Shown here: positions 1-64,000 of the stretch, piece by piece
Position numbering within the stretch: the first letter of the stretch is position 1
Layout of the letters: every line of letters starts with the position of its first letter
Sequence record: NC_106597.1
Origin: Escherichia phage BB1
Reading direction: 5' to 3' (one strand)
Length of the DNA stretch: 64,000 nucleotides
Notes under the pieces: generated by a model
What the model was told of the DNA's origin: nothing
Seen by the model: the letters and a program-made list of their open reading frames with translations, nothing else
The model's database searches: none
Program-made: the position numbers and the translations under genes

Positions 1-213
1 AGATTGCTGGAAAAACGATAAAAACTTTATGCTTCTTTTTGAGTTTAATGTTGACAATGATACCATCAAAAGTTTTGCACCATTGCCCACAGGTATTTTT
101 GAAAATTTTAAACGATCACATAAGCAAGATGTGGAGTTAACTTTAGAAGAAATTCTAGCGGATGATTGGGAGATTGTTGAGCTAGATGTGTAGCAATTAC
201 CGAAAAATTTCAG

Positions 214-242
214 TTGCTTAATCCTATAATTCTTGATATAAT
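214..242 (+). promoter_or_regulatory. sigma70-type promoter (TTGCTT, 17-bp spacer, TATAAT)
   Basis: Read directly: -35 at 214-219, -10 at 237-242. Confidence 0.55.
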
Positions 243-299
243 ATTCTCATAGTTTGAAAGAACTATTCTGTTTAATTCTTAATTAAGGAAATATAAAAT

Positions 300-710
300 A
301 TGACTACTCCAACTCAGTGGACTGATGAACTGTTCGAAAAAATGTCTTCCGAATACGTTGCTCGTATGGAGCAATTCCCAGAGGATGAACGTCCGGGTGT
401 TAGCATGGAAATTGTTAGCGAAATTGCTCAGGAAAATGGTGTAACTCCGAACGGTTTTCGTATGAAGTTGACCAAAGCAGGTGTATATATCAAGAAAGCT
501 GCTGGCTCTGCTTCTAAATCTAGCGCATCTACTGGAGAAAAGGCTTCTGGTGGTTCTCGTACTTCCAAAGCCCAAGCTCATGCCGACCTTCGTTCAGCAT
601 TCTCTGATGCTGGCTTAGCCCCAGATTTTCTGGATGATGCAATTATCGACAAACTGACCGGTAAAGCGGCTGCTCATCTGGCAGAAGCAATCCGAGCTAT
701 CACTAAGTAA
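300..710 (+). CDS. hypothetical protein with HTH-like motif; shares a ~25-aa motif with ORF 3436..4203 and ORF 49446..49853
   Basis: ORF with AAGGAA ribosome-binding site 8 nt upstream; host-like codon choice (ctg/cgt/gct); consensus promoter directly upstream. Confidence 0.6.
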   Translation: MTTPTQWTDELFEKMSSEYVARMEQFPEDERPGVSMEIVSEIAQENGVTPNGFRMKLTKAGVYIKKAAGSASKSSASTGEKASGGSRTSKAQAHADLRSAFSDAGLAPDFLDDAIIDKLTGKAAAHLAEAIRAITK

Positions 711-746
711 TTTTAGATAAATCCACCAACAAAAGGAACTACAGTT

Positions 747-1043
747 ATGACCAAAGCTGAAATTATCGCACAATGTGAAAAATTTGGTGAGTTTTATCTT
801 CATTACGAGAAACTTCGTCAGAAAGGAACCACGTACCTTCAGGGTACGATGGAATTTGATCCAGCCCAAGATAAATATCTGGCTGAGCGTATTAAACGTG
901 AACGTATTCGTAAAGCGAAAGATGATGAGATCCTTGTCTTCTCTCGTACTAATGATAGCTTCCGTTTTATTCCTGTCGAAAAAGTCCGTCGTGTGACTAG
1001 CCTCCAATCAGAGTTAGATCGTGCTTCTCCAGTAGGCCGATAA
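747..1043 (+). CDS. hypothetical protein
   Basis: ORF with AAGGAA RBS; followed by rho-independent terminator. Confidence 0.55.
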   Translation: MTKAEIIAQCEKFGEFYLHYEKLRQKGTTYLQGTMEFDPAQDKYLAERIKRERIRKAKDDEILVFSRTNDSFRFIPVEKVRRVTSLQSELDRASPVGR

Positions 1044-1053
1044 GAAACCAATT

Positions 1054-1076
1054 AGCCCCTATATGGGGCTTTTTGT
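1054..1076 (+). terminator. rho-independent terminator
   Basis: AGCCCC-TATAT-GGGGCT followed by TTTTT. Confidence 0.7.
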
Positions 1077-1093
1077 GTATTTGGGATATGTAA

Positions 1094-1402
1094 ATGAGCG
1101 AACAGGTAAATCAAAACTATGAAGGACACGTTGATGACCAGTCCATCATACTTTGGGAGAAGGAGGGAGAACAAGTAAGACTAACAGTATCTGAATTTCG
1201 TGGGAATCTATACATGGGTATTCGTTACTGGCTTCTTGATATTAATGATGAATGGTTTCCAACGAAATCTGGCTTCTCTTTTCCTTACACCCTAGAAACA
1301 ACATCACAGCTTTTCTATGCGTTTACACAGATTCTTAGCGAATCTGAGGTTTTACATGAAGTACAGAAACGAGCTGAAGAACTCAAAGCCAAGAATGCCT
1401 AG
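1094..1402 (+). CDS. hypothetical protein
   Basis: ORF bracketed by two terminators; weak RBS. Confidence 0.45.
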   Translation: MSEQVNQNYEGHVDDQSIILWEKEGEQVRLTVSEFRGNLYMGIRYWLLDINDEWFPTKSGFSFPYTLETTSQLFYAFTQILSESEVLHEVQKRAEELKAKNA

Positions 1403-1416
1403 TTCTTGGCTTTTTC
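1388..1416 (+). terminator. rho-independent terminator overlapping stop codon
   Basis: GCCAAGAA-TGCCTAG-TTCTTGGC followed by TTTTT. Confidence 0.7.
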
Positions 1417-1429
1417 TTTATAAATGTAT

Positions 1430-1458
1430 TTGCTTTCAACTCAGTTTTATTATATAAT
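1430..1458 (+). promoter_or_regulatory. sigma70-type promoter upstream of ligase N-terminal subunit
   Basis: -35 TTGCTT 1430-1435, 17-bp spacer, -10 TATAAT 1453-1458; downstream ATTTATATAAATTGAT identical to the ligase C-subunit promoter. Confidence 0.6.
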
Positions 1459-1489
1459 ATTTATATAAATTGATGAGAGATATAAATAA

Positions 1490-2461
1490 ATGACTAATGT
1501 AAAAGACTTTATTAAACGCTGTCAAGAAGCATATTATCAAGGTATGTCTTTAATCTCTGATGAGGAGTATGATTGCCTGGTAAAACGCTTCCCATTAGAA
1601 GAAGAGATCGGACCTAAGGGTGATATTCCACATCTATATCGTATGTATTCTTTACAGAAAGTTTATTATAATCGTGGAGATAAACCCCCATTCAACCCAT
1701 TAGGTCAGGTAGAAACTGATAAGTTAGATGGTTGTGCGATTTCTCTGTTATATATTAATGGAGAATTTGTTCAAGCACTAACTCGTGGCAATGGTATTCT
1801 GGGAAATGATGTCACAAGCAACGTAAGATTGCTGAATATCCCTAAAAAGATTTCCCAAAAAATACCTACTCAAATCACTGGTGAAGTTCTAATTACAAAA
1901 GAAGTAGAAAATAAACGTAACTTTGCCTCTGGTGCTATTAACCTCAAAGATAGCGATGATTTCGTACAGCGTATCGGGGAAGGTGGTTTAATCTTCGTCG
2001 CATATGGCATTCAGTGTTCTGCTGAATCTGTAGGTATTACAGAAGCATATTTAAAAGATATGCTTTGGCTGGAGAATGAGAACTTCTTAACAGTTGTTAA
2101 TGTACGTTCCTTCTTTAAATGGATTCCGACGGACGGTAAAGTTGTTCGTATTAATGACAACAACAAATTCTTCCGTGAAGGCTGGACTAATAAATTCCCT
2201 CGCGGGGCGTTCGCTATTAAAGAGGATGAAGAAGGCGAGATTACAACTCTTACTAAAGTTGAATGGCAGGTAGGGGCTTCTGGTAAAGTAACTCCAGTTG
2301 GTTATTTCGAACCGGTAATTATTGATGATGCTACAATTGTTAAAGCGACTCTTAATAACGTTGATTATATTAACTCTCTCGATCTAGAGATCGGTTGCCA
2401 GATTCGAGTGATTCGTGCTGGTGGTGTAATCCCGTGCATAGTAGAGCGAGTATACGATTAA
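1490..2461 (+). CDS. NAD-dependent DNA ligase, N-terminal (adenylation) subunit
   Basis: KxDG adenylation motif (ETDKLDGCAISLLY); own consensus promoter; T5-like phages carry a split NAD ligase. Confidence 0.8.
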   Translation: MTNVKDFIKRCQEAYYQGMSLISDEEYDCLVKRFPLEEEIGPKGDIPHLYRMYSLQKVYYNRGDKPPFNPLGQVETDKLDGCAISLLYINGEFVQALTRGNGILGNDVTSNVRLLNIPKKISQKIPTQITGEVLITKEVENKRNFASGAINLKDSDDFVQRIGEGGLIFVAYGIQCSAESVGITEAYLKDMLWLENENFLTVVNVRSFFKWIPTDGKVVRINDNNKFFREGWTNKFPRGAFAIKEDEEGEITTLTKVEWQVGASGKVTPVGYFEPVIIDDATIVKATLNNVDYINSLDLEIGCQIRVIRAGGVIPCIVERVYD

Positions 2462-2511
2462 TACATAACCCTTTGCTACCCATCTACCATATCGGAATTA
2501 TAAAGTGGTTA

Positions 2512-2540
2512 TTGACATTTTCGCCGCTTAGGTATATACT
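2512..2540 (+). promoter_or_regulatory. sigma70-type promoter (TTGACA, 17 bp, TATACT)
   Basis: Read directly in the ligase intergenic region. Confidence 0.45.
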
Positions 2541-2604
2541 ATTATCATTCAGTTGAGGGATAGAAAGTTATGGCGAGGGTAAGCAAAGTTAGTTAAAATT
2601 GTAG

Positions 2605-2633
2605 TTGCTAAATGCTTAAATACTTGCTATAAT
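2605..2633 (+). promoter_or_regulatory. sigma70-type promoter upstream of ligase C-terminal subunit
   Basis: -35 TTGCTA 2605-2610, 17-bp spacer, -10 TATAAT 2628-2633. Confidence 0.6.
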
Positions 2634-2663
2634 ATTTATATAAATTGATAAGGAAGAAATTTG

Positions 2664-3443
2664 ATGAAAATCGAAATTCCAACACAATGTCCCTCTTGTG
2701 GTTCTAAGCTAGATCTTGTCAACGGACAATTATTCTGTCGGAATAAGTCCAACTGTCCAGCGCAATCAAGCAAGTTAATTGAGAACTTCTGTTCAAAAAT
2801 GAAGTTAAAGGGCTTTGGCCCAAAAACTATTGAGAAGCTGGAGCTGACGAAGATTTCAGAACTATTTTACCTAACCGAAGAAGATTTGGTTAGAGCCGTG
2901 GGTAGCAAGGTTGCCGCTAAGTTAATTAGCGAATTAAATACTAAAGTTCGCGGAGACATTGACTTTGGTTCAGTTCTCGGTTCTTTAGGAATCCCTCTAA
3001 TTGGAGAGGTTGCAGCAAAGAAATTATCCCAAAATTGCACTAGCTTCCATGATGTGAAGGCTGACGGCAAGGCTGGAGAAAATTATAAAGCCTGGCTAAA
3101 TTCCCCACAAGGCAAGGATGTTATCGAATTACCGTGGAAATTTTCAACTGGTATTAAGGGCACTAAAGCTGACGTCATCATTACAGATGAATTAGTTGCC
3201 CAGCCAAATGGAATCGCGGTATGTATTACCGGATCTTTGCAAGATTTTGCAAATCGAACGGATGCAACAAACTATTTAGAAAGTCTAGGGTATACGGTTA
3301 AGAAATCCGTTACCAAAGACGTCAAATACCTAATCTGTGAGGATGAATCGAAGCGTTCTTCCTCATCTTATAAGAAAGCCGAAACGAATGGGATAGAAAT
3401 CCTGTCGATTAAAGAACTATTGGAGAAAAATAATAATGTCTAA
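2664..3443 (+). CDS. NAD-dependent DNA ligase, C-terminal subunit (Zn-finger/HhH/BRCT)
   Basis: Four-Cys zinc finger (CPSCGSKL...CRNKSNCPAQ); start moved to ATG 2664, 7 nt after AAGGAAG; track ORF begins at TTG 2661. Confidence 0.75.
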   Translation: MKIEIPTQCPSCGSKLDLVNGQLFCRNKSNCPAQSSKLIENFCSKMKLKGFGPKTIEKLELTKISELFYLTEEDLVRAVGSKVAAKLISELNTKVRGDIDFGSVLGSLGIPLIGEVAAKKLSQNCTSFHDVKADGKAGENYKAWLNSPQGKDVIELPWKFSTGIKGTKADVIITDELVAQPNGIAVCITGSLQDFANRTDATNYLESLGYTVKKSVTKDVKYLICEDESKRSSSSYKKAETNGIEILSIKELLEKNNNV

Positions 3444-4203
3444 ACTGAACTGGAACGTAGAAGGTGTAACCGAGTCTCTGAAAGCAAAAGCCACTGCTCT
3501 GGGTGTTTCTGTAATCTCTCAAGAACAAGTAGCTGCTATCGCTACTGAACTGGCTGCTGAAACTGGCAAAGATGTTACTGCTCGCTCTGTTGGCTCTAAA
3601 CTGCGTAAAGAAGGTTTTGAAGTACAGAAAGCTAACGAAGTACAGAAATCCCCGTGGACTCCTGAGCAGGAAGCTGAACTGGTTGATTTCCTGAACGCTC
3701 ATGCTGGTCAGTATACCTATGCTGAAATCGCTGCTGCTGTAGCTGGTGGTCAGTTCGGTGCTAAACAGGTACAGGGTAAGATCCTGAGTCTGGAAATGAC
3801 TGCTTCTGTTAAACCAACTGAAAAAGCTGCTGCTGTTCGTTCCTTTACTCCGGATGAAGAAACTGATTTTGTTAATCAGGTTGTTGCTGGTGCTACTATT
3901 GAAGCTATCGCTGCTCACTTCGGTCGTAATATCAAGCAGATCCGTGGTAAAGCTCTGAGCCTGCTTCGTGAAGGTCGTATCGCTGCTATGCCGGTACAGG
4001 AAACCTCAAGTGCTAAAACTCGTGAAGATCTGTTAGAAGGTCTGGATCTGGCTAACATGACTGTTGCTGAGATCGCTGAGAAAACTGGTAAATCTGAGCG
4101 CGGTGTTAAATCTATGCTGTCTCGTCGTGGTCTGGTTGCTAAGGACTATGATGGTGCCGCTAAGCGTGCTAAACTGGATGCAAAAGCTGCGGCTGCTGAA
4201 TAA
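3436..4203 (+). CDS. putative abundant DNA-binding protein with four tandem HTH-like repeats (possibly T5 D5-like)
   Basis: Strong host-like codon bias; four internal repeats of a LuxR/sigma region-4-like motif (e.g. VAEIAEKTGKSERGVKSMLSRRGLVAK); size fits a ~28 kDa protein. Confidence 0.45.
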   Translation: MSKLNWNVEGVTESLKAKATALGVSVISQEQVAAIATELAAETGKDVTARSVGSKLRKEGFEVQKANEVQKSPWTPEQEAELVDFLNAHAGQYTYAEIAAAVAGGQFGAKQVQGKILSLEMTASVKPTEKAAAVRSFTPDEETDFVNQVVAGATIEAIAAHFGRNIKQIRGKALSLLREGRIAAMPVQETSSAKTREDLLEGLDLANMTVAEIAEKTGKSERGVKSMLSRRGLVAKDYDGAAKRAKLDAKAAAAE

Positions 4204-4220
4204 TCTGGTAAATTAAACCT

Positions 4221-4253
4221 AAGGGGAGGGGGCTATGCTCCTTCCCCTTTTTG
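4221..4253 (+). terminator. rho-independent terminator
   Basis: AAGGGGAGGGGG...CCTTCCCCTT followed by T-run. Confidence 0.7.
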
Positions 4254-4285
4254 CATTTAGAAGGCACGAAAGCGTGCAAAGGAGA

Positions 4286-5758
4286 ATGACCTTGTTTAAC
4301 GTGCAAGCTGTAGTGTTGAAGATGCTTCTAGCTTCTGAACAGAAGCAAATAGCATTGGAAACATTCTCAAAACTGCATAAAGATCATTTTAATGACGCTT
4401 TCTCCTCAATTTACCAAGCCGTCCAGAATTATTATAAAAAATATAACACAATGCCGTCCATTGATGCACTGATGCTTGAGGCTAATAGGAACGCCCGCCT
4501 TTCTCAAGCTCTAGTCGTCTTAGCTAACACTCAAATTCCAGAAGTGAGCATGGAACAGGCACTTGAAGTCCTAGAGGCCGAATATACACAGGATTTATTC
4601 CTGAAGCTTCTAGAAACAGACGTGCTTCAAGATTTAACAATGCTGGATCAGGGAGAAATTCTCAACCGAGTTGCCTCCCTTCACTTAAAATTAGAAGAGA
4701 AAGTAACGAATACTGGAAAAGTATTCAACGCAGATAACATGCGTATTTTCCAGAGAGAAGAAGATACCAAACTGAACCTAATCGCTCTTGGTATTTGTAA
4801 TGAGTTCGACGCTCAAATTGGTTTAGCTCGCACAGAAACGTTACTGCTTGGTGGTTGGCGTGGTACTGGTAAATCCATTATCTGTTCAAACATACAGGTT
4901 CAGCAATATTTGAATGGAGATATTGCTCCATACTTCTCAATTGAGATGAAAGAACATGAAGTATTTAGACGTAATCTAGCCATGTTAGCTGGTGTATCAG
5001 CATTAGCAATGCGTAATAATACTCTAGAAGGTGCAGCTCTGTTGAGATTGGCCAGAACTAGAGCTAGAATGTTTAATGGGGGTGAAGAGCTTTTTGATAA
5101 CTTCGTTAAACAGTACACAATGGCTAAGATGAGTGATTTCTACGATATGGAGAGTAAGCTAATAGAGGGATATGAACTACATACTCCCATGATTATTGTT
5201 TATGATCCTGAACTGTCCATTACAACAGTTGACGTAGAATTAAATAAATTAGTTGCTAGATACGGAGATAAAGTTACAGTAGCTTTACTGGACTATATTA
5301 ACCAAACCCGACTTCCAGACTCTAAAACCATTGATATGTATGACTGGAAAGAACAGATGGTTGTTAGCTCGTCTTTCAAATCTATCTGCCAGAAACATAA
5401 CGTGGCTGGCGTAGCTCCTTACCAGATCGATCAAGATGGTAGAACACGTATGTCAAAGGGGATTCTTGATTCTGCAGACATGGCTGCTAATCTTAATGCT
5501 GCAAAAGCTGATAATGGTCAAGGTGCTATTATGTTTGACTTCGTTAAGACTCGTTCTTCTGATAGCGTGAAGTTTATGCCTAAAATGAACTGGGAAACCC
5601 TGCGGATGGATAACACTACCAACCTAGCAATGGAAGATATATCTCAAATGGAAGCTGAGTTCGTTATCCCTATTGAGAAGGATAAGCCGGCTCAACCTAA
5701 ACGTGCTAAGAAAGACAAAGCTGAAAATTCAACAGGTGAACAGGCCAGCGATATATGA
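4286..5758 (+). CDS. DnaB-like replicative helicase / RecA-fold ATPase
   Basis: P-loop LGGWRGTGKS; sits directly upstream of primase; track ORF start 4235 lies inside a terminator hairpin so start is probably ATG 4286 or TTG 4292. Confidence 0.55.
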   Translation: MTLFNVQAVVLKMLLASEQKQIALETFSKLHKDHFNDAFSSIYQAVQNYYKKYNTMPSIDALMLEANRNARLSQALVVLANTQIPEVSMEQALEVLEAEYTQDLFLKLLETDVLQDLTMLDQGEILNRVASLHLKLEEKVTNTGKVFNADNMRIFQREEDTKLNLIALGICNEFDAQIGLARTETLLLGGWRGTGKSIICSNIQVQQYLNGDIAPYFSIEMKEHEVFRRNLAMLAGVSALAMRNNTLEGAALLRLARTRARMFNGGEELFDNFVKQYTMAKMSDFYDMESKLIEGYELHTPMIIVYDPELSITTVDVELNKLVARYGDKVTVALLDYINQTRLPDSKTIDMYDWKEQMVVSSSFKSICQKHNVAGVAPYQIDQDGRTRMSKGILDSADMAANLNAAKADNGQGAIMFDFVKTRSSDSVKFMPKMNWETLRMDNTTNLAMEDISQMEAEFVIPIEKDKPAQPKRAKKDKAENSTGEQASDI

Positions 5759-6645
5759 GTAGAATAACAGAACTACTTGATCTGAAAGGCATTGAATATA
5801 AAGACACAGGTGGGGACATCCTCATCTGTTGTCTCAATCCAGATCATGACGATAAACACCCAAGTTTGCGTATTGATCCTGAAACAGGTATTATGCACTG
5901 CTTGAGTTGTGGCTTCGGTAAAGGTATACCGAGCATTTACCATTATTTTAATGAGACTCAGTACCGACAGTCCCCAAGACTATCACAGGTACGTAAAAAG
6001 ATTTCAGAGATTAGGAATGGATCTACGAATCTTGCAATTCCTGAATCTGCTTACCTTTTCGAAGGTGATTTCCGAGGTATAAGTTCTAAGACCTTGAAGA
6101 AATATTTTGCTTTCCAACACCAAGCAGACTGGGAAGGCAGAATTGTATTCCCAATCACAGATGCTGTTGGACGCAATATCCTATTTTTGGGTCGTTCTAT
6201 AAACAGTTCTGCCCCTCCTAAATACCTAGTAAAACCAAAACAAGTTTCACCGCCAATTTTTCCTGTACGATATAATACTCCAGTTCTTATTCTAGTTGAA
6301 GGTATCTTTGATATGCTGAATCTAGAGGATAATGGTATAGACTATGCTTCTTGTTGCTTTGGTACACATCAGTTTACTTCAGACAACATTGCAGATAAGT
6401 TCAGTCCGTATATTATTGCTGGTGTTAAAGTTGTTGTTATCTTACTAGATAATGATGCTTCTGGTAATAAAGCTGCACAAGCACTGGCTAAGCTAATTCG
6501 TACAAAAACGCGTTTAACACCTGTAGTTGCTAACTTTCTTCTGCCTGAAGGTAAAGACCCAGGTGACTTAAATAAAGAAGAAATTGATATGTTAGCAAAA
6601 CGTATTGAAATTTTAGTTGCTGAATCGCTTAAAGATTTGGTATAA
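5755..6645 (+). CDS. DNA primase (CHC2 zinc finger + TOPRIM)
   Basis: CxxH...CxxC zinc finger (CLNPDHDDKHP...HCLSCG); TOPRIM-like LVEGIFDMLNL and acidic LLDNDASG; ATGA overlap with helicase. Confidence 0.7.
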   Translation: MSRITELLDLKGIEYKDTGGDILICCLNPDHDDKHPSLRIDPETGIMHCLSCGFGKGIPSIYHYFNETQYRQSPRLSQVRKKISEIRNGSTNLAIPESAYLFEGDFRGISSKTLKKYFAFQHQADWEGRIVFPITDAVGRNILFLGRSINSSAPPKYLVKPKQVSPPIFPVRYNTPVLILVEGIFDMLNLEDNGIDYASCCFGTHQFTSDNIADKFSPYIIAGVKVVVILLDNDASGNKAAQALAKLIRTKTRLTPVVANFLLPEGKDPGDLNKEEIDMLAKRIEILVAESLKDLV

Positions 6646-6671
6646 TAGTCCTAAATAACTGAGGAGCTACT

Positions 6672-7001
6672 ATGGAATATGTATATATTTATGCGGATGT
6701 TCCAGTGTATGATAGTATAACACACAAAGAGGTTAAACTAGAGCGGTTTACAACACTGGAGTCCCTTAATAAACGAAAGAATTTCCATTTATTTGGTGAT
6801 CCTAAATTACCTGCATCTTATATTTACTTTAAAGTAAAAGATACAGGTCAAGAGGTATACCTAACATATGATTGGGCTGTTGTAGAAAATACTGAGCAAT
6901 CTATGAAAGCGCTAGATGCTTTTCTGCGTATAGATGAAGAATTTCGGGTACTAGAAAAGCAGCGCAATGAAATGCGTAAATTACTTCACACCTATAAATA
7001 G
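6672..7001 (+). CDS. hypothetical protein
   Basis: ORF with GAGGAG RBS. Confidence 0.5.
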   Translation: MEYVYIYADVPVYDSITHKEVKLERFTTLESLNKRKNFHLFGDPKLPASYIYFKVKDTGQEVYLTYDWAVVENTEQSMKALDAFLRIDEEFRVLEKQRNEMRKLLHTYK

Positions 7002-7004
7002 TAT

Positions 7005-7033
7005 TTGCTATTATCCCAATATTTTGATATAAT
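7005..7033 (+). promoter_or_regulatory. sigma70-type promoter upstream of DNA polymerase
   Basis: -35 TTGCTA 7005-7010, 17-bp spacer, -10 TATAAT 7028-7033. Confidence 0.6.
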
Positions 7034-7094
7034 ATATTGGTAAGTTAGAGAAGAAACACTGAAGTTATACTTACTTACCAAGAGGAGATTAAAT

Positions 7095-9662
7095 TTGAAA
7101 ATCGCAGTAGTTGATAAAGCTCTAAACAACACTCGTTATGATAAACATTTCCAGCTATACGGCGAGGAAGTTGATGTATTCCATATGTGTAACGAGAAGT
7201 TATCTGGTCGTTTGCTTAAAAAGCACATTACTATTGGAACACCAGAAAACCCATTTGATCCTAATGATTATGATTTTGTTATACTAGTAGGTGCCGAACC
7301 TTTCCTGTACTTTGCAGGTAAGAAAGGTATTGGTGATTATACCGGTAAACGTGTAGAGTATAATGGATATGCTAACTGGATTGCGAGTATCAGCCCAGCC
7401 CAGTTACATTTTAAACCTGAAATGAAACCAGTTTTTGATGCAACAGTAGAGAATATCCACGATATTATCAATGGTCGTGAGAAGATTGCAAAAGCTGGTG
7501 ATTACCGTCCTATTACTGACCCTGATGAGGCGGAAGAATATATCAAGATGGTGTATAATATGGTTATCGGACCTGTCGCATTCGACTCCGAAACCTCAGC
7601 ACTATACTGTCGAGATGGTTATCTGCTTGGTGTTTCTATGTCTCACCAAGAATATCAGGGTGTATATATCGATTCTGATTGTCTCACAGAGGTTGCAGTA
7701 TATTATCTCCAGAAAATTCTGGATAGTGAAAACCACACTATTGTTTTTCACAACTTGAAGTTTGATATGCACTTTTATAAGTACCATCTGGGACTTGCTT
7801 TTGATAAAGCGCATAAAGAACGCAGGCTCCATGATACCATGTTGCAGCACTATGTTCTAGATGAACGTCGTGGTACTCATGGCTTGAAATCTCTAGCGAT
7901 GAAGTACACCGATATGGGTGACTATGACTTCGAACTAGATAAGTTCAAAGATGATTACTGCAAAGCACATAAAATCAAGAAAGAAGATTTCACCTATGAT
8001 TTAATTCCGTTTGATATTATGTGGCCTTACGCTGCGAAAGATACAGATGCTACCATACGTTTGCACAACTTCTTCTTACCAAAAATTGAGAAGAATGAAA
8101 AACTTTGCAGTCTGTATTACGATGTTCTAATGCCTGGTTGTGTATTCCTACAGCGTGTTGAAGATCGTGGTGTACCTATTTCTGTTGATCGTTTAAAAGA
8201 AGCTCAGTATCAGTTAACCCATAATCTGAATAAAGCCCGTGAGAAACTGTATACTTATCCAGAAGTCGTTCAGCTAGAAAAAGACCAGAACGAAGCATTT
8301 AACCCAAACTCTGTTAAGCAGCTACGTGTTCTTCTGTTTGATTATGTTGGTTTAACTCCAACAGGTAAACTGACGGATACTGGAGCAGATTCTACGGATG
8401 CAGAAGCTCTGAATGAACTGGCTACGCAGCATCCAATTGCTAAAACTCTGCTAGAGATTCGTAAGCTGACTAAGCTAATTTCTACTTATGTTGAGAAAAT
8501 TCTTCTGAGTATTGATGCAGATGGTTGCATTCGTACTGGTTTCCACGAACATATGACTACTTCTGGTCGTCTGAGTTCTTCTGGTAAACTGAACCTGCAA
8601 CAGTTACCTCGTGATGAATCTATTATCAAGGGTTGTGTAGTAGCTCCTCCTGGGTACCGTGTAATCGCGTGGGACTTAACAACTGCGGAAGTTTACTATG
8701 CTGCTGTTCTATCTGGTGATAGAAATATGCAACAGGTATTTATCAACATGAGAAATGAACCTGATAAATACCCTGACTTCCACTCTAACATCGCACACAT
8801 GGTATTTAAGCTCCAATGCGAGCCTCGTGATGTTAAAAAGTTATTCCCAGCTCTGCGTCAGGCTGCTAAGGCAATTACCTTCGGTATTTTGTATGGTTCT
8901 GGTCCGGCTAAAGTAGCTCATTCTGTTAACGAAGCTCTTCTGGAACAGGCTGCTAAGACAGGAGAACCGTTTGTTGAGTGTACTGTTGCTGATGCGAAGG
9001 ACTATATCGAAACTTACTTCGGTCAGTTCCCGCAGCTTAAGCGTTGGATTGATAAGTGCCACGATCAGATCAAGAATCATGGATTTATCTATAGTCACTT
9101 TGGTCGTAAACGTCGTCTGCATAATATCCATTCAGAAGACCGTGGCGTTCAGGGTGAAGAAATTCGTTCTGGGTTTAACGCAATCATTCAGTCTGCTTCT
9201 TCTGATAGCCTACTTTTAGGTGCTGTAGATGCAGATAATGAGATCATTTCTCTTGGCCTAGAACAAGAGATGAAGATTGTTATGCTGGTTCACGACTCCG
9301 TAGTTGCTATTGTTCGTGAGGATTTGATCGACCAATACAATGAAATCCTGATTCGTAATATTCAGAAAGACCGTGGTATTAGTATTCCTGGCTGTCCGAT
9401 TGGTATTGATTCAGATTCTGAAGCTGGAGGTTCTCGTGACTACTCTTGTGGTAAGATGAAGAAACAGCACCCATCAATCGCTTGTATTGATGATGATGAA
9501 TATACTCGTTATGTCAAGGGTGTATTACTTGATGCAGAGTTCGAGTATAAGAAACTAGCTGCAATGGATAAAGAGCATCCAGATCATAGCAAATACAAGG
9601 ATGATAAGTTTATTGCTGTATGTAAAGATTTGGATAACGTGAGAAGGATTCTCGGTGCTTAA
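7095..9662 (+). CDS. DNA polymerase, family A, with 3'-5' exonuclease domain
   Basis: Exo motif FDSETSALY; motif B RQAAKAITFGILYGSG; motif C LVHDS; TTG start 7 nt after AGAGGAG; 855 aa, as recalled for T5 polymerase. Confidence 0.9.
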   Translation: MKIAVVDKALNNTRYDKHFQLYGEEVDVFHMCNEKLSGRLLKKHITIGTPENPFDPNDYDFVILVGAEPFLYFAGKKGIGDYTGKRVEYNGYANWIASISPAQLHFKPEMKPVFDATVENIHDIINGREKIAKAGDYRPITDPDEAEEYIKMVYNMVIGPVAFDSETSALYCRDGYLLGVSMSHQEYQGVYIDSDCLTEVAVYYLQKILDSENHTIVFHNLKFDMHFYKYHLGLAFDKAHKERRLHDTMLQHYVLDERRGTHGLKSLAMKYTDMGDYDFELDKFKDDYCKAHKIKKEDFTYDLIPFDIMWPYAAKDTDATIRLHNFFLPKIEKNEKLCSLYYDVLMPGCVFLQRVEDRGVPISVDRLKEAQYQLTHNLNKAREKLYTYPEVVQLEKDQNEAFNPNSVKQLRVLLFDYVGLTPTGKLTDTGADSTDAEALNELATQHPIAKTLLEIRKLTKLISTYVEKILLSIDADGCIRTGFHEHMTTSGRLSSSGKLNLQQLPRDESIIKGCVVAPPGYRVIAWDLTTAEVYYAAVLSGDRNMQQVFINMRNEPDKYPDFHSNIAHMVFKLQCEPRDVKKLFPALRQAAKAITFGILYGSGPAKVAHSVNEALLEQAAKTGEPFVECTVADAKDYIETYFGQFPQLKRWIDKCHDQIKNHGFIYSHFGRKRRLHNIHSEDRGVQGEEIRSGFNAIIQSASSDSLLLGAVDADNEIISLGLEQEMKIVMLVHDSVVAIVREDLIDQYNEILIRNIQKDRGISIPGCPIGIDSDSEAGGSRDYSCGKMKKQHPSIACIDDDEYTRYVKGVLLDAEFEYKKLAAMDKEHPDHSKYKDDKFIAVCKDLDNVRRILGA

Positions 9663-10152
9663 TTTCAAATTGCCCGTATATGCTTTACGGGCGTTTGTAT
9701 CAATTGAGCAAGAAGGTGATTATTCCGTAATTACAACAAGATATAATAAATATGTGCTAGATAATAGGAAGTTGCCTGGCACATTTTCTCAACGTAGGCT
9801 TATTCTATTTGAGAAACGGAAAGAATTACCATACAAGCTCTATCCTATTAGAGGTAGAATATCAATGTTGTCCCAATTAGTTGGGTCAAAGCGTAGCCAA
9901 TTTATAGATTCTGATGGAAATCTTATTAACTGGAAGAAAACTACGTTCTATGATGTTGTCACCTCTAAAGTTTTGCATTCAGCTAGAATCTATAACGGAA
10001 AATACCAATGCTATGTAGCTAAAGTTCCATATCCATTTGTATTATCCTATGTTCCAGCTTATATAAGCTATATTCTGGTAAATAATAGCCCTGTTATTTA
10101 TCAAGTCCATCAAGAGGAGCCTGAAATTCCTAGACTTAGAATAAAATTATGA
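9655..10152 (+). CDS. hypothetical protein
   Basis: GTG-initiated ORF overlapping the polymerase stop; AT-rich codon usage. Confidence 0.4.
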   Translation: MLNFKLPVYALRAFVSIEQEGDYSVITTRYNKYVLDNRKLPGTFSQRRLILFEKRKELPYKLYPIRGRISMLSQLVGSKRSQFIDSDGNLINWKKTTFYDVVTSKVLHSARIYNGKYQCYVAKVPYPFVLSYVPAYISYILVNNSPVIYQVHQEEPEIPRLRIKL

Positions 10153-11501
10153 AGGTTGTTATATCTAATAAAGCCTATTTCAAGCCCGATGATGAACTTT
10201 GGGATTACTGTAGTAAGCAAACCACTTATCACATAGAGACAATGACTAGTAAATACCCTATTATGTATAAGAATAGTGGTGTTGTTGCCAAAGAGATTAA
10301 GTGGATTCCTATTACGCGTCTGGACTTACTAGATGCTAAAGGAGTAAAATACGAATTAGTCGATAAACGCACATTAGCTCCAGTAGATATACCAAAACCT
10401 AAGTTCAAGCTGCGTGAAGAAGACCAGCTCCCAATATATGAAGAGTGCGATGATACCTGTATTATTAATGGTAAGCCTGGATTTGGCAAAACTATCCTAG
10501 CTCTTGCACTTGCATATAAATTTGGCCAGAAAACTTTGGTAATTTGTACCAACACATCTATTCGTGAAATGTGGGCGGCAGAAGTTCGTAAATGGTTTGG
10601 GTTTGAACCAGGTATCATAGGTTCTGGGAAATACAATATTGATCCACCAATTGTGGTCAGTAATATTCAAACAGTGAATAAACATGCGAATAATCTTTCT
10701 AAAGTATTCGGTACTGTTATAGTTGATGAAGTTCACCATTGTGTGGCTACAACTTTCACTAACTTCCTAGAAATATCATGTGCCCGCTATAAGATTGGAC
10801 TATCCGGTACATTAAAACGAAAAGATGGTCTACAAGTTATGTTCAAAGATTTCTTTGGATATAAGATCTTTAGTCCGCCGGTTAATAATACTGTTGCACC
10901 TACAATCCATAGGTACTCCGTGCCTGTTGAGTTATCGGGTAACCAAAACGTACCATGGGCATTACGTGCTAATGATGTGTATAATCATCCTGAATATCGA
11001 GAGACTATTATAAACCTGGCGCATTTATATGTGAATATGGGGCATAAAGTGCTCATTGTAAGTGACAGAACAGAGTTGATCCAAACAGTACTAGAAGCTC
11101 TTGCACAGCGTGGTGTTACAACATACGAAATTATAGGGGCAACCCACTTGGATGACCGATTAAAAATTCAGGAAGATATAGCAAAAGGTGGACCTTGTGT
11201 ACTTGCAGCAGCTCAAAGTATCTTCTCTGAAGGTATTTCCCTTAATGAGCTGTCTTGTTTAATAATGGGAAGTCTCATTAATAATGAATCTCTAATCGAA
11301 CAGCTTGCAGGACGTGTTCAACGTATTGTCGATGGTAAACTCGACCCTATTGTTGTAGATCTAATTATGAAAGGTGGCACTGGACTAAGACAGGCTTCCG
11401 GACGTATGGCAGTATATCGTAACAACGGGTGGAAAACTATTACCATGACTCCGGAAAAAGCAGTTCAATTAGCTAAAATTGCATTTGGCAACAGCTCATA
11501 A
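10149..11501 (+). CDS. SF2 helicase (T5 D10-like)
   Basis: Walker A GKPGFGKT; Walker B DEVHH; ATGA overlap with upstream ORF. Confidence 0.7.
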   Translation: MKVVISNKAYFKPDDELWDYCSKQTTYHIETMTSKYPIMYKNSGVVAKEIKWIPITRLDLLDAKGVKYELVDKRTLAPVDIPKPKFKLREEDQLPIYEECDDTCIINGKPGFGKTILALALAYKFGQKTLVICTNTSIREMWAAEVRKWFGFEPGIIGSGKYNIDPPIVVSNIQTVNKHANNLSKVFGTVIVDEVHHCVATTFTNFLEISCARYKIGLSGTLKRKDGLQVMFKDFFGYKIFSPPVNNTVAPTIHRYSVPVELSGNQNVPWALRANDVYNHPEYRETIINLAHLYVNMGHKVLIVSDRTELIQTVLEALAQRGVTTYEIIGATHLDDRLKIQEDIAKGGPCVLAAAQSIFSEGISLNELSCLIMGSLINNESLIEQLAGRVQRIVDGKLDPIVVDLIMKGGTGLRQASGRMAVYRNNGWKTITMTPEKAVQLAKIAFGNSS

Positions 11502-11513
11502 ATGATGTATAAT
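11485..11513 (+). promoter_or_regulatory. sigma70-type promoter with CATAAATTTGAGAGAG initial transcribed region
   Basis: -35 TTGGCA, 17-bp spacer, -10 TATAAT 11508-11513. Confidence 0.5.
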
Positions 11514-11584
11514 ATATACATAAATTTGAGAGAGAAAGTTTCGGATTGATAAGAAAGTCCGAAGCAGAAAAATAAAAATTTTAG

Positions 11585-11614
11585 TTGCTAAATTCTCTCG
11601 AAATCTAGTATAAT
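11585..11614 (+). promoter_or_regulatory. sigma70-type promoter with CATAAATTCGAGGAG initial transcribed region
   Basis: -35 TTGCTA 11585-11590, 18-bp spacer, -10 TATAAT 11609-11614. Confidence 0.55.
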
Positions 11615-11721
11615 ATATACATAAATTCGAGGAGAAAACAAAAATTAAATTCTTCGATTATGAAAAGCTATACTTACTAGCTAGAGGAAATTCCGACCTA
11701 ATTATTAAGCTATTCAAAAGA

Positions 11722-12006
11722 ATGCTTACAGAGCCTGATGCTCACCAATTATTGGTCGGTTCTTCATTCATTTTGAATGAATCAACAATAGTTGATAATC
11801 CAAATAAATTGTCTAATAGACAACTGGCAGAATATCTAGGAATTTTAAGTCTACGAAATTATGCCGAATACAAGTTTACAAACGATCCTAGTTTGGACAT
11901 ACAATATGTTCCAGTATGGATACCACGTTTAGTAATCGACACTAACCCACTAATCGCAATTAACAAATCGAAATTAATCTTTAAAGAGGAAATAAAATAT
12001 GGCTAA
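11722..12006 (+). CDS. hypothetical small protein (doubtful)
   Basis: ORF without RBS, lying in a long leader downstream of two strong promoters. Confidence 0.25.
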   Translation: MLTEPDAHQLLVGSSFILNESTIVDNPNKLSNRQLAEYLGILSLRNYAEYKFTNDPSLDIQYVPVWIPRLVIDTNPLIAINKSKLIFKEEIKYG

Positions 12007-12772
12007 GTCTTGGGGCGAAACTACTGGCGGTTCTAATGATAAAATCGAATTCCTGAAGTTCAACAACGGTATCACTCGTGTTCGTATCGTTTCTGGTGTT
12101 CTTCCACGTTATGTCTATTGGCTGACTAATAAAGAGGGTAGCGTAGCTCCTTTCGAATGTCTCCGTTTTAACCGTGACAAAGAGAGCTTTGTTCGTGGTA
12201 AAGCCGATCCGGTTCATGAGATGGGCTTCTTCGAGAAAGAGCTGGATAAAGATGGTAATCGTGTTCCGCTGAAACCGAAGAAAAACTATATCGCTTTTGT
12301 TATCGACCGTTCTGATAACAAACTGAAAGTAATGGAAGTCAAGGCTACTATTCTGAAAGGCATCCAGTCTATCATGAAGCAGTTGAATCTGGCAACCCCA
12401 TTTGATATTGATATTTCTATCGAGAAAAAAGGTAAAGGTTTCGATACTGAGTATGACGTACAGCAGATTGCTGCTATGCAGTTCCAGATTAAGCTGCAAG
12501 ATCCTAACAGTGCAGAATCTAAGCAATATGCTGCAGACGTAGATCTAATCGGTGAAGCTATGTGTGACGAAGATGGCGACATCATTAAGTTCGAAAAAGT
12601 TCCTTCTCTGGAACAAACCTATCCGGTTCCTACCTATGAAGAGCAGAAAGAAGCGATTCAAGCCTTCATGGAAGGTCGTGAGAATAAAGATGATGATGCC
12701 AAATCTGGTAATAGCAATGCGGGCTCCCAGAAAGGTATTGACTCAGAAGCTGCAAGCGATCTGGACGACTAA
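11999..12772 (+). CDS. D11-position protein; possible ssDNA-binding protein
   Basis: Good RBS AAAGAGGAAA; host-like codons; acidic C-terminal tail (SEAASDLDD); terminator follows. Confidence 0.4.
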   Translation: MAKSWGETTGGSNDKIEFLKFNNGITRVRIVSGVLPRYVYWLTNKEGSVAPFECLRFNRDKESFVRGKADPVHEMGFFEKELDKDGNRVPLKPKKNYIAFVIDRSDNKLKVMEVKATILKGIQSIMKQLNLATPFDIDISIEKKGKGFDTEYDVQQIAAMQFQIKLQDPNSAESKQYAADVDLIGEAMCDEDGDIIKFEKVPSLEQTYPVPTYEEQKEAIQAFMEGRENKDDDAKSGNSNAGSQKGIDSEAASDLDD

Positions 12773-12778
12773 TAAATA

Positions 12779-12804
12779 GAGGGGCTTCGGCCCCTTTCTT
12801 TTTA
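12779..12804 (+). terminator. rho-independent terminator
   Basis: GGGGC-TTCG-GCCCC followed by TTTCTTTTT. Confidence 0.75.
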
Positions 12805-12808
12805 ACCA

Positions 12809-13786
12809 ATGAGAATATTATTTAGTGCTGATCATCATATCAAACTAGGACAAGATAAAGTTCCAAAGGAATGGCAGAAGCGTCGCTTCCTGATGCTAGG
12901 AGAACGGTTAAATGATATATTCCATAATCATAACTGTGATCTTCATATTGCTGGTGGTGATATACTTGATGTTGCCGACCCGTCGTCAGAAGAAATAGAG
13001 CTGCTTGAACAGTTCATGTCAAGACTCGACCATCCAGGCAAAATCTTTACTGGAAATCATGAAATGTTAACTAAAACCATTTCATGTCTATATCACTATG
13101 CAGGAGTTATTAATAAAGTAACTAGTGGAAAGTGGGAAGTAATTACCAAACCATATCGTTCTCCTGAATTTGATATTGTTCCGTATGATGAGATCCATAA
13201 ATCTAAGTGGAAACCATCTGAATCAAAACTATGTTTCACGCATGTTCGCGGTGAAATCCCTCCGCATGTAAAACCAGAAATTGATCTAACTAAGTACAAC
13301 TGTTATGATACTGTAATTGCTGGCGATTTACATTCTTATACTAATAGCCAGACTATCGGATCTACTAGACTCCTCTACCCAGGGTCTCCATTAACTACAT
13401 CGTTCCATAGAGAACGCACAAAAGGTACAAATGGTTGCTTTATCATTGATACCGACACATTAAAAGTAGAATGGATTGAACTCGGTGATTTACCACAACT
13501 GATTCGTAAAACAATCGGAGCTGGTGAAGAGATGGAACCTAGTGATTATGATCGTGTAGTCTATGAAGTTACTGGTGACGTTGTTCAATTAAAGTCTATC
13601 AAAGACTCTGATTTATTAGATAAGAAGATTAACCATCGAGTTACTAAAGACGCTAAGTTAAATCTTGTTGATCTTGATATGTTAGGCGAACTTGAACTTT
13701 ACTTCCGTGAAGTCGAGAAGCTATCTCAAGGCGACATTGATAGAATCTTGGCTAGAGCTGCGAAATATGTCAAAGATTACAATTAA
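12809..13786 (+). CDS. SbcD/Mre11-like nuclease
   Basis: Calcineurin-like phosphoesterase motifs in order: ADHH, GGDILD, GNHE, GDLH. Confidence 0.75.
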   Translation: MRILFSADHHIKLGQDKVPKEWQKRRFLMLGERLNDIFHNHNCDLHIAGGDILDVADPSSEEIELLEQFMSRLDHPGKIFTGNHEMLTKTISCLYHYAGVINKVTSGKWEVITKPYRSPEFDIVPYDEIHKSKWKPSESKLCFTHVRGEIPPHVKPEIDLTKYNCYDTVIAGDLHSYTNSQTIGSTRLLYPGSPLTTSFHRERTKGTNGCFIIDTDTLKVEWIELGDLPQLIRKTIGAGEEMEPSDYDRVVYEVTGDVVQLKSIKDSDLLDKKINHRVTKDAKLNLVDLDMLGELELYFREVEKLSQGDIDRILARAAKYVKDYN

Positions 13787-15605
13787 GACACTAAAATTTA
13801 GTAACGTTATGTCTTACGGTAAGGACATCGTAATTCATTTCGATAAGAATCCAGTTACTCAACTAATTGGTGGCAATGGGCTAGGGAAATCCACCATTGC
13901 TACTGTTATTGAAGAACTATTTTATAATAAGAACTCACGCGGTATTAAGAAAGATGCTCTGTTCTCTTGGTCTTCTCCGAAAAAAGAGTATGATATGCAC
14001 GCTTATTTCTCGAAAGATGAAGATGAGTATGAACTGCATAAAGTAGTTAAGTCAACTGCTAAAGTAACTCTTATTAAGAATGGGGAAGATATTAGTGGAC
14101 ACACGGCAACCCAAACATACAAGATGATTGAAGAGATTATGGGTGGTGACTTCCAAACATTCACCAAACTAATTTATCAATCAGTGGGTTCCAATCTAGA
14201 CTTTCTAAAAGCAACAGATGCAACACGTAAGGCTTTTCTTGTTAACTTGTTCAATCAAGAACAGTACAAAGAAATGTCAGAAACTATTAAGGCTGACCGT
14301 AAAGAAATAGCAAATACCTTAAATAATTTGCAGGGCCAAATGGCTGTAATTACGAAAATCCTTAATGGAAAGAATAACTTGGGAACCTTACAAGAACCAG
14401 TCGAAGTGCCGGAGTTTGATGAAGAGCCATTAGCACAAGAACTTACTGAATCGAAAATTAAGGCGGCATTAGCCAAGTCTCAAGAGGCTAATATTACTAA
14501 ATTGCGTAATTTGGACAAAGCTGTACAAGTTGCCGAACAATCTTTCGAGCCTTTTAAAAATTTGCCTGCGCCCACTGACCAAAACGAAGAGATCTCAAGT
14601 GTTACGCGTGACCTAACGATTGTGACCTCACGTGCGGGCGAAGTTAAGAAACGTTATCAGAAGTTCAAGCAAGAGGCTTCAAATACTGAATGCCCTACCT
14701 GTGGTACTCATCTAGATACAACTGCTGCTCAAAAAGCAATGGATATGGCTAGAACAGAATATGATCCTCTGTTCAAAGAGAAGCAATCTCTTGAAGCTAA
14801 GCTAGAACAGTTGAAGAAAGAACAACTTGAGTATGTTGCGTATACTAGAGCAAAGGATGCTTTGGATAAAGCAGTGGTAGCTAGAGACGAGTTCAAAAAT
14901 TCAATGAGTGATGCTTCTTTTGAAGAACTCAATGTGCAAATCCTACAGGTGCAAATCCGACAATTAGAACAGGAAATCGCTGATGGGCGTTCTAAGGTTG
15001 CAATTGCTAAAGAACATAATGCAAATGTTGAGTTAGCCAATGCAAAATATAAAGCGAAACTAGAGCAGATTGAGAAAGCTGAAGCAGAAATGTCCGAGAT
15101 TACTTCTAAACTGGATGGAGTATCCGAAGCTGTTGCTGATCTCGATATTCTGATTGCTGCATTAAAGAATCTAGTAGGGTATAAACTAGAGCATAGTGTG
15201 AAAGTATTTGAAGAGCTAATTAATAAATACCTTTCAATTATGACTGGTGGTAAATTCGCACTTGGATTTGAACTTGATGAAACAAAATTACAAGTAGTAA
15301 TCTTCAATGATGGAAACCGTACCAGTATGGAGAACTGCTCTACTGGTCAGCAAAGTCGAATTAATCTAGCAACCCTGTTAGCTATTCGGATGCTGTTAAC
15401 ATCTATTAGTAAAGTTAATATTAATCTTCTATTCCTTGATGAAGTAATTAGCTTTATTGATACAAAAGGACTTGATACTCTCGTTGAACTATTAAATGAG
15501 GAAGAGAGTCTAAATTCTATCATTGTTTCTCATGGGCATACGCATCCACTAGCTCATAAGATTACTGTCAAAAAAGATGCAGAAGGATTTTCCTACTTAG
15601 AATAA
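13767..15605 (+). CDS. SbcC/Rad50-like ATPase
   Basis: Walker A GGNGLGKST; long coiled-coil; central CPTCG zinc hook; C-terminal LLFLDEV; start moved to Met26 of track ORF. Confidence 0.75.
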   Translation: MSKITIKTLKFSNVMSYGKDIVIHFDKNPVTQLIGGNGLGKSTIATVIEELFYNKNSRGIKKDALFSWSSPKKEYDMHAYFSKDEDEYELHKVVKSTAKVTLIKNGEDISGHTATQTYKMIEEIMGGDFQTFTKLIYQSVGSNLDFLKATDATRKAFLVNLFNQEQYKEMSETIKADRKEIANTLNNLQGQMAVITKILNGKNNLGTLQEPVEVPEFDEEPLAQELTESKIKAALAKSQEANITKLRNLDKAVQVAEQSFEPFKNLPAPTDQNEEISSVTRDLTIVTSRAGEVKKRYQKFKQEASNTECPTCGTHLDTTAAQKAMDMARTEYDPLFKEKQSLEAKLEQLKKEQLEYVAYTRAKDALDKAVVARDEFKNSMSDASFEELNVQILQVQIRQLEQEIADGRSKVAIAKEHNANVELANAKYKAKLEQIEKAEAEMSEITSKLDGVSEAVADLDILIAALKNLVGYKLEHSVKVFEELINKYLSIMTGGKFALGFELDETKLQVVIFNDGNRTSMENCSTGQQSRINLATLLAIRMLLTSISKVNINLLFLDEVISFIDTKGLDTLVELLNEEESLNSIIVSHGHTHPLAHKITVKKDAEGFSYLE

Positions 15606-15608
15606 AAC

Positions 15609-16091
15609 ATGGCTGTAGATAGTAGAGAGAAAGGTAAACGTGGCGAATATCAGGTAAGAGATATTTTACGTGAACGTACAGGTCTTGAGTGGGAACGTGT
15701 TCCTGGTTCTGGTGCTTTTGGCCAGAGCCACGGACTGAAAGGTGACATCTACCTTCCACCACAAAGCGGGCACATTAGTAAATACTGCTTCGAAGTTAAG
15801 TGGTATAAAGATGATAATATATCAAGTAATTTATTTAATGTTGGTGAATCCACTCTAGAGAAATGGTGGCAGCAGTGCTCACGTGAAGGTGAGCAGATGA
15901 ACTCCAAGCCTGCATTAATATTCAAAAAAGACAGAGGACAGTGGTTAATAGCTTTGGATAGCTCAGACCCGATGGTTGACAACTTAATGAGTCGTACCCA
16001 TATGGTGTTAAATAAGAAAGACATGGAAATCGTAATTGGCTTATTTGAACCGTGGCTACATCATGCATCTGTTGAGGACTTAATTAAATAA
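15609..16091 (+). CDS. putative PD-(D/E)xK nuclease, Hjc-like Holliday junction resolvase
   Basis: Motif order KGKRGE...SG...GDIYL...EVKW resembles Hjc-type resolvases; sits between SbcC-like gene and flap endonuclease. Confidence 0.4.
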   Translation: MAVDSREKGKRGEYQVRDILRERTGLEWERVPGSGAFGQSHGLKGDIYLPPQSGHISKYCFEVKWYKDDNISSNLFNVGESTLEKWWQQCSREGEQMNSKPALIFKKDRGQWLIALDSSDPMVDNLMSRTHMVLNKKDMEIVIGLFEPWLHHASVEDLIK

Positions 16092-16966
16092 TGAGTAAAT
16101 CCTGGGGAAAATTTATTGAAGAAGAGGAAGCTGAAATGGCTTCCCGTCGTAACCTAATGATTGTCGATGGAACTAACTTAGGCTTTCGCTTCAAGCATAA
16201 CAATAGTAAAAAACCATTTGCCTCAAGTTATGTTTCCACTATTCAGTCTCTTGCAAAATCTTATTCTGCTAGAACTACAATAGTTTTAGGAGATAAAGGG
16301 AAGTCTGCATTCCGCTTAGAGCATCTTCCCGAGTATAAAGGGAATCGAGATGAGAAATACTCACAGCGTACGGAAGAGGAGAAAGCATTAGATGAGCAGT
16401 TCTTCGAGTATTTGAAAGATGCTTTCGAATTATGTGAAACTACATTCCCAACTTTCACTATTCGTGGTGTAGAAGCAGATGATATGGCAGCTTATATTGT
16501 TAAGTTGATCGGACATCTATATGATCACGTTTGGCTGATTTCTACTGACGGTGACTGGGATACTTTATTAACTGATAAAGTATCTCGCTTCTCTTTCACA
16601 ACACGTCGTGAATATCATCTTCGTGATATGTATGAGCATCATAATGTTGACGATGTAGAGCAGTTTATCTCTCTAAAAGCAATTATGGGTGATTTAGGGG
16701 ATAATATCCGTGGTGTTGAAGGTATTGGGGCAAAACGCGGGTATAACATTATTCGTGAATTTGGTAACGTTCTGGATATTATTGATCAGCTTCCACTGCC
16801 TGGAAAACAGAAATATATACAGAATTTAAATGCTTCGGAAGAATTGCTTTATCGAAACCTAATTCTGGTTGATTTACCTACCTACTGTGTGGATGCTATT
16901 GCTGCAGTGGGTCAAGACGTATTAGATAAGTTTACAAAAGATATTTTGGAGATTGCAGGACAATGA
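16091..16966 (+). CDS. flap endonuclease / 5'-3' exonuclease (T5 D15-like)
   Basis: PIN-like acidic motifs (GVEADDMAAYIV, STDGDWD) and H3TH-like region; 291 aa. Confidence 0.8.
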   Translation: MSKSWGKFIEEEEAEMASRRNLMIVDGTNLGFRFKHNNSKKPFASSYVSTIQSLAKSYSARTTIVLGDKGKSAFRLEHLPEYKGNRDEKYSQRTEEEKALDEQFFEYLKDAFELCETTFPTFTIRGVEADDMAAYIVKLIGHLYDHVWLISTDGDWDTLLTDKVSRFSFTTRREYHLRDMYEHHNVDDVEQFISLKAIMGDLGDNIRGVEGIGAKRGYNIIREFGNVLDIIDQLPLPGKQKYIQNLNASEELLYRNLILVDLPTYCVDAIAAVGQDVLDKFTKDILEIAGQ

Positions 16967-17409
16967 TTAAAATTAAATTAACCCATCCAGATTGTATGCC
17001 TAAGATTGGCTCCGAAGATGCCGCAGGTATGGATCTGCGAGCGTTCTTTGGTACTAACCCTGCTGCAGATTTACGTGCTATTGCACCAGGCAAATCTCTT
17101 ATGATTGACACCGGTGTCGCGGTAGAAATTCCGCGAGGTTGGTTCGGTTTGGTGGTCCCTCGTAGCTCCTTAGGTAAACGTCATCTGATGATTGCAAACA
17201 CCGCAGGAGTGATTGACTCAGACTATCGTGGAACTATTAAGATGAACCTTTATAACTATGGTTCTGAAATTCAAACTCTGGAAAATTTTGAAAGACTTTG
17301 TCAGCTAGTAGTAGTACCGCACTACTCAACTCATAATTTTGAAATCGTTGACGAACTAGGGGAGACTGGTCGTGGGGAAGGCGGATTTGGAAGTTCAGGA
17401 AGCAAATAA
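16963..17409 (+). CDS. dut: dUTPase
   Basis: dUTPase motifs AGVIDSDYRGT and C-terminal GRGEGGFGSSG; 148 aa. Confidence 0.85.
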   Translation: MIKIKLTHPDCMPKIGSEDAAGMDLRAFFGTNPAADLRAIAPGKSLMIDTGVAVEIPRGWFGLVVPRSSLGKRHLMIANTAGVIDSDYRGTIKMNLYNYGSEIQTLENFERLCQLVVVPHYSTHNFEIVDELGETGRGEGGFGSSGSK

Positions 17410-17635
17410 TTTTACCGATCCTAATATGGTAGGTATTAATACTAATACGTCAACTTATCAGATTAAAACTACTGAACCAGAAACGGTTGTACTAAAAACA
17501 GATAAAGAAGGTAATGTTATTTTCTGGGATCCTGAAGGTTTTGTAGAGCTTTGTACTAATACGGATAATGAGCAGTTAAAAATATTATTAACTATTTATA
17601 ATCTTGGTATTATAGAAGGTTGTAGAAGTGAATAA
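17372..17635 (+). CDS. hypothetical small protein
   Basis: ORF overlapping dut 3' end; no clear RBS; followed by bidirectional terminator. Confidence 0.3.
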   Translation: MGKADLEVQEANNFTDPNMVGINTNTSTYQIKTTEPETVVLKTDKEGNVIFWDPEGFVELCTNTDNEQLKILLTIYNLGIIEGCRSE

Positions 17636-17639
17636 TAGA

Positions 17640-17677
17640 AAACCCCAGTGGATTTTGTCCACTGGGGTTTCTTTTTA
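17640..17677. terminator. bidirectional terminator between converging early and late transcription
   Basis: CCCCAGTGG-loop-CCACTGGGG with A-run 5' and T-run 3'. Confidence 0.7.
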
Positions 17678-17681
17678 GCTA

Positions 17682-20600
17682 TTATCTATTCGCTAGTAGA
17701 GAGTTAACTACTATGGTTAGATCTGCAATTTGCTTTTTAAGATCAGATACTTCTGATTCTAGAGCTGTGATCCTGCTATCAGATTCTCTGCTTACCTGTA
17801 CTAACAACCCGGTAATGGCCCCATAATCTACCGAATAGAATCGTTCCTCTCCAACGAGAGGCTCACCGTTTAGGGTGGCACCTGCGAGATCTGTATATTT
17901 TGTAAATCCACTTACAGCCTCCGGTAGCGCTTCCATCACTTCCTGGGCTATAACTCCCGCGTACGGCATACCGTTTTCTTTAAGGGTATATGTATATCCT
18001 TTCATTTTACGGAGAGATTCTGTAGCATTGGGTATCTCTACTATGTTATCTTTTAGATCCCTATCAGAAGCTTGGTTAAATGCGATTGCTTGAGCAGCCC
18101 CATTTACTTGGAGAACACGAGATCCATCAGTATTTTGTTGCGCATAAAATAAGTATCCATCAGTTAATTTACACTCAATAACAGAAGGTCTTCCAGTAGT
18201 ATTACCCCATAATTGAAGTATAGCATCTTTAGCTGCATTTGATGTATTTTCAATTCTAAACTGTCGATTATTTGAACGACGTACAACTATAGCAGTACTA
18301 TCTGCAAAAACTCCACCACCATAATTAGGGGTCCTTATTGAAGTATTACCATCCTCCCCTAAACTTAATGAACTGCCCATCATCTCATTAGCTATAACAA
18401 CAGATTTTCCAGCTCCGGTTTTACCAAAATACCACATTCTAGTATTATTAGCTGTTCTACCTGCTAAATAACCACTTTCAGAAGTATCATCAACACTAGA
18501 TTTTAGGGTTAATGCCTCTCCATTTTTATTTATAAAAAGAGGGACTTTAAAATCAGCATATTGATCCGTAATTATACGATTCCATGCACCTATAGTGCCA
18601 GATTCAATACTTCTCAGATAATATTTATTACCCCTACCGGCTAGTTGAGTAGCATAGTTACCACTAAAACCTATATGTACCCCACCATATACAACATTGT
18701 TTTCAGGACTATTAACTTGACCAGCAATACCATAAAACTTATTGATAGTGTTATGTTGTGTATTCCAGTCTACACCAGTAGAAGATAACATACCTGAAGG
18801 AGCTGAGAAGGTCCCATCCTTATTAAAATTAAAGAATTTATGACTAGCAGAACTAGTCATATCCCTAACAATAATCTGTCCAGCTTCTTCTGTTGCCCTA
18901 AACTCACTTTGTCCTAATATGGTATCAGCACTATTTACTAACTGAGATGTGTATGTATTTTTTGTTACAGCATCGCCTCTAGCAGAAAAACTATTAGCAC
19001 CAACAACACTACCATTAAAAGTAAAAGAAGGTGCAGTAGCAGAAAAGGCGTTACCAGAGTTAAGATTATTAGTTAAAGCAAAATTAGGAGATAATCCCTG
19101 ACGGAAAGGATGATTAGAGTAAAAGCCAGAACCGCCACCAGTAAAGTTCAAGAGGTTGCTAACATTACCCTCAGCATTTCCATCACCCGCATCTGTTACT
19201 CCAAATTTAAATTTAACCCCGTTAGTTCCTAATACATAGTCTTCCGTTGGAACATTTATAACAACCTTTGGGTCTGTCATAATGTTCACAGGAAATGCTT
19301 TATAGTGCACATAAACTGCTATGTGTTGAGCATAGTCCTTGTTACTTCCTTTTATGCATAGAATACCCAACTCATTGGGGTCATACGTTGTGAATACTCC
19401 ATATGCTATACTAGGGCTATCGCTCCAGCCACCACAAGTTACGTAGCCAGAAAAAACATTATTATTCATCTCATGGCCGGCCGATCTACCAGGAGTACGA
19501 ATAGATATAGGTACTGGCATAACCCCATTACCATTAACACCTCCAGTATAAAATATAACTGGATAGTATTTCCCATCAACAGCACCTGAAGGCGCATTAA
19601 TAGTTTGGTAAGTACCTATAAATCCTGTAGTAGGTATACCTAAATTTTGTTGAGTTACAGTAAGATTCCTAACAGCTATAGTATCCGTATTAATCTCATT
19701 TGGTACGAATAGTTGACCATTATGTTTAAAATGGAATGTTTTATAAGATGGGCCAGTATCTTCTCCCATAATCTGCAGAGTTGCAGCAGCAGTACCATCA
19801 GAAAGTTTTTCAGGGTATAAGCGCATACGCGCTCTTTGAGTACCATTCACAGCTCTTAAGTAACTATTAATAATACCTCCAGCAGCTGCCGTACTATCAC
19901 TATATCCAGTTAATGATAGACCAGCAAATAATGGTGCATGCTGGGAACCTAGCTCAATAAGCTGTCTACAGTAGCTAGGATCGTAACTATTAAGGATAGA
20001 TCCCCAGGCAGACCATGTTGAGGTACCTGGGTTATAACTACGTTCGTATATCCTATTAGTACTAAAGGTAATGTATATCTGACAACATCCAGCAACCCCA
20101 TTAGCACTATTTTGTAGTACCATTAAGTTTCCCGCTTCTTGAATAGGATAATTACGGGCTATAGTTGCATTAGCAGATAGATTCTGGTAATAGAAACCTG
20201 CAGACTCACCCGTAAGATCATTCAAGTTCTGATCTGTTAAGGTAGAAAATCTACGATACATTACTTCCAGATTTCTACGTGCGTCAGAAGTATTAAGAGC
20301 ACCAGTGCCGCCCTGAGCTATTGCGAGAGGTTGCCACCTACTAGTTGTAGGATTAAATGCTCCCCACTGACCACCAGCATCAACCTGTAAGTAACAGCCA
20401 TCCGACTGAATATCTGTTGAACAAACGATGGTTCTTGTATCACTGGAACGTTGGAAGCGGTTTAGCTGTAGATTAGTTCTCGCTTCAGCAGCTGATCTAC
20501 CTCCGGTACCACCCTGTCCTACTGCAAGAGGTATGTATGTCCTATTCTCTATATCATAAGCTCCCCAGAGTTTATTGGAAGTAATAATTATTTTTGCACC

Positions 20601-21584
20601 TTCATTAGGGTTTAATAGTTGAGTTTCAGAATTTAGTTGGACGAGCTTATCAACCTCATTCTTACGTGCATGACGTGTCCACTGCGGGCCAGTAGATGTA
20701 CTCCAACGATAGGTGTATAATGAGCGAGACGCCCATCCTTGGAAAACACCAGTGTACGCTGGACTACCATCCACTTGACTAATAAACCCTGTAAGACTAC
20801 TCTCACCAGAGGCTATTGATGGGAAGCCTACTGCATTACTCATGATACGCATAAAGCCAATATACGCAGAAGGATTACCAGAAATATCAGGACAATCACG
20901 AGGGGCATTACCTAAACCTATAGAGGCTTTCATGCCGGAAGCTACATTTTCAGCTTTAGTAGCTGAAGCAGCCGCATTAGTTTCCGAAGTTTTAGCATTA
21001 GTTTCTGATACTTTAGCAGCATTAGCACTGTTAGCAGCAGCAGTTTTACTACTATTAGCGTTAGTTTCAGAAGTTTTAGCGGCAGAAGCAGATGCAGCAG
21101 CATTAGTTTCTGAGGTTTTTGCTGCGGAAGCAGATGCAGCAGCAGCAGTTTTGCTACTATTAGCATTGGTCTCAGAAGTTTTAGCCGCTGTTTCACTAGC
21201 TTTTGCATTGGTTTCTGAAGTTTTTGCAGCCGTCTCACTAGCTTTTGCGTTAGTCTCAGAAGTCTTAGCAGCTTTAGCGCTATTAGCAGAAGTAGTAGCA
21301 GAAGAGGCAGACTGAGTTGCAGATTGCTGGGAAGATGCTGCGGAAATTTCTGCTTCATTCTCAGAGTCTTTAGCGTTTAGCTCTGACTGTTTAGCATTAA
21401 TCTCTGATTGTTTAGCTGCTGCAGCAGAAGCTTTAGAGGATTCTATAGCAGTAGTTAGTTCTCCTGCCGTAATAGAGCTAATGGAATTAGAAAGCACAAC
21501 TGTATACTTAGGATACTTACTTGCAGTTATGCTATTCTGGTCCATAATGACCATTTGCTGTAAAATTATTTTAGTTATAGCCAT
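17682..21584 (-). CDS. L-shaped tail fibre protein (pb1-like) with C-terminal intramolecular chaperone domain
   Basis: 1300 aa; N-terminal tandem fibre repeats (AAKTSETNAKASETAAKTSETNA...); C-terminal S74-type chaperone signature (EIPNATESLRKMKGYTYTLKENG...SVDYGAITGLLVQV). Confidence 0.8.
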   Translation of the reverse strand: MAITKIILQQMVIMDQNSITASKYPKYTVVLSNSISSITAGELTTAIESSKASAAAAKQSEINAKQSELNAKDSENEAEISAASSQQSATQSASSATTSANSAKAAKTSETNAKASETAAKTSETNAKASETAAKTSETNANSSKTAAAASASAAKTSETNAAASASAAKTSETNANSSKTAAANSANAAKVSETNAKTSETNAAASATKAENVASGMKASIGLGNAPRDCPDISGNPSAYIGFMRIMSNAVGFPSIASGESSLTGFISQVDGSPAYTGVFQGWASRSLYTYRWSTSTGPQWTRHARKNEVDKLVQLNSETQLLNPNEGAKIIITSNKLWGAYDIENRTYIPLAVGQGGTGGRSAAEARTNLQLNRFQRSSDTRTIVCSTDIQSDGCYLQVDAGGQWGAFNPTTSRWQPLAIAQGGTGALNTSDARRNLEVMYRRFSTLTDQNLNDLTGESAGFYYQNLSANATIARNYPIQEAGNLMVLQNSANGVAGCCQIYITFSTNRIYERSYNPGTSTWSAWGSILNSYDPSYCRQLIELGSQHAPLFAGLSLTGYSDSTAAAGGIINSYLRAVNGTQRARMRLYPEKLSDGTAAATLQIMGEDTGPSYKTFHFKHNGQLFVPNEINTDTIAVRNLTVTQQNLGIPTTGFIGTYQTINAPSGAVDGKYYPVIFYTGGVNGNGVMPVPISIRTPGRSAGHEMNNNVFSGYVTCGGWSDSPSIAYGVFTTYDPNELGILCIKGSNKDYAQHIAVYVHYKAFPVNIMTDPKVVINVPTEDYVLGTNGVKFKFGVTDAGDGNAEGNVSNLLNFTGGGSGFYSNHPFRQGLSPNFALTNNLNSGNAFSATAPSFTFNGSVVGANSFSARGDAVTKNTYTSQLVNSADTILGQSEFRATEEAGQIIVRDMTSSASHKFFNFNKDGTFSAPSGMLSSTGVDWNTQHNTINKFYGIAGQVNSPENNVVYGGVHIGFSGNYATQLAGRGNKYYLRSIESGTIGAWNRIITDQYADFKVPLFINKNGEALTLKSSVDDTSESGYLAGRTANNTRMWYFGKTGAGKSVVIANEMMGSSLSLGEDGNTSIRTPNYGGGVFADSTAIVVRRSNNRQFRIENTSNAAKDAILQLWGNTTGRPSVIECKLTDGYLFYAQQNTDGSRVLQVNGAAQAIAFNQASDRDLKDNIVEIPNATESLRKMKGYTYTLKENGMPYAGVIAQEVMEALPEAVSGFTKYTDLAGATLNGEPLVGEERFYSVDYGAITGLLVQVSRESDSRITALESEVSDLKKQIADLTIVVNSLLANR

Positions 21585-22006
21585 TATTGAGTTACCCCAT
21601 CGCTAATATAAACTTTGCCTTCCATAATACGGAAAGAGCTAGCAGCGCTACCAACAGCTGTTCTAGTAATTATAACATCGTAGTATCCAGCTAACCTTTG
21701 TCTAGGATTATACCTATCTCTTTCTTTAGATGCTTTAGATGCAATAGTAGTTACAGCATTAACAGGTAAACTTATAGATGCTACACCTTGTTTAGCATCT
21801 ATAATAGAAGTGGTAAAGGATGCTAAATTTTCAGCCCCATCCTCTAAACTACTCTTAATACTTCCTCTAAGAGAGAAGCCAGTAAGATCTACTGGCTTAG
21901 ATGTAGCAGGATAAACACTATCATCTACATCCATAAATTGCATAAGTAAACCATAAGGTACGTTTTCGTCTACTACTAAATCAATAACTCTATTTTCTGT
22001 ACTCAT
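21584..22006 (-). CDS. small tail/collar protein (p132-like by position)
   Basis: 140-aa ORF; TAATG stop/start overlap with tail fibre gene. Confidence 0.4.
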
Positions 22007-22011
22007 TATTT

Positions 22012-24150
22012 TTACCTTATATGGATATACCCGTTTTGCAGGTCTATCTTCATTTTGTAAGATCCCTCTGGATTAGAGGATAGTGCGGCTGCACGATCAT
22101 ATATAATATTTACACCAATTTGTGATAAGAAAGCGTTATTAGCAACAATTTTACTAGCAGTTACCGTACCATTAACTATCATATCACCATGTAAAACCAT
22201 TGCAGGGCTAGCCCATGCTGAACCATTCCACTGCCTAGTGAATGCTGTTCCTGGTGCCCCACTTTTATACTCGGTTAATACATCATATTTAACAGGACCA
22301 GTACCAAAATTAGATGTAAAAAACGAATTAGCCTGAGAATCATTCCATGCCGTTAAGTTAGCAATAGCAAGAGAATACATTCCAGGACCACGTTGTCCGT
22401 CTGCTCCTGGCCGCCCATCAGCACCTGGTTTTCCATCGGCACCTGGTTTTCCATCAGCACCTGGTAGTCCATCAGCTCCCGGCTTACCATCTACCCCTTC
22501 TGTACCGCTCCATTGAACTACATCTGACCAACTAGTTCCGGATACTAATTGATTAGTAACAGGGTCCAGAGTACCCGTAGAACAGTAAATATTCTGAGTA
22601 TTAGATATTCTATTCGGCGGAGTTTTAGACCAACCAGAAGGTGGGTATGCAGGGCTTGTTGGTTTAGCAGGTAATGAAGTACCTAGAATATAAATAAATA
22701 CTGTTTGCTTACCTTGTATACCTGTTTCTATATCAATATCGCCATTAGGTGTACCAATTACAACTCCACTAGAAATTCTTAATGTATCACCATCGAAACG
22801 AATATATTGCGTAGCATTACCAATATCTACTTTTGGCTTCGCAGTAGCATTATCCATGCCCATCCAAATACCAGATTTTGTATCTCCCCAAGTTTTACCT
22901 TGAGTATAAATTGCTGGGTTGTCTTGACCAGTTAAGTTAGTCATTACAAAGTTCGCAGCATTAATGGTTTTAGTTATTACACTTCCATCAACGTTAATTA
23001 TCTTTTTAATAGGGTCAAAAGATATTGGTGCTTTTCCTTCTGCATCTAGAAGACCTATATTAATAGCACCTGTAGCAGCATCTATTAGGAAGGTTTGTTT
23101 CCAGGTAGATCCATCTTTGATCTTACCCTTAATGTACGCGTAATTTACTTCGATACCAGTTTCATTAACAAAACTATTATCTAATGGAGTACTCTCATTT
23201 AATATAAATGTCTGTACTGCGGAATCAGTAACATCTTGAGCATCTGGTCCCCAGGCAATAGATGACACTTTAAATTTATGCTCTACTTTCCATGGAAATG
23301 ATATAATTGTTGCTGACTGAGCAGCACCCACGTTGATTTTTTGTGCCTTAGTCCATCCAGTTCTAGCAAATTCTGCTGAATCTATATATGATAGAACGAA
23401 TTCACGAACGTTGGCGCCTGTCCCTCTATTCCAATCCCATTGCACACGTAAATCATAGCGTTCTTTACCATCCGCTATACGCGCAGCTTTAAACACAATA
23501 TTAACAGGAGCTGTAGGAGGTACAAAGTTATATCTAACTTCAAAGACAGTAGGATACTCATAGTATCCAGATGAATCAATAGTTACTCCGTCTGGCAGGG
23601 ATACTTGTCCAGAAATTCTTACCTTATAGGATCCGATTGGCACACCACCAAACATAATAGTTGGCATCAACGCACCAACATAATATTTAACCCACGGATT
23701 ATTAGCATTAGAATTATTTTTTAATTCTATAGTACAATAATCAGCTTCTCCTGTAGTATCTATATAAACTATTGGCGCTCCAACACCTACGTCTACAGGC
23801 TCTGATTCACATCTAACACCTGTAATTCTAGGTGCTGACTTCATTTTAAAAGTTTGTTTATCAGATAGATTAATACCTATCTGAGCATTAAGTAGTTCAG
23901 AGTCTATTATAGAATCATAAAATGCACCCTGAACTTCATAAGTTGTTGTAGGTTTTAAGTTATTAATAGTTACAGAAAAGGTATCAACTCCAGTAAAATC
24001 TCTACGAGTAACGTTGCTACCTTCTTTAAGCCAAAAAGATCTACCTATAACGTCATAATCAGAATAGATAGAATGCTGGATATACGCCAACGTATATCCA
24101 GTTAAGACGCTATTTAGAACCATTTTAGCTGGTGCATTATTTGAAATCAT
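22012..24150 (-). CDS. tail tip/baseplate protein (pb4-like) with collagen-like repeat
   Basis: 712 aa; G-x-x repeats ([34 protein letters not shown]); position between hub and fibre. Confidence 0.55.
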
Positions 24151-27000
24151 TTAAATAGTAGCCCAACCAACAGATTGCTCACCATTTTCCCCTTCTGCTC
24201 TAATCCTGAATCGTAGTTTACGATTAATTCCTAAAGCACCAGAGTTTAATAGTGCAAAATCCGCCTTATTATATGTTAATAGATAGTCATAGGTATAGGC
24301 ATCCTCTATCCTAATACTACGAAGCATTCTATCCTGAGAATCATGTATTTCTAGAGTATAATAAATTTCTGGAATTATTTCTTCCTCGGGTATCTTATCC
24401 CAAGCAAGTTTCACGTCTGGTCCAACAAATTCAGTCACGTCTCCAGAAGCTGTATTAGTTACTCTAAAGTTACTAACTACACTTAAGTTTCTAGCAGAGT
24501 TAAGATCCACGGAAAGGGTAACAGGAGAACTACGTCTACCATTAATATCAACAGCACGTAACTCAAAAATAGCTAAACCAGCAGGCTCACCTATAATCTC
24601 CTGAACCATCCTTTCATTAGGATTATTCTCTAATTGCTGAATTATGTAAGGATCTACATGACCTGAATGAGCTATAGAATAATATACTACGTTATTAGTA
24701 AGACTAGGTAGCCAAGATAGTTCCCCATTTTTACCTATAGCACCTATCATACCACCAGGAGTTGGTGTATACTTAAAGTCCCTAGGAGGAAGTACATTAT
24801 TACTAATATCTGGAATATCATTACCACTGTTATCCACTTGATCAGAGTTGATAAATACATCTTCACCATACTCTTGTAGTGTTAAGTTAATCTTACCATC
24901 ACGAGTATTTTCTACTTCATCTACTAGGAAGAACTTATCCTTCCACCCATAACGCTCATAAGTAAAAGCAATCGGATCATTTGGCTCTATACCAATAAAC
25001 TTATAAGGTACTGAGAAGCTAAGTGTACGTGAGTATCTAGATTTTTTAAGTTCCCTATCTGCATAACTACGAGCAGTGTAGTAGTTAGTAATATTTGCAA
25101 AAGATAGCTGAAGTTTTTTATCCAAACCCTTATCTTGTTCTTTAAACTTAGAGTTATAGAATGTAATAGAGTTTGTTTTCCAACTTAGCGCAGGATCTAC
25201 TAGGGATGCTTGTACTGAGTTAAACTTATTTCTACCAGTAGTATCAGATAAGTCTAAGTCCCCGTAAGTATCTAGAAAACCTATCTTCAAAGGAGTTGTA
25301 GAATGCTTCTCTACAGTTATTCTATACTCACCAGATAAGTTATTTATAGCTCCGCCAAAAGAATCCAGTACTCCTTGAACATTTTTAAATACTGATTCGG
25401 AGGTATCTAATATAGTGTTTAACTGAACTACTTGGCGATGTTCAGAAATAGAATCACTCCAACCAACATATCTCCAATAGGGTTGCCAGCTAATCTGATA
25501 AGATTCATCAATTATATCTAGAATTTTTGCTTCTGATATAATCTTTTGTAGCGGGAACTGATCCAGAGTTATATTAGCCCCATAACGTTCAGAGGTTAGA
25601 TAGTCCATGAGCTGCCAGATACCGTTAAGGCTAGTTTTATCAGCTTTAACAGACCCATCAGAGCTATATACTTTGACTTTCTTACCTTGTACTTCAGCAC
25701 TAATTTCTGGAATTTCAGTTCTATTCTCATTAATAGTAAATCTAACTACAGCGTAGGCTGTGTCTAAGAGCTTATAACGAGAATCCCAGTATTCTGGGCC
25801 ATTGCCATTTTGATTTTGTAAATAGAAACCCTTTCTTTTAGCGATATCCACTAATACTTGAGCTGCTGTCTGATCTGGTTTGCCATGAAAAGTCCATATT
25901 CTTATGTCACCATTACCATCATTATACTTATACTCCTGACCATGAACAGAAGGTTGAGAAGTGCTTGTACCAGCAGCTAGTCTATGCATTGTATCACCTA
26001 CTAGTTTCTTACGACCGAAGCAGGTTCTAGTATTGGAATCTGCTTCATCGAAACAGATCATTGGGCTGTCCCCAATATAGAAATCTAGGAATCCATCAAT
26101 TTCTCCTTCCGAAAAAGCATAGACTACATACACTATATTAGGGTTATTTAGCTCAGTATCTGCAAAAATAGGGATACCAGGGATTTTCTGAACCCCATAT
26201 ACAACAGGTATAAATTTAGCAGCTAAGTTAAAGTCTAAATCAACTTCTTTAGTTACAGTCTCATAATACTTTTTAAGACTGTAACTTCTTGATAGCCCAA
26301 AAAGTTTCTTCTTGGACTGAAGTTTATAACGCTCTTCTTTTACTTGATATTTAGCTAATATAGTGGTACTTTTATTAGAGTGGAAGAAGCCATAGTCTTC
26401 TTGGTACTCAGGACGTTTAGCACCATTAGAAGGTTGTAATTGTCCATTAACAACTTCAAGCCCTCGGTGGGAAGCATCATCGGTATAACGACCGTTCACT
26501 CTATCAAAATCATAGAACTGATTAGAACAGTTCCATGTTATAACAGAGGTTCCTATACCGGAAGTACTAACGTTGTCCTTTATTCCGCCGCCAGTAATTT
26601 TACCACGAAAGAATAGTAAAGGTCCATTAGTATCAGGATCTACAGGAAGAATATTACCTTCTTCATCAATTATAGCTTGATGTATAGTGATAGTTCTATC
26701 TAAGAAAGATACTCCATTTTGAACTAGTTTTAATACTTCATCTTCTGCTGTACCAGTTATGGTAAAAGATAGACTACCAATAGATAGTTCACGGTTTTGC
26801 TTATGGGAGCCGATACTTTTTACTTTACCAGATCTATATAAGATTCCATTATAGGTAACATCTCTAAAGTAGTCAGTTAAATAAACATAAGTAGCAGCAG
26901 AGCCTGATGAACTAGGAAGCTCTAAAGCTATAAGACAAGCTGTTTTTAGCTTGTCATGAGTATTAAGATATGTTTTAGCACTATCGAGTATCTGCTTCAT
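24151..27000 (-). CDS. baseplate hub protein (pb3-like)
   Basis: 949 aa ORF immediately after distal tail protein; call by size and position only. Confidence 0.5.
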   Translation of the reverse strand: MKQILDSAKTYLNTHDKLKTACLIALELPSSSGSAATYVYLTDYFRDVTYNGILYRSGKVKSIGSHKQNRELSIGSLSFTITGTAEDEVLKLVQNGVSFLDRTITIHQAIIDEEGNILPVDPDTNGPLLFFRGKITGGGIKDNVSTSGIGTSVITWNCSNQFYDFDRVNGRYTDDASHRGLEVVNGQLQPSNGAKRPEYQEDYGFFHSNKSTTILAKYQVKEERYKLQSKKKLFGLSRSYSLKKYYETVTKEVDLDFNLAAKFIPVVYGVQKIPGIPIFADTELNNPNIVYVVYAFSEGEIDGFLDFYIGDSPMICFDEADSNTRTCFGRKKLVGDTMHRLAAGTSTSQPSVHGQEYKYNDGNGDIRIWTFHGKPDQTAAQVLVDIAKRKGFYLQNQNGNGPEYWDSRYKLLDTAYAVVRFTINENRTEIPEISAEVQGKKVKVYSSDGSVKADKTSLNGIWQLMDYLTSERYGANITLDQFPLQKIISEAKILDIIDESYQISWQPYWRYVGWSDSISEHRQVVQLNTILDTSESVFKNVQGVLDSFGGAINNLSGEYRITVEKHSTTPLKIGFLDTYGDLDLSDTTGRNKFNSVQASLVDPALSWKTNSITFYNSKFKEQDKGLDKKLQLSFANITNYYTARSYADRELKKSRYSRTLSFSVPYKFIGIEPNDPIAFTYERYGWKDKFFLVDEVENTRDGKINLTLQEYGEDVFINSDQVDNSGNDIPDISNNVLPPRDFKYTPTPGGMIGAIGKNGELSWLPSLTNNVVYYSIAHSGHVDPYIIQQLENNPNERMVQEIIGEPAGLAIFELRAVDINGRRSSPVTLSVDLNSARNLSVVSNFRVTNTASGDVTEFVGPDVKLAWDKIPEEEIIPEIYYTLEIHDSQDRMLRSIRIEDAYTYDYLLTYNKADFALLNSGALGINRKLRFRIRAEGENGEQSVGWATI

Positions 27001-27611
27001 AGACTTTCCCTCAAGGAAAGTGAAATACCAGAGTAAGTACCATTGTTATTTAATGTAGAACCAAAAGAATCAGCATTCATTAGCTTAGTTCTAAATAAGA
27101 TACCATTAAAAACTGGTTTTTCACTACCCGTAGTAGTAATAAATAGGTCAGGGTATAAGGATAAGTTCCATACATTTCCTGAGCTAGTAAAATTTGTTAT
27201 TTTATAGACTTTTGGGTGATTGGATAATTTAAATAGATCTCCAGCTTTTGGTAGTCCTGTCAAAGTTCCATTAGTATTTAGTATAATCTGAGAACCTTTC
27301 TGGCCTGCTGGTATAGTAACACTTTTAGTATCACCACGTACTCTAAATGCTTCATACTGAGGTAGAAGTACTTCTAGATAATCTCCAGTTCTTTTATATT
27401 CTAAAATTTTAGAATCTAGGAATGCATATTCATCTGGGAAAAGTTCCGGGTATGAGATATTAATTCCCCAGTATTGAGCAGATATTTTAACCTCTTTGAC
27501 TTTACCATTAGGTAATTCATCACGAATCATAGGGTCATTATCTACTACGTTGACGCTTTCAAAACCTAACCCTGGGTACTCTGGGTTCGTGTATGGATCT
27601 GGTAGTCTCAT
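26997..27611 (-). CDS. distal tail protein (pb9-like)
   Basis: 204 aa; follows tape measure; AGAGGAG RBS. Confidence 0.5.
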   Translation of the reverse strand: MRLPDPYTNPEYPGLGFESVNVVDNDPMIRDELPNGKVKEVKISAQYWGINISYPELFPDEYAFLDSKILEYKRTGDYLEVLLPQYEAFRVRGDTKSVTIPAGQKGSQIILNTNGTLTGLPKAGDLFKLSNHPKVYKITNFTSSGNVWNLSLYPDLFITTTGSEKPVFNGILFRTKLMNADSFGSTLNNNGTYSGISLSLRESL

Positions 27612-27681
27612 AGTTAATTTCTCCTCTTTAATAACAATATTATAATAGTATTGGAAAATTTTATCAAGAAATTTTTATTTT

Positions 27682-27713
27682 TCCATAAAGAAAAGGAGGA
27701 CATAAAGTCCTCC
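27682..27713 (-). terminator. terminator hairpin after tape measure gene (copy 1 of a recurring late element)
   Basis: GGAGGAC-ATAAA-GTCCTCC with U-tract on minus strand. Confidence 0.55.
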
Positions 27714-27720
27714 TCCAATA

Positions 27721-30700
27721 TTACATATTACCAAGAGATTTAAGGGTGGATCCATTCTCATTAAGAGCCAGTTCCACGGCATCTCTTAAAGCAGTGCTGT
27801 TATTCGATGCAAAATCTCTAAAGCTAGCAGCATCCATTGTGCTAATATTCAGAATGATTGGTCTTCCAGAGGTAGTCTTTGATCCATCAGAAAGCTGATC
27901 ATTAGGTGTGGCTTTCATAGGAACCATAGGAGTTACTACTTCGGTACCATGCTCACCCATTTGATAACTAACCCCAGGGTACATCATACCACCTTCAGCA
28001 CGAGGAACAAATGAGTTGGCATTACCAATACCTTTATCACCACGTAGGTAGGATAATTCTCCTGAGCTAGCTTGCATAGATACATCAACGTTCTTCTGTC
28101 GCTCACCTAGGGTTAGGTACTGAGTAGTATCTGCTCCAGAATCTGCAATAGAAGACATACCAGATGCAGAAGATGCTTGAGCAAGAGCTAAGGCACCTGC
28201 TAAACCTGCCGCCACCATCAAAGGAATAGAGAACGGGTATGGTACAGCTGTTGCTGCCTGCATTACTGCCACTGCTGTCTGGATAATAATTTGTTTCTTT
28301 GCTGCGTCTTGCTGGATTTTTAACTTTTCAGCTTCTAACTTTTTCAGTTTAGCTTTAGATGCTTCAGATTTACCATCTCGTTTCTGTTCTGCTGCAATAG
28401 CCTGATCAATTGCACTAACCTGTTGACTAGTACTATATTGAATCATAGAGGCCACAGTCTGCATACCAGAAGCAATCATAGACGTAGTATCTAGAGATCC
28501 CTGTGAGAATTGAATCATAGAGTTAGTTAAATTACCCATGCTTTGAGCTACAGCAGTTGCTTCGGAATTTAACTCAGATAGTTTAGAGATTGCCTGATCA
28601 TATGAAGACATCCTATTCTGCATATCAGCAAAATCTTTATCTGCTCCAGATAGACCAGTTGTAGGAGTATAAGTAGCTCCAACAGAAGAACCTACCTGTT
28701 GCTGCATCTGAGCATTACGTTGTGCTGTTAAAGCTGACATCTGGGCCCTTGTCTTGGCTATTTCGGCATTCCAGCGCATTTGCTCGTTAGCATTACCTTT
28801 GGTAAGTTCTTTCATCTGAGTATAAAAATCTAACTGCATTTCCATTTTTTGCATTTCCCCTGCCAGAGGGAACATGGAAGTTAGAGTATTTTCAAAGGCT
28901 TCTTGCCTTTTACTGGTCATTTCAGCTTGCTGATCCTGACGGAATTTCCATATTTCACGTTCAATTTGGGCTTGAGAACGTCTAGACTGTTCAGCCTCTT
29001 TCTGTTTATCAGCTTGTTTTGTATACCATTCGTACTTCTCTTTTTCAATGGTCAATTCAAGATTTAACTGTGCTAGACGATACTGAGTATCTGTCATAGT
29101 ACGGTTATTTAAGAGAGCTATCTCACGATCTACACCAAGAATTTTATCTGTGTAATCCTTGACCTTCTTCTGAGCTTCCATACCATGATTGGTAAGTTTA
29201 AGTTTCTCCAGCTGAATTTTTTCAATTTCTTTCTCAACAGCTTTATTTCCCTGGTTTGTTTGAAGAACACGGCGTAAAGCAGTTTCTTGCTCTTCTAACT
29301 GTTGCAACTCTAAACGTCTACCAGCTTCCTGAGCTTTTTCCTTATCCTTAGTTTGATTATACACATCAGCTATTTTCTGTTGAACTGCTAACTGATTTTT
29401 AGTTTCATTACCCGTTAGTTTAACGTACTCGGATAAGGCTTGGGAAGCAGTTTTCATCTCAGATAGGGTGTTAAACCCTAAGTTGAGACTTTTAACATAC
29501 TCATCCGCACTCTTACCAGTTCCTGCGGAGAGAGATTCTACATTTCTAATTACCTCTTCAAAAGTTGCACTAGTTTTAGCAGCGGTATCTGTACTACTAG
29601 CTATATTTTGAAAGTCATTAGCTAAATCACTAGCCGTTTTCTTAGTCTGATTATATGCTTTTTGTTGTTCTGTCAGGCTCTTTAGAGCAGCAGAATTAAA
29701 GTCGTATACAGCATCTGGGTCATACACATCTTTCTGTAGATTAATCTGTTTCTGGAACTCTGGATTAGCTTTTGCAGCAGCAGCTCCAGCAGCTTGATAA
29801 GCCGATTTCCAAGCATTGAGGTTCTCTGTAGAATCCTCTACTTCCTTACCAAGTCTAGTTACTTGTAGACCCATAGCCGCTGTTTCTTCTACAAACTTTT
29901 TATTAGCTTCGGAAGCGCCCGCGGCTGCAATACCAACAGGAATACCTTCACCAACTTGACGTATAGCTAGTTTTGTATAGAAATCTGCTTGTTCCATTCG
30001 TTTATCGAACTCAGATTTTAGCTTATTACGCTTATCAAGAGATTCCTTATACATATCTAGAGCTTTATTATAGCCTTCTTCAGAAGCGGCCAAACTTAAA
30101 GCAACAGCACCAACGTTGGTAGGATCTATCTGTCTATTAGTTTTTTCTTGAGCTCTAGCTGCTTCAGCAGATACAGAAGCCTGAGAAGTATAAAATACTG
30201 TGTTGATAGCATCAATTACTGGCCCTAAGTACTTAGCAGCAGCTTGTTGTATTGTTCTTAGTGCAGCATCTGCGTTAGCAGCAAATTGCTCCCACGGAGT
30301 AGCACGTAAAACTTCATCTAAGTAACCAAAACGTTTAGTAGATTCTGCTATAACAGCATTAGCATACGCTTGCTGTTTCTGGAAGGTAGTAAGGCTATTA
30401 ATATTATATGTTATACCCGTGTTTGCAGCATTTAACTGTTTAACGTAATCAGCATAAGCATCGTTAAGACGAATAGTAACACCAAGTTCATCCAGAAGTT
30501 CGATTTCTTGTTTAGATACACCCTTAATTACACGGTTAAGTGCGTCAGTCATATCAACGCCAAGAACAGCAGCAGCACGACGAGCTACTAGACCAAACTT
30601 ATTAAGTTGTTCAGCATCAAATCCATAAGCGGACGCTGAGGATGCTTGTCTCATAGCTTCTTCAAAAGAGATTGCATAGCCAGCTGCCTCTTGCAGTGAT

Positions 30701-31404
30701 CTAGCAAGGGACTGAACAGGAGTACCTGTCTGAGTACCTACTATAACACCAAATTTTTCTAGACGATTTAGCTGATCACCTAGTTTAAGTTGTTCGAATG
30801 CAGATTGCAAAACGAAGATGTTGGAAGCAAGAGCTGCGTACATAATAGGTAAACTACCACCTATCTTAGCCATTGCTGCAAAATCACGAGTTGCACCGCG
30901 TGCTGAACCAGAAGTATTACCAATAGCTCTAGAAGCTCTACCAGCAGCACCAGCAGTATCATTAAAACCTCTAGCTGTACCGCCTAAAACTCTATTGGTA
31001 TCATACAATCTATCTTGAACTTTCTCTGTTGCAGCTGCAACATCATTACCCATTGCTTTAACAGATCTAGAAACTCCATCGAATCCAATTTCTAGTTTAT
31101 CTGTTACTTCAATAAGTTGGATAGCCAGGTAATCTAGCTTATCACCAATACCATCAATGGATTTAGTGATACCAGCCATACCCCTACTAGCTTGCATTTT
31201 AGTAAGACTTTTTGCTGCTCTATCTGCTGCCCTCTCAATGGAGTATAGAGTTCTGGGCATTTTACCTAACTGTTCATTTGTTAGTTCAGAAGCAGCAGCA
31301 GCGTTCTCTAATGCATCAGCTACGTTTTCAATAGACTTTGCAGTACGAGTTGCCCCCTTCTGTTTAACGTCTATTAGTAATTCTCGTATTAGCTTATCAG
31401 TCAT
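27721..31404 (-). CDS. tail tape measure protein
   Basis: 1227 aa, long coiled-coil, Ala/Gly-rich hydrophobic segment near C-terminus; between chaperone-like genes and distal tail protein. Confidence 0.8.
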   Translation of the reverse strand: MTDKLIRELLIDVKQKGATRTAKSIENVADALENAAAASELTNEQLGKMPRTLYSIERAADRAAKSLTKMQASRGMAGITKSIDGIGDKLDYLAIQLIEVTDKLEIGFDGVSRSVKAMGNDVAAATEKVQDRLYDTNRVLGGTARGFNDTAGAAGRASRAIGNTSGSARGATRDFAAMAKIGGSLPIMYAALASNIFVLQSAFEQLKLGDQLNRLEKFGVIVGTQTGTPVQSLARSLQEAAGYAISFEEAMRQASSASAYGFDAEQLNKFGLVARRAAAVLGVDMTDALNRVIKGVSKQEIELLDELGVTIRLNDAYADYVKQLNAANTGITYNINSLTTFQKQQAYANAVIAESTKRFGYLDEVLRATPWEQFAANADAALRTIQQAAAKYLGPVIDAINTVFYTSQASVSAEAARAQEKTNRQIDPTNVGAVALSLAASEEGYNKALDMYKESLDKRNKLKSEFDKRMEQADFYTKLAIRQVGEGIPVGIAAAGASEANKKFVEETAAMGLQVTRLGKEVEDSTENLNAWKSAYQAAGAAAAKANPEFQKQINLQKDVYDPDAVYDFNSAALKSLTEQQKAYNQTKKTASDLANDFQNIASSTDTAAKTSATFEEVIRNVESLSAGTGKSADEYVKSLNLGFNTLSEMKTASQALSEYVKLTGNETKNQLAVQQKIADVYNQTKDKEKAQEAGRRLELQQLEEQETALRRVLQTNQGNKAVEKEIEKIQLEKLKLTNHGMEAQKKVKDYTDKILGVDREIALLNNRTMTDTQYRLAQLNLELTIEKEKYEWYTKQADKQKEAEQSRRSQAQIEREIWKFRQDQQAEMTSKRQEAFENTLTSMFPLAGEMQKMEMQLDFYTQMKELTKGNANEQMRWNAEIAKTRAQMSALTAQRNAQMQQQVGSSVGATYTPTTGLSGADKDFADMQNRMSSYDQAISKLSELNSEATAVAQSMGNLTNSMIQFSQGSLDTTSMIASGMQTVASMIQYSTSQQVSAIDQAIAAEQKRDGKSEASKAKLKKLEAEKLKIQQDAAKKQIIIQTAVAVMQAATAVPYPFSIPLMVAAGLAGALALAQASSASGMSSIADSGADTTQYLTLGERQKNVDVSMQASSGELSYLRGDKGIGNANSFVPRAEGGMMYPGVSYQMGEHGTEVVTPMVPMKATPNDQLSDGSKTTSGRPIILNISTMDAASFRDFASNNSTALRDAVELALNENGSTLKSLGNM

Positions 31405-31419
31405 ATTTTATTTTTCCCA

Positions 31420-31452
31420 ATAAAAAAGGCTCTGGGCAAATCACCCAGAGCC
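31420..31452 (-). terminator. terminator hairpin immediately upstream of tape measure start (copy 2)
   Basis: GGCTCTGGG-CAAATCA-CCCAGAGCC with T6 on minus strand. Confidence 0.6.
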
Positions 31453-31487
31453 AAGCCTCATCGTGGAACGCCCATTGGAGGAAACTT

Positions 31488-31856
31488 TTACCGTGCACGA
31501 GATCTAGCATGTGGCTTAACGTTAGGAATCCTTCCGTTTTGCGGTTTATGCTTCTCGGCACGTTTACGTGCAGCATCTACAGCTTTAGCATCAAATATAT
31601 TGATAATGTGTAGAACAAATTCTTTTTCTATAGGATCAGTAATCCCATAAATATCAAATAAAACACCTAAAGCAGCTTTGTCTTTACCTATAAAAATAGG
31701 AAAGTCACCAGGTATGAAACAGTCAATTAGACTATTATAAATATTCATACTAATAGCTACAATAGGTGGAAAGTCTTCAAGTTCAACAGGCATAGCCTTA
31801 GGATCAGGCTCTATACCCATTGATTCACAAAGTATTAAATATTGTTGTTTAGTCAT
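31488..31856 (-). CDS. hypothetical; possible T-like extension of tail assembly chaperone
   Basis: No RBS; its frame is open for about 29 codons upstream of its ATG, overlapping the 3' end of ORF 31918..32322 in the +1 frame. Confidence 0.35.
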   Translation of the reverse strand: MTKQQYLILCESMGIEPDPKAMPVELEDFPPIVAISMNIYNSLIDCFIPGDFPIFIGKDKAALGVLFDIYGITDPIEKEFVLHIINIFDAKAVDAARKRAEKHKPQNGRIPNVKPHARSRAR

Positions 31857-31917
31857 TTTAGATGCTGAGCTTTTAATACACTTATCTGCAAAATCAGCAA
31901 CAGCATCTAGTAATTCT

Positions 31918-32322
31918 TTACGCTTTTGAGCTACGAAAAGTGTCTAAGTGGAACACTGTCTGGTTGATCCAAGAATCAAACGCGGCGGAGTTCTGCATAA
32001 GCATTACAGCATTATCACGACTAAATGGAACTTCAGTAGCAGGATCAGCATCTGTTTCAATCAGCATCAGTTTTTCAACGTCACCTACAGTCAAACCAGT
32101 CCAACCTTTAATCGCAGCATCAACGAAGGCTTCAATGAACTTATCATCATCCTGTACCTGAATCAAAGTACCGTTAACCCACTCGTCACGCTTAGCAGAA
32201 GTGATAACTCGCTTAGAAGTAGCACGAGACATATAATTAAGCTCTAGCTTAAAGTTAGGCATACCTGGGTATGAAAGGGTGACAGTACGAGTTTCTAGGG
32301 TAATATCTTTTAAGTTAATCAT
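31918..32322 (-). CDS. putative tail assembly chaperone (G-like)
   Basis: 134-aa acidic ORF between tail tube and tape measure genes. Confidence 0.4.
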   Translation of the reverse strand: MINLKDITLETRTVTLSYPGMPNFKLELNYMSRATSKRVITSAKRDEWVNGTLIQVQDDDKFIEAFVDAAIKGWTGLTVGDVEKLMLIETDADPATEVPFSRDNAVMLMQNSAAFDSWINQTVFHLDTFRSSKA

Positions 32323-33218
32323 TATTTTCTTTCTCCAAAGAAGTTTATTTCTACAGGATCTGAATCAGCAGTTGGTATTACATCATACTCTACCTGATAC
32401 AAATCTGAGAAGTTTAGGCGTTTTGAAATACGTGCTAAAGGGAATGTTATAGAAACATATTTATTTTTAATAATTAGTGGAGTTCTTGTTTCCGGGTCTA
32501 GATTCAAGAACTTATCTCCTACCAATCTCTTAACGTAATAGAAAGCTAGCGTTGCGGAAGCATTCATCTCATTGACATAAGCTCGTTTATTAGTATAAAC
32601 TTTATTTATATCAAATATACTTCTATCTTCTCTCCAAGAACATTGTTGCTGGAAGGACATAGATGCTGAAATTAATGCGGGCAATGGCGCGCTATTAGTA
32701 TACACAGCTGGAGGACTATATGGAAGTACTTCACCTTGTGTAATTGTATATCCATCGCGGAAAGTAGATACTTCAGAGAATTTTCCAGACTCAATACCAA
32801 CATTTAGGATCGGTATACTCTTATCTAAAGAAAAATCAACTGTTGATACATAACAGTTTTCGAAATAAATACAGCTATTATTATGATTAATAATATACAT
32901 ATTGAACATAATAGGTTCAATATTGGGAGTATTTCTTGGCAAAAATAAAGAATTTCCCTCACGCGTGAATCCCATCCAATCAAAGAAATTAGATTCAATA
33001 AGCGTAGTACTGAAATTTATTGCCAATGAAATAGATGAAGGATCTTGAGCATTAATAATAGAGTCTGCATAGTTGGTACGATTATGAATAGTACGTCTAA
33101 GAGTTTTAAACTCTTGAAAAGACGTACTAGCATCATAGTTAGAGAGGGCATCGAAATGATACCCTCTACCATCATACTCAATAACTATTTTAGACTCTCG
33201 CATGAGAGAATAAAACAT
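32322..33218 (-). CDS. tail-associated protein (p140-like by position)
   Basis: 298-aa ORF directly downstream of major tail protein. Confidence 0.35.
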   Translation of the reverse strand: MFYSLMRESKIVIEYDGRGYHFDALSNYDASTSFQEFKTLRRTIHNRTNYADSIINAQDPSSISLAINFSTTLIESNFFDWMGFTREGNSLFLPRNTPNIEPIMFNMYIINHNNSCIYFENCYVSTVDFSLDKSIPILNVGIESGKFSEVSTFRDGYTITQGEVLPYSPPAVYTNSAPLPALISASMSFQQQCSWREDRSIFDINKVYTNKRAYVNEMNASATLAFYYVKRLVGDKFLNLDPETRTPLIIKNKYVSITFPLARISKRLNFSDLYQVEYDVIPTADSDPVEINFFGERK

Positions 33219-33222
33219 TTAA

Positions 33223-34617
33223 TTAACCACCTGCTGTTACAGTAATCTGTTTAGTGCCTTTAACTCCAGAACCATCTTTAGCAGTAGCTTCTACAGTTAC
33301 TGCACCAGTTTTACTAACATCTGCTTTTAGTAATCCTGTTGCACTGATAGTAGCTGCATCACCAGCAGTGATAGCCCAAGTAACTTCCTTATTTTCTGCG
33401 GAAGAAGGAGTAACTTCAACACTCATCTGAAGAGTGGCAGAAGTGTTTACTGTAGTAACATTACCCGCAGATTTAACAGTAATTGCAGTTACAGCATCAG
33501 TAGCACCATTACCATTAACAATCAAGTTATTAATAGTTGTTTTGGTATACTTACTAGAGAAGCCTAAGTAACCCTCATCACCTGCATCCAGCTCTGACGG
33601 AATAGCCTTAAACTCTACTGATGTACCAAGTACATCATCAGTCTCAATCGTAGGAATATTAACGTGCGCTTGTTTGGCTACCAGAATAGCTGCAGGACGT
33701 TCATCCTCATACTCGCCACCAAGTACTAGAGCTATTTCGAAGCGGTTAACTACCTTCAGAGTTTTGATAAGATCTTTATACAGTTCCATAGAACCAAGAG
33801 ATTTATCATTCAGATAAGCAGTTAACGAACCAGTTAATTCAAAAGCACCAGTAAAGGAACCAATTGGAATAGTAACACGGGACATTACATTAGGTGTTAG
33901 ATAAGTAATGTTGTTGTTAATAGTAAAAGTACCACCGGTAATTGGTATGTCGTAAGACTTATTGGTATCCATGTCCTTGATCTTAAGGATCGTTAATTTG
34001 TTCTTGATGTAAGAACCCTGGATAGTCATATAAGTTTCATCATCAATACCTATTTCATCTGGGTCAAATGGTTGCTCATCCAGAGGAATAAGCTGATTAC
34101 CATTACCAGACCAAGTTACACGGCCAATATCTTCAATATCAACGTTAACTTCTGCTTGATTAATCTGACAGGAATCGATATAACTCCATGCTTTATCAGT
34201 CAGAATATAAATGTGTAACATTGCTAACTCGTGATAAGAGTTATCTTTGAAGTTAACCATAAAGTTAGCTTCGTTATTGTGTGCCCCCGTATTACCTTCT
34301 AGGTTAATAGCTTTACCACTAGAAAGTGCATGCCATAACATATAGTCAGGAACAATTTGTTTGTTAGTAGTTTTGTCTTTATATGGCAGGATATAGGTAG
34401 AGAAACTCCACTCAGCTGCGTTTAAAGAGTCGTTAAAACGTTTAGAACCACGAGTTGGACGCGGACCAGCCTCATTAACAGTAATATCTGTTGAGTTACT
34501 GTCCTGACCCCAAGAAATATCATCCTGAACTAGAATCTCTTGCGTGTTGGTCTTATTATGACCAGTCTTAACCGTAGACACGAAGATTCGAGTATTACGT
34601 AATAGTTGTAAAGACAT
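33223..34617 (-). CDS. major tail tube protein (pb6-like) with C-terminal Ig-like domain
   Basis: 464 aa; C-terminal Ig-like segment (TVKSAGNVTTVNTSATLQMSVEVTP...VTVEATAKDGSGVKGTKQITVTAGG). Confidence 0.6.
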   Translation of the reverse strand: MSLQLLRNTRIFVSTVKTGHNKTNTQEILVQDDISWGQDSNSTDITVNEAGPRPTRGSKRFNDSLNAAEWSFSTYILPYKDKTTNKQIVPDYMLWHALSSGKAINLEGNTGAHNNEANFMVNFKDNSYHELAMLHIYILTDKAWSYIDSCQINQAEVNVDIEDIGRVTWSGNGNQLIPLDEQPFDPDEIGIDDETYMTIQGSYIKNKLTILKIKDMDTNKSYDIPITGGTFTINNNITYLTPNVMSRVTIPIGSFTGAFELTGSLTAYLNDKSLGSMELYKDLIKTLKVVNRFEIALVLGGEYEDERPAAILVAKQAHVNIPTIETDDVLGTSVEFKAIPSELDAGDEGYLGFSSKYTKTTINNLIVNGNGATDAVTAITVKSAGNVTTVNTSATLQMSVEVTPSSAENKEVTWAITAGDAATISATGLLKADVSKTGAVTVEATAKDGSGVKGTKQITVTAGG

Positions 34618-34643
34618 TTAATTATTTTCTCCTAATCTGTAAC

Positions 34644-35129
34644 TTATCTGCGAAGTGACCTACGTGGAGGCTGATACCTCACTGTTACATTTATTTCTGC
34701 TAAACCATATGGGGCCAGTAGACCCTCATCTGTACTAACTGATGTAATGATCATATCAGTTGCCTCACATGGGAAGGTCGATCCATTAGGTTTACTAACA
34801 GTATATTCTAAATTTCCACCTGTGTCAATAACGGTTTTTATATCCGCTACGAGTTTTTCAAGTTGCTCTTGAATGTCTGTTTTCTCTTTATCGTACACCA
34901 GGATTGGAAGTTCTAAAAACATCCACTGTTGGCCTGAAGGAAGATACTGCCCAGTTTCAGTTCCGATATGAACTGCTACATAAGGAAACTCTCGTATTTC
35001 CTCAAATTTATAGGTTTGACGAGAAACGTTTCCGTATAGATTATTAAAATATTCGTCAGGTTGAGAACCATCCATTTGTTTAGAGATTCGGTCAACCATA
35101 GCTTGTGCAATACTTGTTCTGTGGTCCAT
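34644..35129 (-). CDS. putative tail terminator / tail completion protein
   Basis: 161-aa ORF immediately upstream of major tail gene. Confidence 0.4.
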   Translation of the reverse strand: MDHRTSIAQAMVDRISKQMDGSQPDEYFNNLYGNVSRQTYKFEEIREFPYVAVHIGTETGQYLPSGQQWMFLELPILVYDKEKTDIQEQLEKLVADIKTVIDTGGNLEYTVSKPNGSTFPCEATDMIITSVSTDEGLLAPYGLAEINVTVRYQPPRRSLRR

Positions 35130-35132
35130 TTA

Positions 35133-35900
35133 TTAGGTTCCTTGATTAACCTTAATTTTATATCTGGAGTGAATCAGGTCTCTTGCAGCTTTTGCTATAG
35201 CCTCACCAATAAGTTTTTGTGGGTTTCTAGCGCCAGGATAAGGTCGTAGAGATAATCTTCTGTATGTAGATACTGCCGGATTGAACACAGAATATGGACG
35301 AGTCATATAATTATATGTTACGTTCAATTCAGGGGAGCCTTTACTAGTTTCAGAATCACGAAGCATAACATCTTTAATTTTTAAAGAGTTTGCAAAGCGA
35401 CCGGTCCTAAATTTTAGTGGTGCTCCCGCTTTTTTCATATCCTTTATTAAGTATTCTTTAGCAACTATCTCCAGTATAACCTTCATATTGCTATTAGACA
35501 CGAAACGTCCAGAAGCACCTGTTACTGCACCAGAATATCCATCTTCAACATCACTAGGATCACCAAAATTTACCTGCACTCTACCAGTAGAACGTTTTTT
35601 ACCTACTGAGGATTTTTTACCAGCGGTTGCTTGTATTAAGTTCTCTAGAGCACCTAAATCTCCAGAAAGATCTAAACTAGAGGATACAGCTTTTAATATA
35701 GAAGCTGTTCTAATATTAAGGAGATCTTGTGATACAGGTTTTGAAAACTTAAAAGATACTTGAGCAACAGTACCATCTCTGGTAGGATCTTTTAATCCTG
35801 TTTCAACAGAGTATACAACAGTATTCTTATTGTTTTCAGATCGACTTGCAGTATCTAGCTGCTCTTTAATAATTTGTCTAGCTAGATCAGAAAGAGACAT
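35133..35900 (-). CDS. putative head-tail joining protein
   Basis: ORF in capsid-to-tail junction. Confidence 0.35.
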   Translation of the reverse strand: MSLSDLARQIIKEQLDTASRSENNKNTVVYSVETGLKDPTRDGTVAQVSFKFSKPVSQDLLNIRTASILKAVSSSLDLSGDLGALENLIQATAGKKSSVGKKRSTGRVQVNFGDPSDVEDGYSGAVTGASGRFVSNSNMKVILEIVAKEYLIKDMKKAGAPLKFRTGRFANSLKIKDVMLRDSETSKGSPELNVTYNYMTRPYSVFNPAVSTYRRLSLRPYPGARNPQKLIGEAIAKAARDLIHSRYKIKVNQGT

Positions 35901-36412
35901 TATACTCTCCTATATACTTCAATAATAGTACGAATATGCTCTGGAATACCAGATTTAGTATTATTGAAGGTTACTGTTTCACCACCAATTGTTTTAGCTT
36001 GGCGATAATCTTGTTTGTGCCAATGATCTACTAGCATACATGCTGCAAGTTTGAGATCTTCAGGTATTGGATTGAATCCACCTTGTGTATATGCTACATC
36101 CATATAACCTTCTGGAGGATTAAATTTGAGAAGGATAATACCATCAGAGTATAGCTTATACTGCTCTGGGTCAATCTCATTATCGTTAATCGTCACTTTA
36201 GTTACGGAGGTAGCAGATGGTGAGCTCAGAAAATATTTCCTACGTGTAGGTTTTGTATTGATTAACTGGTCTACCGCATCAGCATCATCCATGCCTAGAA
36301 GGCTCGTGATCAGCGCATTGGCAGCAGTAATCATCATTTCTACACCAGATTCTAATTCAGGTCGTTTTAAACCGCCATATAATCTATAATCTTCGGCTGT
36401 GATGATTTGCAT
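35900..36412 (-). CDS. putative head completion / adaptor protein
   Basis: ORF immediately after the capsid terminator element. Confidence 0.35.
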   Translation of the reverse strand: MQIITAEDYRLYGGLKRPELESGVEMMITAANALITSLLGMDDADAVDQLINTKPTRRKYFLSSPSATSVTKVTINDNEIDPEQYKLYSDGIILLKFNPPEGYMDVAYTQGGFNPIPEDLKLAACMLVDHWHKQDYRQAKTIGGETVTFNNTKSGIPEHIRTIIEVYRRV

Positions 36413-36425
36413 TTATTTTTCCCAA

Positions 36426-36450
36426 TAAAAAAGGAGAGCCGAAGCTCTCC
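36426..36450 (-). terminator. terminator after major capsid gene (copy 3)
   Basis: GGAGAGC-CGAA-GCTCTCC with T7 on minus strand. Confidence 0.7.
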
Positions 36451-36471
36451 TTATCGGCTGAAAAGCCTGTA

Positions 36472-37848
36472 TTAAGATGCAGCGTAAGCACCAGATACAA
36501 CGCCATTATTAAAGTAACGTTGCAGGTTAACACGCTGAGTAACGTAGTACGCATCACGCTGTTTACCAGCTTGGCGCTCACGTTCAACAGTAACAGCACG
36601 CTGACGTGGCATTACGAAGTTATCTTTGTAAACAATAACTGCGAACTCTGCGGAGGTAGCTTTAGCCGGGAAGTACTCAGAAACTACAACCGGCAGACCG
36701 TAAATACGACCAACCTGACCTTGCAGTTTAACAGCATCATTACCAACCTGGGCAACATCCTGCCATTCTTCATCTTCCAGCAGATCGTAATAAGCATCCA
36801 TAGATACGATCAGTACCAGTTTGCTCAGTTTCAGACCATGACGGCCCAATTTACGACGCAGTTTAGAGATAGTTTTAGCAGTTACCAGAACAGAACCATC
36901 AGCTTTAGCTTCAGTAATAACTTTAGCACTGTCTTCACTAGCAAGAGTCAGCAGACCTTTCGGCTTACCAGAACCATCACCAGTCATGAAAGCTTCTTCG
37001 ATAGAAACAGCATGTGCTTCAATCAGACGCTTACGAAGCAGTGGCAGCAAGGAGAAGATTGCATCTTCTTCAGTTTCATCAGTAATGAAGGATTTAGCAG
37101 CCAGTTTGTAAGTTTTGAAACTGATCTCTTTAAGAGCGCCTTTAACTTCATTACCAGTAGTAGCATCAGTACCGTAAGTAGCGGCATCTACCCAAGTAGC
37201 TTTACCAGCATCTGGTTCAACCAGCATAGTAAGAATTTTGCTGGACATTGGCAGTTCTTCAAACAGAGCACCAACTACTAGTTCTTTCTGCAGGTCACGA
37301 ATAATACGCTGGGAGAAAATAGTTTCATAGCTTTCACTAGAAACTTCTACTGAAGAGGACTGGTTTACAGTTTTCAGGTGTCTCTGGCCATGTTCGGTAT
37401 CAAATACACCTTTTTCCATCACGTAGGACAGAAGAACCAGTTTCTCCACTTCGTCTTCAAAGTTTTCTTGAGTACCGTACAGTGCTTTAGCTACGCTATC
37501 ACCGACGAAGGAACGCCCTTCACGAGCTGCCAGCAGAGATTTGATTTCGTCCTGAAGACCAACAATAGTTTCCTGCTGTTTTTCTACAGTCTGTGCAAAC
37601 AGTTCTGCGCTCTTCTTGGATTTTTCATCCAGGGATTTAACCAGTTCCAGAGCTTCTTCTAGCTTCTGACGATCTTCGCCAACTGCTTTAGAAACCAGAT
37701 CATTCATACGAGCCAGTTCTTTTTCTTCCTGCTCTTTACGCATACGTTCAGCTTCCTGAGCTTTCTGAGCAGCGGTCAGACCTTCCAGAGATTTAGCCAG
37801 ATCACCCAGACCAAGTTCTTCTTTCAGCTTATTAATATCAATAGTCAT
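36472..37848 (-). CDS. major capsid protein precursor with N-terminal scaffold-like domain
   Basis: 458 aa; N-terminal ~150 aa charged coiled-coil, then HK97-like region; strong terminator immediately downstream. Confidence 0.8.
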   Translation of the reverse strand: MTIDINKLKEELGLGDLAKSLEGLTAAQKAQEAERMRKEQEEKELARMNDLVSKAVGEDRQKLEEALELVKSLDEKSKKSAELFAQTVEKQQETIVGLQDEIKSLLAAREGRSFVGDSVAKALYGTQENFEDEVEKLVLLSYVMEKGVFDTEHGQRHLKTVNQSSSVEVSSESYETIFSQRIIRDLQKELVVGALFEELPMSSKILTMLVEPDAGKATWVDAATYGTDATTGNEVKGALKEISFKTYKLAAKSFITDETEEDAIFSLLPLLRKRLIEAHAVSIEEAFMTGDGSGKPKGLLTLASEDSAKVITEAKADGSVLVTAKTISKLRRKLGRHGLKLSKLVLIVSMDAYYDLLEDEEWQDVAQVGNDAVKLQGQVGRIYGLPVVVSEYFPAKATSAEFAVIVYKDNFVMPRQRAVTVERERQAGKQRDAYYVTQRVNLQRYFNNGVVSGAYAAS

Positions 37849-37865
37849 TTTTAAATAATTCTCCG

Positions 37866-38498
37866 TTATTCTTTAACGTAGCCTAAAGCTATCGCAAGTT
37901 TTTCTAGTTCAGAAAGATTACGTTCTTGAGCTGGGACAGCTTTAGAACTTATTGCAGTAAAAGATTTACGCCATTCAGTATAATCATGACCATTCATGCT
38001 CTTAGCGAGATTGAATGTCGAGTCCTGATTACAAGGTACAGAAACTACCGAAACTTCGTATAGTTCTAAATCTTTAATAATAAATATATCAGTAGCTTCA
38101 TCCCACTCTGCATCTAGGCAGCGGAATCCGATACTAAAAGTTTTCAGTACACCGTTTTTAATTAGTGAAAAGATAGCCGGGTCAGAACTTTCATAGATCT
38201 CGCATTCGATTTCGAGACCCATTTCAGTAGGATTAAGATCAATACACTTGCCGATTGGACGACGATGGTCGTGTCCGAAAAGAATAATCGGGTTTTTCAT
38301 GTAGTTAGCAAGTGCATTAGATGTTTTCCATGCCGAAGCAGGGATTACATCACCAGCGCGATCTTTACTAATTGTATTAGCGAATCCACGTATTTTTACA
38401 ACACCCTCTTTGGATTCGCTATCAATAGATTTAATATAAGCATCTAAATGAACCGGTGCTGATTTTAACTTGTTATAGTCAATAGCAGCTTGTGTCAT
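37866..38498 (-). CDS. prohead maturation protease
   Basis: 210-aa ORF between portal-side genes and capsid gene. Confidence 0.55.
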   Translation of the reverse strand: MTQAAIDYNKLKSAPVHLDAYIKSIDSESKEGVVKIRGFANTISKDRAGDVIPASAWKTSNALANYMKNPIILFGHDHRRPIGKCIDLNPTEMGLEIECEIYESSDPAIFSLIKNGVLKTFSIGFRCLDAEWDEATDIFIIKDLELYEVSVVSVPCNQDSTFNLAKSMNGHDYTEWRKSFTAISSKAVPAQERNLSELEKLAIALGYVKE

Positions 38499-38501
38499 TT
38501 A

Positions 38502-38981
38502 TTAGCCTCCACTTGGGTTTACTGTCACAGTACATGTAGTAGAAGGTTTACTAACTTTCTTACTATCTGTTACAGTTACTTTATAAGCTCCAGAATCCCC
38601 AGTAGCTGCTGTAGGCTTAGTATAGGTAGCTCCTGAAGCCTCTGGAATAGGAGAACCATCTTTAGTCCATGCATAAGTATATGGACCAATACCACCGGTT
38701 GCAGTAACAGAAAGGGTTAACGCTGCTCCCTCTTCAACGGACATGCTAGCAGTTAAATCCTTAGAAAGAGTTAATGGTGGAGCAGGAGGAACTGCTTTAC
38801 CATAGGTCTCTACAAATTTCTTCCATACTTTACGGTTAGTATGCGCAGATGAAAGTCCTAGTTCTCTACGCAGAAAAGCGTAGCTAGGAACATATTTATG
38901 CGCAGCAACCGTAGCAAAGAAGATATGAGATTCTGGCAGTTTTTCACCAAAAATGGTCTTTAGACCACTATAATCAATCAT
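38502..38981 (-). CDS. capsid decoration protein with C-terminal Ig-like domain (pb10-like)
   Basis: 159 aa; C-terminal Ig-like sequence (LTLSVTATGGIGPYTYAWTKDGSPI...YKVTVTDS). Confidence 0.5.
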   Translation of the reverse strand: MIDYSGLKTIFGEKLPESHIFFATVAAHKYVPSYAFLRRELGLSSAHTNRKVWKKFVETYGKAVPPAPPLTLSKDLTASMSVEEGAALTLSVTATGGIGPYTYAWTKDGSPIPEASGATYTKPTAATGDSGAYKVTVTDSKKVSKPSTTCTVTVNPSGG

Positions 38982-40195
38982 TCTTTATCTCCCTCGGTGG
39001 AACCTTGAGGTCTACCACCTTCTTGACCAGATACGCCTGTTGCAGAACCAGCAACGTTAGCAGGAATACGAATCTTATTCATCTGCTCATCATCTAAAGG
39101 TTCAAGGTTCAGCTCTAAACGAGCTTCGTTACCAGTTATAATACCATTATTAACCAATGAGGTTAAATGTTTAGCCTCAGATTCTTTATCTGGTGTTAAT
39201 GCAGCTACTTCCTTAGTATTAGGAGTAATCTTATAACCAAAAAAGAAAGTAAGAGAACTAGTCAGCTTGTTCAGCATAGGGATGATAGTCATATAGTAGA
39301 ACAATTCGATGTTTGGTCGAATGTTCGCATTATTACCACCATCAAGCAGTACTTGCGGAACACCAAAGGCTAGACAGATAGATTTATTAAATCCTTCAAT
39401 GTCTTCCTTAAAGTCTAGATCTTTAAAAGAGGATATTTGGGAGTACGGTTTAGCTTTCATACCACCATCTAGAATCAGGACAGAGGACTGACCAGTACTA
39501 GGATTATAATCTAGTTGTAATTCTTCTTGTTTACGCTCACGCAATTTCTTGTTCAGGATTTCATCCGTCTCAAGAATAAGACCAATCACGGTTCCGTTAT
39601 CGAGGAATTTCTCTTTAAAGTTAAGCATCTTGGAACGCTTCTCAAGAGAATCAATAACAGTAGCAACACGAGATTGTCCAGAAATTTGAGAGTTTGTGCC
39701 ACACACGTAACTGTTATCCTTTATAAAGATAATCTCATCTACGCGATAGTCTATCTGATTATTAAATATAAATTTTTTGATAAACTTATTGGCATCTGCC
39801 TCTACTTGCATTAGTGCAGCAGGGACATGATAAAGTGCTGTGCCATCCCAATAGATGTATGCACAACCTTCAAAAAGTAGGTCAGTGACTACAAGTCTAC
39901 GGAATGTGCTTATATCCATGAATGGATTAGGTCGTACATTTAAGAGAGTGTCTAGAGTCTTTGTCTTGATGCCATTGGCATACGTGACAATATTATATTT
40001 ATCTCCGACAGTATAAGAACACTCCGCCGCACTATCTATAACCATATTAGCAGTTCTATTGAGAATCTCAATTTTACTGTAGGCTTGTCCAGTGGTAAAA
40101 GGCTTACGGTTAGTGCGATGACTAACTGGTTCCATGTCTCTTATAATACGTTGACCCGGATTTAGCTTTTCAGTAATCCAGCTTTTAAAACCCAT
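38978..40195 (-). CDS. portal protein
   Basis: 405-aa ORF between terminase and protease. Confidence 0.65.
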   Translation of the reverse strand: MGFKSWITEKLNPGQRIIRDMEPVSHRTNRKPFTTGQAYSKIEILNRTANMVIDSAAECSYTVGDKYNIVTYANGIKTKTLDTLLNVRPNPFMDISTFRRLVVTDLLFEGCAYIYWDGTALYHVPAALMQVEADANKFIKKFIFNNQIDYRVDEIIFIKDNSYVCGTNSQISGQSRVATVIDSLEKRSKMLNFKEKFLDNGTVIGLILETDEILNKKLRERKQEELQLDYNPSTGQSSVLILDGGMKAKPYSQISSFKDLDFKEDIEGFNKSICLAFGVPQVLLDGGNNANIRPNIELFYYMTIIPMLNKLTSSLTFFFGYKITPNTKEVAALTPDKESEAKHLTSLVNNGIITGNEARLELNLEPLDDEQMNKIRIPANVAGSATGVSGQEGGRPQGSTEGDKE

Positions 40196-40632
40196 TATAA
40201 GAACCTTGCGAATCCTGATTTTGTTTCAGTCTTGACTTGTGTCTTTTCTTGAGGATTCTGTAATTTGTCTTTCTGCTTTTGAACCCACACTTTTTGCTTA
40301 TTAGCAGAAAATAAAGGAGGTTCTTTTGTGTAAACCTTATGTAATAATTGGTGATGGTGTACACAAAGGGTAACAGTGTCTTCTACTAGCTCATGCCTAT
40401 ATCGATCATAGAATGCCGTCCTATTTGAAAGGACTGTTTCTTCGTCAGTGAAATCCAATTGGAGTTCTTTAGCAAATTTTTTAACTAGTAGAGACACCGT
40501 ATGGTAATGATGAAGCTCTAATTCTTCAGCACAACCGCAGATAGCACATTGAGAGTCTTTTTTATATTGACTTTTTATTCCGTCTCTCATAAGGGATATA
40601 GCATCGCGTTTATATTTTATATTGCTTGCCAT
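40195..40632 (-). CDS. HNH endonuclease
   Basis: CAICGC...LELHHYH...CVHHHQLLH motif; start moved to ATG 40632 with GAGGAG RBS; track ORF extends to 40719. Confidence 0.6.
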   Translation of the reverse strand: MASNIKYKRDAISLMRDGIKSQYKKDSQCAICGCAEELELHHYHTVSLLVKKFAKELQLDFTDEETVLSNRTAFYDRYRHELVEDTVTLCVHHHQLLHKVYTKEPPLFSANKQKVWVQKQKDKLQNPQEKTQVKTETKSGFARFL

Positions 40633-40746
40633 AGTGTTCTCCTCAACTGTATGAATATAGTATACATAATCGTATCGAATTTGTAAAGGGGATTTTAAAA
40701 TGCAGGAATGGGATACCAACTGAGTAGTATCCCATCCTATATTTAT

Positions 40747-42063
40747 TTATTTACCACGGGAAATAGAGTAAATTCCATAGCGCAGCGCATCACAAAGGTG
40801 AGAGTTAGCATCATGACGTGGTTTTTCACGTGATAATTTCTCTTCACCCTCTTGGAAATCCCACTTGTAGTTCTGCAATGCATGGATTAATGAGGAACAT
40901 GAAGCATCTACAATAATCTTACCCTGCTGGAATAGCGCTTGCAAGCATGCTAGACCGTCTAGGACAGATTTTTTAGCTGGAGCTGATGCAATTTCATGTT
41001 CATAAGCTAAGTCCTGACGGAACTGAGCTGCGGCAGAGTCAACAAAAACACGATCAACTTTATAACGATCTATACAGTGCTGAATATACGCAGCATGCTG
41101 AGCTGTAGTTTTCTCCGCCTGCTGGTACTCTTCTAATACATAGTAAGTATCTGTATCATAGTGATATTTAATAGTAAGAACTGCTGTAGGGTCACGATAA
41201 CCAACGTCAATGCCAAGCAACGTTTCGAATGCCTCATCATCTTTAAAGAAGTGACGCATACCTTTGAGGTCTTTAACATGATCGATAGCATTAAAGGTAT
41301 CAAAGATCTGACCTTCGAATACAGAGAAGTCAGCCTCGTATTCCTGGCGGAAGTAGTTTTTACTAACTGTACGGCGTGCTTCCTCAATATCATTCAAGTC
41401 AGCACGCGGGTTATCACGATATGTACCATGAATAGATACCCAGTTAGGCAACGTATCATCAAATCCGTAGGCGTAAAACTCTTTAAACCAGTTACCTCCA
41501 CGAGGGGTGGAAATAAATAGAGCCTTAGAATTAGGTTTATCTAGAGTAGGACGCAGCTGAACCCTGAAGGCATCACCTCCCACATCGGAAATTGCCGCCT
41601 CGTCAAAAATGATAAAATCATATGAACGTCCAACTGCGGAGTCAGCCTGAGCCGCAGAAGCTAGTTTAAATAGAGAACCATTAGCTAACTCAATCTCTTT
41701 ATCTTTAGCGTTCTCACGTTCGGTTTGTAGGCCATACTTCTTAATGAGACCACGAATCTGAGACCATCCGATATTGGCCAGTGAGTAGTTAGGGGCAACT
41801 ACTAGCACCTTCACATTAGGTTCCAGCAATTTTAGGAACCCAAGAGTATATGCTATAAAGGATTTACCTACACGGCGTGACACACACGCCGTTACAAAAC
41901 GATGTCTAGGATCTTCTAGAGCATTGATAATTGCTATTTGAGGACCATTAGGTGTAATACCTTCTTGCGCTAGTATTCCCGAAACAGGCAGACGAAAGAA
42001 ACGTTTGTCTATTCCGAAATCAATAACATCTACTGTGTTAACGTAGGGTCTTGATACTTCCAT
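40747..42063 (-). CDS. terminase large subunit
   Basis: Walker A-like SRRVGKS; Walker B-like FIIFDEAA; 438 aa. Confidence 0.8.
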   Translation of the reverse strand: MEVSRPYVNTVDVIDFGIDKRFFRLPVSGILAQEGITPNGPQIAIINALEDPRHRFVTACVSRRVGKSFIAYTLGFLKLLEPNVKVLVVAPNYSLANIGWSQIRGLIKKYGLQTERENAKDKEIELANGSLFKLASAAQADSAVGRSYDFIIFDEAAISDVGGDAFRVQLRPTLDKPNSKALFISTPRGGNWFKEFYAYGFDDTLPNWVSIHGTYRDNPRADLNDIEEARRTVSKNYFRQEYEADFSVFEGQIFDTFNAIDHVKDLKGMRHFFKDDEAFETLLGIDVGYRDPTAVLTIKYHYDTDTYYVLEEYQQAEKTTAQHAAYIQHCIDRYKVDRVFVDSAAAQFRQDLAYEHEIASAPAKKSVLDGLACLQALFQQGKIIVDASCSSLIHALQNYKWDFQEGEEKLSREKPRHDANSHLCDALRYGIYSISRGK

Positions 42064-42545
42064 TACTTCTTACCTCCAGTAGCTAGGGAAGTAATTAAGT
42101 CCATGTAGTTTTGATCCCCGGCTCCAGCAATAATATTATTCTGGATATTGGTCTGACTAGCAGGAGCTCGGACGGCAGCTTTAGCTTTTTCTAGCTCCAC
42201 CATCATTTTCATCTCTTCCATCTTCATTTTATGTGCCTTCCATAGAATATCCATAATATCCTGGTCAGAACCCATGCCAGTTTCTTCCAGTTCCTCCAGC
42301 TTACGTTTAATAACTTCATCTAGAACACCGAACAAACGATCTCTGTTACGGAAACCACTTTCCATAAAAATATCGTTTAAATAGTTCTTAACTTCACTAC
42401 GATTCATAATATCTCGGAAAGCAATTTCGGACATTCCAAGACTACGTGCGGCAGAAGGCACATCGCTACCACACTGTAAATAAGCTTCAATTACATCCAT
42501 CCCTTCAGGGGACATAAGATCTGGTACTAATACATCATTTGCCAT
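42063..42545 (-). CDS. terminase small subunit (putative)
   Basis: 160 aa with N-terminal HTH-like segment ([21 protein letters not shown]); directly upstream of large subunit. Confidence 0.5.
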
Positions 42546-42555
42546 ATTTCCTCCT

Positions 42556-44328
42556 TTAGGTAAGGCGTTGAACTGTTACTCGTAGTCTCGGTAAGAAAAC
42601 TGCAGAACCTAAACTAACGTGTAGTATAACACCTAATTCTGCATTACCATTACCAAGATTTTTTATTGTATATATAAAACTGTTTCTACTAAAAGCTCCG
42701 CTATCTGGAGTATATTTATAAGCAGAAGTAGTATGGAAAGGCACTAATTTTCCAGGAGGAAGAACTAAAATTTGGTGAAATATAGCATCCCCTCCCGTAT
42801 AACTTTGTGATTTTCTTCCTTGCACCTGAAAAACACTACCATTCCACGTATTTACTGGTAACCCAGCAACATTAAGGTTACCCGATAATATTTCACTAGT
42901 TAGTATAACAGTAGAGTTATTATTTGGTAGGCCTAGTCCAACTGTTGCTAGTGATTTATAAACATTACCAGTGCCCGGATAGGTCGGAGTAATATCATTA
43001 CCAATATAGGCACTAGCCACATTACCGGATAATAGGCGTAAAGGTATTGATGAAGGTCCCCAGACAACACCATTCTCATTACCAATAGTATTATTATTAG
43101 AGTTTACATACCAGGTCTTACTAGCAGAGAACTTATAAATACTAAGTTGTGCTCTTGTACCACTATAGTTGACTGGTGCCCATATAGATCCTTTGTTAGA
43201 GCATACAAATTCACATCTTCCAGTAGTATCCCCAAACACCCCACCATGCGCAGCGTTTACTCCAATATACTCCATATCAGCACGAGAACTTAGATTCCCT
43301 AGAGCATTCTGATTAATAAACTTCCAACCAGTAGTAGATAACTTAACTCCCTTAATAGTAAAGTTGGACGGAGAAATTATTATGTCAGAACCTGTAAAGG
43401 GATTGCTAGAAACAGACATACTACCATTAGAATACCTTAGGTTCAGCACATACCATATAACTTTTGTAGGGGTTACTCCATAACCATCTTGAACTATTTT
43501 TGTATTAGCTGATTGACTTACTAACTTAGTAGTAGAACCTCTACAAACATATCTATACCCACCATCACTAAAGTGCTGTACTATATTGCTAGGGATTGTT
43601 TGTTTGTATCCAGCATACCCCCTAATATTAGAATTACATACATAAAACCAGTTGTGCCCACGTTTACCAGCCCCCATTGGAGCCATCCAGTTAGGATCCC
43701 AATAGTACGTATCACCTGAAGATATAGGAACAGAAGTACTTCCTATAGGATACCCTAGTTGTTTGAAAGTTTCAGCTACAGTAGCACCTACAGGTGCACC
43801 ACCACCTGGTCTTACAACACCATGATAAGTACTATGTAGTACAGTACCGCCAGTACCACTTCTAGCTATAGATTCTTCATGCCCTAGAGAACTATTATAG
43901 GAATAAGTACCTGAAGCTAGACTATTACCAAAAGCAAATCCAGCAGTTTGACTTAAGCTAGCAAATGATCTAAAAGGATCGGCCTGAGGATCGGCCTGAG
44001 TAGAAGAAAGAAACTGCCCAACTTGAGATTGAGTACCATTCAAAAAACCACGATGGGTACCATTAACTTCTATAGCTGTTAGTATAACTCTACCAGGATC
44101 ATTACTCTTTAAGTTAGCTATTGCAGAAGGCATCTGGCATACATAGAAACCATTCCCAGCACTACTTAATGCGCTCTCATAAGTGCTTTCTACTAATACG
44201 AAGGGCATATCAGAATGAAAAATAGTATTAGTACTAGGGTTTTTATGAGCATTAATATCTCCACCACTAGCAGTATTTAGTGATAATACAGTTTTACCAT
44301 CACTATATTTTCCAGCGAAAAAACCCAT
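42556..44328 (-). CDS. receptor-binding protein (pb5-like); receptor not determinable from sequence
   Basis: 590-aa ORF at the end of the late operon, divergent from an llp-like lipoprotein gene. Confidence 0.55.
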
Positions 44329-44353
44329 ATAATCTCCTATTATAAAAATGTAT

Positions 44354-44382
44354 TTGCTTTCATCCCTCTATTTTGCTATAAT
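44354..44382 (+). promoter_or_regulatory. sigma70-type promoter driving llp
   Basis: -35 TTGCTT 44354-44359, 17-bp spacer, -10 TATAAT 44377-44382, then AGATTCATAAATT. Confidence 0.6.
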
Positions 44383-44413
44383 AGATTCATAAATTAGAAA
44401 TGGAGAGATAAAT

Positions 44414-44680
44414 ATGAAAAAGTTTGTGATTGCACTAGTTGCCGCAGTTATGTTATCTGGTTGTGCACCTGCTCCCAAACCATTTTGTACAGGATTTGTA
44501 AAATCTTTTGGTGGTGTGGGAGAAGAACATTACGGTCTCAAGGTTCAAAAAGTTCGTATTAAGGGAGATCGCTTTCCAGTAGTACAGCTCCGTACTAAGT
44601 TTGGATGGTGGGATCTCAGTCAGTTTGACCTTAAATATGGTGATTGTAAATTTAAACTAGAACAATCTAATTACCTGTAA
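44414..44680 (+). CDS. llp: lipoprotein, Llp-like (receptor-blocking superinfection exclusion)
   Basis: Signal peptide with lipobox LSGC; divergent from receptor-binding gene; driven by a T5-type consensus promoter. Confidence 0.7.
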   Translation: MKKFVIALVAAVMLSGCAPAPKPFCTGFVKSFGGVGEEHYGLKVQKVRIKGDRFPVVQLRTKFGWWDLSQFDLKYGDCKFKLEQSNYL

Positions 44681-44727
44681 TTAGTATAAAACAAAAAGAC
44701 ATCCAAGTAAACTAAATTTTTTATTTC

Positions 44728-45066
44728 TTGGATGGTGTACTGGCAGAAAACACTATGCAAGAAAATGAGAAGCCCTTCCAGGAACCCATGCCACTTGAGA
44801 TGAATCCTAGGGCAAAAGCAGTTCATGATGCAATTAATGAAATCATTCAGGATGTCATACAAGACACTATGGAAGATGTAATGGGAACATCATTTCTTCT
44901 AGAAGAATCTGGATTTGATGAAATGATGGATCTCGTAGGAACAGTTATAATGGTTCGTGCAATTGCTAGAATATTCCAAATACCACATTTACGGGAGCAT
45001 GAAAGACATGTCAAACGGCAACAAAAGAAAGAACAGGCGCGGAGAAGTGTACGAAGCGTGGATTAA
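44728..45066 (+). CDS. hypothetical acidic protein
   Basis: ORF; start uncertain (ATG 44728 or 44755). Confidence 0.35.
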   Translation: MDGVLAENTMQENEKPFQEPMPLEMNPRAKAVHDAINEIIQDVIQDTMEDVMGTSFLLEESGFDEMMDLVGTVIMVRAIARIFQIPHLREHERHVKRQQKKEQARRSVRSVD

Positions 45067-45245
45067 CATTTACGGATTTGGCTTTGTATTATTCCTAATC
45101 TTCGTAGGTTTTTGGTTAGCAGCTATGGCGGGGTGGATCTAATGGAATGGGTAATTATTGCACTACTGGGGATTGTGATTATTGGGCAGTGTATTTTAGA
45201 TAATCACTTAGCTAGAATTGAAACCTTACTATCGGAGAAACGTAA

Positions 45246-45440
45246 ATGATGGAAGTGGCAGTTACACTAATAGTAATATTAGTCTGGGTAATCCTCATTG
45301 CCTCTCGTATCGTGTATATTCGCCTAAAAACTCTAGAAGCCCAGGTAAAACAACAACAAGTTGCGCTAGAAAAGCTAGTACTACTGCAACGGTGTGATAG
45401 CACCCGTATTCTGCAAATTGAGAAGGAATTAGATGTTTAG
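45246..45440 (+). CDS. small membrane protein
   Basis: N-terminal hydrophobic helix then coiled-coil-like tail. Confidence 0.35.
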   Translation: MMEVAVTLIVILVWVILIASRIVYIRLKTLEAQVKQQQVALEKLVLLQRCDSTRILQIEKELDV

Positions 45441-45678
45441 TATTGTAATTGCTTTTATTATCGGGATACTCGCTGGAGTTTTCGGGACGACTGCGGCAAT
45501 CAATAAGCATCGGGAATATATTGCGGGAGTGACGCGGGAGATTGCGGAAAGGGAGCGGAAGTTTGACGAGAAACGTGCGGAGTTTGAGCGGAAGTGGTCG
45601 GATGGATCTCGGGCGTCGCGGAAGAGATTCCGTGAGTTCAGACCAGAACACAGGTTTGATGACCCTTCTATGCGCTAA
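45433..45678 (+). CDS. small membrane protein
   Basis: N-terminal TM helix, basic C-terminus. Confidence 0.4.
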   Translation: MFSIVIAFIIGILAGVFGTTAAINKHREYIAGVTREIAERERKFDEKRAEFERKWSDGSRASRKRFREFRPEHRFDDPSMR

Positions 45679-45843
45679 TTTGGAAATCTCGAAATTTCAT
45701 AAGATTACACATGGAGGTGTGCCCAGTGGGTCGGGGGAGAATACTTAGTCTGCTAACCGCCACCCCCCGTTACTATTAGCAGGGTAATTGTTTCATCCTG
45801 CAACCATTTTAATCGCAGGATGAAATTATTTCAACTTTAATTA

Positions 45844-46578
45844 TTACGCAACTTTTAATTTCTCAATATATTGTTGCGGGCTGCAACTATATTCTGCGCG
45901 TTCTTCCTCGGTCATACCTTCCCAGCATAGTTTTAAACGGTCAGCTAGGAATTGATAATCATTATCATCGTCGAGCGATTCATCAATAAAGGTTTCACCT
46001 ATTAATGTTACACCTATTGATAGAATATCATTAACGGCTTGCGCGTCCAGCGTTTTAAATCCGTATGATGCTGCCGCCGATAGCACACCTTTATGATCAT
46101 CAATCATTGTAAAATCAGCGTTCGGATATAACTGTTTAAATAATTCAAAATAATAAGATTTATATACTGCGTCTTTGCTGTGGTATATTTCGCTAACTTT
46201 ATCAGCTTTAAAATATTTATGCAGTGTGTCGCGGGAAAATACGCGGATATTGCTATTTCCTCGACCTCGCAAGCCTTGTTTGCGCAAGAAATAATAGTCC
46301 GACTTACTCATCAATCGAGCGGTGCAAATAATGTTTAAAGTATTTGCATCATTCATGCACTGGCGCATATATTCAACCAATGGCAATAAAGTATCTTGCA
46401 TTATTAAATGATGTTTGCAGGCTTCATTTTTATATTTATTTAAATCTAAATTGCCCTCATTATCAAAGCAAGGCGCTACACGATGGAAAGAATTAACGAT
46501 AGTGCCGTCTAAATCCCAAATCATGACGCGGGAAATATGCGGGAAATTACGGAAAGAATTAATAATAGATTTATTCAT
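45844..46578 (-). CDS. dmp: HAD-family 5'-deoxynucleotidase (Dmp-like)
   Basis: HAD motif I near N-terminus (MIWDLDGTIVNS); 244 aa; GC-richer codon usage. Confidence 0.7.
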   Translation of the reverse strand: MNKSIINSFRNFPHISRVMIWDLDGTIVNSFHRVAPCFDNEGNLDLNKYKNEACKHHLIMQDTLLPLVEYMRQCMNDANTLNIICTARLMSKSDYYFLRKQGLRGRGNSNIRVFSRDTLHKYFKADKVSEIYHSKDAVYKSYYFELFKQLYPNADFTMIDDHKGVLSAAASYGFKTLDAQAVNDILSIGVTLIGETFIDESLDDDNDYQFLADRLKLCWEGMTEEERAEYSCSPQQYIEKLKVA

Positions 46579-46657
46579 TTGTTACGTTCTCCATTAAAGG
46601 GATTTAGTTATTTCAGCATTACCCGCTATTTATAAGCGGGTAATAATAAATTAACTA

Positions 46658-47053
46658 TTAAAGACCATAAGCCAACGCATCGGCAATAAAACTAACATCC
46701 TCACCTGATACGCTGGAACGAATACCAGCACAAGTATATACTTTTGCACTGATCAATTGATCATCAAGGCAAGCGGGGCAAGGCGCGACAACTGCAAAGG
46801 CAAGGCCGGATTTTACGGCGTCGATGATAATCGTTTCTTGCTTCACCGTATCAACATAAACACCTTTTGCTTTAATATGACTGGTTAGTTTGCCCTGCGT
46901 ATATGCGAATGTTGTAACCTGTAAAGCGTCATTGAAATCTAATAGATCATCAATAACATGCCCCGCCTCGACGTGGTAACGTTCGCCGTTAGAATAAACC
47001 AGAACAATTGAGGATTGAGCGCGGTCAAATGGGATGCGATTAGATTTAGCCAT
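46658..47053 (-). CDS. pre-early hypothetical protein
   Basis: 131-aa ORF with GGAG RBS; preceded by GC-rich hairpin. Confidence 0.5.
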   Translation of the reverse strand: MAKSNRIPFDRAQSSIVLVYSNGERYHVEAGHVIDDLLDFNDALQVTTFAYTQGKLTSHIKAKGVYVDTVKQETIIIDAVKSGLAFAVVAPCPACLDDQLISAKVYTCAGIRSSVSGEDVSFIADALAYGL

Positions 47054-47089
47054 GTTTATAACTCCAGTTATTTTAATAAGGAATTTAAT

Positions 47090-47347
47090 TTATTTGATAA
47101 TAATCTGCATTTGGTACGGCGTTAATTCACCGTTTACGGGTAAATTATTATCACTCAACCATTCATAAAAAGCGTCATCATCATCAAAAGGAACAACATC
47201 ATTATCACGATAATCGACCGTAATAATACCATCAGTATTAGTTTTAGCGGCTAGGATAGGCCCGAAGCTGTAAACTTTATCGGATTCCATTTCATCCGGT
47301 GAAATGAATGCTTTTTCGTCCAATGTTTTGGGTAGTGTAACTTTCAT
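47090..47347 (-). CDS. pre-early hypothetical protein
   Basis: Start moved to ATG 47347 (AGGAG 7 nt upstream); track ORF begins at TTG 47380. Confidence 0.45.
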   Translation of the reverse strand: MKVTLPKTLDEKAFISPDEMESDKVYSFGPILAAKTNTDGIITVDYRDNDVVPFDDDDAFYEWLSDNNLPVNGELTPYQMQIIIK

Positions 47348-47401
47348 TTTTTGACTCCTGTAATAGCGGCTATATTTCAAGCCGCTAGGGGAATAATTTA
47401 A

Positions 47402-49066
47402 TTATGCGAAGAATTTACCATTCTTAAAGTCGATCAAAGTACGCTGACCGTTTGCATAGGTAATTAAATGCGTTTGCGTCCAGCTTGACGCGCCAACGTT
47501 GTAACCCATATCCAGACTACCAGCTACTCCAGCGGTATAAACGCCACCGTAAATGCTAGCGGTATGGGTGTGTCCCGTGTTTAGCTTGCCCAATTTCTTA
47601 AACTGTTTAGGATTGCCACGACTGCCGTTAATGCCGTTGTGACCGTGTACACCGCACTCAATGCCTGCAATCTTGAAAGATTGGTCAGTGGTTAGGAAAA
47701 TGGCGTTAAACTCACAACCTGCAACCTTGCGCAGCGCATAATCTAGCACGTTAAAAGTATCATCATGATCACTGATCGCCGCGTAAATTGCAGCATTCAG
47801 GCGGTGATATAGTTCGGCGTTGGCTGGATCGTCTTTGATGTTAGCATTACGATCATCTAACCAGCGGGATAGCGCCAAATCGTGATTAGATTCAACAATG
47901 ATTGTTTGAGAGAAATCACGTTCCATTGATTCCAGCACGCGCCCCGTATCGATAAGATCATCCAGAACTTTATCACGTCCAGCGGCATACTGTTTTGCTA
48001 GGAATACACCGGATGCACGGTTATGATGATTGCGCGATGTAAAATCATGCACGTCATGAATAAACTGATATTTAGGTTTAAGAATATCAAGCAAGCTATT
48101 TTCGCCAGCCCATGACGCAACGGCACAATCATCATCTAATTTTTCGGCGTGAATATCGCCATATTGCAAGCCTAAAACATGCCCCGACGTTTCATAGCAT
48201 CCAGCAGGAGTAGCGCAAACATTCAGATCATAAAACACCCCGCTTTCATCCATCGTTTCAAGCTGGCGAACAAAAAATTCCCCGTCGTCGTCGAACTCAA
48301 CAATAAGCGCACCGAAGTTATGCAGCGCCTCGGCCTTTTGTCCTGCTTTCTGCTGAATGTAGTTTTTGAGCGTTGCCGTTCCGGTTGAATACATACGGCG
48401 CACTACTTCACCTTTTAAAGCTGGCACGCTTTCAGCGGTAATTTTAGCGTGACCAATTGCCAGCCCTTCAATATTTAAAGCCGTTGCAGTTTCTGCAAAT
48501 CCTGAAAGCGGATAGTCTGCGGTAGGCAAAACATTAATTTCAGCCATGAAAGCAAAACGGCGGTTATTTAAAAACACGTTTTTGCTGCAAATATATTTAT
48601 CAAATGCGGGATCGTATTTGATACCGTCTGCACCTTCTCCATTCTGGAAGCCGTTTTTATTATAAATATACTTAGAAACAAGCAAATCAGCACCGATATA
48701 TTCAGCGAATTTTTCCAGACTTGCTAAAAAGTTTTTATGTGGGAAAGTATTATTCTGAATCGACGTAATAATAAAGCGTTTACCCTGTTTTACTTCCCAT
48801 TGCTCAACCGTACTAGAAACAATCCCCGCCGCTTCTGGGCGCTCATCGTTTTTAATGGCTTTTGCTACTTTTGCCGCTTTCGGTTTAGCTGGTTTATTTG
48901 CTTCCAGCCAGTCGCAGATAGCGGTTGAATGCTTCGTTGTATCGTAGACCGCTTTTGATATATCGTCGCAGACTTCCAGTTTAGTAGCGCGCAGACGTTT
49001 ACCATAGAAATTAAAGTCAGCGGCCATTTTCAGGATAACGGTTTGTTTTTCTGCGGAAATAATCAT
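47402..49066 (-). CDS. A1: A1-like pre-early protein with metallophosphoesterase motifs
   Basis: 554 aa; GDIH, SNHD and GHTH motifs in calcineurin-like order. Confidence 0.65.
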   Translation of the reverse strand: MIISAEKQTVILKMAADFNFYGKRLRATKLEVCDDISKAVYDTTKHSTAICDWLEANKPAKPKAAKVAKAIKNDERPEAAGIVSSTVEQWEVKQGKRFIITSIQNNTFPHKNFLASLEKFAEYIGADLLVSKYIYNKNGFQNGEGADGIKYDPAFDKYICSKNVFLNNRRFAFMAEINVLPTADYPLSGFAETATALNIEGLAIGHAKITAESVPALKGEVVRRMYSTGTATLKNYIQQKAGQKAEALHNFGALIVEFDDDGEFFVRQLETMDESGVFYDLNVCATPAGCYETSGHVLGLQYGDIHAEKLDDDCAVASWAGENSLLDILKPKYQFIHDVHDFTSRNHHNRASGVFLAKQYAAGRDKVLDDLIDTGRVLESMERDFSQTIIVESNHDLALSRWLDDRNANIKDDPANAELYHRLNAAIYAAISDHDDTFNVLDYALRKVAGCEFNAIFLTTDQSFKIAGIECGVHGHNGINGSRGNPKQFKKLGKLNTGHTHTASIYGGVYTAGVAGSLDMGYNVGASSWTQTHLITYANGQRTLIDFKNGKFFA

Positions 49067-49156
49067 AGTAATAAAACTCCATTAAAGGGATTAGATTAAT
49101 AACGGCAATATTGCCAAATATAACGCCTCAAATAATAGGCGTTATAATTTGCAACA

Positions 49157-49354
49157 TTAATTTAAAGGCACTAGGCTAGAACTAACACCACAAGCAACGG
49201 CAGCGATAAAACAAAGCAAGCCCAAACGTTTTGCTAACTTAGATTTACGTTTAAAATAATATGAATCTAAATCATTTTGAAAATAAGCAAATAATAATGA
49301 GGCCGCCATAATAAACAAGCCTAGAATTAATGATTCAGTAGGAAAGAAAATCAT
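49157..49354 (-). CDS. small membrane protein (two predicted TM helices)
   Basis: 65-aa ORF with conserved upstream RBS element. Confidence 0.4.
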   Translation of the reverse strand: MIFFPTESLILGLFIMAASLLFAYFQNDLDSYYFKRKSKLAKRLGLLCFIAAVACGVSSSLVPLN

Positions 49355-49445
49355 TTTTTAAAACTCCTGATTTAAGGGAAGAAAATAACTATCGCTAAAC
49401 AGTTATATTATTGCCCCCTCACTAAAAGGGGGCAAGGTATAACTA

Positions 49446-49853
49446 TTATTCGCCTGCGGCTTGTTTTACTTCATCGGCAACGCCTAACAGTTGCGCTACT
49501 GCGTCCAGCGTTTCAAGTTTTGCACTTTCCAGACTTGCCAGATCGTCGGCGTCTTTGATAATGCCGGAATCAATAGCATGTTTAGCGATAACGCGCACAT
49601 AGTGAGCTTTACGCACAGAGCTACCGCCACCAACTTTACGCGGCTTATCGCTTTTTTGATAGGCTTTTGCACTGGTCAATTTTGAGCGAACGGATACAGG
49701 GGAAGCCGCGCCAACTGCTTTTGCAATCTCTTTTAAACCGTCGCTATTTGCGAAATCTAAACCGTTTTCATTAATTAACTGCTGATACATGGAAACAGCT
49801 TTCTGAGTGTTTTCTTCATTCCATGCGAATTTTGCGGTTTTAACGTTAGTCAT
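49446..49853 (-). CDS. putative DNA-binding protein (A2 candidate; shares motif with ORFs 300..710 and 3436..4203)
   Basis: 135 aa; basic stretch KPRKVGGGSSVRKAHYVR and HTH-like motif; conserved upstream RBS element. Confidence 0.4.
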   Translation of the reverse strand: MTNVKTAKFAWNEENTQKAVSMYQQLINENGLDFANSDGLKEIAKAVGAASPVSVRSKLTSAKAYQKSDKPRKVGGGSSVRKAHYVRVIAKHAIDSGIIKDADDLASLESAKLETLDAVAQLLGVADEVKQAAGE

Positions 49854-49951
49854 GATATAAACTCCTATTAGTTTAATTTAAGGGATTAGATTAACTTAAT
49901 GTTAATCGTTATATCCCCCTGAAATAAGGGGGATATAAAGTTAACACTAAA

Positions 49952-50203
49952 TTACAGAACAGCTTCCCATTTTTCGTTACGTTGAACAACCTTTACAACG
50001 TCGCCGGATTTAACGCGAACGTTAAAAACAGGTTTGCCGTTGTTACTACGTTCATTTTCAACATATACCGCGTCGATTGTATCAAACGGCATAAGCGCCG
50101 CGCCTTTAATACGTTCGGCCTTTCCGGTTAATTCATCCGTTTTAGTAACGAAAGGAATAAAAACGGATTGACCAATTTTTGGCGCGGTAATAACGTTTTG
50201 CAT
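49952..50203 (-). CDS. pre-early hypothetical protein
   Basis: 83-aa ORF with GGAG RBS; downstream of a large palindrome. Confidence 0.45.
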   Translation of the reverse strand: MQNVITAPKIGQSVFIPFVTKTDELTGKAERIKGAALMPFDTIDAVYVENERSNNGKPVFNVRVKSGDVVKVVQRNEKWEAVL

Positions 50204-50227
50204 AATATAAACTCCGAGTTATTTGGT

Positions 50228-50278
50228 GGATTGTTCCGCATTACCTGCTAGAAAGTAGCAGGTAATAAGTAACAATCC
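50228..50278. repeat. 51-bp compound palindrome
   Basis: GGATTGTT-CCGC-ATTACCTGCTA-GAAAG-TAGCAGGTAAT-AAGT-AACAATCC. Confidence 0.6.
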
Positions 50279-50406
50279 GCTCGCCAGTATAATCGATTTA
50301 AAGAACTCCACGTAGGCCGCTATATCCCAGTTAGGGGGCGGGATGCATTATGGTAAGCACCGACCGTCAAATTTTATCAAGTTATCGCTCTTATCGAACT
50401 GGGTAC

Positions 50407-50435
50407 ATCTTAAAACCTATCGGCTAGGTTGTCAA
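50407..50435 (-). promoter_or_regulatory. candidate sigma70 promoter for leftward pre-early transcription
   Basis: Minus strand -35 TTGACA (50430-50435), 17-bp spacer, -10 TAAGAT (50407-50412). Confidence 0.3.
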
Positions 50436-50635
50436 GCGGTTTTTTGCAGTTTTTTATGATTTTCTTTCAAGTCAATCATAATATTTCGCCAGATCATTTC
50501 TAAACCTTGCTGGCGACCTTTCTTGTACTGCGTGAATCTATATTTTACTGATCTTTGTGCTACTGTCAACAAGTTTTTTGTTTTGCTATCTAGTGCCTTA
50601 ATAGGCTTGCCAGTGATCAAAAGCGTTTGTTTCAT
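50432..50635 (-). CDS. hypothetical basic protein
   Basis: 67-aa ORF, first gene of the leftward operon. Confidence 0.35.
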   Translation of the reverse strand: MKQTLLITGKPIKALDSKTKNLLTVAQRSVKYRFTQYKKGRQQGLEMIWRNIMIDLKENHKKLQKTA

Positions 50636-51082
50636 ATCGTCGATTCCTTATAATGAATAAGTTTACCGCCGATAGGCTTTAAGATGTACCCAATTTTTAA
50701 AGAGCGTGGCGGTAAACTTCCCGCCGTGTAGTTCGTCATTGCCGCCCTACGAAATAAATAATAGGGGATTCCCGAAAATGGCGCAACCTTATTTTTGTAA
50801 AGAAACGTAAAGACACGATCCACCGGACGGCGTGCGGCGACGGCCTAAAATTAAAAGAAACGGGCGCGCGAATACCACAAAACATAGCAAATAGGCAAGT
50901 AATTTTTTCATTTATATTTACTTTGCCCTACTTGACAAAACCTAAAAAGCTCGTGACAGCGATAAACGGCTTATCCCTTTATGATGAGATGGCTAAAAAC
51001 TTCATCGCGTTCTAGGGCGTTTTAGGCGCATTCTAGCCTTGTTGATAACTTATCCCCAGAAGCAAAAATGAAATTTTCCTAG

Positions 51083-51115
51083 TTATCCACTTGACTTTTA
51101 TTTTCCAGTGGATAA
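51083..51115. promoter_or_regulatory. inverted pair of DnaA-box-like 9-mers
   Basis: TTATCCACT ... AGTGGATAA separated by 15 bp. Confidence 0.5.
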
Positions 51116-51398
51116 CTACTTATTTTATAAAATAAATTAATTGACTTTTATCTGTTAGTATGCATCGGAAAGATAGCAGACTAATAATTGCTAGGATGAT
51201 AATCATGCTGGTGGATTGTAACGGCTTAAATTATTAGCAGACTATTAATCACGGAAAATCTCATTAGCCAACTAACTATTTCATGATATATAATATACTT
51301 ATAAATTAATGAGAAATAATAATTATAATAAATAATAACTACAGTAAATAATAACTATAAGAAACTATCGGCCTAAGTGAGAACCACTATCATTTAAG

Positions 51399-51505
51399 TT
51401 ATTCACAACGTTATCCACAGCACAAAATAATTTGACACGATAGGCGGCGATATAAGGACTTTTGCACAGACTTATCCACAGGTTATTCCACTGTATAAAT
51501 ATACA
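51399..51505. promoter_or_regulatory. three direct DnaA-box-like sites plus CTGTATAAATATACA motif
   Basis: TTATTCACA, TTATCCACA (51411-51419), TTATCCACA (51472-51480), motif at 51491-51505. Confidence 0.55.
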
Positions 51506-51773
51506 AGGTAAAAAGGTAGTGTTAACAACTGCAATCAATTTTGAGCGGCCTAAATCGCATTCTAACGAGCTAAACGCTGCGGAGTAATATTAAAGTAAAG
51601 CCTTAATGCGGCGGCCTGGTGGCTTCACCGTGTTTTGCTCTTTATTACACCGCTGCGCGGTTAGCATAAAATTAGACGCTAGGCAAGGAAAATAAAAAGG
51701 TAAAATAATATTTGCCTATGCTAGAAAATTACCTTTATCATTCACTCACCGATTAACGAGGGAGGCCGAACAA

Positions 51774-52769
51774 ATGAGGCTGTATAAACCAGATAACGCA
51801 ACCGTCTTAAAAGGTGCATTGCGCAACCTGCTGGAGGGTAGCAAGTCAACCAGCATTAAACATTTTATTAACAAGGCTGAAACTATTCATCAAAACTTTT
51901 TTGATGATTATGACGGTTATGATATAGATAGTTTTCTACCACTATATAAGCAAGGGGCAACGCTTGTTTTATATAACCGTGATTGCCATATCTTTACAGG
52001 CAGGGGAGCGGGGCCGGATGCCGATTTTATTATTGCGCAGGGCAATAATATTGTTGCGTATCATAGCAATTCAGGCCGTCAATCATTTAATATAAATGGT
52101 TTTGAGCTTATTGGACTTGATCTGATAAATGGACTTTCTAGTATTGAGGGATTTTTAAATGTTATCTGGAAGTATTTACCCGCTGGATGGCATAAGCCGG
52201 ATAATGACGGATCTCAATATACCGCTATAATGGCTTTTGATGGCGACGGTAATTTTTTGTTACCACGGGAGCTATACCCGTATATTTATGATGGGGATAT
52301 TGAAAGCGCTGGTTTTTCTTTCTGGAAAGATGAAGATCAGATTATTGACAGTATAGAAAACCATGCTGTAAATTCTAACACTCAAACTACTGAAAACAAA
52401 GGAAAAAATACCATGACTAAGATTGCTAACATCGTTGCCGCTAATAAATCCGCTGTTGTAAATGCTGCAAAACTGGAGGCGGGTAAAATTGCATTAACTC
52501 AAATCACGAAAGTAGCGGCTAAAAAAGCGCCGTTTATGATTAAAGGTTATATTGATACGCCGATTGGTCGTGTAGTGATCGCTAACCTGCTAAGTGTAGC
52601 GGTTGACCAGTACGCACCGAGTAACCAAAAGGCGAAAGCGGTAGCAGGTGCAGCTATGGAGGCGGCAATGTTGGAAATGGTGCAAAGTTTTAACATCGCT
52701 GAAATGATTGATGAAATGGTAAAAGGTATTGATATTTCTACTTTTACCACTAGCACCGAAAGCGAGTAA
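51774..52769 (+). CDS. hypothetical protein
   Basis: 331-aa ORF with GAGGGAGG RBS; followed by GC hairpin. Confidence 0.5.
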   Translation: MRLYKPDNATVLKGALRNLLEGSKSTSIKHFINKAETIHQNFFDDYDGYDIDSFLPLYKQGATLVLYNRDCHIFTGRGAGPDADFIIAQGNNIVAYHSNSGRQSFNINGFELIGLDLINGLSSIEGFLNVIWKYLPAGWHKPDNDGSQYTAIMAFDGDGNFLLPRELYPYIYDGDIESAGFSFWKDEDQIIDSIENHAVNSNTQTTENKGKNTMTKIANIVAANKSAVVNAAKLEAGKIALTQITKVAAKKAPFMIKGYIDTPIGRVVIANLLSVAVDQYAPSNQKAKAVAGAAMEAAMLEMVQSFNIAEMIDEMVKGIDISTFTTSTESE

Positions 52770-52834
52770 TAATAACTAGCGGGGATTATTTCCCCGCTTT
52801 ACTATTCCCTTGTTAACTAATAGGAGGCTAATAA

Positions 52835-53329
52835 ATGGCTGAGGAAAAATACGGCTTCTCGCTAGGGGAAGTGAGCACGGCTAAACACGATATGATCATT
52901 TTAGTCGATTGTCATACAGGTTATTGCGGAGAAGGTTGGACGGAGGAACATTTTGTTCCTGCTGGTACGGATCTGGACGCTTTCGCTCATGAAATGGCTG
53001 TTGATAATGCTTCTCGTTTTGGTAGCGATGGCTATGAAGACGAAGAAACTGGCGAATGGTATGAAAATGAAAACGTATATGCAAGCCTTTATCATTATCA
53101 ATTAAGTAAATCCGGCACATATGTAAACGGCGGCGATCCTATTAATTCCGTCATGAAATTAATTATTAAACATGGTGGCGTCGAGATAATTGATAACAAA
53201 GCGGTAATATATGCAAACCGATTAAAACAGCTTATTTATATTCCTGATAGTACCCGATGGGAGGAATATGCTGTTTTGCATGACGAATTAAAACGATGTT
53301 TCAATATTGAAGCCTTACAAGTAGTCTAA
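52835..53329 (+). CDS. hypothetical acidic protein
   Basis: 164-aa ORF with AGGAGG RBS; followed by terminator-like hairpin. Confidence 0.5.
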   Translation: MAEEKYGFSLGEVSTAKHDMIILVDCHTGYCGEGWTEEHFVPAGTDLDAFAHEMAVDNASRFGSDGYEDEETGEWYENENVYASLYHYQLSKSGTYVNGGDPINSVMKLIIKHGGVEIIDNKAVIYANRLKQLIYIPDSTRWEEYAVLHDELKRCFNIEALQVV

Positions 53330-53342
53330 TGTAAAGTTTTGT

Positions 53343-53371
53343 AAAGGTCGCCTTTTATGGTGGCCTTTTTT
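53343..53371 (+). terminator. terminator-like hairpin with G-U wobbles
   Basis: AAAGGTCGCC-TTTTAT-GGTGGCCTTT then T-run. Confidence 0.4.
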
Positions 53372-53434
53372 GTTATAATGCCTTTACACCAAAACGGTGG
53401 ATTGAAAATTTTCCCAAAAATTTGGAGGCTTAAA

Positions 53435-53665
53435 ATGGTTGCTTATTCTTCTGCTAGTCATCTGTTTACCGCGCAAGGCTGGGTATCTAATCGTGCTGTC
53501 ATCTATGAAATGGTGCAGGAGTTCGGCATTGCTAAAACCTATAATACCATTCAGGAACTATATAACGCCGATAAAATCGATCAGCAAACGGCTGGCTTTT
53601 TGCTGGATACCCTGAAAGCTGAACATTGCACTAAAAAACAAGCCGCTAAAATTGTTTTAATGTAA
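53435..53665 (+). CDS. hypothetical small protein
   Basis: Start moved to ATG 53435 (GGAGG RBS); track ORF starts 53357. Confidence 0.45.
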   Translation: MVAYSSASHLFTAQGWVSNRAVIYEMVQEFGIAKTYNTIQELYNADKIDQQTAGFLLDTLKAEHCTKKQAAKIVLM

Positions 53666-53714
53666 TTAATAACGGGGCGATACTTTCGCCCCGATAACTA
53701 GGAGGCTATCACAA

Positions 53715-53864
53715 ATGGTTATTTTTCGATCTATTTTAGCGGGTATCTTGGGCGCTATTTTATCGTTATTTGCGATAGCTTTCGGCGTTCACGCTGTTAT
53801 TATTGGCGCTGGCATTGCCGTATTTTCTTATCTGTTAGGCTGCATGACTAGTAAAGGAGAATAA
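53715..53864 (+). CDS. small hydrophobic membrane peptide (49 aa; not in supplied track)
   Basis: ATG preceded by AGGAGG; translation MVIFRSILAGILGAILSLFAIAFGVHAVIIGAGIAVFSYLLGCMTSKGE. Confidence 0.45.
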   Translation: MVIFRSILAGILGAILSLFAIAFGVHAVIIGAGIAVFSYLLGCMTSKGE

Positions 53865-53866
53865 AA

Positions 53867-54079
53867 ATGATTCGTAACGTTTCCCTTGCACGTTCGAAAG
53901 GCTTTAAGCTGGTGGATGTAAACACGTTTGAGCGGGAAGATTGTAAAATCGAATATGTAGCACGTAACAAAAATGCCTTTCGTGTTACCGAGAAAAAATT
54001 CGACAAGCGCGGCAACGTGATAGCTGAAACAGTTAAACATTTTGCCACCTTTTATGCTGCCTTTCGTGGGGTGTTATAA
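53867..54079 (+). CDS. hypothetical small protein
   Basis: ORF with AAAGGAG RBS. Confidence 0.45.
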   Translation: MIRNVSLARSKGFKLVDVNTFEREDCKIEYVARNKNAFRVTEKKFDKRGNVIAETVKHFATFYAAFRGVL

Positions 54080-54080
54080 A

Positions 54081-54425
54081 ATGGTTATTTATGAAGGCAA
54101 TCGCTTTGTTGCTAATTGCCGTCCGGCATTATTAGCAAACTATTTAAATCAGCTTTCCCCAGCCTATAAGGGCGTTATTAATATTTATGAGGGCAAGGCG
54201 CATTATAAAATTAATGCGGTCGTTGCCCGTGAACTAGCGTTTCAATTTTTGACTTTTGCATCTTGTGACGTTCAGGTTATGGGGGAAGCATTAATTGCAG
54301 AAAATGAAGAGGATTTTATTAATATTTTCCGTAAGGTATGCACTGAGCGCTTGATAATGAAAGGCGCGTATATTCAATCAACTGCGGAAAGTATTGAAAC
54401 AGCATTTCGAAAGGTGGCGCAATGA
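54081..54425 (+). CDS. hypothetical protein
   Basis: Start moved to Met14 of track ORF 54042..54425 to remove overlap. Confidence 0.4.
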   Translation: MVIYEGNRFVANCRPALLANYLNQLSPAYKGVINIYEGKAHYKINAVVARELAFQFLTFASCDVQVMGEALIAENEEDFINIFRKVCTERLIMKGAYIQSTAESIETAFRKVAQ

Positions 54426-54491
54426 AATTATATATTTTCGTTGGTAATAGTAAGGCCGCTATTGGCAAAAATATATTTACTAGTGGTTATT

Positions 54492-54686
54492 ATGAGCAAT
54501 AAAATTATTGTTACCAAAACCAGTACAATGGTTGATGTTTTTTACGTTCCCGATACGCCGGAAAACCGACAAGCGGTCGAGCGTGGCGAGTATGATAAAG
54601 TGATTTATGATCACGATGGTTATTATCAACATTTGGTGGATTCCTACGGGGAGGAGGAAAAAATCACGCACCGACTACCAGACTAA
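54492..54686 (+). CDS. hypothetical small protein
   Basis: Start moved to internal Met (MSNKIIVTK); last gene before the repeat block. Confidence 0.35.
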   Translation: MSNKIIVTKTSTMVDVFYVPDTPENRQAVERGEYDKVIYDHDGYYQHLVDSYGEEEKITHRLPD

Positions 54687-54726
54687 TAATCACAGGGCAC
54701 AACTACTAGGAAGTGCCCCCCAATTC

Positions 54727-54751
54727 TCAAATGAGAATGATTCTCATTTGA
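54727..54751. repeat. perfect 25-bp palindrome
   Basis: TCAAATGAGAAT-G-ATTCTCATTTGA. Confidence 0.6.
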
Positions 54752-54944
54752 CCGCGCCCGAGATGGTTAGCCTGCTAATGGTTAGGGTGTTACGTGTCGC
54801 CTTGTGTGATCGTTAGCGAGCTAACCAATTTTTAAGCCTCCTCCAATTTTGCCATTGTTTTAGTATCCCCGCCAAAATTAAACGCGTTAGAATGCGATCT
54901 AGGACGTTTTAACGCTATATTAGAACTATTCACTGCGCAGGAAT

Positions 54945-55053
54945 ACTGTATAAATATACAGTAGGATAAGCTGTGGATAAGTCTGTTAATAACGCCTCAA
55001 AATGGCTAGGATTCTGTCAAGTCAAATCGTGCTGTTAATAAGTCTGTGGATAA
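54945..55053. promoter_or_regulatory. two DnaA-box-like sites in opposite orientation plus palindrome ACTGTATAAATATACAGT
   Basis: Palindrome 54945-54962; TGTGGATAA at 54972-54980 and 55045-55053. Confidence 0.55.
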
Positions 55054-55079
55054 CTTAAATAACAGTGTTTCTCACTTCC

Positions 55080-55260
55080 ATTCTTAAATGCAAATTATTA
55101 TCATTTGTATTTCACTATCTAACTAATAATCATTTCACTTTTTAAATGAGAATCGTTTCACTTCCTGAATAATTTTCATTTCACTTTTTAAATGCGAATG
55201 ATTCTCATTATCATTCCGCTTTTTAAATGCGAATTATTATCATTATCATTCGCATTCAGG
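55080..55260. repeat. degenerate tandem repeats of a ~30-bp unit containing TTTAAATG(A/C)GAAT
   Basis: At least four copies read directly. Confidence 0.55.
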
Positions 55261-55264
55261 CTAG

Positions 55265-55280
55265 CAGGGCAATTGCCCTG
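55265..55280. repeat. perfect 16-bp palindrome CAGGGCAATTGCCCTG
   Basis: Read directly. Confidence 0.6.
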
Positions 55281-55287
55281 CGCTTTT

Positions 55288-55886
55288 GTGCAAATCCGAC
55301 ATTGCTCCATGGGTGTTACGTGCGGGCGTGTATGTGCGAATCCGACAATTTTTGGTAGTGTGCAAATCCGACCCGAAAAATTTTTATAGTGTGCAAATCC
55401 GACAATGAATTTTCCTAAAAACTCCAGCAATCACGAACTGCGTTCGAATCCTGTGGGGTATGTGCAAATCCGACATGGTTTTTCTAGGATTAAGATGTGC
55501 GAATCCGACAAGATTTTTGTGACTTCGATTGGAGGGTGTGTGATTGTGTGAGTTTGGGGAGAAGTTGAAAGAGTGAGAGAAATTTGGGGGAACTGCGGGA
55601 GGGGTGCATGTTTGGTGCGGAGCACCTGATTTGCGGGGATTTTGTGGAAGAGTTGAGAAGATTTGGGTTAATTTGAGATAAGTGCAGATAAAGTAAAATT
55701 TTATTAGCTAAATGGGGCAAAATAGCTTGACAAGTGAAAATTTCTGTGGCTCCAAAAACTCAGGCAATCATGGGCCTTCGGCCCGAAATAATGCTGCCGT
55801 TTTCAGGAGATTATATGTTCCTAAAAACTTAGGCAATTGTGCAAATCCGACCAGTTTTTAAACTCTTGTCAGTGTGCAAATCCGAC
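55288..55886. repeat. eight direct copies of 13-mer GTGC(A/G)AATCCGAC, irregular spacing
   Basis: Copies start near 55288, 55334, 55360, 55391, 55462, 55497, 55839, 55874. Confidence 0.7.
55500..55700. other. C-depleted G/T/A-rich tract (~200 bp) with strong strand asymmetry
   Basis: Almost no C on + strand; GGGG/GTGTG runs. Confidence 0.5.
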
Positions 55887-55926
55887 AGTAATTTCTAGAA
55901 ATGTGTTTTGGAAAAATGTCTTCTAG

Positions 55927-55968
55927 AAATAACCGCCCTCCCAATAACCGCCCTGTATTAACCGCCTA
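55927..55968. repeat. three closely spaced direct repeats (A/T)TAACCGCC(C)T, iteron-like
   Basis: Copies near 55929, 55945, 55959. Confidence 0.5.
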
Positions 55969-56385
55969 TTGCTGGAGTTTCTAGGAATATGAAAACCGCC
56001 TAAGTTGACTAGAGTTTTCCTAGAAACTTAGGAGTCTAGAAGAAAGTGTTGTGCCATCCTAGCAGATGAGCGGCAACAGGTGTATCATCTTGAACACAAA
56101 TATTGCCTTTAAATATTATAAGGTAAATAAAAGTTAATATACCCCCATTTCATGAGAGTTAGTCCCTCTAGGCGCGTGCGATTTGATACATCCTCCTGAG
56201 TCTCGGGGAGGAAGAACAATTGACGAGAACCTGCGAACAGAACCGTCATCAAGTGTTTTCCTACGAGGAATGATGTAAATCTACGGCCTAGAGGTAAAAA
56301 CAAGTTGATGTTTTTAATCTATGAGATTATTATAACACATTATTCTCACGAATGTCAAGCAAATTTCGTTACTTTTAAATTTTCG

Positions 56386-57114
56386 TCATGAGTTTGGAGT
56401 TGGGTAAATTTTTATGCAACCTTGACTTAATAGATATTTTTCTGCCTCTACAGCTTTAATATTGAATATCTCTTTTGCTCCATCGAATTTATAATGATTA
56501 GCAAATTTATTCTCGAAAAATTTATGTGCTTGGTGTTCTATTTTGTAAGCAAGTTCTTTCGATCCTTTCTTGTACTGGTAGATACCAAATACTTCCATAT
56601 CTTCAAAACCCGGCACACGCAATTTATCATACTCTAGATTCTTAAACCTTTGATGTGGCTCTCTAGAAACCCCAATCTTTGTCTTTAATTTCTTCCTAGA
56701 CTGATCTTTATTAGAGAAGATATAGAGATATGTGGGAAATTGAACATCTTCTTCTACTTCCGGTTTCTCGATAGGTGTATTGAGGTTGCTTTCTCTAGCA
56801 CATTGTAAACAACCGTGCCCATCTAGGTGAGATCTAGCAGTTTGCATAAAGTATCCTTTATGCTTATAGCACCATATCTCTACTAACTGATTGGCTGTCT
56901 TATAATTAACTCTTTCATACCCATACTCTTCTTTCTGGACTTTTAAAGCTTTCCTAATAAAGATAAGGTTTAAGGCCTCTTGTTGGAAGTCAGGGTGAAG
57001 TTGCCTAATCTTCGTTATATTAGTAGAGCCATTTGACTTCAAAAAGTTTTTAAGAGGAAACCTCCTGGCTTCCTCGCGTAGCTTTTTATTAATTTCAGCA
57101 CGTAAATCATCCAT
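56386..57114 (-). CDS. hypothetical protein; possible GIY-YIG-like nuclease-related domain
   Basis: 242-aa ORF; weak resemblance (YLYIFSN...KIGVS) to GIY-YIG patterns, plus Cys/His cluster HLDGHGCLQC. Confidence 0.35.
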   Translation of the reverse strand: MDDLRAEINKKLREEARRFPLKNFLKSNGSTNITKIRQLHPDFQQEALNLIFIRKALKVQKEEYGYERVNYKTANQLVEIWCYKHKGYFMQTARSHLDGHGCLQCARESNLNTPIEKPEVEEDVQFPTYLYIFSNKDQSRKKLKTKIGVSREPHQRFKNLEYDKLRVPGFEDMEVFGIYQYKKGSKELAYKIEHQAHKFFENKFANHYKFDGAKEIFNIKAVEAEKYLLSQGCIKIYPTPNS

Positions 57115-57832
57115 CTTTATTAACCTTTAGAATAACTCCTTTTGACGCCATGAAAAGGAATGTTGCTAAGTAAGATGACTCGGAGTTTAGCGCAGAATAA
57201 TCTACACTTCCTCTAGGTCTAGTTTCTTGTTTAGTGTCAAGAATTGTTGCTATATCAAACTTAACAGACTTTGCAACTTTTCTAGCTTGTTCAGGATCAC
57301 GTAAAATTTCAAAGTGTGCAGCATCTAGAATAGGATTAGATGTTGTTGAGTCGTCAACTATACTTAGATGAACCTGCGCAAGTGTCGATACAATTCCTAG
57401 CTTTAATTCAGATAGAGAAGAATAAGGTGGTTCTACTTTCTTTGTAAGTCTAGGAAGATGATCGTATTTACATTGCTTAGGTGGAATCATCAAAATCTTA
57501 GGATAACATTCTAGGGCTGTCTTTGCACTTCCTTCTTTAAAATGTGGGAGTTCTTTATCAGCAAAGACATGGAATGAATCTGCTGAAAATCCTTTAATAG
57601 TCGGATCAACAGTTTGAATCAGACGACGTATACTAATATAAGAAGGAGCTAACGTAACTTCTTCTGCATCTTTATTATATTTAGGTTGTCCACTAGCATT
57701 AATGTATGCAGGATAGAACTCTGCACAAAATGCCACTGCATGTGCCTCTAACTCATTAAGCTGAGAAACACATTTCCCATTACAAGCTCTAGCTAATTTA
57801 ATAATCTCTGCTAAATTCTTTTTTATACTCAT
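57107..57832 (-). CDS. hypothetical protein
   Basis: ORF in co-oriented early operon. Confidence 0.45.
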   Translation of the reverse strand: MSIKKNLAEIIKLARACNGKCVSQLNELEAHAVAFCAEFYPAYINASGQPKYNKDAEEVTLAPSYISIRRLIQTVDPTIKGFSADSFHVFADKELPHFKEGSAKTALECYPKILMIPPKQCKYDHLPRLTKKVEPPYSSLSELKLGIVSTLAQVHLSIVDDSTTSNPILDAAHFEILRDPEQARKVAKSVKFDIATILDTKQETRPRGSVDYSALNSESSYLATFLFMASKGVILKVNKDG

Positions 57833-58443
57833 TAATTACCTCTCTTATCTTCATTAATAGCAGCTCCCAACGCTTCAAGGATAGTATCACTTATACTCCC
57901 AGGTCTAAGATTATTAAAGTGAGTAACATAGAGGGGACTTTTAAAACCTTCAGCATCCGCAGGTGCTACGCTTCGCATATCAGATTCAAAAGCTTCTTGA
58001 GTATGTTTCAACTGTACAGAAGGGCCGTAATCTTCCCCAAACTTATATGACTTCGTACTACTTACCACACCCCCACAAGGAACATTGTGCATATCCGACA
58101 TTAACCTTTTATCGGAGTTACTCAGCATTGAGATTGTCCCTGACTGCCACGGATCTCTAATAGTTACAGGAGTACTAGGACGGTTAACCTCAGCCTTCAC
58201 TAGTTTGTATCCTGCATCGATCAGTGCATTAATCAGGTTATCAGCCGGGATGCGAGCCGTGCCAAAAATCTTACGAGCATCTTCGAGCTTACCTTCAAGA
58301 TCTTTACATGCTCTAAGGTCAGTGTGTGCAAATGTTAGCTTCATAGATTTGAGTTGTATAGTAGCAGTTAAATCTTTAAAGCTATAATCCCATGTGTTCA
58401 GTTCATGGTCTGGTACTACTTGAATAGGTTGTTGTGTAAACAT
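57832..58443 (-). CDS. hypothetical protein
   Basis: ORF in co-oriented early operon. Confidence 0.45.
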   Translation of the reverse strand: MFTQQPIQVVPDHELNTWDYSFKDLTATIQLKSMKLTFAHTDLRACKDLEGKLEDARKIFGTARIPADNLINALIDAGYKLVKAEVNRPSTPVTIRDPWQSGTISMLSNSDKRLMSDMHNVPCGGVVSSTKSYKFGEDYGPSVQLKHTQEAFESDMRSVAPADAEGFKSPLYVTHFNNLRPGSISDTILEALGAAINEDKRGN

Positions 58444-58628
58444 TATTTATTCTCCAGTTTGTCTAACAGTTTATGTGCTGCTAGATTATATTGTTTAAGT
58501 TCACGATTAAGGATTTGGTTTTCGCACTTTAACTCTAGATTCTTGTTGTTAAGAATGTTGCAGATTAGTAGAAGTGCTAGTATTAGTAACAGAGAACCTA
58601 CGAGCATTAAAAGAAAAAGAGTTTCCAT
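58443..58628 (-). CDS. small type-II-like membrane protein with coiled-coil
   Basis: N-terminal TM helix then charged helix. Confidence 0.35.
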   Translation of the reverse strand: METLFLLMLVGSLLLILALLLICNILNNKNLELKCENQILNRELKQYNLAAHKLLDKLENK

Positions 58629-58861
58629 TATTTGAGCCCTAAGTGCTTTTTAAGCTGTTTAATAAAATCTTCAGGAGTATGGTTTCTATTGCCCTGAACT
58701 ACAAATAACTTCAGAGCTTCATGCTGTAGGTTAAGCCTAGCCTTTTCACCACGTAGTTTTCTGTTATCATCTATAGTCCTATTAAGATCACGAGTCTTTT
58801 TAATAGATATGCTGATTGCAAATAATAGTGCTATTGCAAGAATAATTAATACAATTTCCAC
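58628..58861 (-). CDS. small type-II-like membrane protein with coiled-coil
   Basis: N-terminal TM helix then charged helix. Confidence 0.35.
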   Translation of the reverse strand: MEIVLIILAIALLFAISISIKKTRDLNRTIDDNRKLRGEKARLNLQHEALKLFVVQGNRNHTPEDFIKQLKKHLGLK

Positions 58862-58921
58862 TATAGTCTCCTTTTATATGTACTCAAAAGGCCAGAACAA
58901 CTAAGTCCTGGCCTCCTAAAA

Positions 58922-59293
58922 TTAATGAAGTTGTTTACCACTTCTTAACATAGTGGCCGTTTCCATAAGACCTAGCGTAGCATCACGCTTATTGATCTGT
59001 TTACCAAGTTCATCAGTACGTTTACCGATGTAAGCATTAATAGCCATATTCATAGCTGTAGCGAGATCTTCTTTGGTTATCTCTTCATCGTCTAAAGCTA
59101 ATTTAGCCAAAGAATCAAATGTGCTAGAGAGTCCTATAAGATCTGAGGTTTCTCCAGCCAAAATAGGATTAATGTTATCTACTGTTACTTCTAGCATGGA
59201 GTTGACAATATCTTCACCGTCTATTAGACCAGTTTCAATATTACTCTCCCACTCCTTCATCTGCTCCAATAATGGATTTTTCTTTTCTGTCAT
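58922..59293 (-). CDS. hypothetical protein
   Basis: Start moved to ATG 59293 to limit overlap; terminator-like hairpin downstream. Confidence 0.4.
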   Translation of the reverse strand: MTEKKNPLLEQMKEWESNIETGLIDGEDIVNSMLEVTVDNINPILAGETSDLIGLSSTFDSLAKLALDDEEITKEDLATAMNMAINAYIGKRTDELGKQINKRDATLGLMETATMLRSGKQLH

Positions 59294-59702
59294 GGTAGAG
59301 GTTTCCTGTATCAGTTGGTAAGAAGGACGATTGAGCTTTAGGCGGATGTTGTTTAGCAATCCAGTTAAGAATCAGTACACGACTAGGAACAATATCAGTG
59401 TTGTACCAGAAATCATGAACCCATTGACGAGCATCCTCAAACTTACCAAATTTATACGCTTTCTTAAACAATTCAAACCCAAAACAATCTGGTGTGAAGT
59501 CTACTTCACGATATTGAACTACTTTAGAACCAGTTAGGTCTTGGATCGCTGCATTAATTTCTGTATGCGAGAATTTTGTTTCGTGAAACTTGTTAAAGAA
59601 TCGGTAGTTGAAGCGTCCGTTCGTTTCGACAAACAACTGGATGAAAAGATCGTTAAATTGGTTATCAAACCAGTAATTCTGTAGTTGTTGTAGTGCTGTC
59701 AT
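59241..59702 (-). CDS. hypothetical protein
   Basis: 153-aa ORF. Confidence 0.45.
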   Translation of the reverse strand: MTALQQLQNYWFDNQFNDLFIQLFVETNGRFNYRFFNKFHETKFSHTEINAAIQDLTGSKVVQYREVDFTPDCFGFELFKKAYKFGKFEDARQWVHDFWYNTDIVPSRVLILNWIAKQHPPKAQSSFLPTDTGNLYHDRKEKSIIGADEGVGE

Positions 59703-59899
59703 TTACGAACTCCGTTGATTGCCACGATGATGCCTTCGTACATAAAAGGAAGTAACCCAGAAGTGTAGAAGATATTTTCCGTTATTCCTAGATGTCGAAA
59801 AAGTGTATTAAATAATGCTGTTAGAAATACAATCTGAGGCAGTAATACAAAATACTCAGTTACAATCTTTGGTGCCTGATAAACAAGACGTTTTATCAT
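59699..59899 (-). CDS. small membrane protein
   Basis: 66-aa hydrophobic ORF overlapping the next gene by 4 nt. Confidence 0.3.
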   Translation of the reverse strand: MIKRLVYQAPKIVTEYFVLLPQIVFLTALFNTLFRHLGITENIFYTSGLLPFMYEGIIVAINGVRK

Positions 59900-59998
59900 T
59901 GTTTTTAAGTCTCCTTATTACTTTGGCCTACTCCACAATAATAAAAACTGCAAGCACTAATAGTGCTATTAGCCCCGCAGTAATTGGTACTAAATCAA

Positions 59999-60325
59999 TC
60001 ATGGGAGACGCCATACGTAATTAGCTGTCTGTAGAGTCTTAGCGGTATCATCATGGTACATTACTACAGACTTTGGTGAATAGCTATCAGCTAGTTCTTT
60101 ACGAATCATCTTACATTCTTCACCAGTATCGATATTTTTAACTATCACTTTCATATTAAGGGGTGTTAATACAGAAAGCGGTTTCCAGGAGTCCTCAATT
60201 TCAATTCCTACCTTTTTCTCGATTAACATGAGAACTTCTAGCGTATCATCTGGAATGCTAATATTATTATTCACAAACTGTAGTATCTTATGTAAGGTAT
60301 TTAATTCATTAAAATTAAGCTTCAT
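59999..60325 (-). CDS. hypothetical protein
   Basis: 108-aa ORF. Confidence 0.4.
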   Translation of the reverse strand: MKLNFNELNTLHKILQFVNNNISIPDDTLEVLMLIEKKVGIEIEDSWKPLSVLTPLNMKVIVKNIDTGEECKMIRKELADSYSPKSVVMYHDDTAKTLQTANYVWRLP

Positions 60326-60560
60326 CTTTAAGAATATCCTCTACCATATCACAAGACTGTTGCAATTCATCAGCAATACGTTTAATATCGGTTTTTGTTA
60401 TTTTACCGATTAACATCACCAGTAACATAGAAAGTATAATAAGCGGGACTGGAATAACAAACAGTGCTACCTTAACTATATTCTTTGGTGCCCATGTATG
60501 GTACTTAGTAACCAGTACACCAACCACAATCAAATAAAACGCTAGAATAAACATCATCAT
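60315..60560 (-). CDS. small membrane protein
   Basis: Two hydrophobic helices. Confidence 0.4.
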   Translation of the reverse strand: MMMFILAFYLIVVGVLVTKYHTWAPKNIVKVALFVIPVPLIILSMLLVMLIGKITKTDIKRIADELQQSCDMVEDILKDEA

Positions 60561-60838
60561 TTTTTAATCTCCGTGATTATCTGTGTACGCATTACTTTAG
60601 CAGGTAATTTATTATTCCCAACTATTGCTTCTATATTATTTAATTTTTCCTTAAGAATATCCGAGCGTCTTTGTGCTAATTCAATGTCCTGCTCTTGCTC
60701 TAGCAAACGGTGGTGTAGTCCATCATTAGTAATAAGCATATTTTCCATGCTTTTTCGTGCATTCACAATCCCAATAACTCCACCAATCGCTACTAGTGTC
60801 ATAAGCACTAGCAATCCAATGAGAATTTCTGTAATCAT
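60557..60838 (-). CDS. small type-II-like membrane protein with coiled-coil
   Basis: N-terminal TM helix, coiled-coil tail; ATGA overlap with upstream frame. Confidence 0.4.
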   Translation of the reverse strand: MITEILIGLLVLMTLVAIGGVIGIVNARKSMENMLITNDGLHHRLLEQEQDIELAQRRSDILKEKLNNIEAIVGNNKLPAKVMRTQIITEIKK

Positions 60839-61372
60839 TTATTTAAGTCCTCTAAAGTAGGTAAGGGTTTTGTATGATCAAAAGTTTCTATAACAGCATT
60901 AGGCCCATGTAGTTCTAAACGTAGTTCATTAGCTCTTTGAACTGCCAACTCTAAATCTAGATACCTAAAGTAGCCTCCGTGTACTGTAATGCTTTCGGCG
61001 CTTCTGGCCTGGACTCTCCATTGTTGTCGATCTTTTTTTCCAGGTAACTCCTAAGTACCCCGAATTAGATTGAGCGATTTTGCTACGATTATTCTCTTGG
61101 GACGTACAATCTTTTAAATTACACCATCTATTATCTTTTCTTATATTATTTAAGTGGTGTACTAGATTTGGAATATACCCCTCCATGTACAAAAAGGCTA
61201 ATCTATGGGCTGCATATCTTTTTCTATTTATCCCAATAAATATATAACCATCCTTATCAGGACTACCAGCAATACTACCTGCTTTACCTCGTCCTCTACT
61301 GACTTTCCTTATAAACTCGCCCGTTTCCGGGCGGTATTCAAATAACTCTTTTAATCTTTCTTGTGTTAGCAT
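60835..61372 (-). pseudogene. HNH-AP2 homing-type endonuclease interrupted by a frameshift at an A7 homopolymer
   Basis: HNH motif (HHLNNIRKDNRWCNLKDCTSQENN) in track ORF 60965..61372; a 1-nt shift at the A7 run (+ strand T7, about 61033-61039) restores an AP2-like domain (GVTWKKDRQQWRVQARSAESITVHGGYFRYLDLELAVQRANELRLELHG) ending in an ATGA overlap at 60835. Confidence 0.5.
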
Positions 61373-61662
61373 TTTTTCTTTAATTGCTTGACTTCACGCT
61401 CAAAGCTAGCTGCTCGGCGTTCTGCCACTGCTTGATGCTCCTTAGCAAAGCGTGCCTCTTGTTTTGCTAAGTTAAAGGCCATAGCGTTCTTGTTAAGAGA
61501 ATCATACATCTTCTTCATCGCCGGAATAGACATTTTCATCAGTTGCCCCTCAAATCCTTGCATGTCGAGGAGAATTGCTAATACATTGGCCATTTCAGTC
61601 TTGGTAAGGTTAGAGGCGTCGAAGTCTTTAGTCATGTTTTCCATTAGAATTTCCTCTCTCAT
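61366..61662 (-). CDS. hypothetical protein
   Basis: 98-aa ORF with RBS. Confidence 0.45.
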   Translation of the reverse strand: MREEILMENMTKDFDASNLTKTEMANVLAILLDMQGFEGQLMKMSIPAMKKMYDSLNKNAMAFNLAKQEARFAKEHQAVAERRAASFEREVKQLKKKC

Positions 61663-61722
61663 TAATTTATGAACTTATTATACAGAATTTTAAGGCTTAA
61701 AGCAACTGAATTTTTTAATTAC

Positions 61723-62154
61723 TTACCAATCGTTAACAACGCCGGAGAACTCAGAAGCAAAAACTTTTTCAAATTTCTCTGCAATTTCAGGATGATCTTT
61801 GCAGATCAGCTCAATACAGGCTTCTGGAGTCATTCCTTCATCTTCAGGATCCCCATAGTATTTATCCCAAAGATCATCAGGAATGATATGCTCCGCCAAA
61901 TCTTGGAAAGAGATTAACTGATAACGTTCTGCTTCCTCGGGGATAAGGATTTCACAAAGATCTTTATCTATATCACTACGGTAATCAGCAATTAGCAGGG
62001 CATTGCAAGCATGACACTCCCAAACCATCAAGCGTTCAGAAATAGGATTAGACTTATCCTGTACGTAAGACTGAAACAGGGTTCGGAAAGTTGCCTTAAC
62101 TTGTTCAAACTTATCTGCTGCTGCGAAAACTAGAGCTTTATCAACTTTGTTCAT
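61723..62154 (-). CDS. hypothetical acidic protein
   Basis: 143-aa ORF. Confidence 0.45.
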   Translation of the reverse strand: MNKVDKALVFAAADKFEQVKATFRTLFQSYVQDKSNPISERLMVWECHACNALLIADYRSDIDKDLCEILIPEEAERYQLISFQDLAEHIIPDDLWDKYYGDPEDEGMTPEACIELICKDHPEIAEKFEKVFASEFSGVVNDW

Positions 62155-62313
62155 TTTGTTTCCTTCTCATCAATTTATAAAGTAATTATACAGAAACTTA
62201 AGCATTTTAGCAAATAAAACTTTTAATTAAAATGCCTAGTCCTGTACCAATAGCAATACAAATGATTATAAGTATTGCTACTACTTGTATGATTCGTTTA
62301 ATAATACCCATGA

Positions 62314-62835
62314 TTAGACATTTAACATCCAACTAGTTTTATCATGAGAGGTATATTTACCACTCATTATGTCTTCCAGCCGTACTGGTGATTTTGCATA
62401 CTCAACGCAAACGTTAATATAACGAGGGTCTCCCATTAACTCAAAGTGAGTATGCCCGTGTAAGTTCTTCTTGCCCCTTAACTCTTCTGGATGTACTGGA
62501 GCATGGGAAAGCCAAAAGTTTTTATACTTAACTAGGGATTGTACATTATCTACTACTCCTACTAAGTCTTTGAAAGATAATCCTTCTCGCTCTAAGTCGT
62601 GGTTCCCCAAAACTAATGTAGTTCTAACATTGCTAAAGAGTTTTTCGAACTTCTCCAAACCATTTCTAGATACAAATGCATCTCCTAAAATATAAAATAC
62701 TGTACGCTTATCTTTCATGGATGTAATAGTATCCATAATAAATTCATCATGCTCTTCCATAGTAGAGAAGATTGGTCTGAATTTAGTAATATTTGCATGT
62801 CCTAAGTGGAGATCACTCCAAAAGCAAACTTTCAT
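62314..62835 (-). CDS. metallophosphoesterase (small calcineurin-like phosphoesterase)
   Basis: Motifs DLHLGH, GDAFVSRNG, GNHD, GHTH. Confidence 0.6.
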   Translation of the reverse strand: MKVCFWSDLHLGHANITKFRPIFSTMEEHDEFIMDTITSMKDKRTVFYILGDAFVSRNGLEKFEKLFSNVRTTLVLGNHDLEREGLSFKDLVGVVDNVQSLVKYKNFWLSHAPVHPEELRGKKNLHGHTHFELMGDPRYINVCVEYAKSPVRLEDIMSGKYTSHDKTSWMLNV

Positions 62836-63710
62836 TAAAGAATCCTCTGTATGCCACAGCTATCTTCTCGAAGCGTGGTAAATGTTGTAATTTTGCCAGT
62901 TTCATCATTAACTTGCGCAACCGTCAACTGCCCGTTGAAAACACCGCCAGTATCTAGGTAAACACGATTCTGGTATAAAATAGGGTAAGGTACTCCAGTA
63001 TGCCCATGAAACACAAAGTCTACCCCACTAACTGGGGGTACTTCTACCATGTATTTCTCTTTAAACCCTGCATAACGCTGGAAATGTGAGTGTTCTTCAC
63101 CATTTTTAGCTAAGTGAAAACCTATTTCTTGGATTACATCTCGATCCCATAAGTATGGCTCAACATGGTATCCAGGATGGTCATGTGGGTCTTCCTTAGC
63201 TGTTTCTACTTGTGCAATAAGGCTATCCCATACTGGGGTTTCTACTTCGTTACCGCATTCTTTGTACGTAAAAGATACACCACCATGAACAACACCATAC
63301 TTTTTACCACGATGCAATACAGTCAGAAATACTGGCATTTTTTCAGCCATGTCTTCAGCAATATTTTTAATGGTATCTGCATCTAGTTCATTCATGGCCC
63401 ACATACCACCGTTATACATCCAGTTAGCCCAATCTCCCACAATCATAAATTGGTCATGATTACCACGGACACTGATAAAGCGTGGATTATACAGGAATTT
63501 GGCTAAAACTTGTAGGTTCTGCGTGCCTCGATCAATTAAATCCCCTACGCATACAACGCAGTCTTTCTTGCCGTTATAGCCAGCTAATTGTAGTGCATCT
63601 TCTAGTAAATCGTTGCATCCATGAATATCCCCAACAAAGAATAAGTTAACATCATCAGGTACTACTAGTGTTTTATGCACATTAAATTCTTTTTTCATAA
63701 TTATTCCCAA
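62835..63710 (-). CDS. serine/threonine protein phosphatase (PPP family)
   Basis: GDIHGC, GDLIDRG and GNHD motifs in canonical order. Confidence 0.7.
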   Translation of the reverse strand: MGIIMKKEFNVHKTLVVPDDVNLFFVGDIHGCNDLLEDALQLAGYNGKKDCVVCVGDLIDRGTQNLQVLAKFLYNPRFISVRGNHDQFMIVGDWANWMYNGGMWAMNELDADTIKNIAEDMAEKMPVFLTVLHRGKKYGVVHGGVSFTYKECGNEVETPVWDSLIAQVETAKEDPHDHPGYHVEPYLWDRDVIQEIGFHLAKNGEEHSHFQRYAGFKEKYMVEVPPVSGVDFVFHGHTGVPYPILYQNRVYLDTGGVFNGQLTVAQVNDETGKITTFTTLREDSCGIQRIL

Positions 63711-63946
63711 ATAACATTTAAAATAGTTGTACCATAATTATTTGATAGTTTGAGAGTATAACCCTCTTTATTGAGGGCTTTTATAGCTTCATAACTAATT
63801 TCGTCACGATTAAGCTGTACAAAAGAACCTCCAATCTCGACAGAAGATACTATCCTCCGCTTAACCCATCTATACGTTTTCTTTCGGCTCTTGAGAAGAG
63901 CAGCTCTATTAACTCTAGCTAAACGTTTTGCTTGCTCTGCTAACAT
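63701..63946 (-). CDS. hypothetical basic protein
   Basis: 81-aa ORF overlapping the phosphatase start. Confidence 0.4.
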   Translation of the reverse strand: MLAEQAKRLARVNRAALLKSRKKTYRWVKRRIVSSVEIGGSFVQLNRDEISYEAIKALNKEGYTLKLSNNYGTTILNVIWE

Positions 63947-64000
63947 TTAATCCTCCTATCAATCTATATAAATATTATACCAAAATTTTTAGCAAAAAGC

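Follow-up and report, generated by a model that had tools for sequence, protein, structure and literature searches.

Two small genes of a T5-like tail module, designated here ORF A and ORF B, are probably read together as a 277-residue tail assembly chaperone of the G/GT type, by means of a programmed +1 slip on the sequence UUU_CGU. Both genes are located on the minus strand, upstream of the tape measure gene, in a 64,000-nt stretch of the genome of Escherichia phage BB1 (NC_106597.1), hereafter the window. A +1 fusion of this chaperone-like pair had been put forward tentatively in the first-pass annotation, and the proposal is now supported, at the level of sequence, by the assignment of both products to PHROG families, by coding constraint on the linker between the two ORFs, by a conserved TTT_CGN motif and by the slippery heptamers found in a sister clade.

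Gene order, protein families and reading frames

The window contains the tail gene module of a T5-like phage (Tequintavirus). The region shares 99.3% identity with Salmonella phage vB_StyS-LmqsSP1, and 444 T5-like records (Tequintavirus/Epseptimavirus) share at least 80% identity with it; no tRNA genes are present within the 64,000-nt stretch. The minus-strand genes follow each other in the order pb6-like tube, p140-like baseplate tube, ORF A, ORF B, terminator-like hairpin and tape measure (Table 1), with the pair thus placed 5' of the tape measure gene and 3' of the tail tube genes, as in modules of the G/GT type. The start codon of ORF A overlaps the stop codon of the baseplate tube gene (TAATG).

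The strong hairpin in the gap between the chaperone and tape measure genes implies that transcription of the tape measure gene is attenuated relative to that of the chaperones. At the corresponding position, T5, BF23 and Klebsiella phage Spivey also have an annotated terminator of this kind. In T5 (NC_005859), the endonuclease gene T5.141 (221-973 in the locus extracted) lies between ORF B and the tape measure gene, while here the two are separated by a gap of just 83 nt (31405..31487). The RefSeq record of NBSal005 presents the tape measure gene as two CDSs (1597-1854 and from 1868 onward in the locus extracted), which is probably the result of a sequencing frameshift or an assembly error.

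Table 1. Features of the chaperone locus and its neighbourhood (positions in the window).
Feature	Position	Strand	Remarks
pb6-like tail tube gene	34617..33223	-	
p140-like baseplate tube protein gene, directly 5' of ORF A	32322..33218	-	Pfam PF23779, E 2.3e-141
ORF A, G-like tail assembly (tape measure) chaperone, 134 aa, zero-frame product	31918..32322	-	Stop codon TAA, 31920..31918
ORF B, 122 aa	31856..31488	-	+1 frame of ORF A
Overlap of frames A and B, both open	31921..31943	-	Shift must fall here
Proposed +1 shift site, UUU_CGU	31933..31938	-	TTT, 31938..31936; CGT, 31935..31933
Linker from ORF A stop to ORF B ATG, 61 nt, frame-B coding, without start codon	31857..31917	-	
Frame-B (T-like) part of the predicted fusion, including annotated ORF B	31488..31934	-	phrog_3914, E 1.2e-56; phrog_313, positions 170-258
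CAAAAG, alternative slip site as in the record of phage Shivani	31923..31928	-	Modelled there as a -2 shift
Terminator-like hairpin between chaperone genes and tape measure gene	31428..31452	-	11 bp, 7 GC, followed by T6
Tape measure protein gene, pb2-like, 1227 aa, presumed chaperone client	27721..31404	-	

Both ORFs match PHROG families of tail assembly chaperones. Within the 258 positions of phrog_313 (tail assembly chaperone), ORF A corresponds to positions 12-141 (E 3.5e-34), and the more distal part of the family is covered by ORF B extended upstream (E 3.1e-17), which also matches phrog_3914 (Table 1). A local Pfam-A scan of ORF A returned nothing at E <= 0.1. Precomputed Pfam matches to PF27119 ("Phage_YdaY") are available for homologues of ORF A, and the absence of this match for ORF A itself means either that the model is newer than the Pfam copy used or that ORF A is below its score. 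The AlphaFold model of ORF A, obtained from 75 diverse homologues, has a pLDDT of 95; its comparison with the PDB by Foldseek gave no match, and an HMM search of PDB sequences with the ORF A family gave no relevant one. For the fusion, AF2 prediction from a single sequence reached a pLDDT of 46.6 and could not be used, and a search for homologous proteins with the fusion as query returned nothing.

The geometry of the pair given in the first-pass annotation was confirmed. Relative to ORF A, ORF B is shifted by +1, as (32322-31856) mod 3 = 1, and its frame stays open for 29 codons (31943..31857) before its ATG, a stretch that reads TLFVAQKRKELLDAVADFADKCIKSSASK. The overlap of frame B with ORF A comprises 23 nt before the ORF A stop codon and 26 nt with it, or about 8 codons. 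No ribosome-binding site precedes the ORF B ATG, the 16 nt upstream of it (AAGCTCAGCATCTAAA) containing no GGAG, GAGG or AGGA, and frame B contains no ATG, GTG or TTG between 31943 and 31857. A second ORF that overlaps the first in another frame and lacks a conserved start or ribosome-binding site is a feature of G/GT pairs. The canonical -1 heptamer of such pairs, X_XXY_YYZ, is absent from the overlap, as had been noted, and the -1 frame is closed by TAG at 31933..31931. The annotation had reported no canonical slippery heptamer, which is correct, but it had overlooked a signal of the +1 type, UUU_CGU, at 31938..31933.

By itself, the 29-codon open stretch is within chance expectation: its probability at the given base composition is 0.14, and at least 29 open codons precede the first ATG in 3 of the 56 window ORFs that reach 100 aa. 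Its significance thus comes from comparative data only. Longer open stretches before the first ATG, of 47 and 38 codons, were observed for 7185..9662 (+) and 40195..40632 (-), respectively; these ORFs likely have GTG or TTG starts or mis-set starts.

According to the proposed mechanism, in a minority of ribosomes on ORF A that reach Phe-129 (UUU, 31938..31936) with CGU in the A site, peptidyl-tRNA-Phe (anticodon GAA) would slip one base forward, from UUU to UUC (31937..31935), and reading would resume in frame B at GUA (31934..31932). This would be a low-efficiency P-site slip at 31938..31935. The predicted fusion, join(32322..31936, 31934..31491), would comprise 277 aa, with ...HLDTF read in frame A and VAQKRKELL... 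in frame B (predicted junction peptide DNAVMLMQNSAAFDSWINQTVFHLDTFVAQK), and its C-terminal part would be the T-type domain that is now annotated as a separate ORF B. We infer the slip, its efficiency and a G/GT-like division of labour modelled on lambda gpG/gpGT: the short form, as the abundant product, would cover the tape measure protein, recruitment of the tail tube protein would fall to the rare fusion, and both would be absent from the virion.

Linker coding constraint and the two frame classes

The overlap and the linker were compared among 30 unique T5-like sequences. The linker contains 21 variable sites, of which 15 are third, 5 first and 1 second positions of frame-B codons (binomial P = 4e-4), and the same pattern is seen inside ORF B (26/8/3) and inside ORF A read in frame A (16/5/2). 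The frame-B peptide of the linker, FVAQKRKELLDAVADFADKCIKSSASK, can still be recognized in Sugarlandvirus (FVTQNRNRLLKEIDAFAERCVKGGDSK) and Pantoea phage AAS21, and homology of the frame-B peptide across genera extends right up to the Phe. The ATG of ORF B is kept within the T5-like group and is replaced by ATA in Sugarlandvirus and by GTT in AAS21; in other genera the first frame-B start is found elsewhere, 8 to 31 codons further on. The linker thus appears to be translated without means of initiation, and entry from ORF A is required. Upstream of the ATG, no stop codon interrupts frame B in any of the 61 related loci with the +1 arrangement described below, over a divergence to about 30% identity. 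In public records the length of ORF B is given as 122 or 110 aa, with different ATGs chosen, which fits the absence of a clear ribosome-binding site.

A hairpin is predicted in the linker of the T5 group (31909..31860, minus strand; CUAGAUGCUG...CAGCAUCUA; z = -2.0), with one compensatory change, from U-A to C-G, in an Epseptimavirus-like locus (L024). Its 3' arm ends 4 nt before the ORF B ATG, which the hairpin might mask; it is not conserved in Sugarlandvirus or AAS21. A sigma-70 promoter scan of the linker revealed nothing above background.

Comparison of the frame relation in related phages, suggested in the first-pass annotation as a check of the fusion, was performed on 196 related loci from IMG/VR, GenBank phages and metagenome assemblies. 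Frame B is +1 relative to frame A in 61 of them and -1 in 135. All 47 cultured-phage loci belong to the +1 class, comprising Tequintavirus, Epseptimavirus, Sugarlandvirus, Pantoea AAS21, Pogseptimavirus, Thalassavirus, Novosibvirus, VCPH and the Vibrio D-phages, and this class also holds at least eight metagenomic lineages. An in-frame TTT followed by CGN is present where both frames are open in the locus studied and in 61 of 61 +1 loci, the third base of CGN being T, A or C (TTT_CG[T/A/C]).

The -1 class consists of the 135 uncultured relatives, with 34-45% identity to the cultured ORF A queries and 34-40% to the ORF A studied here. A canonical heptamer in the correct phase was identified in 124 of the 125 complete -1 loci, namely A_AAT_TTT in 83 and G_GGA_AAC in 41. 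The sole complete locus without it (L102, 1855-1875) reads GCG AAT TTT (G_AAT_TTT), one base off A_AAT_TTT. An invariant Phe codon is common to both classes and is located in or adjoining the heptamer in the -1 class; this Phe is one of only three invariant residues among 75 representatives with no more than 50% identity to each other. A single T in the T-run sets the classes apart (AACTTTTCGAA versus AACTTTCGAA; AAC TTT TCG AA versus AAC TTT CGA A), and one T inserted at the +1 site would give, when combined with a heptamer, the -1-class sequence AACTTTTCG. Across the junction, the reconstructed +1 and -1 fusion proteins align without gaps. The presence of -1 heptamers at the homologous codon indicates that the family demonstrably relies on frameshifting. 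In the NJ tree the -1 class forms one clade, with the +1 lineages as a sister or basal grade, indicating that the +1 arrangement is old and stable and not a decaying remnant.

No protein spanning both halves was found among the best 150 matches in 1.84 billion representative proteins, so that the frame break appears to be maintained and not resolved by fusion; judging from these sequences, it is always kept, as would be expected if short and long products are both needed. One 94-aa database protein (P0003) crosses from the A to the B part (...FRSSKRKLLDAV...), and its end is spurious sequence. It was rejected as a natural fusion and looks like the product of an indel-ridden, error-ridden short-read contig.

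Location and context of the proposed slip site and alternative explanations

The extent of the overlap differs between lineages and confines the site from both sides. In T5-like phages, Sugarlandvirus and locus L087, frame B opens just two codons before the Phe, and in AAS21, all Vibrio lineages, Proteus phage 2 and several metagenomic lineages the frame A stop is located 1-3 codons after TTT. The entire overlap in Vibrio phages D28 and D239 is 11 nt long and reads AAC AAC TTT CGT, followed by TAA. Intersection of the permitted windows across lineages leaves just these four codons, within which +1 re-pairing is possible only for tRNA-Phe, from UUU to UUC. Polymorphism within the T5-like group is consistent with this. 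The 26-nt overlap contains only two variable sites among the 30 unique sequences: GAC/GAT at 31942, 5' of TTT, has no effect in frame A and changes Thr to Ile or the reverse in frame B, and TCA/CCA at 31929, downstream of TTT, exchanges Ser and Pro in frame A and is silent in frame B. The polymorphisms thus switch from synonymous in frame A to synonymous in frame B across TTT, which fits a slip there.

The Phe codon is TTT, not TTC, in all 26 unique +1 contexts and in 7 extra lineages; in the control, the Phe codon that follows G_GGA_AAC in -1 loci, TTT occurs 25 times and TTC 6 times. The whole hexamer is conserved despite the existence of synonymous alternatives (TTC, AGR). As TTT and CG are under dual coding, with Phe in both frames, this conservation cannot be counted as separate proof of slippage.

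The A site of the T5-like phages is not occupied by a rare codon that is decoded slowly: among the Arg codons in the ORFs of the window, CGT comes first (360 of 800), and the classical "hungry A-site codon" stimulus is thus missing in this subgroup. In Vibrio and some metagenomic lineages the A site contains CGA. Nine more in-frame TTT_CGN are present in other ORFs of the window, so the motif alone does not cause high-level shifting, and only a low percentage is plausible. Among the 69 ORFs, TTT_Ynn is depleted (104 observed versus 162 expected) and TTC_Ynn enriched (164 versus 104; Fisher P = 6e-20), and before CGN the ratio of TTC to TTT is 19 to 10, compared with 280 to 456 elsewhere (Fisher P = 0.006). 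The depletion of TTT_Ynn and the preference for TTC before CGN both fit selection against accidental +1 slippage; plain context bias could also account for the former.

Searches near the site detected no conserved stimulatory RNA structure (consensus fold -3.1 kcal/mol), no Rfam match at E <= 1 and, across lineages, no upstream SD-like or purine-rich element and no consistent E-site codon, this being ACU, AAC, CGA or AAU. The linker hairpin (31909..31860) was rejected as a stimulator, since it starts 23 nt after the A-site codon, which is too far, and is not conserved outside the T5 group. The stop codon of ORF A was also rejected in this role, its distance from UUU varying from 1 to 18 codons between lineages, as was a +1 shift of the prfB type, which involves a stop codon in the A site and an SD-like stimulator 3 nt upstream, both absent here.

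It is quite unlikely that there is no recoding and that A and B are independent proteins, the latter translated from its own ATG (31856) downstream of an open frame that is a relic. Two CDSs are indeed annotated in all records inspected but one, the T5 RefSeq included, yet the annotators differ on where ORF B starts. Its ATG is conserved within the T5-like group, but lacks an SD sequence and is lost or displaced in the other genera. The 29 open codons alone are not unusual; against a relic, however, stand the linker substitutions, which follow the frame-B coding pattern, the absence of stop codons from the same interval in all +1 loci and the textbook -1 signals of the sister-clade homologues. 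Independent initiation at the ORF B ATG could nevertheless coexist with frameshifting. Also unlikely is a fusion through CAAAAG (31928..31923), produced either by a +1 move of tRNA-Lys from AAA to AAG or by a -2 shift of the kind annotated in Salmonella phage Shivani, whose joined 277-aa product has the junction ...FRSSKKRKELL. tRNA-Lys is a known slippery tRNA, and the sequence is invariant in 33 T5-like loci. In AAS21, the Vibrio lineages, Proteus phage 2 and several metagenomic lineages, however, frame A ends before any A-run, and the base after the run is C or T in Sugarlandvirus, where a move from AAA to AAC or AAT would lead to mispairing. The -2 move, for its part, places tRNA-Lys on CAA. 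Exchange of TCA and CCA at 31929 leaves the frame-B peptide unchanged, as if that frame were already being read upstream of CAAAAG.

Transcriptional slippage on the T-run, termination-reinitiation and sequencing or assembly error, taken together, are highly improbable. A short T-run does occur at the site, but it is 4 nt long here and 3 nt in most +1 lineages, far below the known lengths for polymerase slippage, and a long homopolymer is not present. The closeness of the two ORFs would suit reinitiation, which leaves the coding constraint upstream of the first start codon unexplained. Sequencing error is ruled out by the same frame relation in 444 near-identical genomes and by the presence of two pieces in all 908 tblastn-positive phage records.

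Relation to known frameshifts and significance

The UUU_CGU slip favoured here can be compared with several known systems. Production of the lambda tail chaperone pair gpG/gpGT by programmed frameshifting is described, according to PMC5009743, by Levin (1993) and Xu, Hendrix and Duda (2004, 2013, 2014). Unlike in lambda, the shift proposed here is +1 and not -1, no XXXYYYZ heptamer is involved, and the putative signal is a single P-site codon, UUU_C.

The signal itself resembles that of certain eukaryotic RNA viruses. The +1 site of influenza A PA-X, UCC_UUU_CGU, has been proven by mass spectrometry (PMC3498833), and UUU_CGN is the +1 motif of amalgaviruses, found also in fijivirus and CBPV (PMC5052127). 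The core UUU_CGN is identical, tRNA-Phe can re-pair on UUC, no downstream structure is obligatory, and the motif has been retained throughout a family of divergent viruses. In those viruses, however, CGN is rare and slowly decoded, whereas the host here is a gamma-proteobacterium in which CGU is common, and the E-site codon, UCC in PA-X, is ACU, AAC, CGA or AAU in the present family.

According to PMC5009743, UUU_Ynn in bacteria is "especially prone to +1 frameshifting" even when no stop codon is involved. The shift sites of this type listed in that source are E. coli argI (Fu and Parker, 1994; Schwartz and Curran, 1997) and, likely, Yersinia YopN-TyeA. They share with the present site UUU followed by a pyrimidine, the same host translation apparatus and no need for an adjacent stop codon. 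The argI shift is, however, regarded as an error, YopN-TyeA uses UUU_UGG, and neither is a phage morphogenesis gene or conserved family-wide. The +1 frameshifts in tail or capsid genes of Listeria phages PSA, A118 and A500 and of SPP1 (PMC5009743, PMC9022992) likewise represent P-site slippage in structural-module genes of phages, but they occur on CCC_UGA or ACA_CCC with tRNA-Pro, are stimulated by a stop codon or pseudoknot and extend major tail or capsid proteins, not chaperones.

A joined CDS has once been annotated for this gene pair. Salmonella phage Shivani (KP143763) carries a 277-aa "tape measure chaperone" (AJA73579.1 / YP_009194776.1), which was found through a BFVD match, its junction being taken from an exact-sequence look-up. 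The gene pair is the same (96% identical), as is the idea of a 277-aa fusion, but the shift is modelled there as -2 on CAAAAG, which most of the family lacks. The joined CDS is not mentioned in the genome announcement (PMC4342426) and has not been propagated to the T5 RefSeq or other records; its existence means that the fusion idea is not entirely new. In a later paper, T5 and Sugarland are said to have no predicted frameshift signal (PMC6256483). The literature that could be searched contains no account of a conserved UUU_CGN signal, of its family-wide extent or of the -1/+1 dichotomy on one Phe.

Overall, we consider it on balance probable that UUU_CGN, which has until now been seen as a +1 cassette of eukaryotic viruses, is an ancient, obligatory programmed +1 signal in the tail chaperone gene of T5 and all cultured Demerecviridae whose genomes were compared, supplying the "missing" GT-type chaperone, and that the same Phe codon serves either -1 (A_AAU_UUU) or +1 (UUU_CGN) shifting, with a single-T indel flipping between the two.

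T5 is a model of siphophage structure and assembly, yet its annotation lists the tail chaperones as two small proteins without relation to each other. If the proposed reading is correct, an essential morphogenesis gene is wrongly annotated in over 900 public Demerecviridae genomes, and gene callers and PRF predictors would gain a concrete +1 motif. UUU_CGN would then be a cross-kingdom +1 signal, working on bacterial ribosomes with a non-rare A-site codon, and the -1 and +1 sister clades would offer a clean system, a natural experiment on slip direction and efficiency. The G/GT paradigm would reach T5, with a different recoding chemistry.

Follow-up and report, generated by a model that had tools for sequence, protein, structure and literature searches.

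The divergent gene pair analysed here is very probably a BtuB-specific module by which a T5-like phage (Tequintavirus) recognises its host and brings about lytic conversion. It lies in a stretch of 64,000 nt (the window) that is a Tequintavirus genome, and joins a 590-aa ORF to a divergently oriented 88-aa lipoprotein ORF with the lipobox LSGC, an arrangement that the first-pass annotation of the window had given correctly to the base, as judged from the ORF list. Measured by its near-identity to the tested modules of phages DT57C and BF23, the module is an ordinary and already known one. On alignment its private features are a QADP duplication in the binding protein and the exchange A35V in the lipoprotein, Llp, and no others.

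Both ORFs are real genes. The 590-aa protein matches PHROG 4815 ('receptor binding tail protein') with residues 1-590 against profile positions 1-650 (E=1.5e-254), the 88-aa protein matches PHROG 1119 (E=1.8e-26), and the two genes recur in hundreds of phage records. The binding-protein gene opens the leftward late block and is followed by terS and terL, all on the - strand (Table 1). This order is kept in the DT57C, BF23 and T5 records that we compared, and the gene follows the gene-order rule for pb5/Oad/Hrs genes of Markadamsvirinae (PMC8594841). The divergent layout of the binding-protein gene and llp, which are separated by 85 bp (44329-44413), is also annotated in the records of D1G, DT57C, BF23 and T5.

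Table 1 Features of the binding-protein/llp locus (positions in the window)
Feature	Position	Strand	Basis
terL, after terS	40747-42063	-	ORF list and PHROG search
terS (terminase small subunit), immediately downstream of the binding-protein gene	42063..42545	-	PHROG 3802, E=2.9e-90
Binding-protein gene (pb5/Oad/Hrs family, DT57C-type allele), 590 aa, ATG start	42556..44328	-	ORF list
Perfect 12-bp tandem duplication, GGATCGGCCTGA twice on the + strand	43976..43999	-	TRF
RBS AGGAG of the binding-protein gene, ATG 5 nt downstream	44334..44338	-	sequence read directly
llp promoter, T5 early/pre-early type (predicted)	44344..44395	+	sequence and conservation
AAAAAT upstream element of the llp promoter	44344-44349	+	
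-35 TTGCTT of the llp promoter, then a 17-nt spacer	44354-44359	+	
Extended -10 TGcTATAAT of the llp promoter	44374-44382	+	
Conserved downstream motif CATAAATT of the llp promoter	44388-44395	+	
RBS GGAG of llp, ATG 8 nt downstream	44402..44405	+	sequence read directly
llp, lipoprotein precursor of 88 aa, predicted BF23-type receptor blocker (lytic conversion, superinfection exclusion), ATG start	44414..44680	+	ORF list
Lipobox codons L14-S15-G16-C17, Ala (not Asp) after Cys	44453..44464	+	translation
Imperfect hairpin 3' of llp, stems CATCCAAGTAA / TTTCTTGGATG, 13-nt loop	44700..44734	+	inverted repeat

By homology the 590-aa protein is a receptor-binding tail-tip protein of the pb5/Hrs family, as had been proposed in the first pass. 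The T5 pb5 chains 8b14_B (E=9e-51) and 8a8c_B match it with E of about 1e-50; Pfam and NCBIfam searches returned nothing for this protein. Of the T5 structures, 8B14 and 8A8C are FhuA-pb5, 8A60 is FhuA-Llp and 7QJF is Llp. Compared with T5 pb5, residues 1-106 (the best-conserved block) and 278-535 are conserved, whereas residues 107-277 are divergent. On the same homology, the predicted site of the protein in the virion is the tip of pb4, the central tail fibre. Identities, given as the percentage of aligned residues, are 99.8% to the protein of PS3-1 (one substitution) and 99.5% to that of LmqsSP1 (three substitutions), both Salmonella phages, 97.3% to DT57C Hrs (16 substitutions) and 70.5% to BF23 Hrs, against 37.3% to T5 pb5, which binds FhuA, and 32.6% to the protein of H8, which binds FepA. 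Identities in tblastn are bimodal, with 396 records at 60% or more and 136 below 60%. The allele itself, taken at 95% identity or more, occurs in only 15 phage records, and the next group lies at about 73%. The protein groups with the proven BtuB binders (the clade of BF23, DT57C, EPS7 and phiR2-01), not with the binders of FhuA or FepA.

The closest relatives of the module as a whole are found in the Salmonella phages PS3-1, LmqsSP1, SCF and FGS009 (98% DNA identity). The hrs-llp module of BF23 (genome OR083247), reportedly described by Mondigler et al. in 1996 and 2006, has the same layout upstream of terS/terL and an almost identical promoter region, and the receptor of this phage is BtuB. 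BF23 Llp differs solely in having A35 for V35, and BF23 Hrs is a mosaic, with about 90% identity over the N-terminal 100 residues and about 45% over residues 101-200. The hrs-llp module of DT57C and DT571/2 (and D1G) was described by Golomidova et al. 2016 (PMC4728585). In DT57C the gene order, orientation, promoter and RBSs are the same as here, and DNA identity is 94.7% over 2.1 kb. DT57C Hrs is without the QADP duplication, which the binding protein of the window carries in addition to its 16 substitutions, and DT57C Llp has T11 and A35 where the window has A11 and V35. The mosaic seen against BF23 is a pattern of recombination between hrs and llp that has already been described for DT57C.

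Given 97% identity to DT57C Hrs, the receptor of the binding protein is almost certainly BtuB. Spontaneous resistant mutants were found to carry btuB deletions or IS insertions, from which the authors concluded that DT57C and DT571/2 use BtuB (PMC4728585). With DT57C llp on a plasmid, DT57C, DT571/2 and BF23 plated with an efficiency reduced more than 100-fold and T5 was unaffected, and protection from BtuB-dependent phages by BF23 Llp was reported as well (PMC4728585). The first-pass annotation had held that the sequence does not reveal the receptor. The comparison with pb5-type proteins that it had itself suggested gives BtuB, and the statement is contradicted by the gap between the identities to DT57C and BF23 (97.3% and 70.5%) and those to T5 and H8 (37% and 33%), and by an Llp that matches that of BF23 at 87 of 88 positions. 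Its reading of the small gene as a divergent receptor-blocking lipoprotein is borne out by the near-identity to tested DT57C/BF23 modules (PMC4728585) and by the conserved gene order and promoter.

The N-terminus of Llp, MKKFVIALVAAVMLSGC, has a basic n-region, a hydrophobic core and a lipobox with Cys17, and Pfam LPAM_1 matches it at 23.9 bits (cut-off 20). The predicted signal peptide, MKKFVIALVAAVMLSG, comprises the 16 residues before this Cys, leaving a mature Llp of 72 residues that would begin with lipidated Cys17. Lipoproteins of E. coli that have no Asp after the Cys are sorted to the outer membrane (the +2 rule), and the Ala at +2 predicts such a transfer for Llp. G16, C17, Cys25 and Cys78 are invariant in 12 homologues. 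Identity is 87/88 to BF23 Llp and 86/88 to the Llps of DT57C and D1G. The AlphaFold model (mean pLDDT 82.9) is a small beta-rich domain whose sole good match in BFVD is the Llp of the BtuB phage phiR2-01 (E=1.4e-8). Llp is present at 95% identity or more in 174 phage records; set against the 15 records of the binding-protein allele, this fits a blocker that would act on a face that is conserved in BtuB and a binder that would engage variable surface loops.

The promoter of llp was absent from the list of a generic sigma-70 scan because its -35 matches TTGACA at only three of six positions. The first-pass annotation had given the lipoprotein gene its own consensus early-type promoter; the gene does have a putative promoter of its own, with a perfect -10 that carries the TG of an extended -10, and it is at the -35 that 'consensus' fails. 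There are six copies of the -10 with the downstream motif in the window (expected, 0.09) and two of the full pattern TTGCTT-N17-TATAATAGATTCATAAATT (expected, 0.00), so that the site is more than chance. The same architecture recurs at 11508, 11609, 51289 and 61664 of the window. TTGCTT and TATAAT are invariant and in the same position in T5, BF23, DT57C, PS3-1 and LmqsSP1, and a promoter is annotated at the llp position in the D1G, T5 and BF23 records. The type of promoter, together with T5, suggests that llp would be expressed early.

In the mechanism that we propose, the central straight tail fibre would end in a single copy of the binding protein, which would attach irreversibly to BtuB, the outer-membrane vitamin B12 transporter, leading to DNA ejection. 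Soon after infection the host RNA polymerase would transcribe llp from its T5 early-type promoter, and Llp, after export and lipidation on Cys17, would be delivered to the outer membrane, where it would inactivate BtuB as a phage receptor. Superinfecting BtuB-dependent phages would then be excluded, and progeny would not be wasted on cell debris. By analogy with T5 Llp and FhuA (PDB 8A60), periplasmic Llp may bind the BtuB plug and close the extracellular loops allosterically.

The T5 oad(pb5)-llp module shares with that of the window a homologous binder, divergent genes and the TTGCTT and TATAAT elements at the same spacing, as well as the biological role and the terminal Cys pair of a small lipoprotein. 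It differs in its receptor, FhuA, in a binder that is 37% identical with an unalignable central region, and in a mature Llp without significant similarity. The analogy to T5 oad/llp drawn in the first pass is sound with respect to gene order, promoter and pb5 homology; the 'equivalent' lipoprotein is equivalent as a functional analogue, while homology of the mature domains is not demonstrated. Alignment of BF23-type with T5-type Llp by hhalign gave E=5e-7 with the signal peptides kept, and no significant similarity without them (E=0.18 local, 0.96 global). Because the signal vanished in this way, we claim no homology of mature Llp to T5 Llp, and a deep homology between the two was dropped. A phmmer search of Llp against the PDB returned zero Llp chains at E up to 10, and Foldseek with the Llp model (signal peptide included) gave no PDB hit at E<=0.001, with 8a60_B and 7qjf outside the top 50; AF2 reportedly models even T5 Llp inaccurately (PMC9586334). 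In the FepA phage H8, the interval from the binding-protein gene to the gene after it contains no ORF of 50 aa or more, and H8 therefore offers no third Llp type for comparison.

Since mature Llp has no significant similarity to T5 Llp or to Cor, plug-jamming is carried over to BtuB by analogy and not by homology. The small lipoproteins called Cor (NF047972), of lambdoid and T1-like phages, likewise inactivate a TonB-dependent receptor transporter and have PHROG 1119 in common with Llp; their target is FhuA, and the match of Llp to the Cor model is below the cut-off (16.1 against 31 bits, E=0.0085) and confined to residues 1-30, the signal peptide. Llp could be an independently evolved blocker that acts on BtuB otherwise than T5 Llp acts on FhuA, by steric occlusion at the surface or at another site. 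The lack of significant sequence or profile similarity between the mature proteins, the lack of a fold match to 8a60_B or 7qjf and the sub-threshold Cor score would all agree with this, as would the description of the T5 and BF23 Llps as non-homologous in the literature (PMC4728585, PMC10644984) and an older in vitro study which, as cited in PMC9586334, put T5 Llp outside the cell. We nevertheless consider it unlikely. The overall design is shared with T5 Llp: both are small outer-membrane lipoproteins that lack Asp at +2, and both have a Cys pair near the two termini of the mature protein (C9/C62 in this Llp and C11/C58 in that of T5), which the global hhalign comparison aligns. Both Llp types are also grouped in PHROG 1119. 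Furthermore, E. coli is not known to have any mechanism for flipping a lipoprotein of this kind to its surface, and in the view of Van den Berg et al. the FhuA-Llp mechanism should generalise to TonB-dependent transporters. Quite unlikely, in our estimation, is the combined proposal that Llp is an independent invention with a mode of BtuB binding unlike the plug-jamming of FhuA-Llp and that, separately, QADP in a presumed receptor-inserting loop might tune recognition of Salmonella and E. coli BtuB variants.

The QADP duplication itself (TRF period 12, 2.2 copies, 100% match) is in frame and yields QADP-QADP at residues 111-118, at the start of the hypervariable central region, the presumed site of receptor contact. 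QADP is single-copy in PS3-1, LmqsSP1, DT57C and all six closest phage records, and IMG/VR viral contigs contained no exact match to the 12-bp duplication. It is conceivable that the architecture is as described and that the duplication shifts specificity to another TonB-dependent transporter or a BtuB variant: it directly follows the conserved N-terminal block, at the point where T5 pb5 inserts its loop L1 (tip Gln115) into FhuA (PMC9586334), and the central part of the protein is unlike BF23 Hrs, with 19-27 of 50 residues identical per block over residues 101-200. A receptor other than BtuB is nonetheless highly improbable. The four-residue insertion aside, only 16 positions separate the protein from the BtuB-dependent DT57C Hrs, and only one and three from the proteins of PS3-1 and LmqsSP1, while identity to the FhuA and FepA binders is 37% and 33%. 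The cognate Llp is moreover of the BtuB type, and with a mismatched blocker the benefit of the module would be lost.

It is hardly credible that the small ORF is a strict Cor, the lipoprotein with which lambdoid and T1-like phages bring about exclusion at FhuA: the title of PHROG 1119 ('Cor superinfection exclusion protein'), used as product name in many relatives' GenBank records, a weak similarity in tblastn to the Cor protein of phage grams (33.8% identity, E=8e-4) and a marginal BFVD match to the Sie protein of phage CEC_Kaz_2018 (E=2.6e-3) point that way, but Cor membership is ruled out by the NCBIfam equivalog cut-off and by the published finding that DT57C Llp, 86/88 identical, gives no protection from FhuA-dependent T5 (PMC4728585).

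The practical gain is in annotation: BtuB can be entered with high confidence as the terminal receptor of this phage. Cells that are infected or that express llp should be resistant to other BtuB-dependent phages, which is of relevance for the design of phage cocktails and for predicting resistance through loss of btuB.

On the - strand, a mirrored TATAATAG is present at 44337-44344, abutting the RBS of the binding-protein gene. It was rejected as a promoter of that gene, and none is claimed, because the resulting transcript would be leaderless. The - strand promoters given for this locus in the T5 and BF23 records are predicted ones only. Downstream of llp a generic terminator scan gave no convincing terminator and made no call at the hairpin, which on the + strand has no T-run after its stem; with a fold of -15.5 kcal/mol (z = -2.19), the hairpin might mark the end of the llp transcript.

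The divergent gene pair that the first-pass annotation read as a superinfection-exclusion module is a hrs-llp module of the BF23/DT57C type, which is already known, and near-identity to the DT57C/BF23 module of tested function supports that reading as a whole. Such modules were reportedly described by Mondigler et al. (1996, 2006). The divergence of hrs beside a nearly invariant llp, a mosaic, has likewise already been published, and functional characterisation came from Golomidova et al. (2016; PMC4728585). Both ORFs, one for the receptor-binding protein (Hrs) and one for the lipoprotein (Llp), were found where they had been placed, 85 bp apart in the ORF list and the sequence. By megablast, the locus and the surrounding 24-kb stretch match T5-like phages only (Demerecviridae, Markadamsvirinae, Tequintavirus). 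Over the 2.1-kb module, identity is 98% to Salmonella phages PS3-1, vB_Si_CECAV_FGS009, SCF and LmqsSP1, 95% to Escherichia phages HASG4, EASG3, DT57C, DT571/2 and D1G, and ~77% to a large additional phage group; across the surrounding 24 kb, identity to known genomes is ~90-94%.

Coordinates of the hrs-llp module and of the llp promoter elements
Feature	Position	Strand	Remarks
Binding-protein ORF, 590 aa	42556-44328	-	ATG start; AGGAG 5 nt upstream
A-tract AAAAAT	44344-44349	+	upstream element, llp promoter
-35 TTGCTT	44354-44359	+	llp promoter; 17-nt spacer to -10
-10 TGcTATAAT	44374-44382	+	llp promoter
Downstream element CATAAATT	44388-44395	+	llp promoter
llp ORF, 88 aa	44414-44680	+	ATG start; GGAG 8 nt upstream

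The entire length of the binding protein aligns with PHROG 4815 (‘receptor binding tail protein’, E=1.5e-254), and the protein also matches the two solved T5 pb5 chains 8b14_B and 8a8c_B with E about 1e-50, in keeping with the predicted receptor-binding protein at the tail tip; the T5 pb5 alignment covers residues 1-106 and 278-535 and leaves 107-277 unaligned. The receptor had been thought impossible to read from the sequence, a view that comparison overturns. Counted over aligned residues, the protein is 99.8% identical to its counterpart in PS3-1, 99.5% to that in LmqsSP1, 97.3% to DT57C Hrs and 70.5% to BF23 Hrs (both BtuB), as against 37.3% to T5 pb5 (FhuA) and 32.6% to the H8 homologue (FepA), which was found by tblastn. 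Alignment with proteins of known receptor specificity, the check proposed at first pass, thus puts the BtuB-type binders closest and the FhuA and FepA binders far away. Golomidova et al. identified BtuB as the receptor of DT57C and DT571/2, and mutants selected for resistance were simultaneously BF23-resistant and carried a btuB deletion or IS insertion (PMC4728585). Binding proteins of this kind also form three clusters (BtuB, FepA and FhuA) that predict the receptor (Maffei et al., PMC8594841). Together, these identities, the DT57C genetics and the three-cluster rule make the receptor readable by comparison, and it is almost certainly BtuB.

Two related records deserve comment. The binding protein of Salmonella phage Sepoy (MK728825.1), annotated as ‘FhuA receptor-binding tail protein’, is 63% identical to ours, within the BtuB-type identity band, and the annotation is probably wrong. 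In the FepA-dependent phage H8 (L006, AC171169) the binding-protein gene lies at 40326-42362 (637 aa); the gap to the following gene, 122 bp, has no ORF of 50 aa or more, and H8 appears to lack an llp in its normal place.

Immediately behind the N-terminal conserved block of the binding protein, a perfect 12-bp tandem duplication (43976-43999) gives in frame QADPQADP, residues 111-118 of the protein, in its variable region. The QADP unit is single-copy in PS3-1, LmqsSP1, DT57C and all six of the closest phage records, and IMG/VR does not contain the duplicated 24-mer. Loop L1 of T5 pb5 (tip Gln115), which inserts into FhuA, sits at the matching position (PMC9586334). The duplication may lengthen a receptor-contact loop, or may be an assembly or sequencing artefact. 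The sole other private change is A35V in Llp.

Llp begins with a typical lipoprotein signal peptide (MKKFVIALVAAVMLSGC); the lipobox LSGC claimed for it is seen in the translation, and the protein scores above the Pfam LPAM_1 cut-off. All 12 homologues compared keep the Gly-Cys of the lipobox and another two cysteines (C25 and C78). The lipidated cysteine is followed by alanine, for which the +2 sorting rule predicts outer-membrane localisation. In an AlphaFold model from the family alignment the mature part is a confident, small beta-rich domain (mean pLDDT 82.9). Llp differs from BF23 Llp at residue 35 only (V here, A in BF23), and from the DT57C and D1G proteins at residues 11 and 35. With DT57C llp expressed from a leaky T7 promoter, DT57C, DT571/2 and BF23 plated over 100-fold less well, and T5 was unaffected; a much stronger effect of BF23 Llp was found by Mondigler et al., as recounted in the same paper (PMC4728585). 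It is thus established by genetics on the DT57C and BF23 proteins that an Llp of this type puts BtuB out of action as a receptor for phages.

How Llp blocks its receptor is known for the T5 protein only: in the FhuA-Llp crystal structure, T5 Llp lies on the periplasmic face, bound to a non-native plug conformation, and makes two extracellular loops, EL7 and EL8, fold inwards across the site for pb5 (PMC9586334). A phmmer search of the PDB with our Llp found no Llp chain. Both Llps match PHROG 1119, and profile-profile comparison of the two types gave E=5e-7 with signal peptides included; with these removed the similarity was gone (E=0.18 local, 0.96 global). Foldseek matched the model to neither 8a60_B nor 7qjf, and the only good match in BFVD was Llp of the BtuB-dependent phage phiR2-01. 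As for Cor, the NCBIfam equivalog scored 16.1 bits, short of its cut-off of 31, and aligned with nothing beyond the signal peptide. By these comparisons, Llp is assigned to the BF23-type family and is a functional analogue, rather than a demonstrated homologue, of T5 Llp and Cor; the suggested equivalence to the T5 lipoprotein holds for function. The T5 protein is of parallel design, a small outer-membrane lipoprotein with a cysteine pair near both ends of the mature chain, and the pairs (C9/C62 here, C11/C58 in T5) align globally. In 174 phage records the identity of Llp is 95% or more, and the accompanying binding proteins include alleles ~70-73% identical to ours. We would expect such conservation beside a variable binder if the blocker's target were a face of BtuB that is conserved and the binder touched variable surface loops, which fits a periplasmic target for Llp.

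The early-type promoter ascribed to llp is borne out, although it was missed by a generic sigma-70 scan, TTGCTT agreeing with TTGACA in just three positions of six. The window has six copies of the -10 with its downstream motif (0.09 expected) and two of the full pattern (none expected); aligned copies have in common an upstream A-tract, a TTGC -35, TATAAT and an ATAAATT block. The promoter is therefore no chance match. It has the architecture known from the classical early and pre-early promoters of T5. In T5, BF23, DT57C, PS3-1 and LmqsSP1 both hexamers recur unchanged in the same place, and the D1G, T5 and BF23 GenBank records annotate a promoter at this site. Members of a phage promoter family, AAAA(A/T)T, TTGC, TATAAT and ATAAATT, lie at 11508, 11609, 44377 and 51289 (+) and at 61664 (-), the first two 101 bp apart. 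An exact 8-bp inverted repeat, CTATTATA / TATAATAG (44337-44344 and 44377-44384), puts a -10-like element in mirror image on the minus strand, where it abuts the ribosome-binding site for the binding protein.

Gene order follows that of T5: LTF, tail genes, head genes, portal, sciA, terL, terS and the binding protein on the minus strand, followed on the plus strand by llp and genes for small membrane proteins, with the terminal-repeat genes (dmp, A1, A2) next. Upstream of terL, a 174-aa ORF (40195-40719, -) is listed with a TTG start; its true start is probably an internal ATG (MASNIKYKRD...). Its position and cysteine/histidine motifs make it the counterpart of sciA, the nicking endonuclease of T5-like phages. 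In this stretch DNA identity to both DT57C and T5 is down to ~85%, with a break at 40634-40650. Just 3' of llp lies a 103-aa acidic ORF (phrog_16810; 44755-45066, +), ~170 bp of which (insertion 44790-44960) are present in PS3-1 and missing in DT57C, BF23, T5 and LmqsSP1; its H8 homologue (L006 42362-42688) directly adjoins the binding-protein gene of that phage.

Follow-up and report, generated by a model that had tools for sequence, protein, structure and literature searches.

The window analysed here, a stretch of 64,000 nucleotides from Escherichia phage BB1 (NC_106597.1), was matched by 514 records of T5-like relatives (Tequintavirus), with top identities of 92-94%. At positions 45720..55752, it contains a block of 10,033 bp that corresponds to the terminal repeat, or first-step-transfer (FST) DNA, of these phages and is present as a single copy. 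On the left, the late-gene end was formed by terS (42066-42545; 97.5% identical to T5.156), the receptor-binding protein (RBP) gene (42556-44328) and a lipoprotein gene (44414-44680). These were followed by plus-strand genes for small membrane proteins resembling T5.159-162 (45020..45675; 77-94% aa identity), and the DNA homologous to this flank is unique in T5, where it adjoins the right repeat only. On the other side, the early genes begin at 56.4 kb. The block had been placed between the late module and the early genes in an earlier sequence-only reading, which also described Dmp-like and A1-like genes within it and repeats at its end, and all three features were recovered.

The pre-early genes followed the order and orientation seen in T5, which are common to dmp, A1, A2 and the homologues of T5.002,.005,.007,.008,.009,.011-.015 and.017 (67-100% aa identity). 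The leftward genes, including dmp, A1 and A2, are all encoded on the minus strand, with dmp closest to the left edge. The dmp gene, encoding a deoxynucleoside-5'-monophosphatase (45844..46578), was full length and displayed 93% aa identity to T5.001. It is followed by a T5.002 homologue of unknown function (46658..47053; 95%) and by a small ORF from the ORF list at the position of T5.003 (47090..47380). For this ORF, tblastn detected no similarity to T5.003 and no Pfam family was found, while a CDS is annotated at the matching position in Escherichia phage vB_EcoS_MM-1. The A1 gene, for the DNA transfer and host-DNA degradation protein, was located at 47402..49066 (94% aa identity to T5.004; 99.6% to the A1 of MM-1). 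Beyond it lie the small membrane protein homologous to T5.005 (49157..49354; 95%), the gene for A2, the DNA-binding protein required for second-step transfer (49446..49853; 98.5% aa identity to T5.006), and the homologues of T5.007 (49952..50203; 89%), T5.008 (50432-50635; 88%) and T5.009 (50635-50739; 94%).

A non-coding divergent control region with no ORF of at least 40 aa, equivalent to T5 Repeat Regions 1-2, extends over 50886..51773, and the hegG insertion was absent from it. Promoter-like sites were enriched in 50100-51900 (15 against 5.6±2.4 in shuffled sequences), and divergent promoters are annotated at the homologous position in the T5 record. The rightward genes start on the plus strand with the T5.011 homologue (DUF7566; 51774..52769; 88% aa identity; Pfam PF24450, E = 7e-109). 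The next gene, a 164-aa ORF (52835..53329, plus strand) with no Pfam family, is found at the same place in MM-1 (CDS0017) and is absent from T5, whose alignment skips from 52773 to 53326. The rightward pre-early operon (53357..54686, plus strand) comprises the homologues of T5.012,.013,.014,.015 and.017 (83%, 67%, 100%, 94% and 92% aa identity, respectively), of which the T5.014 homologue is the Ung-abasic-site nicking endonuclease; T5.016 was missing from this operon.

The right end of the block is occupied by a dense repeat region (54817..55895) that aligns to T5 9317-10608, annotated there as 'iss', and thus corresponds to the injection-stop-signal region, or T5 Repeat Region 3. It is composed of repeat families D1-D4 and runs about 140 nt beyond the repeat edge at 55752. 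Within it, a 131-nt IRD'-spacer-IRC' arm (54947..55077; DnaA boxes TGTGGATAA) is 73% complementary to its long-range partner, the 131-nt IRC-spacer-IRD arm in the control region (51375..51505), which carries paired DnaA boxes such as GTTATTCACAACGTTATCCACA. The T5 arm is likewise 131 nt in length, and its IRC/IRD, DnaA box and DRD layout has been described (Davison, 2020). Five plus-strand copies of the DRD-type repeat TGTGCAAATCCGACA, belonging to family D2, were located at 55286..55518; seven copies were found overall, with two at 55837-55895, outside the terminal repeat. A major nick site of the Pu/GCGC type is predicted on the minus strand at 55280..55284, with the cut between 55283 and 55284. 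The predicted nick sequence, CCCTGCGC/TTTTGTGCAAATCCGACA, has the same context as the annotated T5 nick at 9748/9749, for which the T5 record gives the consensus 5'-NPu pGCGCN-3', and the distance from the predicted nick to the right repeat edge is 469 nt here compared with 471 nt in T5. Both phages have the control region, the inverted-repeat pair with its DnaA boxes, DRD repeats that continue past the edge, and the same nick context.

The edges of the block were transferred from relatives by homology, with a nucleotide identity of 85-94% at the junctions. In the alignments, position 45720/45721 corresponded to base 1 of both T5 (NC_005859) and MM-1 (PV577657), and position 55752 to the final base of both records. 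The records of SP15, GEC_vB_N7 and GEC_vB_N5 likewise begin at 45720, and that of Shivani at most 2 nt away; the MM-2 record has its last base at 55752, which is also where PP941779, deposited in the opposite orientation, begins. Left of 45720, matches were confined to the T5 sequence preceding the right repeat (T5.159-162), while right of 55752 they were confined to the T5 sequence that follows the left repeat. No second repeat copy and no tandem join were found within the window. A single copy that has unique DNA of the left genome end on one side and of the right end on the other points to a collapsed, circularised (circularly permuted) assembly, in which the copies from the two ends would have been merged into one and the sequence closed into a circle. 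Sequence comparison thus supports the identification of 45720-55752 as a collapsed long direct terminal repeat of a T5-like phage, as had been proposed. In virion DNA, the repeat would stand at each genome end. A concatemer junction would likewise be expected to show one repeat, with the late end on one side and the early start on the other. The terminus had been predicted at 45.7-45.8 kb, which agrees with the edge at 45720. The inner edge had been predicted at 55.8-56.1 kb, a rightward error of 50-350 nt that stems from the true edge lying inside the repeat block, which continues past it. In T5, the repeat block similarly extends past the terminal-repeat edge (Davison, 2020).

A repeat of about 10 kb is textbook T5 biology and already known. 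The T5 repeat (NC_005859 1-10219 and 111532-121750) shares the late/early placement and, to the base, the edges of the block; it measures 10,219 bp in two copies, compared with 10,033 bp in one copy here, at a nucleotide identity of about 85-88%. The hegG homing endonuclease, T5.003 and T5.016 of T5 are lacking, and the 164-aa ORF (52835-53329) is additional. Among phages with annotated repeats (here LTR and RTR), MM-1 is the nearest, at 94% identity over the repeat. Both edges coincide and the extra ORF is common to the two phages; in MM-1 the repeat measures 10,407 bp and carries small insertions around window positions 54.08-54.7 kb, and the adjacent receptor-binding gene shows only 78% DNA identity. 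Short-read collapses of long direct terminal repeats of the T5, T7 and SPO1 types leave the same single copy with flanks from both ends, and most T5-like deposits of 104-114 kb present this collapsed arrangement, with nothing to set the present case apart.

The block had further been described as GC-richer, which proved marginal: its GC content (45700-56100) was 39.6% compared with 38.4% in the rest, and a sliding-window calculation ranked it 22nd of 268 equal-length windows, with the maximum at 40.6 kb. The GC-rich runs cited for it did not hold up either, as CGCCGCCG is absent from the whole window and GCGCGCG has a single occurrence, at 50864. A foreign GC island is effectively refuted by this ranking and by the presence of the block in all T5-like records.

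The compositional difference lies instead in short oligonucleotides, whose usage departs strongly from that of the other DNA and changes abruptly at both limits. The CpG odds ratio was 1.32 in the block and 0.70 elsewhere in the window; GCGC occurred 46 times in the block and 46 times across the other 54 kb; CGCC, CCGC and CGGC were 2.6-2.9 fold commoner in the block (Fisher p about 1e-20 to 1e-22); and AGAG/CTCT was observed 10 times, where 72 occurrences would be expected from the length. When three statistics were fitted blind with two change points, the domain ran from 45.1-45.5 to 55.3-55.5 kb (log-likelihood ratios 98-141), with limits no more than a few hundred bases from those of the repeat as mapped by homology. 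Codon usage differed accordingly, with AGA accounting for 2% of its synonymous codons in the repeat and 27% in the rest, CGC for 31% and 8%, and ATA for 9% and 23%. RSCU correlated with that of ordinary E. coli genes at 0.74-0.75 in the repeat and 0.34-0.40 in the rest. The avoidance of AGA, ATA, CTA and GGA and the use of CGC, GGC and NCG codons would raise CpG. In a recoding simulation, codon choice alone yielded 50 of the 56 observed CpG per kb, and rest-of-genome usage yielded 30; codon choice does not account for all of the CpG signature.

The same contrasts were observed beyond the window. Across the whole T5 genome, the CpG odds ratio was 1.31 in the repeat and 0.76 in the rest, and windows above 1.1 occurred only in the repeat. 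The CpG and codon signature is common to T5 and the window, and CpG, codon and CCWGG contrasts all recur in Klebsiella P3, Vibrio phi 3 and Vibrio Ceto, with the repeat limits of Klebsiella P3 and Ceto set by gene content, not annotation. The contrast was kept in the Vibrio phages even though their A1 is only 31-34% identical. The five phages do not count as independent samples, with about 87% identity between the window and T5. In their repeats pooled, CCWGG occurred 7 times against 54 Markov-expected (o/e 0.13), compared with an o/e of 0.77 in the rest. No report of a compositional contrast between FST DNA and the rest was found in the searchable literature, and we regard the codon, CpG and CCWGG signature as a modest addition to the textbook repeat.

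By homology with T5, the FST DNA would enter the cell first, and transfer would then pause at the iss repeats. Host RNA polymerase would start from the central divergent control region and transcribe the pre-early genes, dmp, A1 and A2 among them, after which A1 and A2 would allow the remaining DNA to enter. All T5 tRNA genes are located in second-step DNA, including Arg-TCT, Leu-TAG, Pro-TGG, Thr-TGT and Val-TAC; the Gly(UCC) and Ile2(CAU) tRNAs were taken from the annotation of the T5 record, as ARAGORN made no call for either. The FST genes would thus be translated with the host tRNA pool alone, and we infer that the pre-early genes have host-like codons because the phage tRNAs arrive only with the second-step DNA. 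AAA, GAA, CAA, AGC and TGC are cognate to phage tRNAs, yet are used more in the repeat. T5-like DNA lacks Dcm methylation, and restriction is effective only at FST sites (PMC10644984). CCWGG-type sites may have been purged because host restriction would reach no phage DNA other than FST DNA. The motifs proposed to be purged are CCWGG throughout, together with GATC and GGCC in the case of Vibrio phage Ceto, and AGTACT, GGTACC and CTGCAG. There is about an even chance that Demerecviridae FST DNA forms a distinct evolutionary compartment, moulded by its position as the sole phage DNA active while the host is still undefeated, with codons tuned to host tRNAs and a stronger purging of restriction and nuclease sites. 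Taken as a whole, a collapsed FST repeat with T5-like entry and a signature shaped by tRNA supply and restriction is very probably the best explanation of the block.

The contrast might alternatively arise from regional mutation or recombination, or from avoidance of the target of an A1-dependent nuclease, which would make codon usage a by-product rather than a response to tRNA availability. This is rather unlikely, although several observations fit it. Non-coding repeat DNA also carries a CpG excess (odds ratio 1.11 vs 0.67) and an AGAG/CTCT deficit, and in the repeat genes GCGC (5.5/kb vs 3.2±0.6 in codon shuffles) is commoner, and AGAG/CTCT (0.58/kb vs 3.3±0.7) rarer, than codon choice predicts. 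Davison proposed that A1 cuts at sites missing from FST DNA. However, ATA, GTA, ACA and CCA, which contain no CpG and no AG/GA steps and are cognate to phage tRNAs, are avoided in the repeat as well. Under a maximal-order Markov model, GCGC was as frequent as expected (o/e 0.93), as was AGAG in three of the five phages, and second-step DNA is rich in the motifs avoided by FST DNA, yet survives. If one purged motif were what the phage's own A1-dependent nuclease recognises in host DNA, this would explain, following Davison's hypothesis, how FST DNA survives host-DNA degradation; we consider such an identity improbable.

It is very improbable that the record is not collapsed and holds one true internal copy, as in a phage that packages circularly permuted DNA by the headful mechanism or in a relative lacking terminal repeats. 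Only one copy is seen, and many T5-like deposits of 104-114 kb are the same, but these single-copy deposits are most simply understood as short-read collapses. T5-like phages with determined ends, which include T5, MM-1, MM-2, Shivani, EscoHU1, phiR2-01, DT57C, saus111K and BF23 (repeat of 9,743 bp by PhageTerm; PMC10644984), all have the repeat at matching positions. The end sequences are conserved here, and the iss, the predicted nick site, A1 and A2 for two-step transfer are intact. It is barely credible that the block was acquired horizontally, as an island or moron cassette of foreign composition with no relation to the genome ends. Its oligonucleotides and codons differ from the rest as strongly as in many acquired islands, and the set of genes varies to some extent (hegG, T5.003 and T5.016 missing, one ORF extra), but the block is syntenic and conserved across the 514 T5-like records, A1 occurs throughout Demerecviridae, the signature persists in Vibrio phages beyond DNA alignability where an acquired island would ameliorate, and the edges match annotated termini to the base.

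With the block read as a collapsed terminal repeat, the true genome would be about 10 kb longer than the collapsed assembly implies, and it would properly be written as a linear molecule that starts at 45720 of the window and carries a second copy of 45720-55752 at its right end. This affects gene counts, packaging-type calls and genome comparisons. The codon, CpG and CCWGG contrast can serve as a cheap FST marker that needs only sequence, has a precision of a few hundred bases and works in distant relatives. The avoided motifs provide a short list of candidates for the specificity of the A1-dependent nuclease. The contrast is consistent with phage tRNAs serving the genes delivered alongside them, and with an exposure to restriction that is limited to first-step DNA.

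The region at 45000-57000 matched 514 phage records in a megablast search, nearly all of them T5-like phages of Escherichia, Salmonella and Klebsiella (Tequintavirus and relatives), with the best matches being 92-94% identical. This indicates that the window derives from a T5-like phage identical to no deposited genome. Short records labelled as Listeria or Campylobacter phage (e.g. OR849067.1, 2.6 kb) also matched its T5-like DNA and are probably mislabelled or contaminant public contigs. The receptor-binding tail protein (42556-44328, minus strand) showed 30% identity to T5 pb5, and its DNA ∼78% identity to the MM-1 counterpart. The next gene (44414-44680, plus strand) encodes an 88-aa, llp/Cor-like lipoprotein with a lipobox. 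The phage receptor is probably one other than FhuA.

A single copy of the terminal repeat was located at 45720-55752 by homology to phages with defined ends. The T5 record (NC_005859) annotates a left repeat at 1-10219 and a right repeat at 111532-121750, and the MM-1 record (PV577657) an LTR at 1-10407 and an RTR up to the record end. In pairwise BLAST and alignments, base 1 of both phages fell at 45720/45721 and their final base at 55752. The records of SP15, GEC_vB_N7 and GEC_vB_N5 also start at 45720 and that of Shivani no more than 2 nt away, and 55752 is both the end of MM-2 and, in reverse orientation, the start of PP941779. Leftward of 45720 lie homologues of T5.159-162, which in T5 adjoin the right repeat only; rightward of 55752 lies sequence that in T5 and MM-1 is found after the left repeat only. 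No second repeat copy was found within the window, the sole outside match being a 58-nt DRD repeat just past the edge. A single copy between both kinds of unique DNA is the product expected of a collapsed, circularised assembly; a single repeat between both unique flanks is also expected at a concatemer junction. The sequence-only reading, which had proposed a collapsed T5-type repeat with a physical terminus at 45.7-45.8 kb, is thus supported by the mapped edges, the repeat-specific flanks and the single copy. Its terminus agrees with the mapped left edge. It had placed the inner edge at 55.8-56.1 kb, which is too far right because the repeat block overruns the terminal repeat.

The leftward operon of the repeat comprises dmp (45844-46578), T5.002, a small unmatched ORF, A1 (47402-49066), T5.005, A2 (49446-49853), T5.007, T5.008 and T5.009. 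The Dmp-like and A1-like genes anticipated in the block were confirmed at 93% and 94% identity to T5, with A2 at 98.5%. Characterised T5 proteins were used to assign these three identities because no Pfam-A model matched Dmp, A1 or A2, long-studied as they are. The rightward operon comprises T5.011 (DUF7566), an extra 164-aa pre-early ORF (52835-53329, plus strand), T5.012 to.015 and.017. The extra ORF, without a Pfam family, is present in MM-1 and not in T5, and the T5 alignment leaps from 52773 to 53326 across it; hegG, T5.003 and T5.016 were absent from the repeat in the window. Between the two operons lies a non-coding control region of ∼0.9 kb (50886-51773), and 15 promoter-like sites were counted in 50100-51900, against 5.6±2.4 in shuffles.

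A repeat search and comparison with T5 showed that the architecture of the injection-stop-signal (iss) region is complete in the window. An IRC-spacer-IRD arm of 131 nt (51375-51505), the same length as in T5, pairs with IRD'-spacer-IRC' (54947-55077), and both carry paired DnaA boxes. A/T-rich repeats lie at 55069-55256, and there are seven DRD repeats, TGTGCAAATCCGACA, five within the terminal repeat and two past its edge. The repeat block claimed for the end of the region was confirmed. In T5, Repeat Region 3 likewise runs past the terminal repeat, into unique sequence for 270 bp (Davison 2020). The context of the annotated major nick of T5, CCCTGCGC|TTTTGTGCAAATCCGACA, is identical in the window, and a minus-strand nick is predicted at 55283/55284, 469 nt from the repeat edge compared with 471 in T5. 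The repeat, iss, DnaA boxes, nicks and restriction limited to the first-step-transfer (FST) DNA have all been described in the T5-like phage literature, and the repeat adds one more example of a structure already known in detail. A reading of the block as a horizontally acquired foreign island was rejected.

The sequence-only reading had been drawn to the block as GC-richer. Its GC content was 39.6% (45700-56100) vs 38.4% for the rest, a 1.2-point gap inside the sliding-window spread; the block ranked 22nd among 268 equal-length windows, with the maximum at 40.6 kb, and high GC was rejected as the property that sets it apart. The claimed CGCCGCCG runs are absent from the entire window, and GCGCGCG, although present, occurs only once in it. 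The reading nevertheless picked up something real, as the block concentrates CpG-containing oligomers: it holds 28 of the 61 CGCG and 46 of the 92 GCGC occurrences, where its length predicts 10 and 15. Within the exact boundaries, the CpG odds ratio was 1.32 in the repeat vs 0.70 outside. CGCC, CCGC and CGGC were enriched 2.6-2.9 fold in the repeat (p about 1e-20 to 1e-22), and AGAG/CTCT numbered 10 where 72 were expected. When two change-points were fitted blind to CpG, to CGC/GCG and to AG-rich tetramers, they delimited a domain from 45.1-45.5 kb to 55.3-55.5 kb. The left change-points sit 260-660 nt outside the repeat edge (window 45060-45720), and the small T5.159-162-like membrane-protein genes therefore share the CpG-rich, AG-poor style; the 110-112.5 kb window of T5 hints at the same.

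Two motif-level explanations were rejected. Selection for nick sites (T5 consensus Pu|GCGC) as the source of GCGC enrichment was unsupported, since GCGC stood at an ordinary observed/expected ratio of 0.93 when the expectation came from a maximal-order Markov model of each repeat; the enrichment is a by-product of CGC/GCG usage. Similarly, AGAG/CTCT was discarded as a specifically avoided motif, since AGA/GAG depletion accounts for most of its scarcity. Counts lower than the Markov model predicts were confined to the window (10/23) and T5 (19/33), with no such deficit in the Klebsiella and Vibrio phage repeats.

Codon usage, counted on genes from a simple longest-ORF caller, differed markedly between the repeat and the remainder. 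AGA (Arg) fell from 27% outside to 2% in the repeat, ATA (Ile) from 23% to 9% and TCT (Ser) from 41% to 19%, and CGC (Arg) rose from 8% to 31%, GGC (Gly) from 11% to 34% and ACG (Thr) from 8% to 28%. The RSCU of repeat genes correlated at 0.74-0.75 with that of ordinary E. coli genes, and the RSCU of the remaining phage genes at 0.34-0.40. Likeness of the rest to highly expressed E. coli genes was rejected as the cause (0.35-0.39 vs 0.44-0.46 for the repeat). No tRNA genes were found in the window, and the T5 set was taken as a proxy for the phage's own. All T5 tRNA genes lie at 28-41 kb, in the second-step DNA; ARAGORN called Arg-TCT, Leu-TAG, Pro-TGG, Thr-TGT and Val-TAC among others, and Gly(UCC) and Ile2(CAU), which it did not call, were taken from the record annotation. 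These tRNAs match codons avoided in the repeat and favoured in the rest, the most strongly avoided of which, AGA, ATA, CTA and GGA, are rare in E. coli. Pre-early genes would be expressed before the tRNA-bearing second-step DNA enters the cell, and host-like codons would therefore be expected in FST genes. In a recoding simulation, codon choice alone gave 50 CpG per kb and rest-of-genome usage 30, against 56 observed, and the non-coding DNA had a CpG odds ratio of 1.11 in the repeat vs 0.67 outside. Genic GCGC and AGAG/CTCT also deviated from codon-shuffle expectation in the repeat. Codon choice would appear to be part of the cause of the signature, not all of it.

The contrast extended to other phages. 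In complete T5, the CpG odds ratio was 1.31 in the repeat vs 0.76 in the 101-kb unique part, and no non-repeat 2.5-kb window exceeded 1.05, the nearest being the ltf gene and a window running into the right repeat. The L-shaped tail-fibre gene ltf (T5 82.5-85 kb) was the only non-repeat outlier (GC 47.8%, CpG 1.03, 13 GCGC/2.5 kb), a composition consistent with mosaic acquisition. Repeat and rest gave 1.33 and 0.90 in Klebsiella phage P3, 1.00 and 0.69 in Vibrio phage phi 3, and 1.01 and 0.69 in Vibrio phage Ceto, with the repeat limits of P3 and Ceto set by gene content. The A1 proteins of both Vibrio phages share only 31-34% identity with that of the window; persistence of the CpG contrast at such divergence argues that the signature is upheld by a continuing selection or process, not by shared history.

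Restriction sites were also depleted. Across the five repeats, from Demerecviridae that are few and partly related, CCWGG (the Dcm/EcoRII site) occurred 7 times vs 54 Markov-expected (observed/expected 0.13; 0.77 in the rest). Only one of the 57 CCWGG sites in the window lies inside the repeat, at 51615, and none of its 20 AGTACT sites does; AGTACT, GGTACC and CTGCAG were missing or rare across all five repeats. GATC (41 expected) and GGCC (33 expected) were both absent from the Ceto repeat region (1-8300), and the remainder of that genome retains many of both, a pattern that looks like host-specific restriction-site purging limited to FST DNA. T5-like DNA lacks Dcm and Dam methylation, and restriction and CRISPR hit T5-like phages only via sites in the FST DNA (PMC10644984; Davison 2020); the avoidance seen in the repeats fits this published FST-limited restriction. 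No mention of a codon, CpG or CCWGG contrast between FST DNA and the rest was found in the literature consulted, which covers the older T5 work in part. The signature of codon usage and site avoidance conserved in FST DNA is a by-product finding, modest but testable.

Follow-up and report, generated by a model that had tools for sequence, protein, structure and literature searches.

Hairpins, boxA elements and a shared ribosome-binding-site motif in the pre-early operon of a T5-like phage

In T5-like phages, the operon of first-expressed genes seems to have a layer of RNA-level control of its own, so far undescribed. We analysed a 64-kb stretch of DNA (the window) from a Tequintavirus, a T5-like phage with 96% identity to phiAPCEc03. 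Its leftward pre-early operon holds homologues of T5.008, T5.007, A2, T5.005, A1, T5.003, T5.002 and dmp. Our leading reading, which we hold at about even chances, is that this operon is arranged in the manner of the T7 early operon, the rightward one less fully so, with boxA elements, segment-delimiting hairpins and an enhancer at the ribosome-binding site (RBS) of each cistron. Strong host promoters would be followed by an rrn-type boxA, where we infer loading of the host Nus antitermination complex, presumably letting RNA polymerase read through to the DNA end. From the stop codon of each cistron, a long, non-terminating sense hairpin, mostly of 18-24 bp and without a U-tract, would delimit and protect stretches of mRNA, whether by blocking 3' exonucleases or as a processing site for an RNase III-type nuclease. 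Each downstream cistron would then recruit ribosomes independently through GGAG and a single-stranded, pyrimidine-rich element, here called the CCC element (consensus WAWYCCCYTWAW), most plausibly a standby or enhancer site for a partner such as ribosomal protein S1, which would help pre-early mRNAs compete with host mRNAs.

The leftward operon and its signals lie on the minus strand. An unannotated sigma-70 promoter (50758..50786; -35 TTGCGC at 50786-50781, 17-nt spacer, -10 TATTAT at 50763-50758) is preceded by an A/T-rich block, and across 13 T5-clade plus Erwinia KEY sequences both its hexamers are invariant while the spacer is variable. Downstream, at 50693..50725, are a small hairpin, GGCGGG..CCGCC (50725-50708), and an rrn-type boxA, GCTCTTTAAAAAT (50705-50693), which we compared with TGCTCTTTAACAA, the boxA of E. 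coli rrnH; hairpin and boxA are kept in all Demerecviridae loci examined. Next come a P-H22-type pre-early promoter (50542..50569; TTGACA, 16 nt, TAAAAT), with 11/12 consensus positions and homology to an annotated T5 promoter, and a P-D/E20-type pre-early promoter (50407..50435; TTGACA, 17 nt, TAAGAT). A second boxA-like element, GTTCTTTAAAT (50296..50306), occupies the T5.007 5' UTR, 17 nt upstream of the leader hairpin J0, and is conserved in the J0 alignment. BoxA elements are present downstream of every leftward promoter. Pre-early boxA elements were not found in the annotations or literature searched, and those of the T5-like pre-early operon are new in this analysis. An earlier reading of this DNA from its letters alone (the sequence-only reading) did not include the boxA antitermination elements upstream of the operon.

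That reading had proposed that nearly every leftward gene junction consists of a stop codon, a GC-rich hairpin without a U-tract, a shared AT-rich element with GGAG, and the start codon. The hairpin part stood, with hairpins at 6/7 junctions as well as in the leader and at the 3' end; the motif part was overstated for this window, the strict form being found at 4/7. An inverted-repeat search reproduced the hairpins at 46619-46643, 49104-49115, 49120-49145, 49411-49435, 49909-49938 and 50228-50278, and that at 47364-47387 was read directly in the sequence and folded. The leader hairpin J0 (50228..50278; 18-23 bp in two tiers) lies just upstream of the RBS of the T5.007 homologue (49952..50203; 83 aa, DUF7177). 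J1 (49895..49951; 21-24 bp, GC core 49910-49937, z = -4.98) begins at the stop codon and precedes A2, a DNA-binding protein of 135 aa (49446..49853). J2 (49400..49445; 19 bp, core 49411-49435), in place of which T5 has an unrelated 9-bp hairpin, is followed by the T5.005 homologue, a 65-aa membrane protein (49157..49354), and J3 (49104..49156; 18-21 bp, core 49120-49145), with its mini-palindrome GGCAATATTGCC (49104-49115), by A1 (47402..49066; 554 aa). J4 (47354..47392) comprises TTCCCC, a C-run upstream of the hairpin, then an 8-bp hairpin (47364-47387) and GGAG (47357-47354), ahead of the gene in the T5.003 position (47090..47347; 85 aa), a swapped cassette non-homologous to the T5.003 of T5. 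At the 36-nt T5.003/T5.002 junction (J5, 47062..47083), folding gave no hairpin, and a degenerate element, TTCCTTATTAAAATAACT, stands with GGAG before the T5.002 homologue (46658..47053; 131 aa). J6 (46605..46657; 21-24 bp, core 46619-46643, z = -5.55) precedes dmp, which encodes a deoxynucleoside-5'-monophosphatase of 244 aa (45844..46578), and J7 (45786..45830; 16-24 bp, no U-tract) lies 3' of dmp. The hairpins begin 0-3 nt past the stop codon.

Folded as RNA, the junctions other than J5 have z-scores of -4.0 to -5.6, equalled by 0-1 of 200 shuffles, and covariation across related phages likewise bore out the proposed structures: the 8 hairpin families contain 18 compensatory pairs in all, 93-100% of their cells are paired, and the loops vary freely. 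J0 has 2 compensatory pairs and 100% of cells paired; J3 has 3 such pairs; and the two allele families of J7 have 3 and 2. The J1 alignment is 98.9% paired, with 4 pairs showing double changes (0/500 shuffles as high) and a single pair position seen as CG, AU, GC and UA. Unrelated hairpins substitute for each other at J2, J6 and J7, with four non-homologous alleles at J6. Of 139 alleles, 104 fold more stably as sense than as antisense RNA, by 2.3 kcal/mol on average, and the hairpins have G·U pairs on the sense strand. Taken together, the compensatory changes, these G·U pairs and the exchange of one hairpin for a non-homologous one show selection on the hairpins as folded sense RNA.

As in T7, the operon belongs to a virulent coliphage, is the first to be expressed and is read by host RNA polymerase from strong promoters in tandem. 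In both, a leader boxA and then a hairpin precede the first RBS (813 and R0.3 before gene 0.3 in T7; 50306 and J0 in the window), and nearly every intercistronic gap holds a GC-rich hairpin that has a lower stem, with the next RBS within 10-40 nt. The T7 RNase III sites R0.3, R0.5, R1, R1.1 and R1.3 each combine a lower stem with a GC-rich upper stem of 9-10 bp; however, they form a sequence family (AAGGUC..GGCCUU UAUGAU) in which a large internal loop gives a single cut, whereas the T5-type hairpins have no sequence in common with the T7 R sites or with each other and form more regular helices. A role for RNase III is putative: two T5-type hairpins are only 8-9 bp long, J4 (8 bp) and the T5-type J2 (9 bp) being too short for the enzyme, and regular 22-bp helices would be cut on both strands, which would remove the protective hairpin rather than leave it. 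REP/BIME elements, as at malE-malF, are non-terminating intercistronic stem-loops that shield the upstream segment from 3' exonucleases and thereby produce unequal mRNA levels within an operon. The phage junctions differ in lacking a REP consensus, each having its own sequence, and an Rfam search of the junction hairpins returned no match.

Published RNA-seq of tequintavirus Bas33 gives values, read here as gene-level abundances 20 min after infection, which, in operon order, are 12199, 5207, 1171, 4925, 1143, 4425 and 2218; motif-bearing genes are not systematically higher at the RNA level in these data. Since the values both rise and fall, neither a single uniformly stable polycistronic RNA nor simple attenuation fits them. 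The non-monotonic pattern fits segmental processing and is consistent with stabiliser hairpins of the REP/BIME kind; it could alternatively come from library bias or from internal promoters. The earlier interpretation is partly supported, with cleavage and enhancer activity of the motif both putative.

The hairpins might instead act on transcription, as pause sites or weak terminators lacking a U-tract; they would attenuate RNA polymerase in its unmodified form and be overridden by a boxA/Nus polymerase, so setting how polar pre-early expression is and when it occurs, and the shut-off of pre-early genes could be aided by a loss of antitermination. We consider this rather unlikely, even though it would account for the placing of boxA after each leftward promoter and for the level of dmp, the last gene, 2.3-fold below A2 in the Bas33 values consulted. 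A GC-rich stem-loop after a gene does resemble an intrinsic terminator, and T-tracts follow several junction hairpins in Pectobacterium-like, Proteus and Vibrio relatives (L038, L039, Proteus phage 1 and Vibrio D124), which suggests that the ancestral role may have been termination. In the T5 clade, however, no hairpin is followed by a U-tract. No main hairpin in the window has a T-tract 3' of it, as the sequence-only reading had said, and the one feature picked by a terminator scan is the small palindrome 49116-49103; the genuine terminators in other parts of the window have 6-16 bp and a U-tract, the junction helices being about twice their length. Attenuation alone, moreover, cannot make abundance climb again past J3 and J5, as it does in the Bas33 values, and terminating ribosomes would melt lower stems that begin at the stop codon. 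J7 sits ~65-110 nt from where the left end of the T5 genome would fall (~45720); the left repeat needs no termination there, and the conservation of J7 so close to the end of the template points to a post-transcriptional role.

The CCC element is linked to RBSs, specific to pre-early genes and deeply conserved, in line with the shared initiation signal that had been proposed. TCCCTTWAAT has 4 matches in the 64 kb against 0.43 expected (0/100 shuffles reach 4), all on the minus strand before dmp, A1, T5.005 and A2, and in 4/4 the GGAG Shine-Dalgarno is 0-13 nt away. The sites read TAATCCCTTAAATTAAACTAATA with GGAG before A2 (49862..49888), CTTCCCTTAAATCA with GGAG before T5.005 (49364..49381), and AATCCCTTTAAT fused to GGAG before both A1 (49077..49092) and dmp (46589..46604), the last two having AATCCCTTTAATGGAG exactly. 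ATCCCTTAAATTAA, from the A2 site, is invariant in 17 distinct sequences in which hairpin loops vary. A degenerate form, TTCCTTATTAAA, precedes T5.002, and the motif is absent before T5.007 and T5.003 of the window; T5 itself has the element before 7/7 genes, its T5.002 site (J5) reading AAATCCCTTATTAAACTAATTGGAG. In eight genomes, whose hosts span seven genera (Escherichia to Proteus, weakly Vibrio), the broader CCC element precedes 36/44 leftward pre-early genes; in the window it precedes 6/55 other genes. T[CT]CC[CT]T is found before 6/14 pre-early versus 2/55 other genes (p = 5.6e-4), and five of the six TCCCTT..GGAG..ATG matches in ~104 kb precede pre-early genes. The element is unpaired in predicted minimum-free-energy folds, and its overlap with the stop codon of A1 in L038, where there is no hairpin, indicates that it belongs to the RBS.

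Known translational enhancers 5' of the Shine-Dalgarno include the T7 gene 10 epsilon (UUAACUUUA), the atpE leader and S1 target sites. The CCC element is similarly single-stranded, G-poor, directly 5' of the Shine-Dalgarno and tied in position to the RBS, and it has CUUUAA as in epsilon and AACUGGAG as in the atpE leader. It differs in its CCC-run core, which those enhancers do not feature, in its restriction to one temporal gene class, and in a complementarity to 16S rRNA, nt 458-466 included, that is no greater than chance; nothing links it specifically to S1. Identity with boxA, the NusB/NusE-binding element of rrn and lambda nut, was rejected. C-CUUUAA is common to the motif and GCUCUUUAA, and the motif comes after a hairpin, like rrn boxA after boxB. 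It reads (A/U)UCCCUU rather than G(C/U)UCUUU, however, and the operon's leaders have separate, genuine boxA copies that are perfectly conserved, which makes the motif a distinct element.

Rather than an enhancer, the CCC element could be the site of a class-specific trans-acting factor, a phage-encoded or modified translational repressor or endoribonuclease that ends pre-early protein synthesis much as T4 RegB/RegA act at early RBSs; we regard this as improbable, and we know of no candidate factor. As in the T4 case, a cis signal adjoins GGAG at the RBSs of one temporal class, and its near-confinement to pre-early genes, its conservation among phages of different hosts and the lack of 16S complementarity beyond chance would all suit such a factor, as would the A1-dependent shut-off of pre-early genes stated in the T5 annotation and PMC7472727. 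However, a domain search of the small pre-early proteins returned DUFs or nothing, with no RegB/RegA homologue or other RNA-binding or ribonuclease domain detected, and A1 is now viewed as a DNase (preprint 10.64898/2026.04.02.716235).

We think it very improbable that the junctions are mainly recombination boundaries that promote cassette shuffling with little direct role in expression, as has been proposed for T4 promoter-stem-loop cassettes. Homology does break here, at 47345-47409 and 47079-47101 around the T5.003-position cassette relative to many relatives and further at J0, J1 and J2, and an identical 16-mer occurs at two junctions; but gene borders host phage mosaic boundaries anyway, the motif-GGAG-ATG relation is fixed even with the motif inside coding sequence, and compensatory changes and sense G·U pairs point to selection on RNA structure, not DNA identity. 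We give scarcely any credence to action on DNA, as cruciforms or protein sites on first-step-transfer DNA, or to internal promoters with TTTAAT/TTAAAT as the -10 hexamer: AY692264 annotates a 'putative promoter' over the T5.005/A1 junction, TTGCCG, 16 nt and TTTAAT are readable at that junction in the window, and RNA rises at A1 and T5.002 in the Bas33 values consulted, but a start from such a -10 falls at or after GGAG and gives a transcript without an RBS, the -10 lacks its critical A at position 2, the T5 spacer would be 22 nt, a promoter scan of 45000-52000 gave 32 sites versus 21 expected from shuffled sequence with none over the CCC element, and the opposite strand or a DNA cruciform has A·C mismatches in place of the G·U pairs.

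The T7-like organisation that we favour would extend in part to the rightward pre-early operon, which shares the leftward design to a lesser degree. This rightward design, and the motif without a hairpin in L038, were absent from the sequence-only reading. A boxA-like element, GCTCTTTATTA (51637..51647, plus strand), faces the rightward operon with a small hairpin upstream and is conserved on the plus strand in the T5 clade. Also on the plus strand, one junction (52778..52827) combines a hairpin (52778-52798), the CCC element TATTCCCTTGTTAACTAATA and an AGGAGG Shine-Dalgarno ahead of the gene at 52835, and another (53673..53693) has the hairpin CGGGGCG..CGCCCCG, without a U-tract, directly 5' of an AGGAGG Shine-Dalgarno.

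Homology to the annotated T5 genome identifies a 5-kb region of the window as the leftward pre-early operon carried on first-step-transfer (FST) DNA. The region has 96% identity to Escherichia phage phiAPCEc03 and 80-93% identity to several hundred T5-like phages. Its genes, all on the minus strand, are a T5.008 homologue (50635-50432), T5.007 (50203-49952), A2 (49853-49446), T5.005 (49354-49157), A1 (49066-47402), a gene in the T5.003 position (47347-47090), T5.002 (47053-46658) and dmp (46578-45844). Homologues of the T5 pre-early promoters P-H22 (50569-50542) and P-D/E20 (50435-50407), both near consensus, are found on the same strand. The left genome end of T5, together with the left ends of several complete relatives, aligns at window position ~45720; leftward transcription therefore heads for the point where the injected DNA physically ends, and the window must be an assembly in which the terminal repeat is collapsed or permuted. 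Sequence to the left of 45720 belongs to the opposite end of the unique region.

The operon contains a series of hairpins at its leader, gene-junction and post-dmp sites, designated J0 (before T5.007) to J7 (after dmp); the junction hairpins are intercistronic and lie in the first operon read by the host polymerase. The inverted repeats that the sequence-only reading had placed here are all present, and structure prediction agrees, the junction RNAs folding with z = -4.0 to -5.6. The sole junction without a hairpin in this folding analysis is the 36-nt T5.003/T5.002 junction. The helices start 0-3 nt past the stop codon, and their GC-rich cores run on through AU-rich lower stems, giving mostly 18-24 bp. 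For comparison, T7-type RNase III signals have a two-tier helix of about 20 bp or more; here the helix measures 16-24 bp at J0, J1, J2 (window allele), J3, J6 and J7, 8 bp at J4 and 9 bp in the T5-type J2. The GC-rich stem-loop of an intrinsic terminator is thus present, but the U-tract, taken as at least about five U within 8 nt after the stem, is missing, as the earlier reading had noted: tails are A-rich or mixed, and no main hairpin was flagged by a terminator scan. In the rest of the 64-kb window, 36 junctions between genes measure under 25 nt, and the stable intergenic hairpins are mostly typical terminators of 6-16 bp with U-tracts. The pre-early hairpins are a class distinct from these. 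Against Rfam they gave two below-threshold matches to miRNA precursors, attributable to chance, and matched no family. At J1, J2 and J3 (for example, window 49398-49447 and 49376-49415, minus strand), the lower stem could also pair, through its 3' arm, with a downstream segment resembling the 5' arm, as with GAUUAAC and GUUAAUC or the 80% complementary arms from an inverted-repeat search; ribosomes finishing translation of the preceding gene would be predicted to favor this alternative pairing.

Homologous junctions taken from 40 related loci show that the hairpins are under selection for their RNA structure. At J1, 98.9% of cells are paired, and both sides have changed at four pairs, one of which occurs as CG, AU, GC and UA; none of 500 shuffles attains these values. 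The J1 loop sequence is free to vary. J6 has one compensatory pair, AU/GC, divided 7 to 7, and 13 further compensatory pairs were found at J0, J2 (two alleles), J3 and J7 (two alleles), where 97.7-100% of cells are paired. At J2, J6 and J7, different phages have unrelated hairpins at the equivalent position. Each helix contains several G·U pairs, and in 104 of 139 alleles folding is better for the sense than for the antisense strand. Compensatory change, replacement and these sense-strand features together exclude a DNA cruciform or an antisense RNA as the selected structure, and they show that the conserved feature is a hairpin at a given place in the mRNA.

The second recurrent feature is a C-rich element, TCCCTTWAAT or a looser form, just 5' of the GGAG Shine-Dalgarno sequence (the CCC element). 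The window has four strict copies where 0.43 are expected, a count that no shuffle reached, and all four precede pre-early genes, namely dmp, A1, T5.005 and A2. The claim that the motif stands before nearly every gene was therefore too strong for the window, with strict copies at four of seven junctions, although in T5 itself the element precedes 7/7 genes. When the window was combined with the remainder of the genome of its closest relative (~104 kb), TCCCTT..GGAG..ATG was found six times: four times before leftward pre-early genes, once before a rightward pre-early gene (52806) and once as a chance intragenic match on the opposite strand. The relaxed pattern T[CT]CC[CT]T lies upstream of 6/14 pre-early genes in the window versus 2/55 other genes (p = 5.6e-4).

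The element is also conserved, preceding 36 of 44 leftward pre-early genes overall in eight genomes from seven host genera. Among distinct J1 sequences it is invariant despite the freely varying loops beside it. Klebsiella, Erwinia, Pectobacterium-like and Proteus phages, with A1 proteins of 73% down to 42% identity, have variants of the form WAWYCCCYTWAW followed by 0-15 nt and GGAG in front of leftward pre-early genes; a Vibrio phage shows no more than a faint signal. At L038, one of the loci from Pectobacterium-like and Proteus phages, it overlaps the A1 stop codon in the absence of any hairpin, which shows that the element is part of the downstream ribosome-binding site, not of the hairpin. 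The exact 15-mer ATCCCTTTAATGGAG was found in 91 stretches of IMG/VR, where all matches beyond T5-like phages are in unrelated contexts, most of them lacking an upstream hairpin and most lacking a start codon at ribosome-binding-site distance, as expected by chance. The CCC element is thus both specific to the pre-early class and conserved.

The CCC element is G-poor, predicted to be unpaired, and located no more than about 20 nt 5' of the Shine-Dalgarno sequence as a pyrimidine run with A/U on both sides. Ribosomal protein S1 binds sequences of this kind, and leader enhancers contain them, T7 epsilon and atpE among others. By this analogy, the CCC element may be an S1-type or leader-enhancer sequence. 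Several other identities were considered and rejected. Pairing with 16S rRNA of the epsilon type is no better than for shuffled sequences (duplex of -10.1 kcal/mol vs -9.1 ± 1.5, equaled by 28% of shuffles), and a 6-mer match to nt 451-456, adjoining the epsilon target, occurs at chance frequency. The element is not a variant boxA, as it reads (A/U)UCCCUU(U/A)AA and not G(C/U)UCUUUAA, and true boxA copies occur in the same operon. Nor can it plausibly be a -10 hexamer, given the wrong geometry to the Shine-Dalgarno sequence, the absence of A at position 2 and a variable spacer. Pairing with the Shine-Dalgarno sequence itself (UCC:GGA) would involve 2-3 bp at most, is unstable in folds and cannot covary; mimicry of the hairpin 5' arm, with pairing to its G-run, fits J1 and J2 but fails at J3 and J6, and so is not general. 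The RNase P-type arrangement of a hairpin followed by NCCA does not fit a helix-to-CCC spacing of 0 to 24 nt, and no Rfam family matched the element.

Judged by consensus, the leftward leaders contain a third element, boxA. An unannotated, conserved promoter (TTGCGC, 17 nt, TATTAT; 50786-50758, minus strand) is followed ~55 nt downstream, after a small hairpin, by GCTCTTTAAAAAT (50705-50693, minus strand). A second copy, GTTCTTTAAAT, is found downstream of the P-D/E20-type promoter and upstream of the J0 hairpin (50306-50296, minus strand), and a third, GCTCTTTATTA, faces the rightward operon (51637-51647, plus strand). The copies at 50705 and 50306 contain GCTCTTTAA, and the elements match the rrn boxA TGCTCTTTAACAA. 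Both copies fit the consensus on the sense strand, with a promoter upstream and genes downstream, and are kept in relatives, making them candidate Nus sites. The elements are retained in all Demerecviridae loci examined, from Escherichia to Proteus and Vibrio T5-like phages, and Proteus phage 1 has five copies, each behind a TATAAT-like -10. Our literature search found no paper tying boxA to T5 or to pre-early genes. In the Pectobacterium-like and Proteus loci L038 (1727-2566), L039 (1690-1800) and L166 (2573-3290), several boxA copies are spread across short leader ORFs, and many junction hairpins carry T-tracts, resembling real terminators that would need antitermination. The T5.007 5' UTR (window 50204-50400, minus strand), about 200 nt long, is highly conserved and contains a C-rich block, CCCGCCCCCTAACTGGGATATAGCGGCC; paired substitutions in it (TGC..GCA vs CAC..GTG) suggest more structure upstream of the second boxA.

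The best-supported model for the leftward operon is one like the T7 early operon. Host promoters would be followed by boxA; non-terminating hairpins, perhaps RNase III substrates, would delimit and protect mRNA segments; and every ribosome-binding site would be autonomous, with a pyrimidine element specific to pre-early genes. The order and spacing of boxA, hairpin and first ribosome-binding site (window 50306-50203) are the same as those of T7 (NC_001604), in which GCTCTTTAACAATCTGG occurs at 813-829, between the A1-A3 promoters and the R0.3 RNase III hairpin. The window hairpins, however, bear no sequence likeness to the T7 R-site stem (AAGGUC..GGCCUU UAUGAU), and they differ from REP/BIME elements in having no repeat consensus, the sequence differing at each junction. 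The analysis establishes selection on RNA structure, a motif that is conserved and class-specific, and the presence of boxA; we infer cleavage, its enzyme, enhancer activity and Nus loading. The observation behind the sequence-only reading was confirmed, and its interpretation, of RNA processing or stabilization sites coupled to a shared initiation signal, was supported in part.

Expression values for Bas33, a Tequintavirus whose junction spacings resemble those of the window, bear on this model. In the supplementary RNA-seq table (PMC13250531; 20 min after infection, column taken as "max group mean"), the values are 1232 for T5.008, 12199 for T5.007, 5207 for A2, 1171 for T5.005, 4925 for A1, 1143 for T5.003, 4425 for T5.002 and 2218 for dmp. 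Fourfold ups and downs between adjacent cistrons are at odds with a single transcript of uniform stability and with pure attenuation; they agree with segmental processing and differential decay, or with internal promoters. Transcriptional pausing or attenuation at the hairpins under Nus control keeps appreciable weight. So does a trans-acting regulator, specific to this gene class, that recognizes the CCC element, although a search of the small pre-early proteins for RNA-binding or nuclease domains found none. A role for the junctions as recombination boundaries also has appreciable weight: the T5.003 position is occupied by an exchangeable gene cassette, homology in many relatives, including T5, ending at 47345-47409 and resuming at 47079-47101, so that the swap falls exactly at J4 and J5 (window 47079-47409). 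Stem-loops flanking an exchangeable gene recall the T4 promoter-stem-loop cassettes, but there is no early promoter per cassette here, the operon interior holding just weak 9/12 matches at chance level. DNA-level or promoter roles are a further alternative of appreciable weight.

We also consider it possible, if rather unlikely, that the pre-early operons of T5-like phages mimic an rRNA operon. The host rrn antitermination complex, loaded by boxA, would then give fast, Rho-resistant transcription uncoupled from translation, and the naked transcript would be cut or protected at the long junction hairpins. The dedicated partner of the CCC element, ribosomal protein S1 or a phage or host factor, would drive a burst of pre-early translation and offer a handle for later shut-off.

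T5 pre-early genes are turned on in the first seconds after the DNA enters and are off a few minutes later, by a mechanism that has been in question for decades, and the mechanisms of class switching are stated to be still unknown (PMC7472727). Three conserved cis elements, confined to FST DNA, are now at hand: the leader boxA, the structure-selected junction hairpins and the CCC element linked to ribosome-binding sites. None is annotated in T5 records, and our literature search did not find them described; hairpins, terminators and ribosome-binding sites all go unmentioned in Davison's 2020 preprint and in the 2026 preprint on A1. As far as we searched, the hairpins, the CCC element and boxA are therefore undescribed. 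They make T5 pre-early control open to direct test by point mutations and by nusB, nusE, rnc and rne host mutants, and they suggest that the unrelated virulent coliphages T7 and T5 have converged on one design for the first operon. They are also relevant to phage engineering, since deletions in this operon have already been designed against polar effects.

The rightward pre-early operon follows the same design, to a lesser degree, with a hairpin lacking a U-tract followed by TATTCCCTTGTTAACTAATAGGAGG (window 52770-52834, plus strand) and a second hairpin directly 5' of AGGAGG (window 53666-53716, plus strand). Inside it, AAGGTCGCCTTTTATGGTGGCCTTTTTTGTTATAAT (window 53340-53380, plus strand) resembles a true intrinsic terminator, with a -10 hexamer right behind. 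Further along the plus strand, the DnaA-box-like sequence TGTGGATAA occurs twice (window 54972-54980 and 55045-55053), and the repeat arrays TTTCACTTTTTAAATG.GAAT and GTGCRAATCCGACA occupy a large non-coding stretch at about 55100-55520; together, these sites and arrays correspond to the annotated T5 injection stop signal region.
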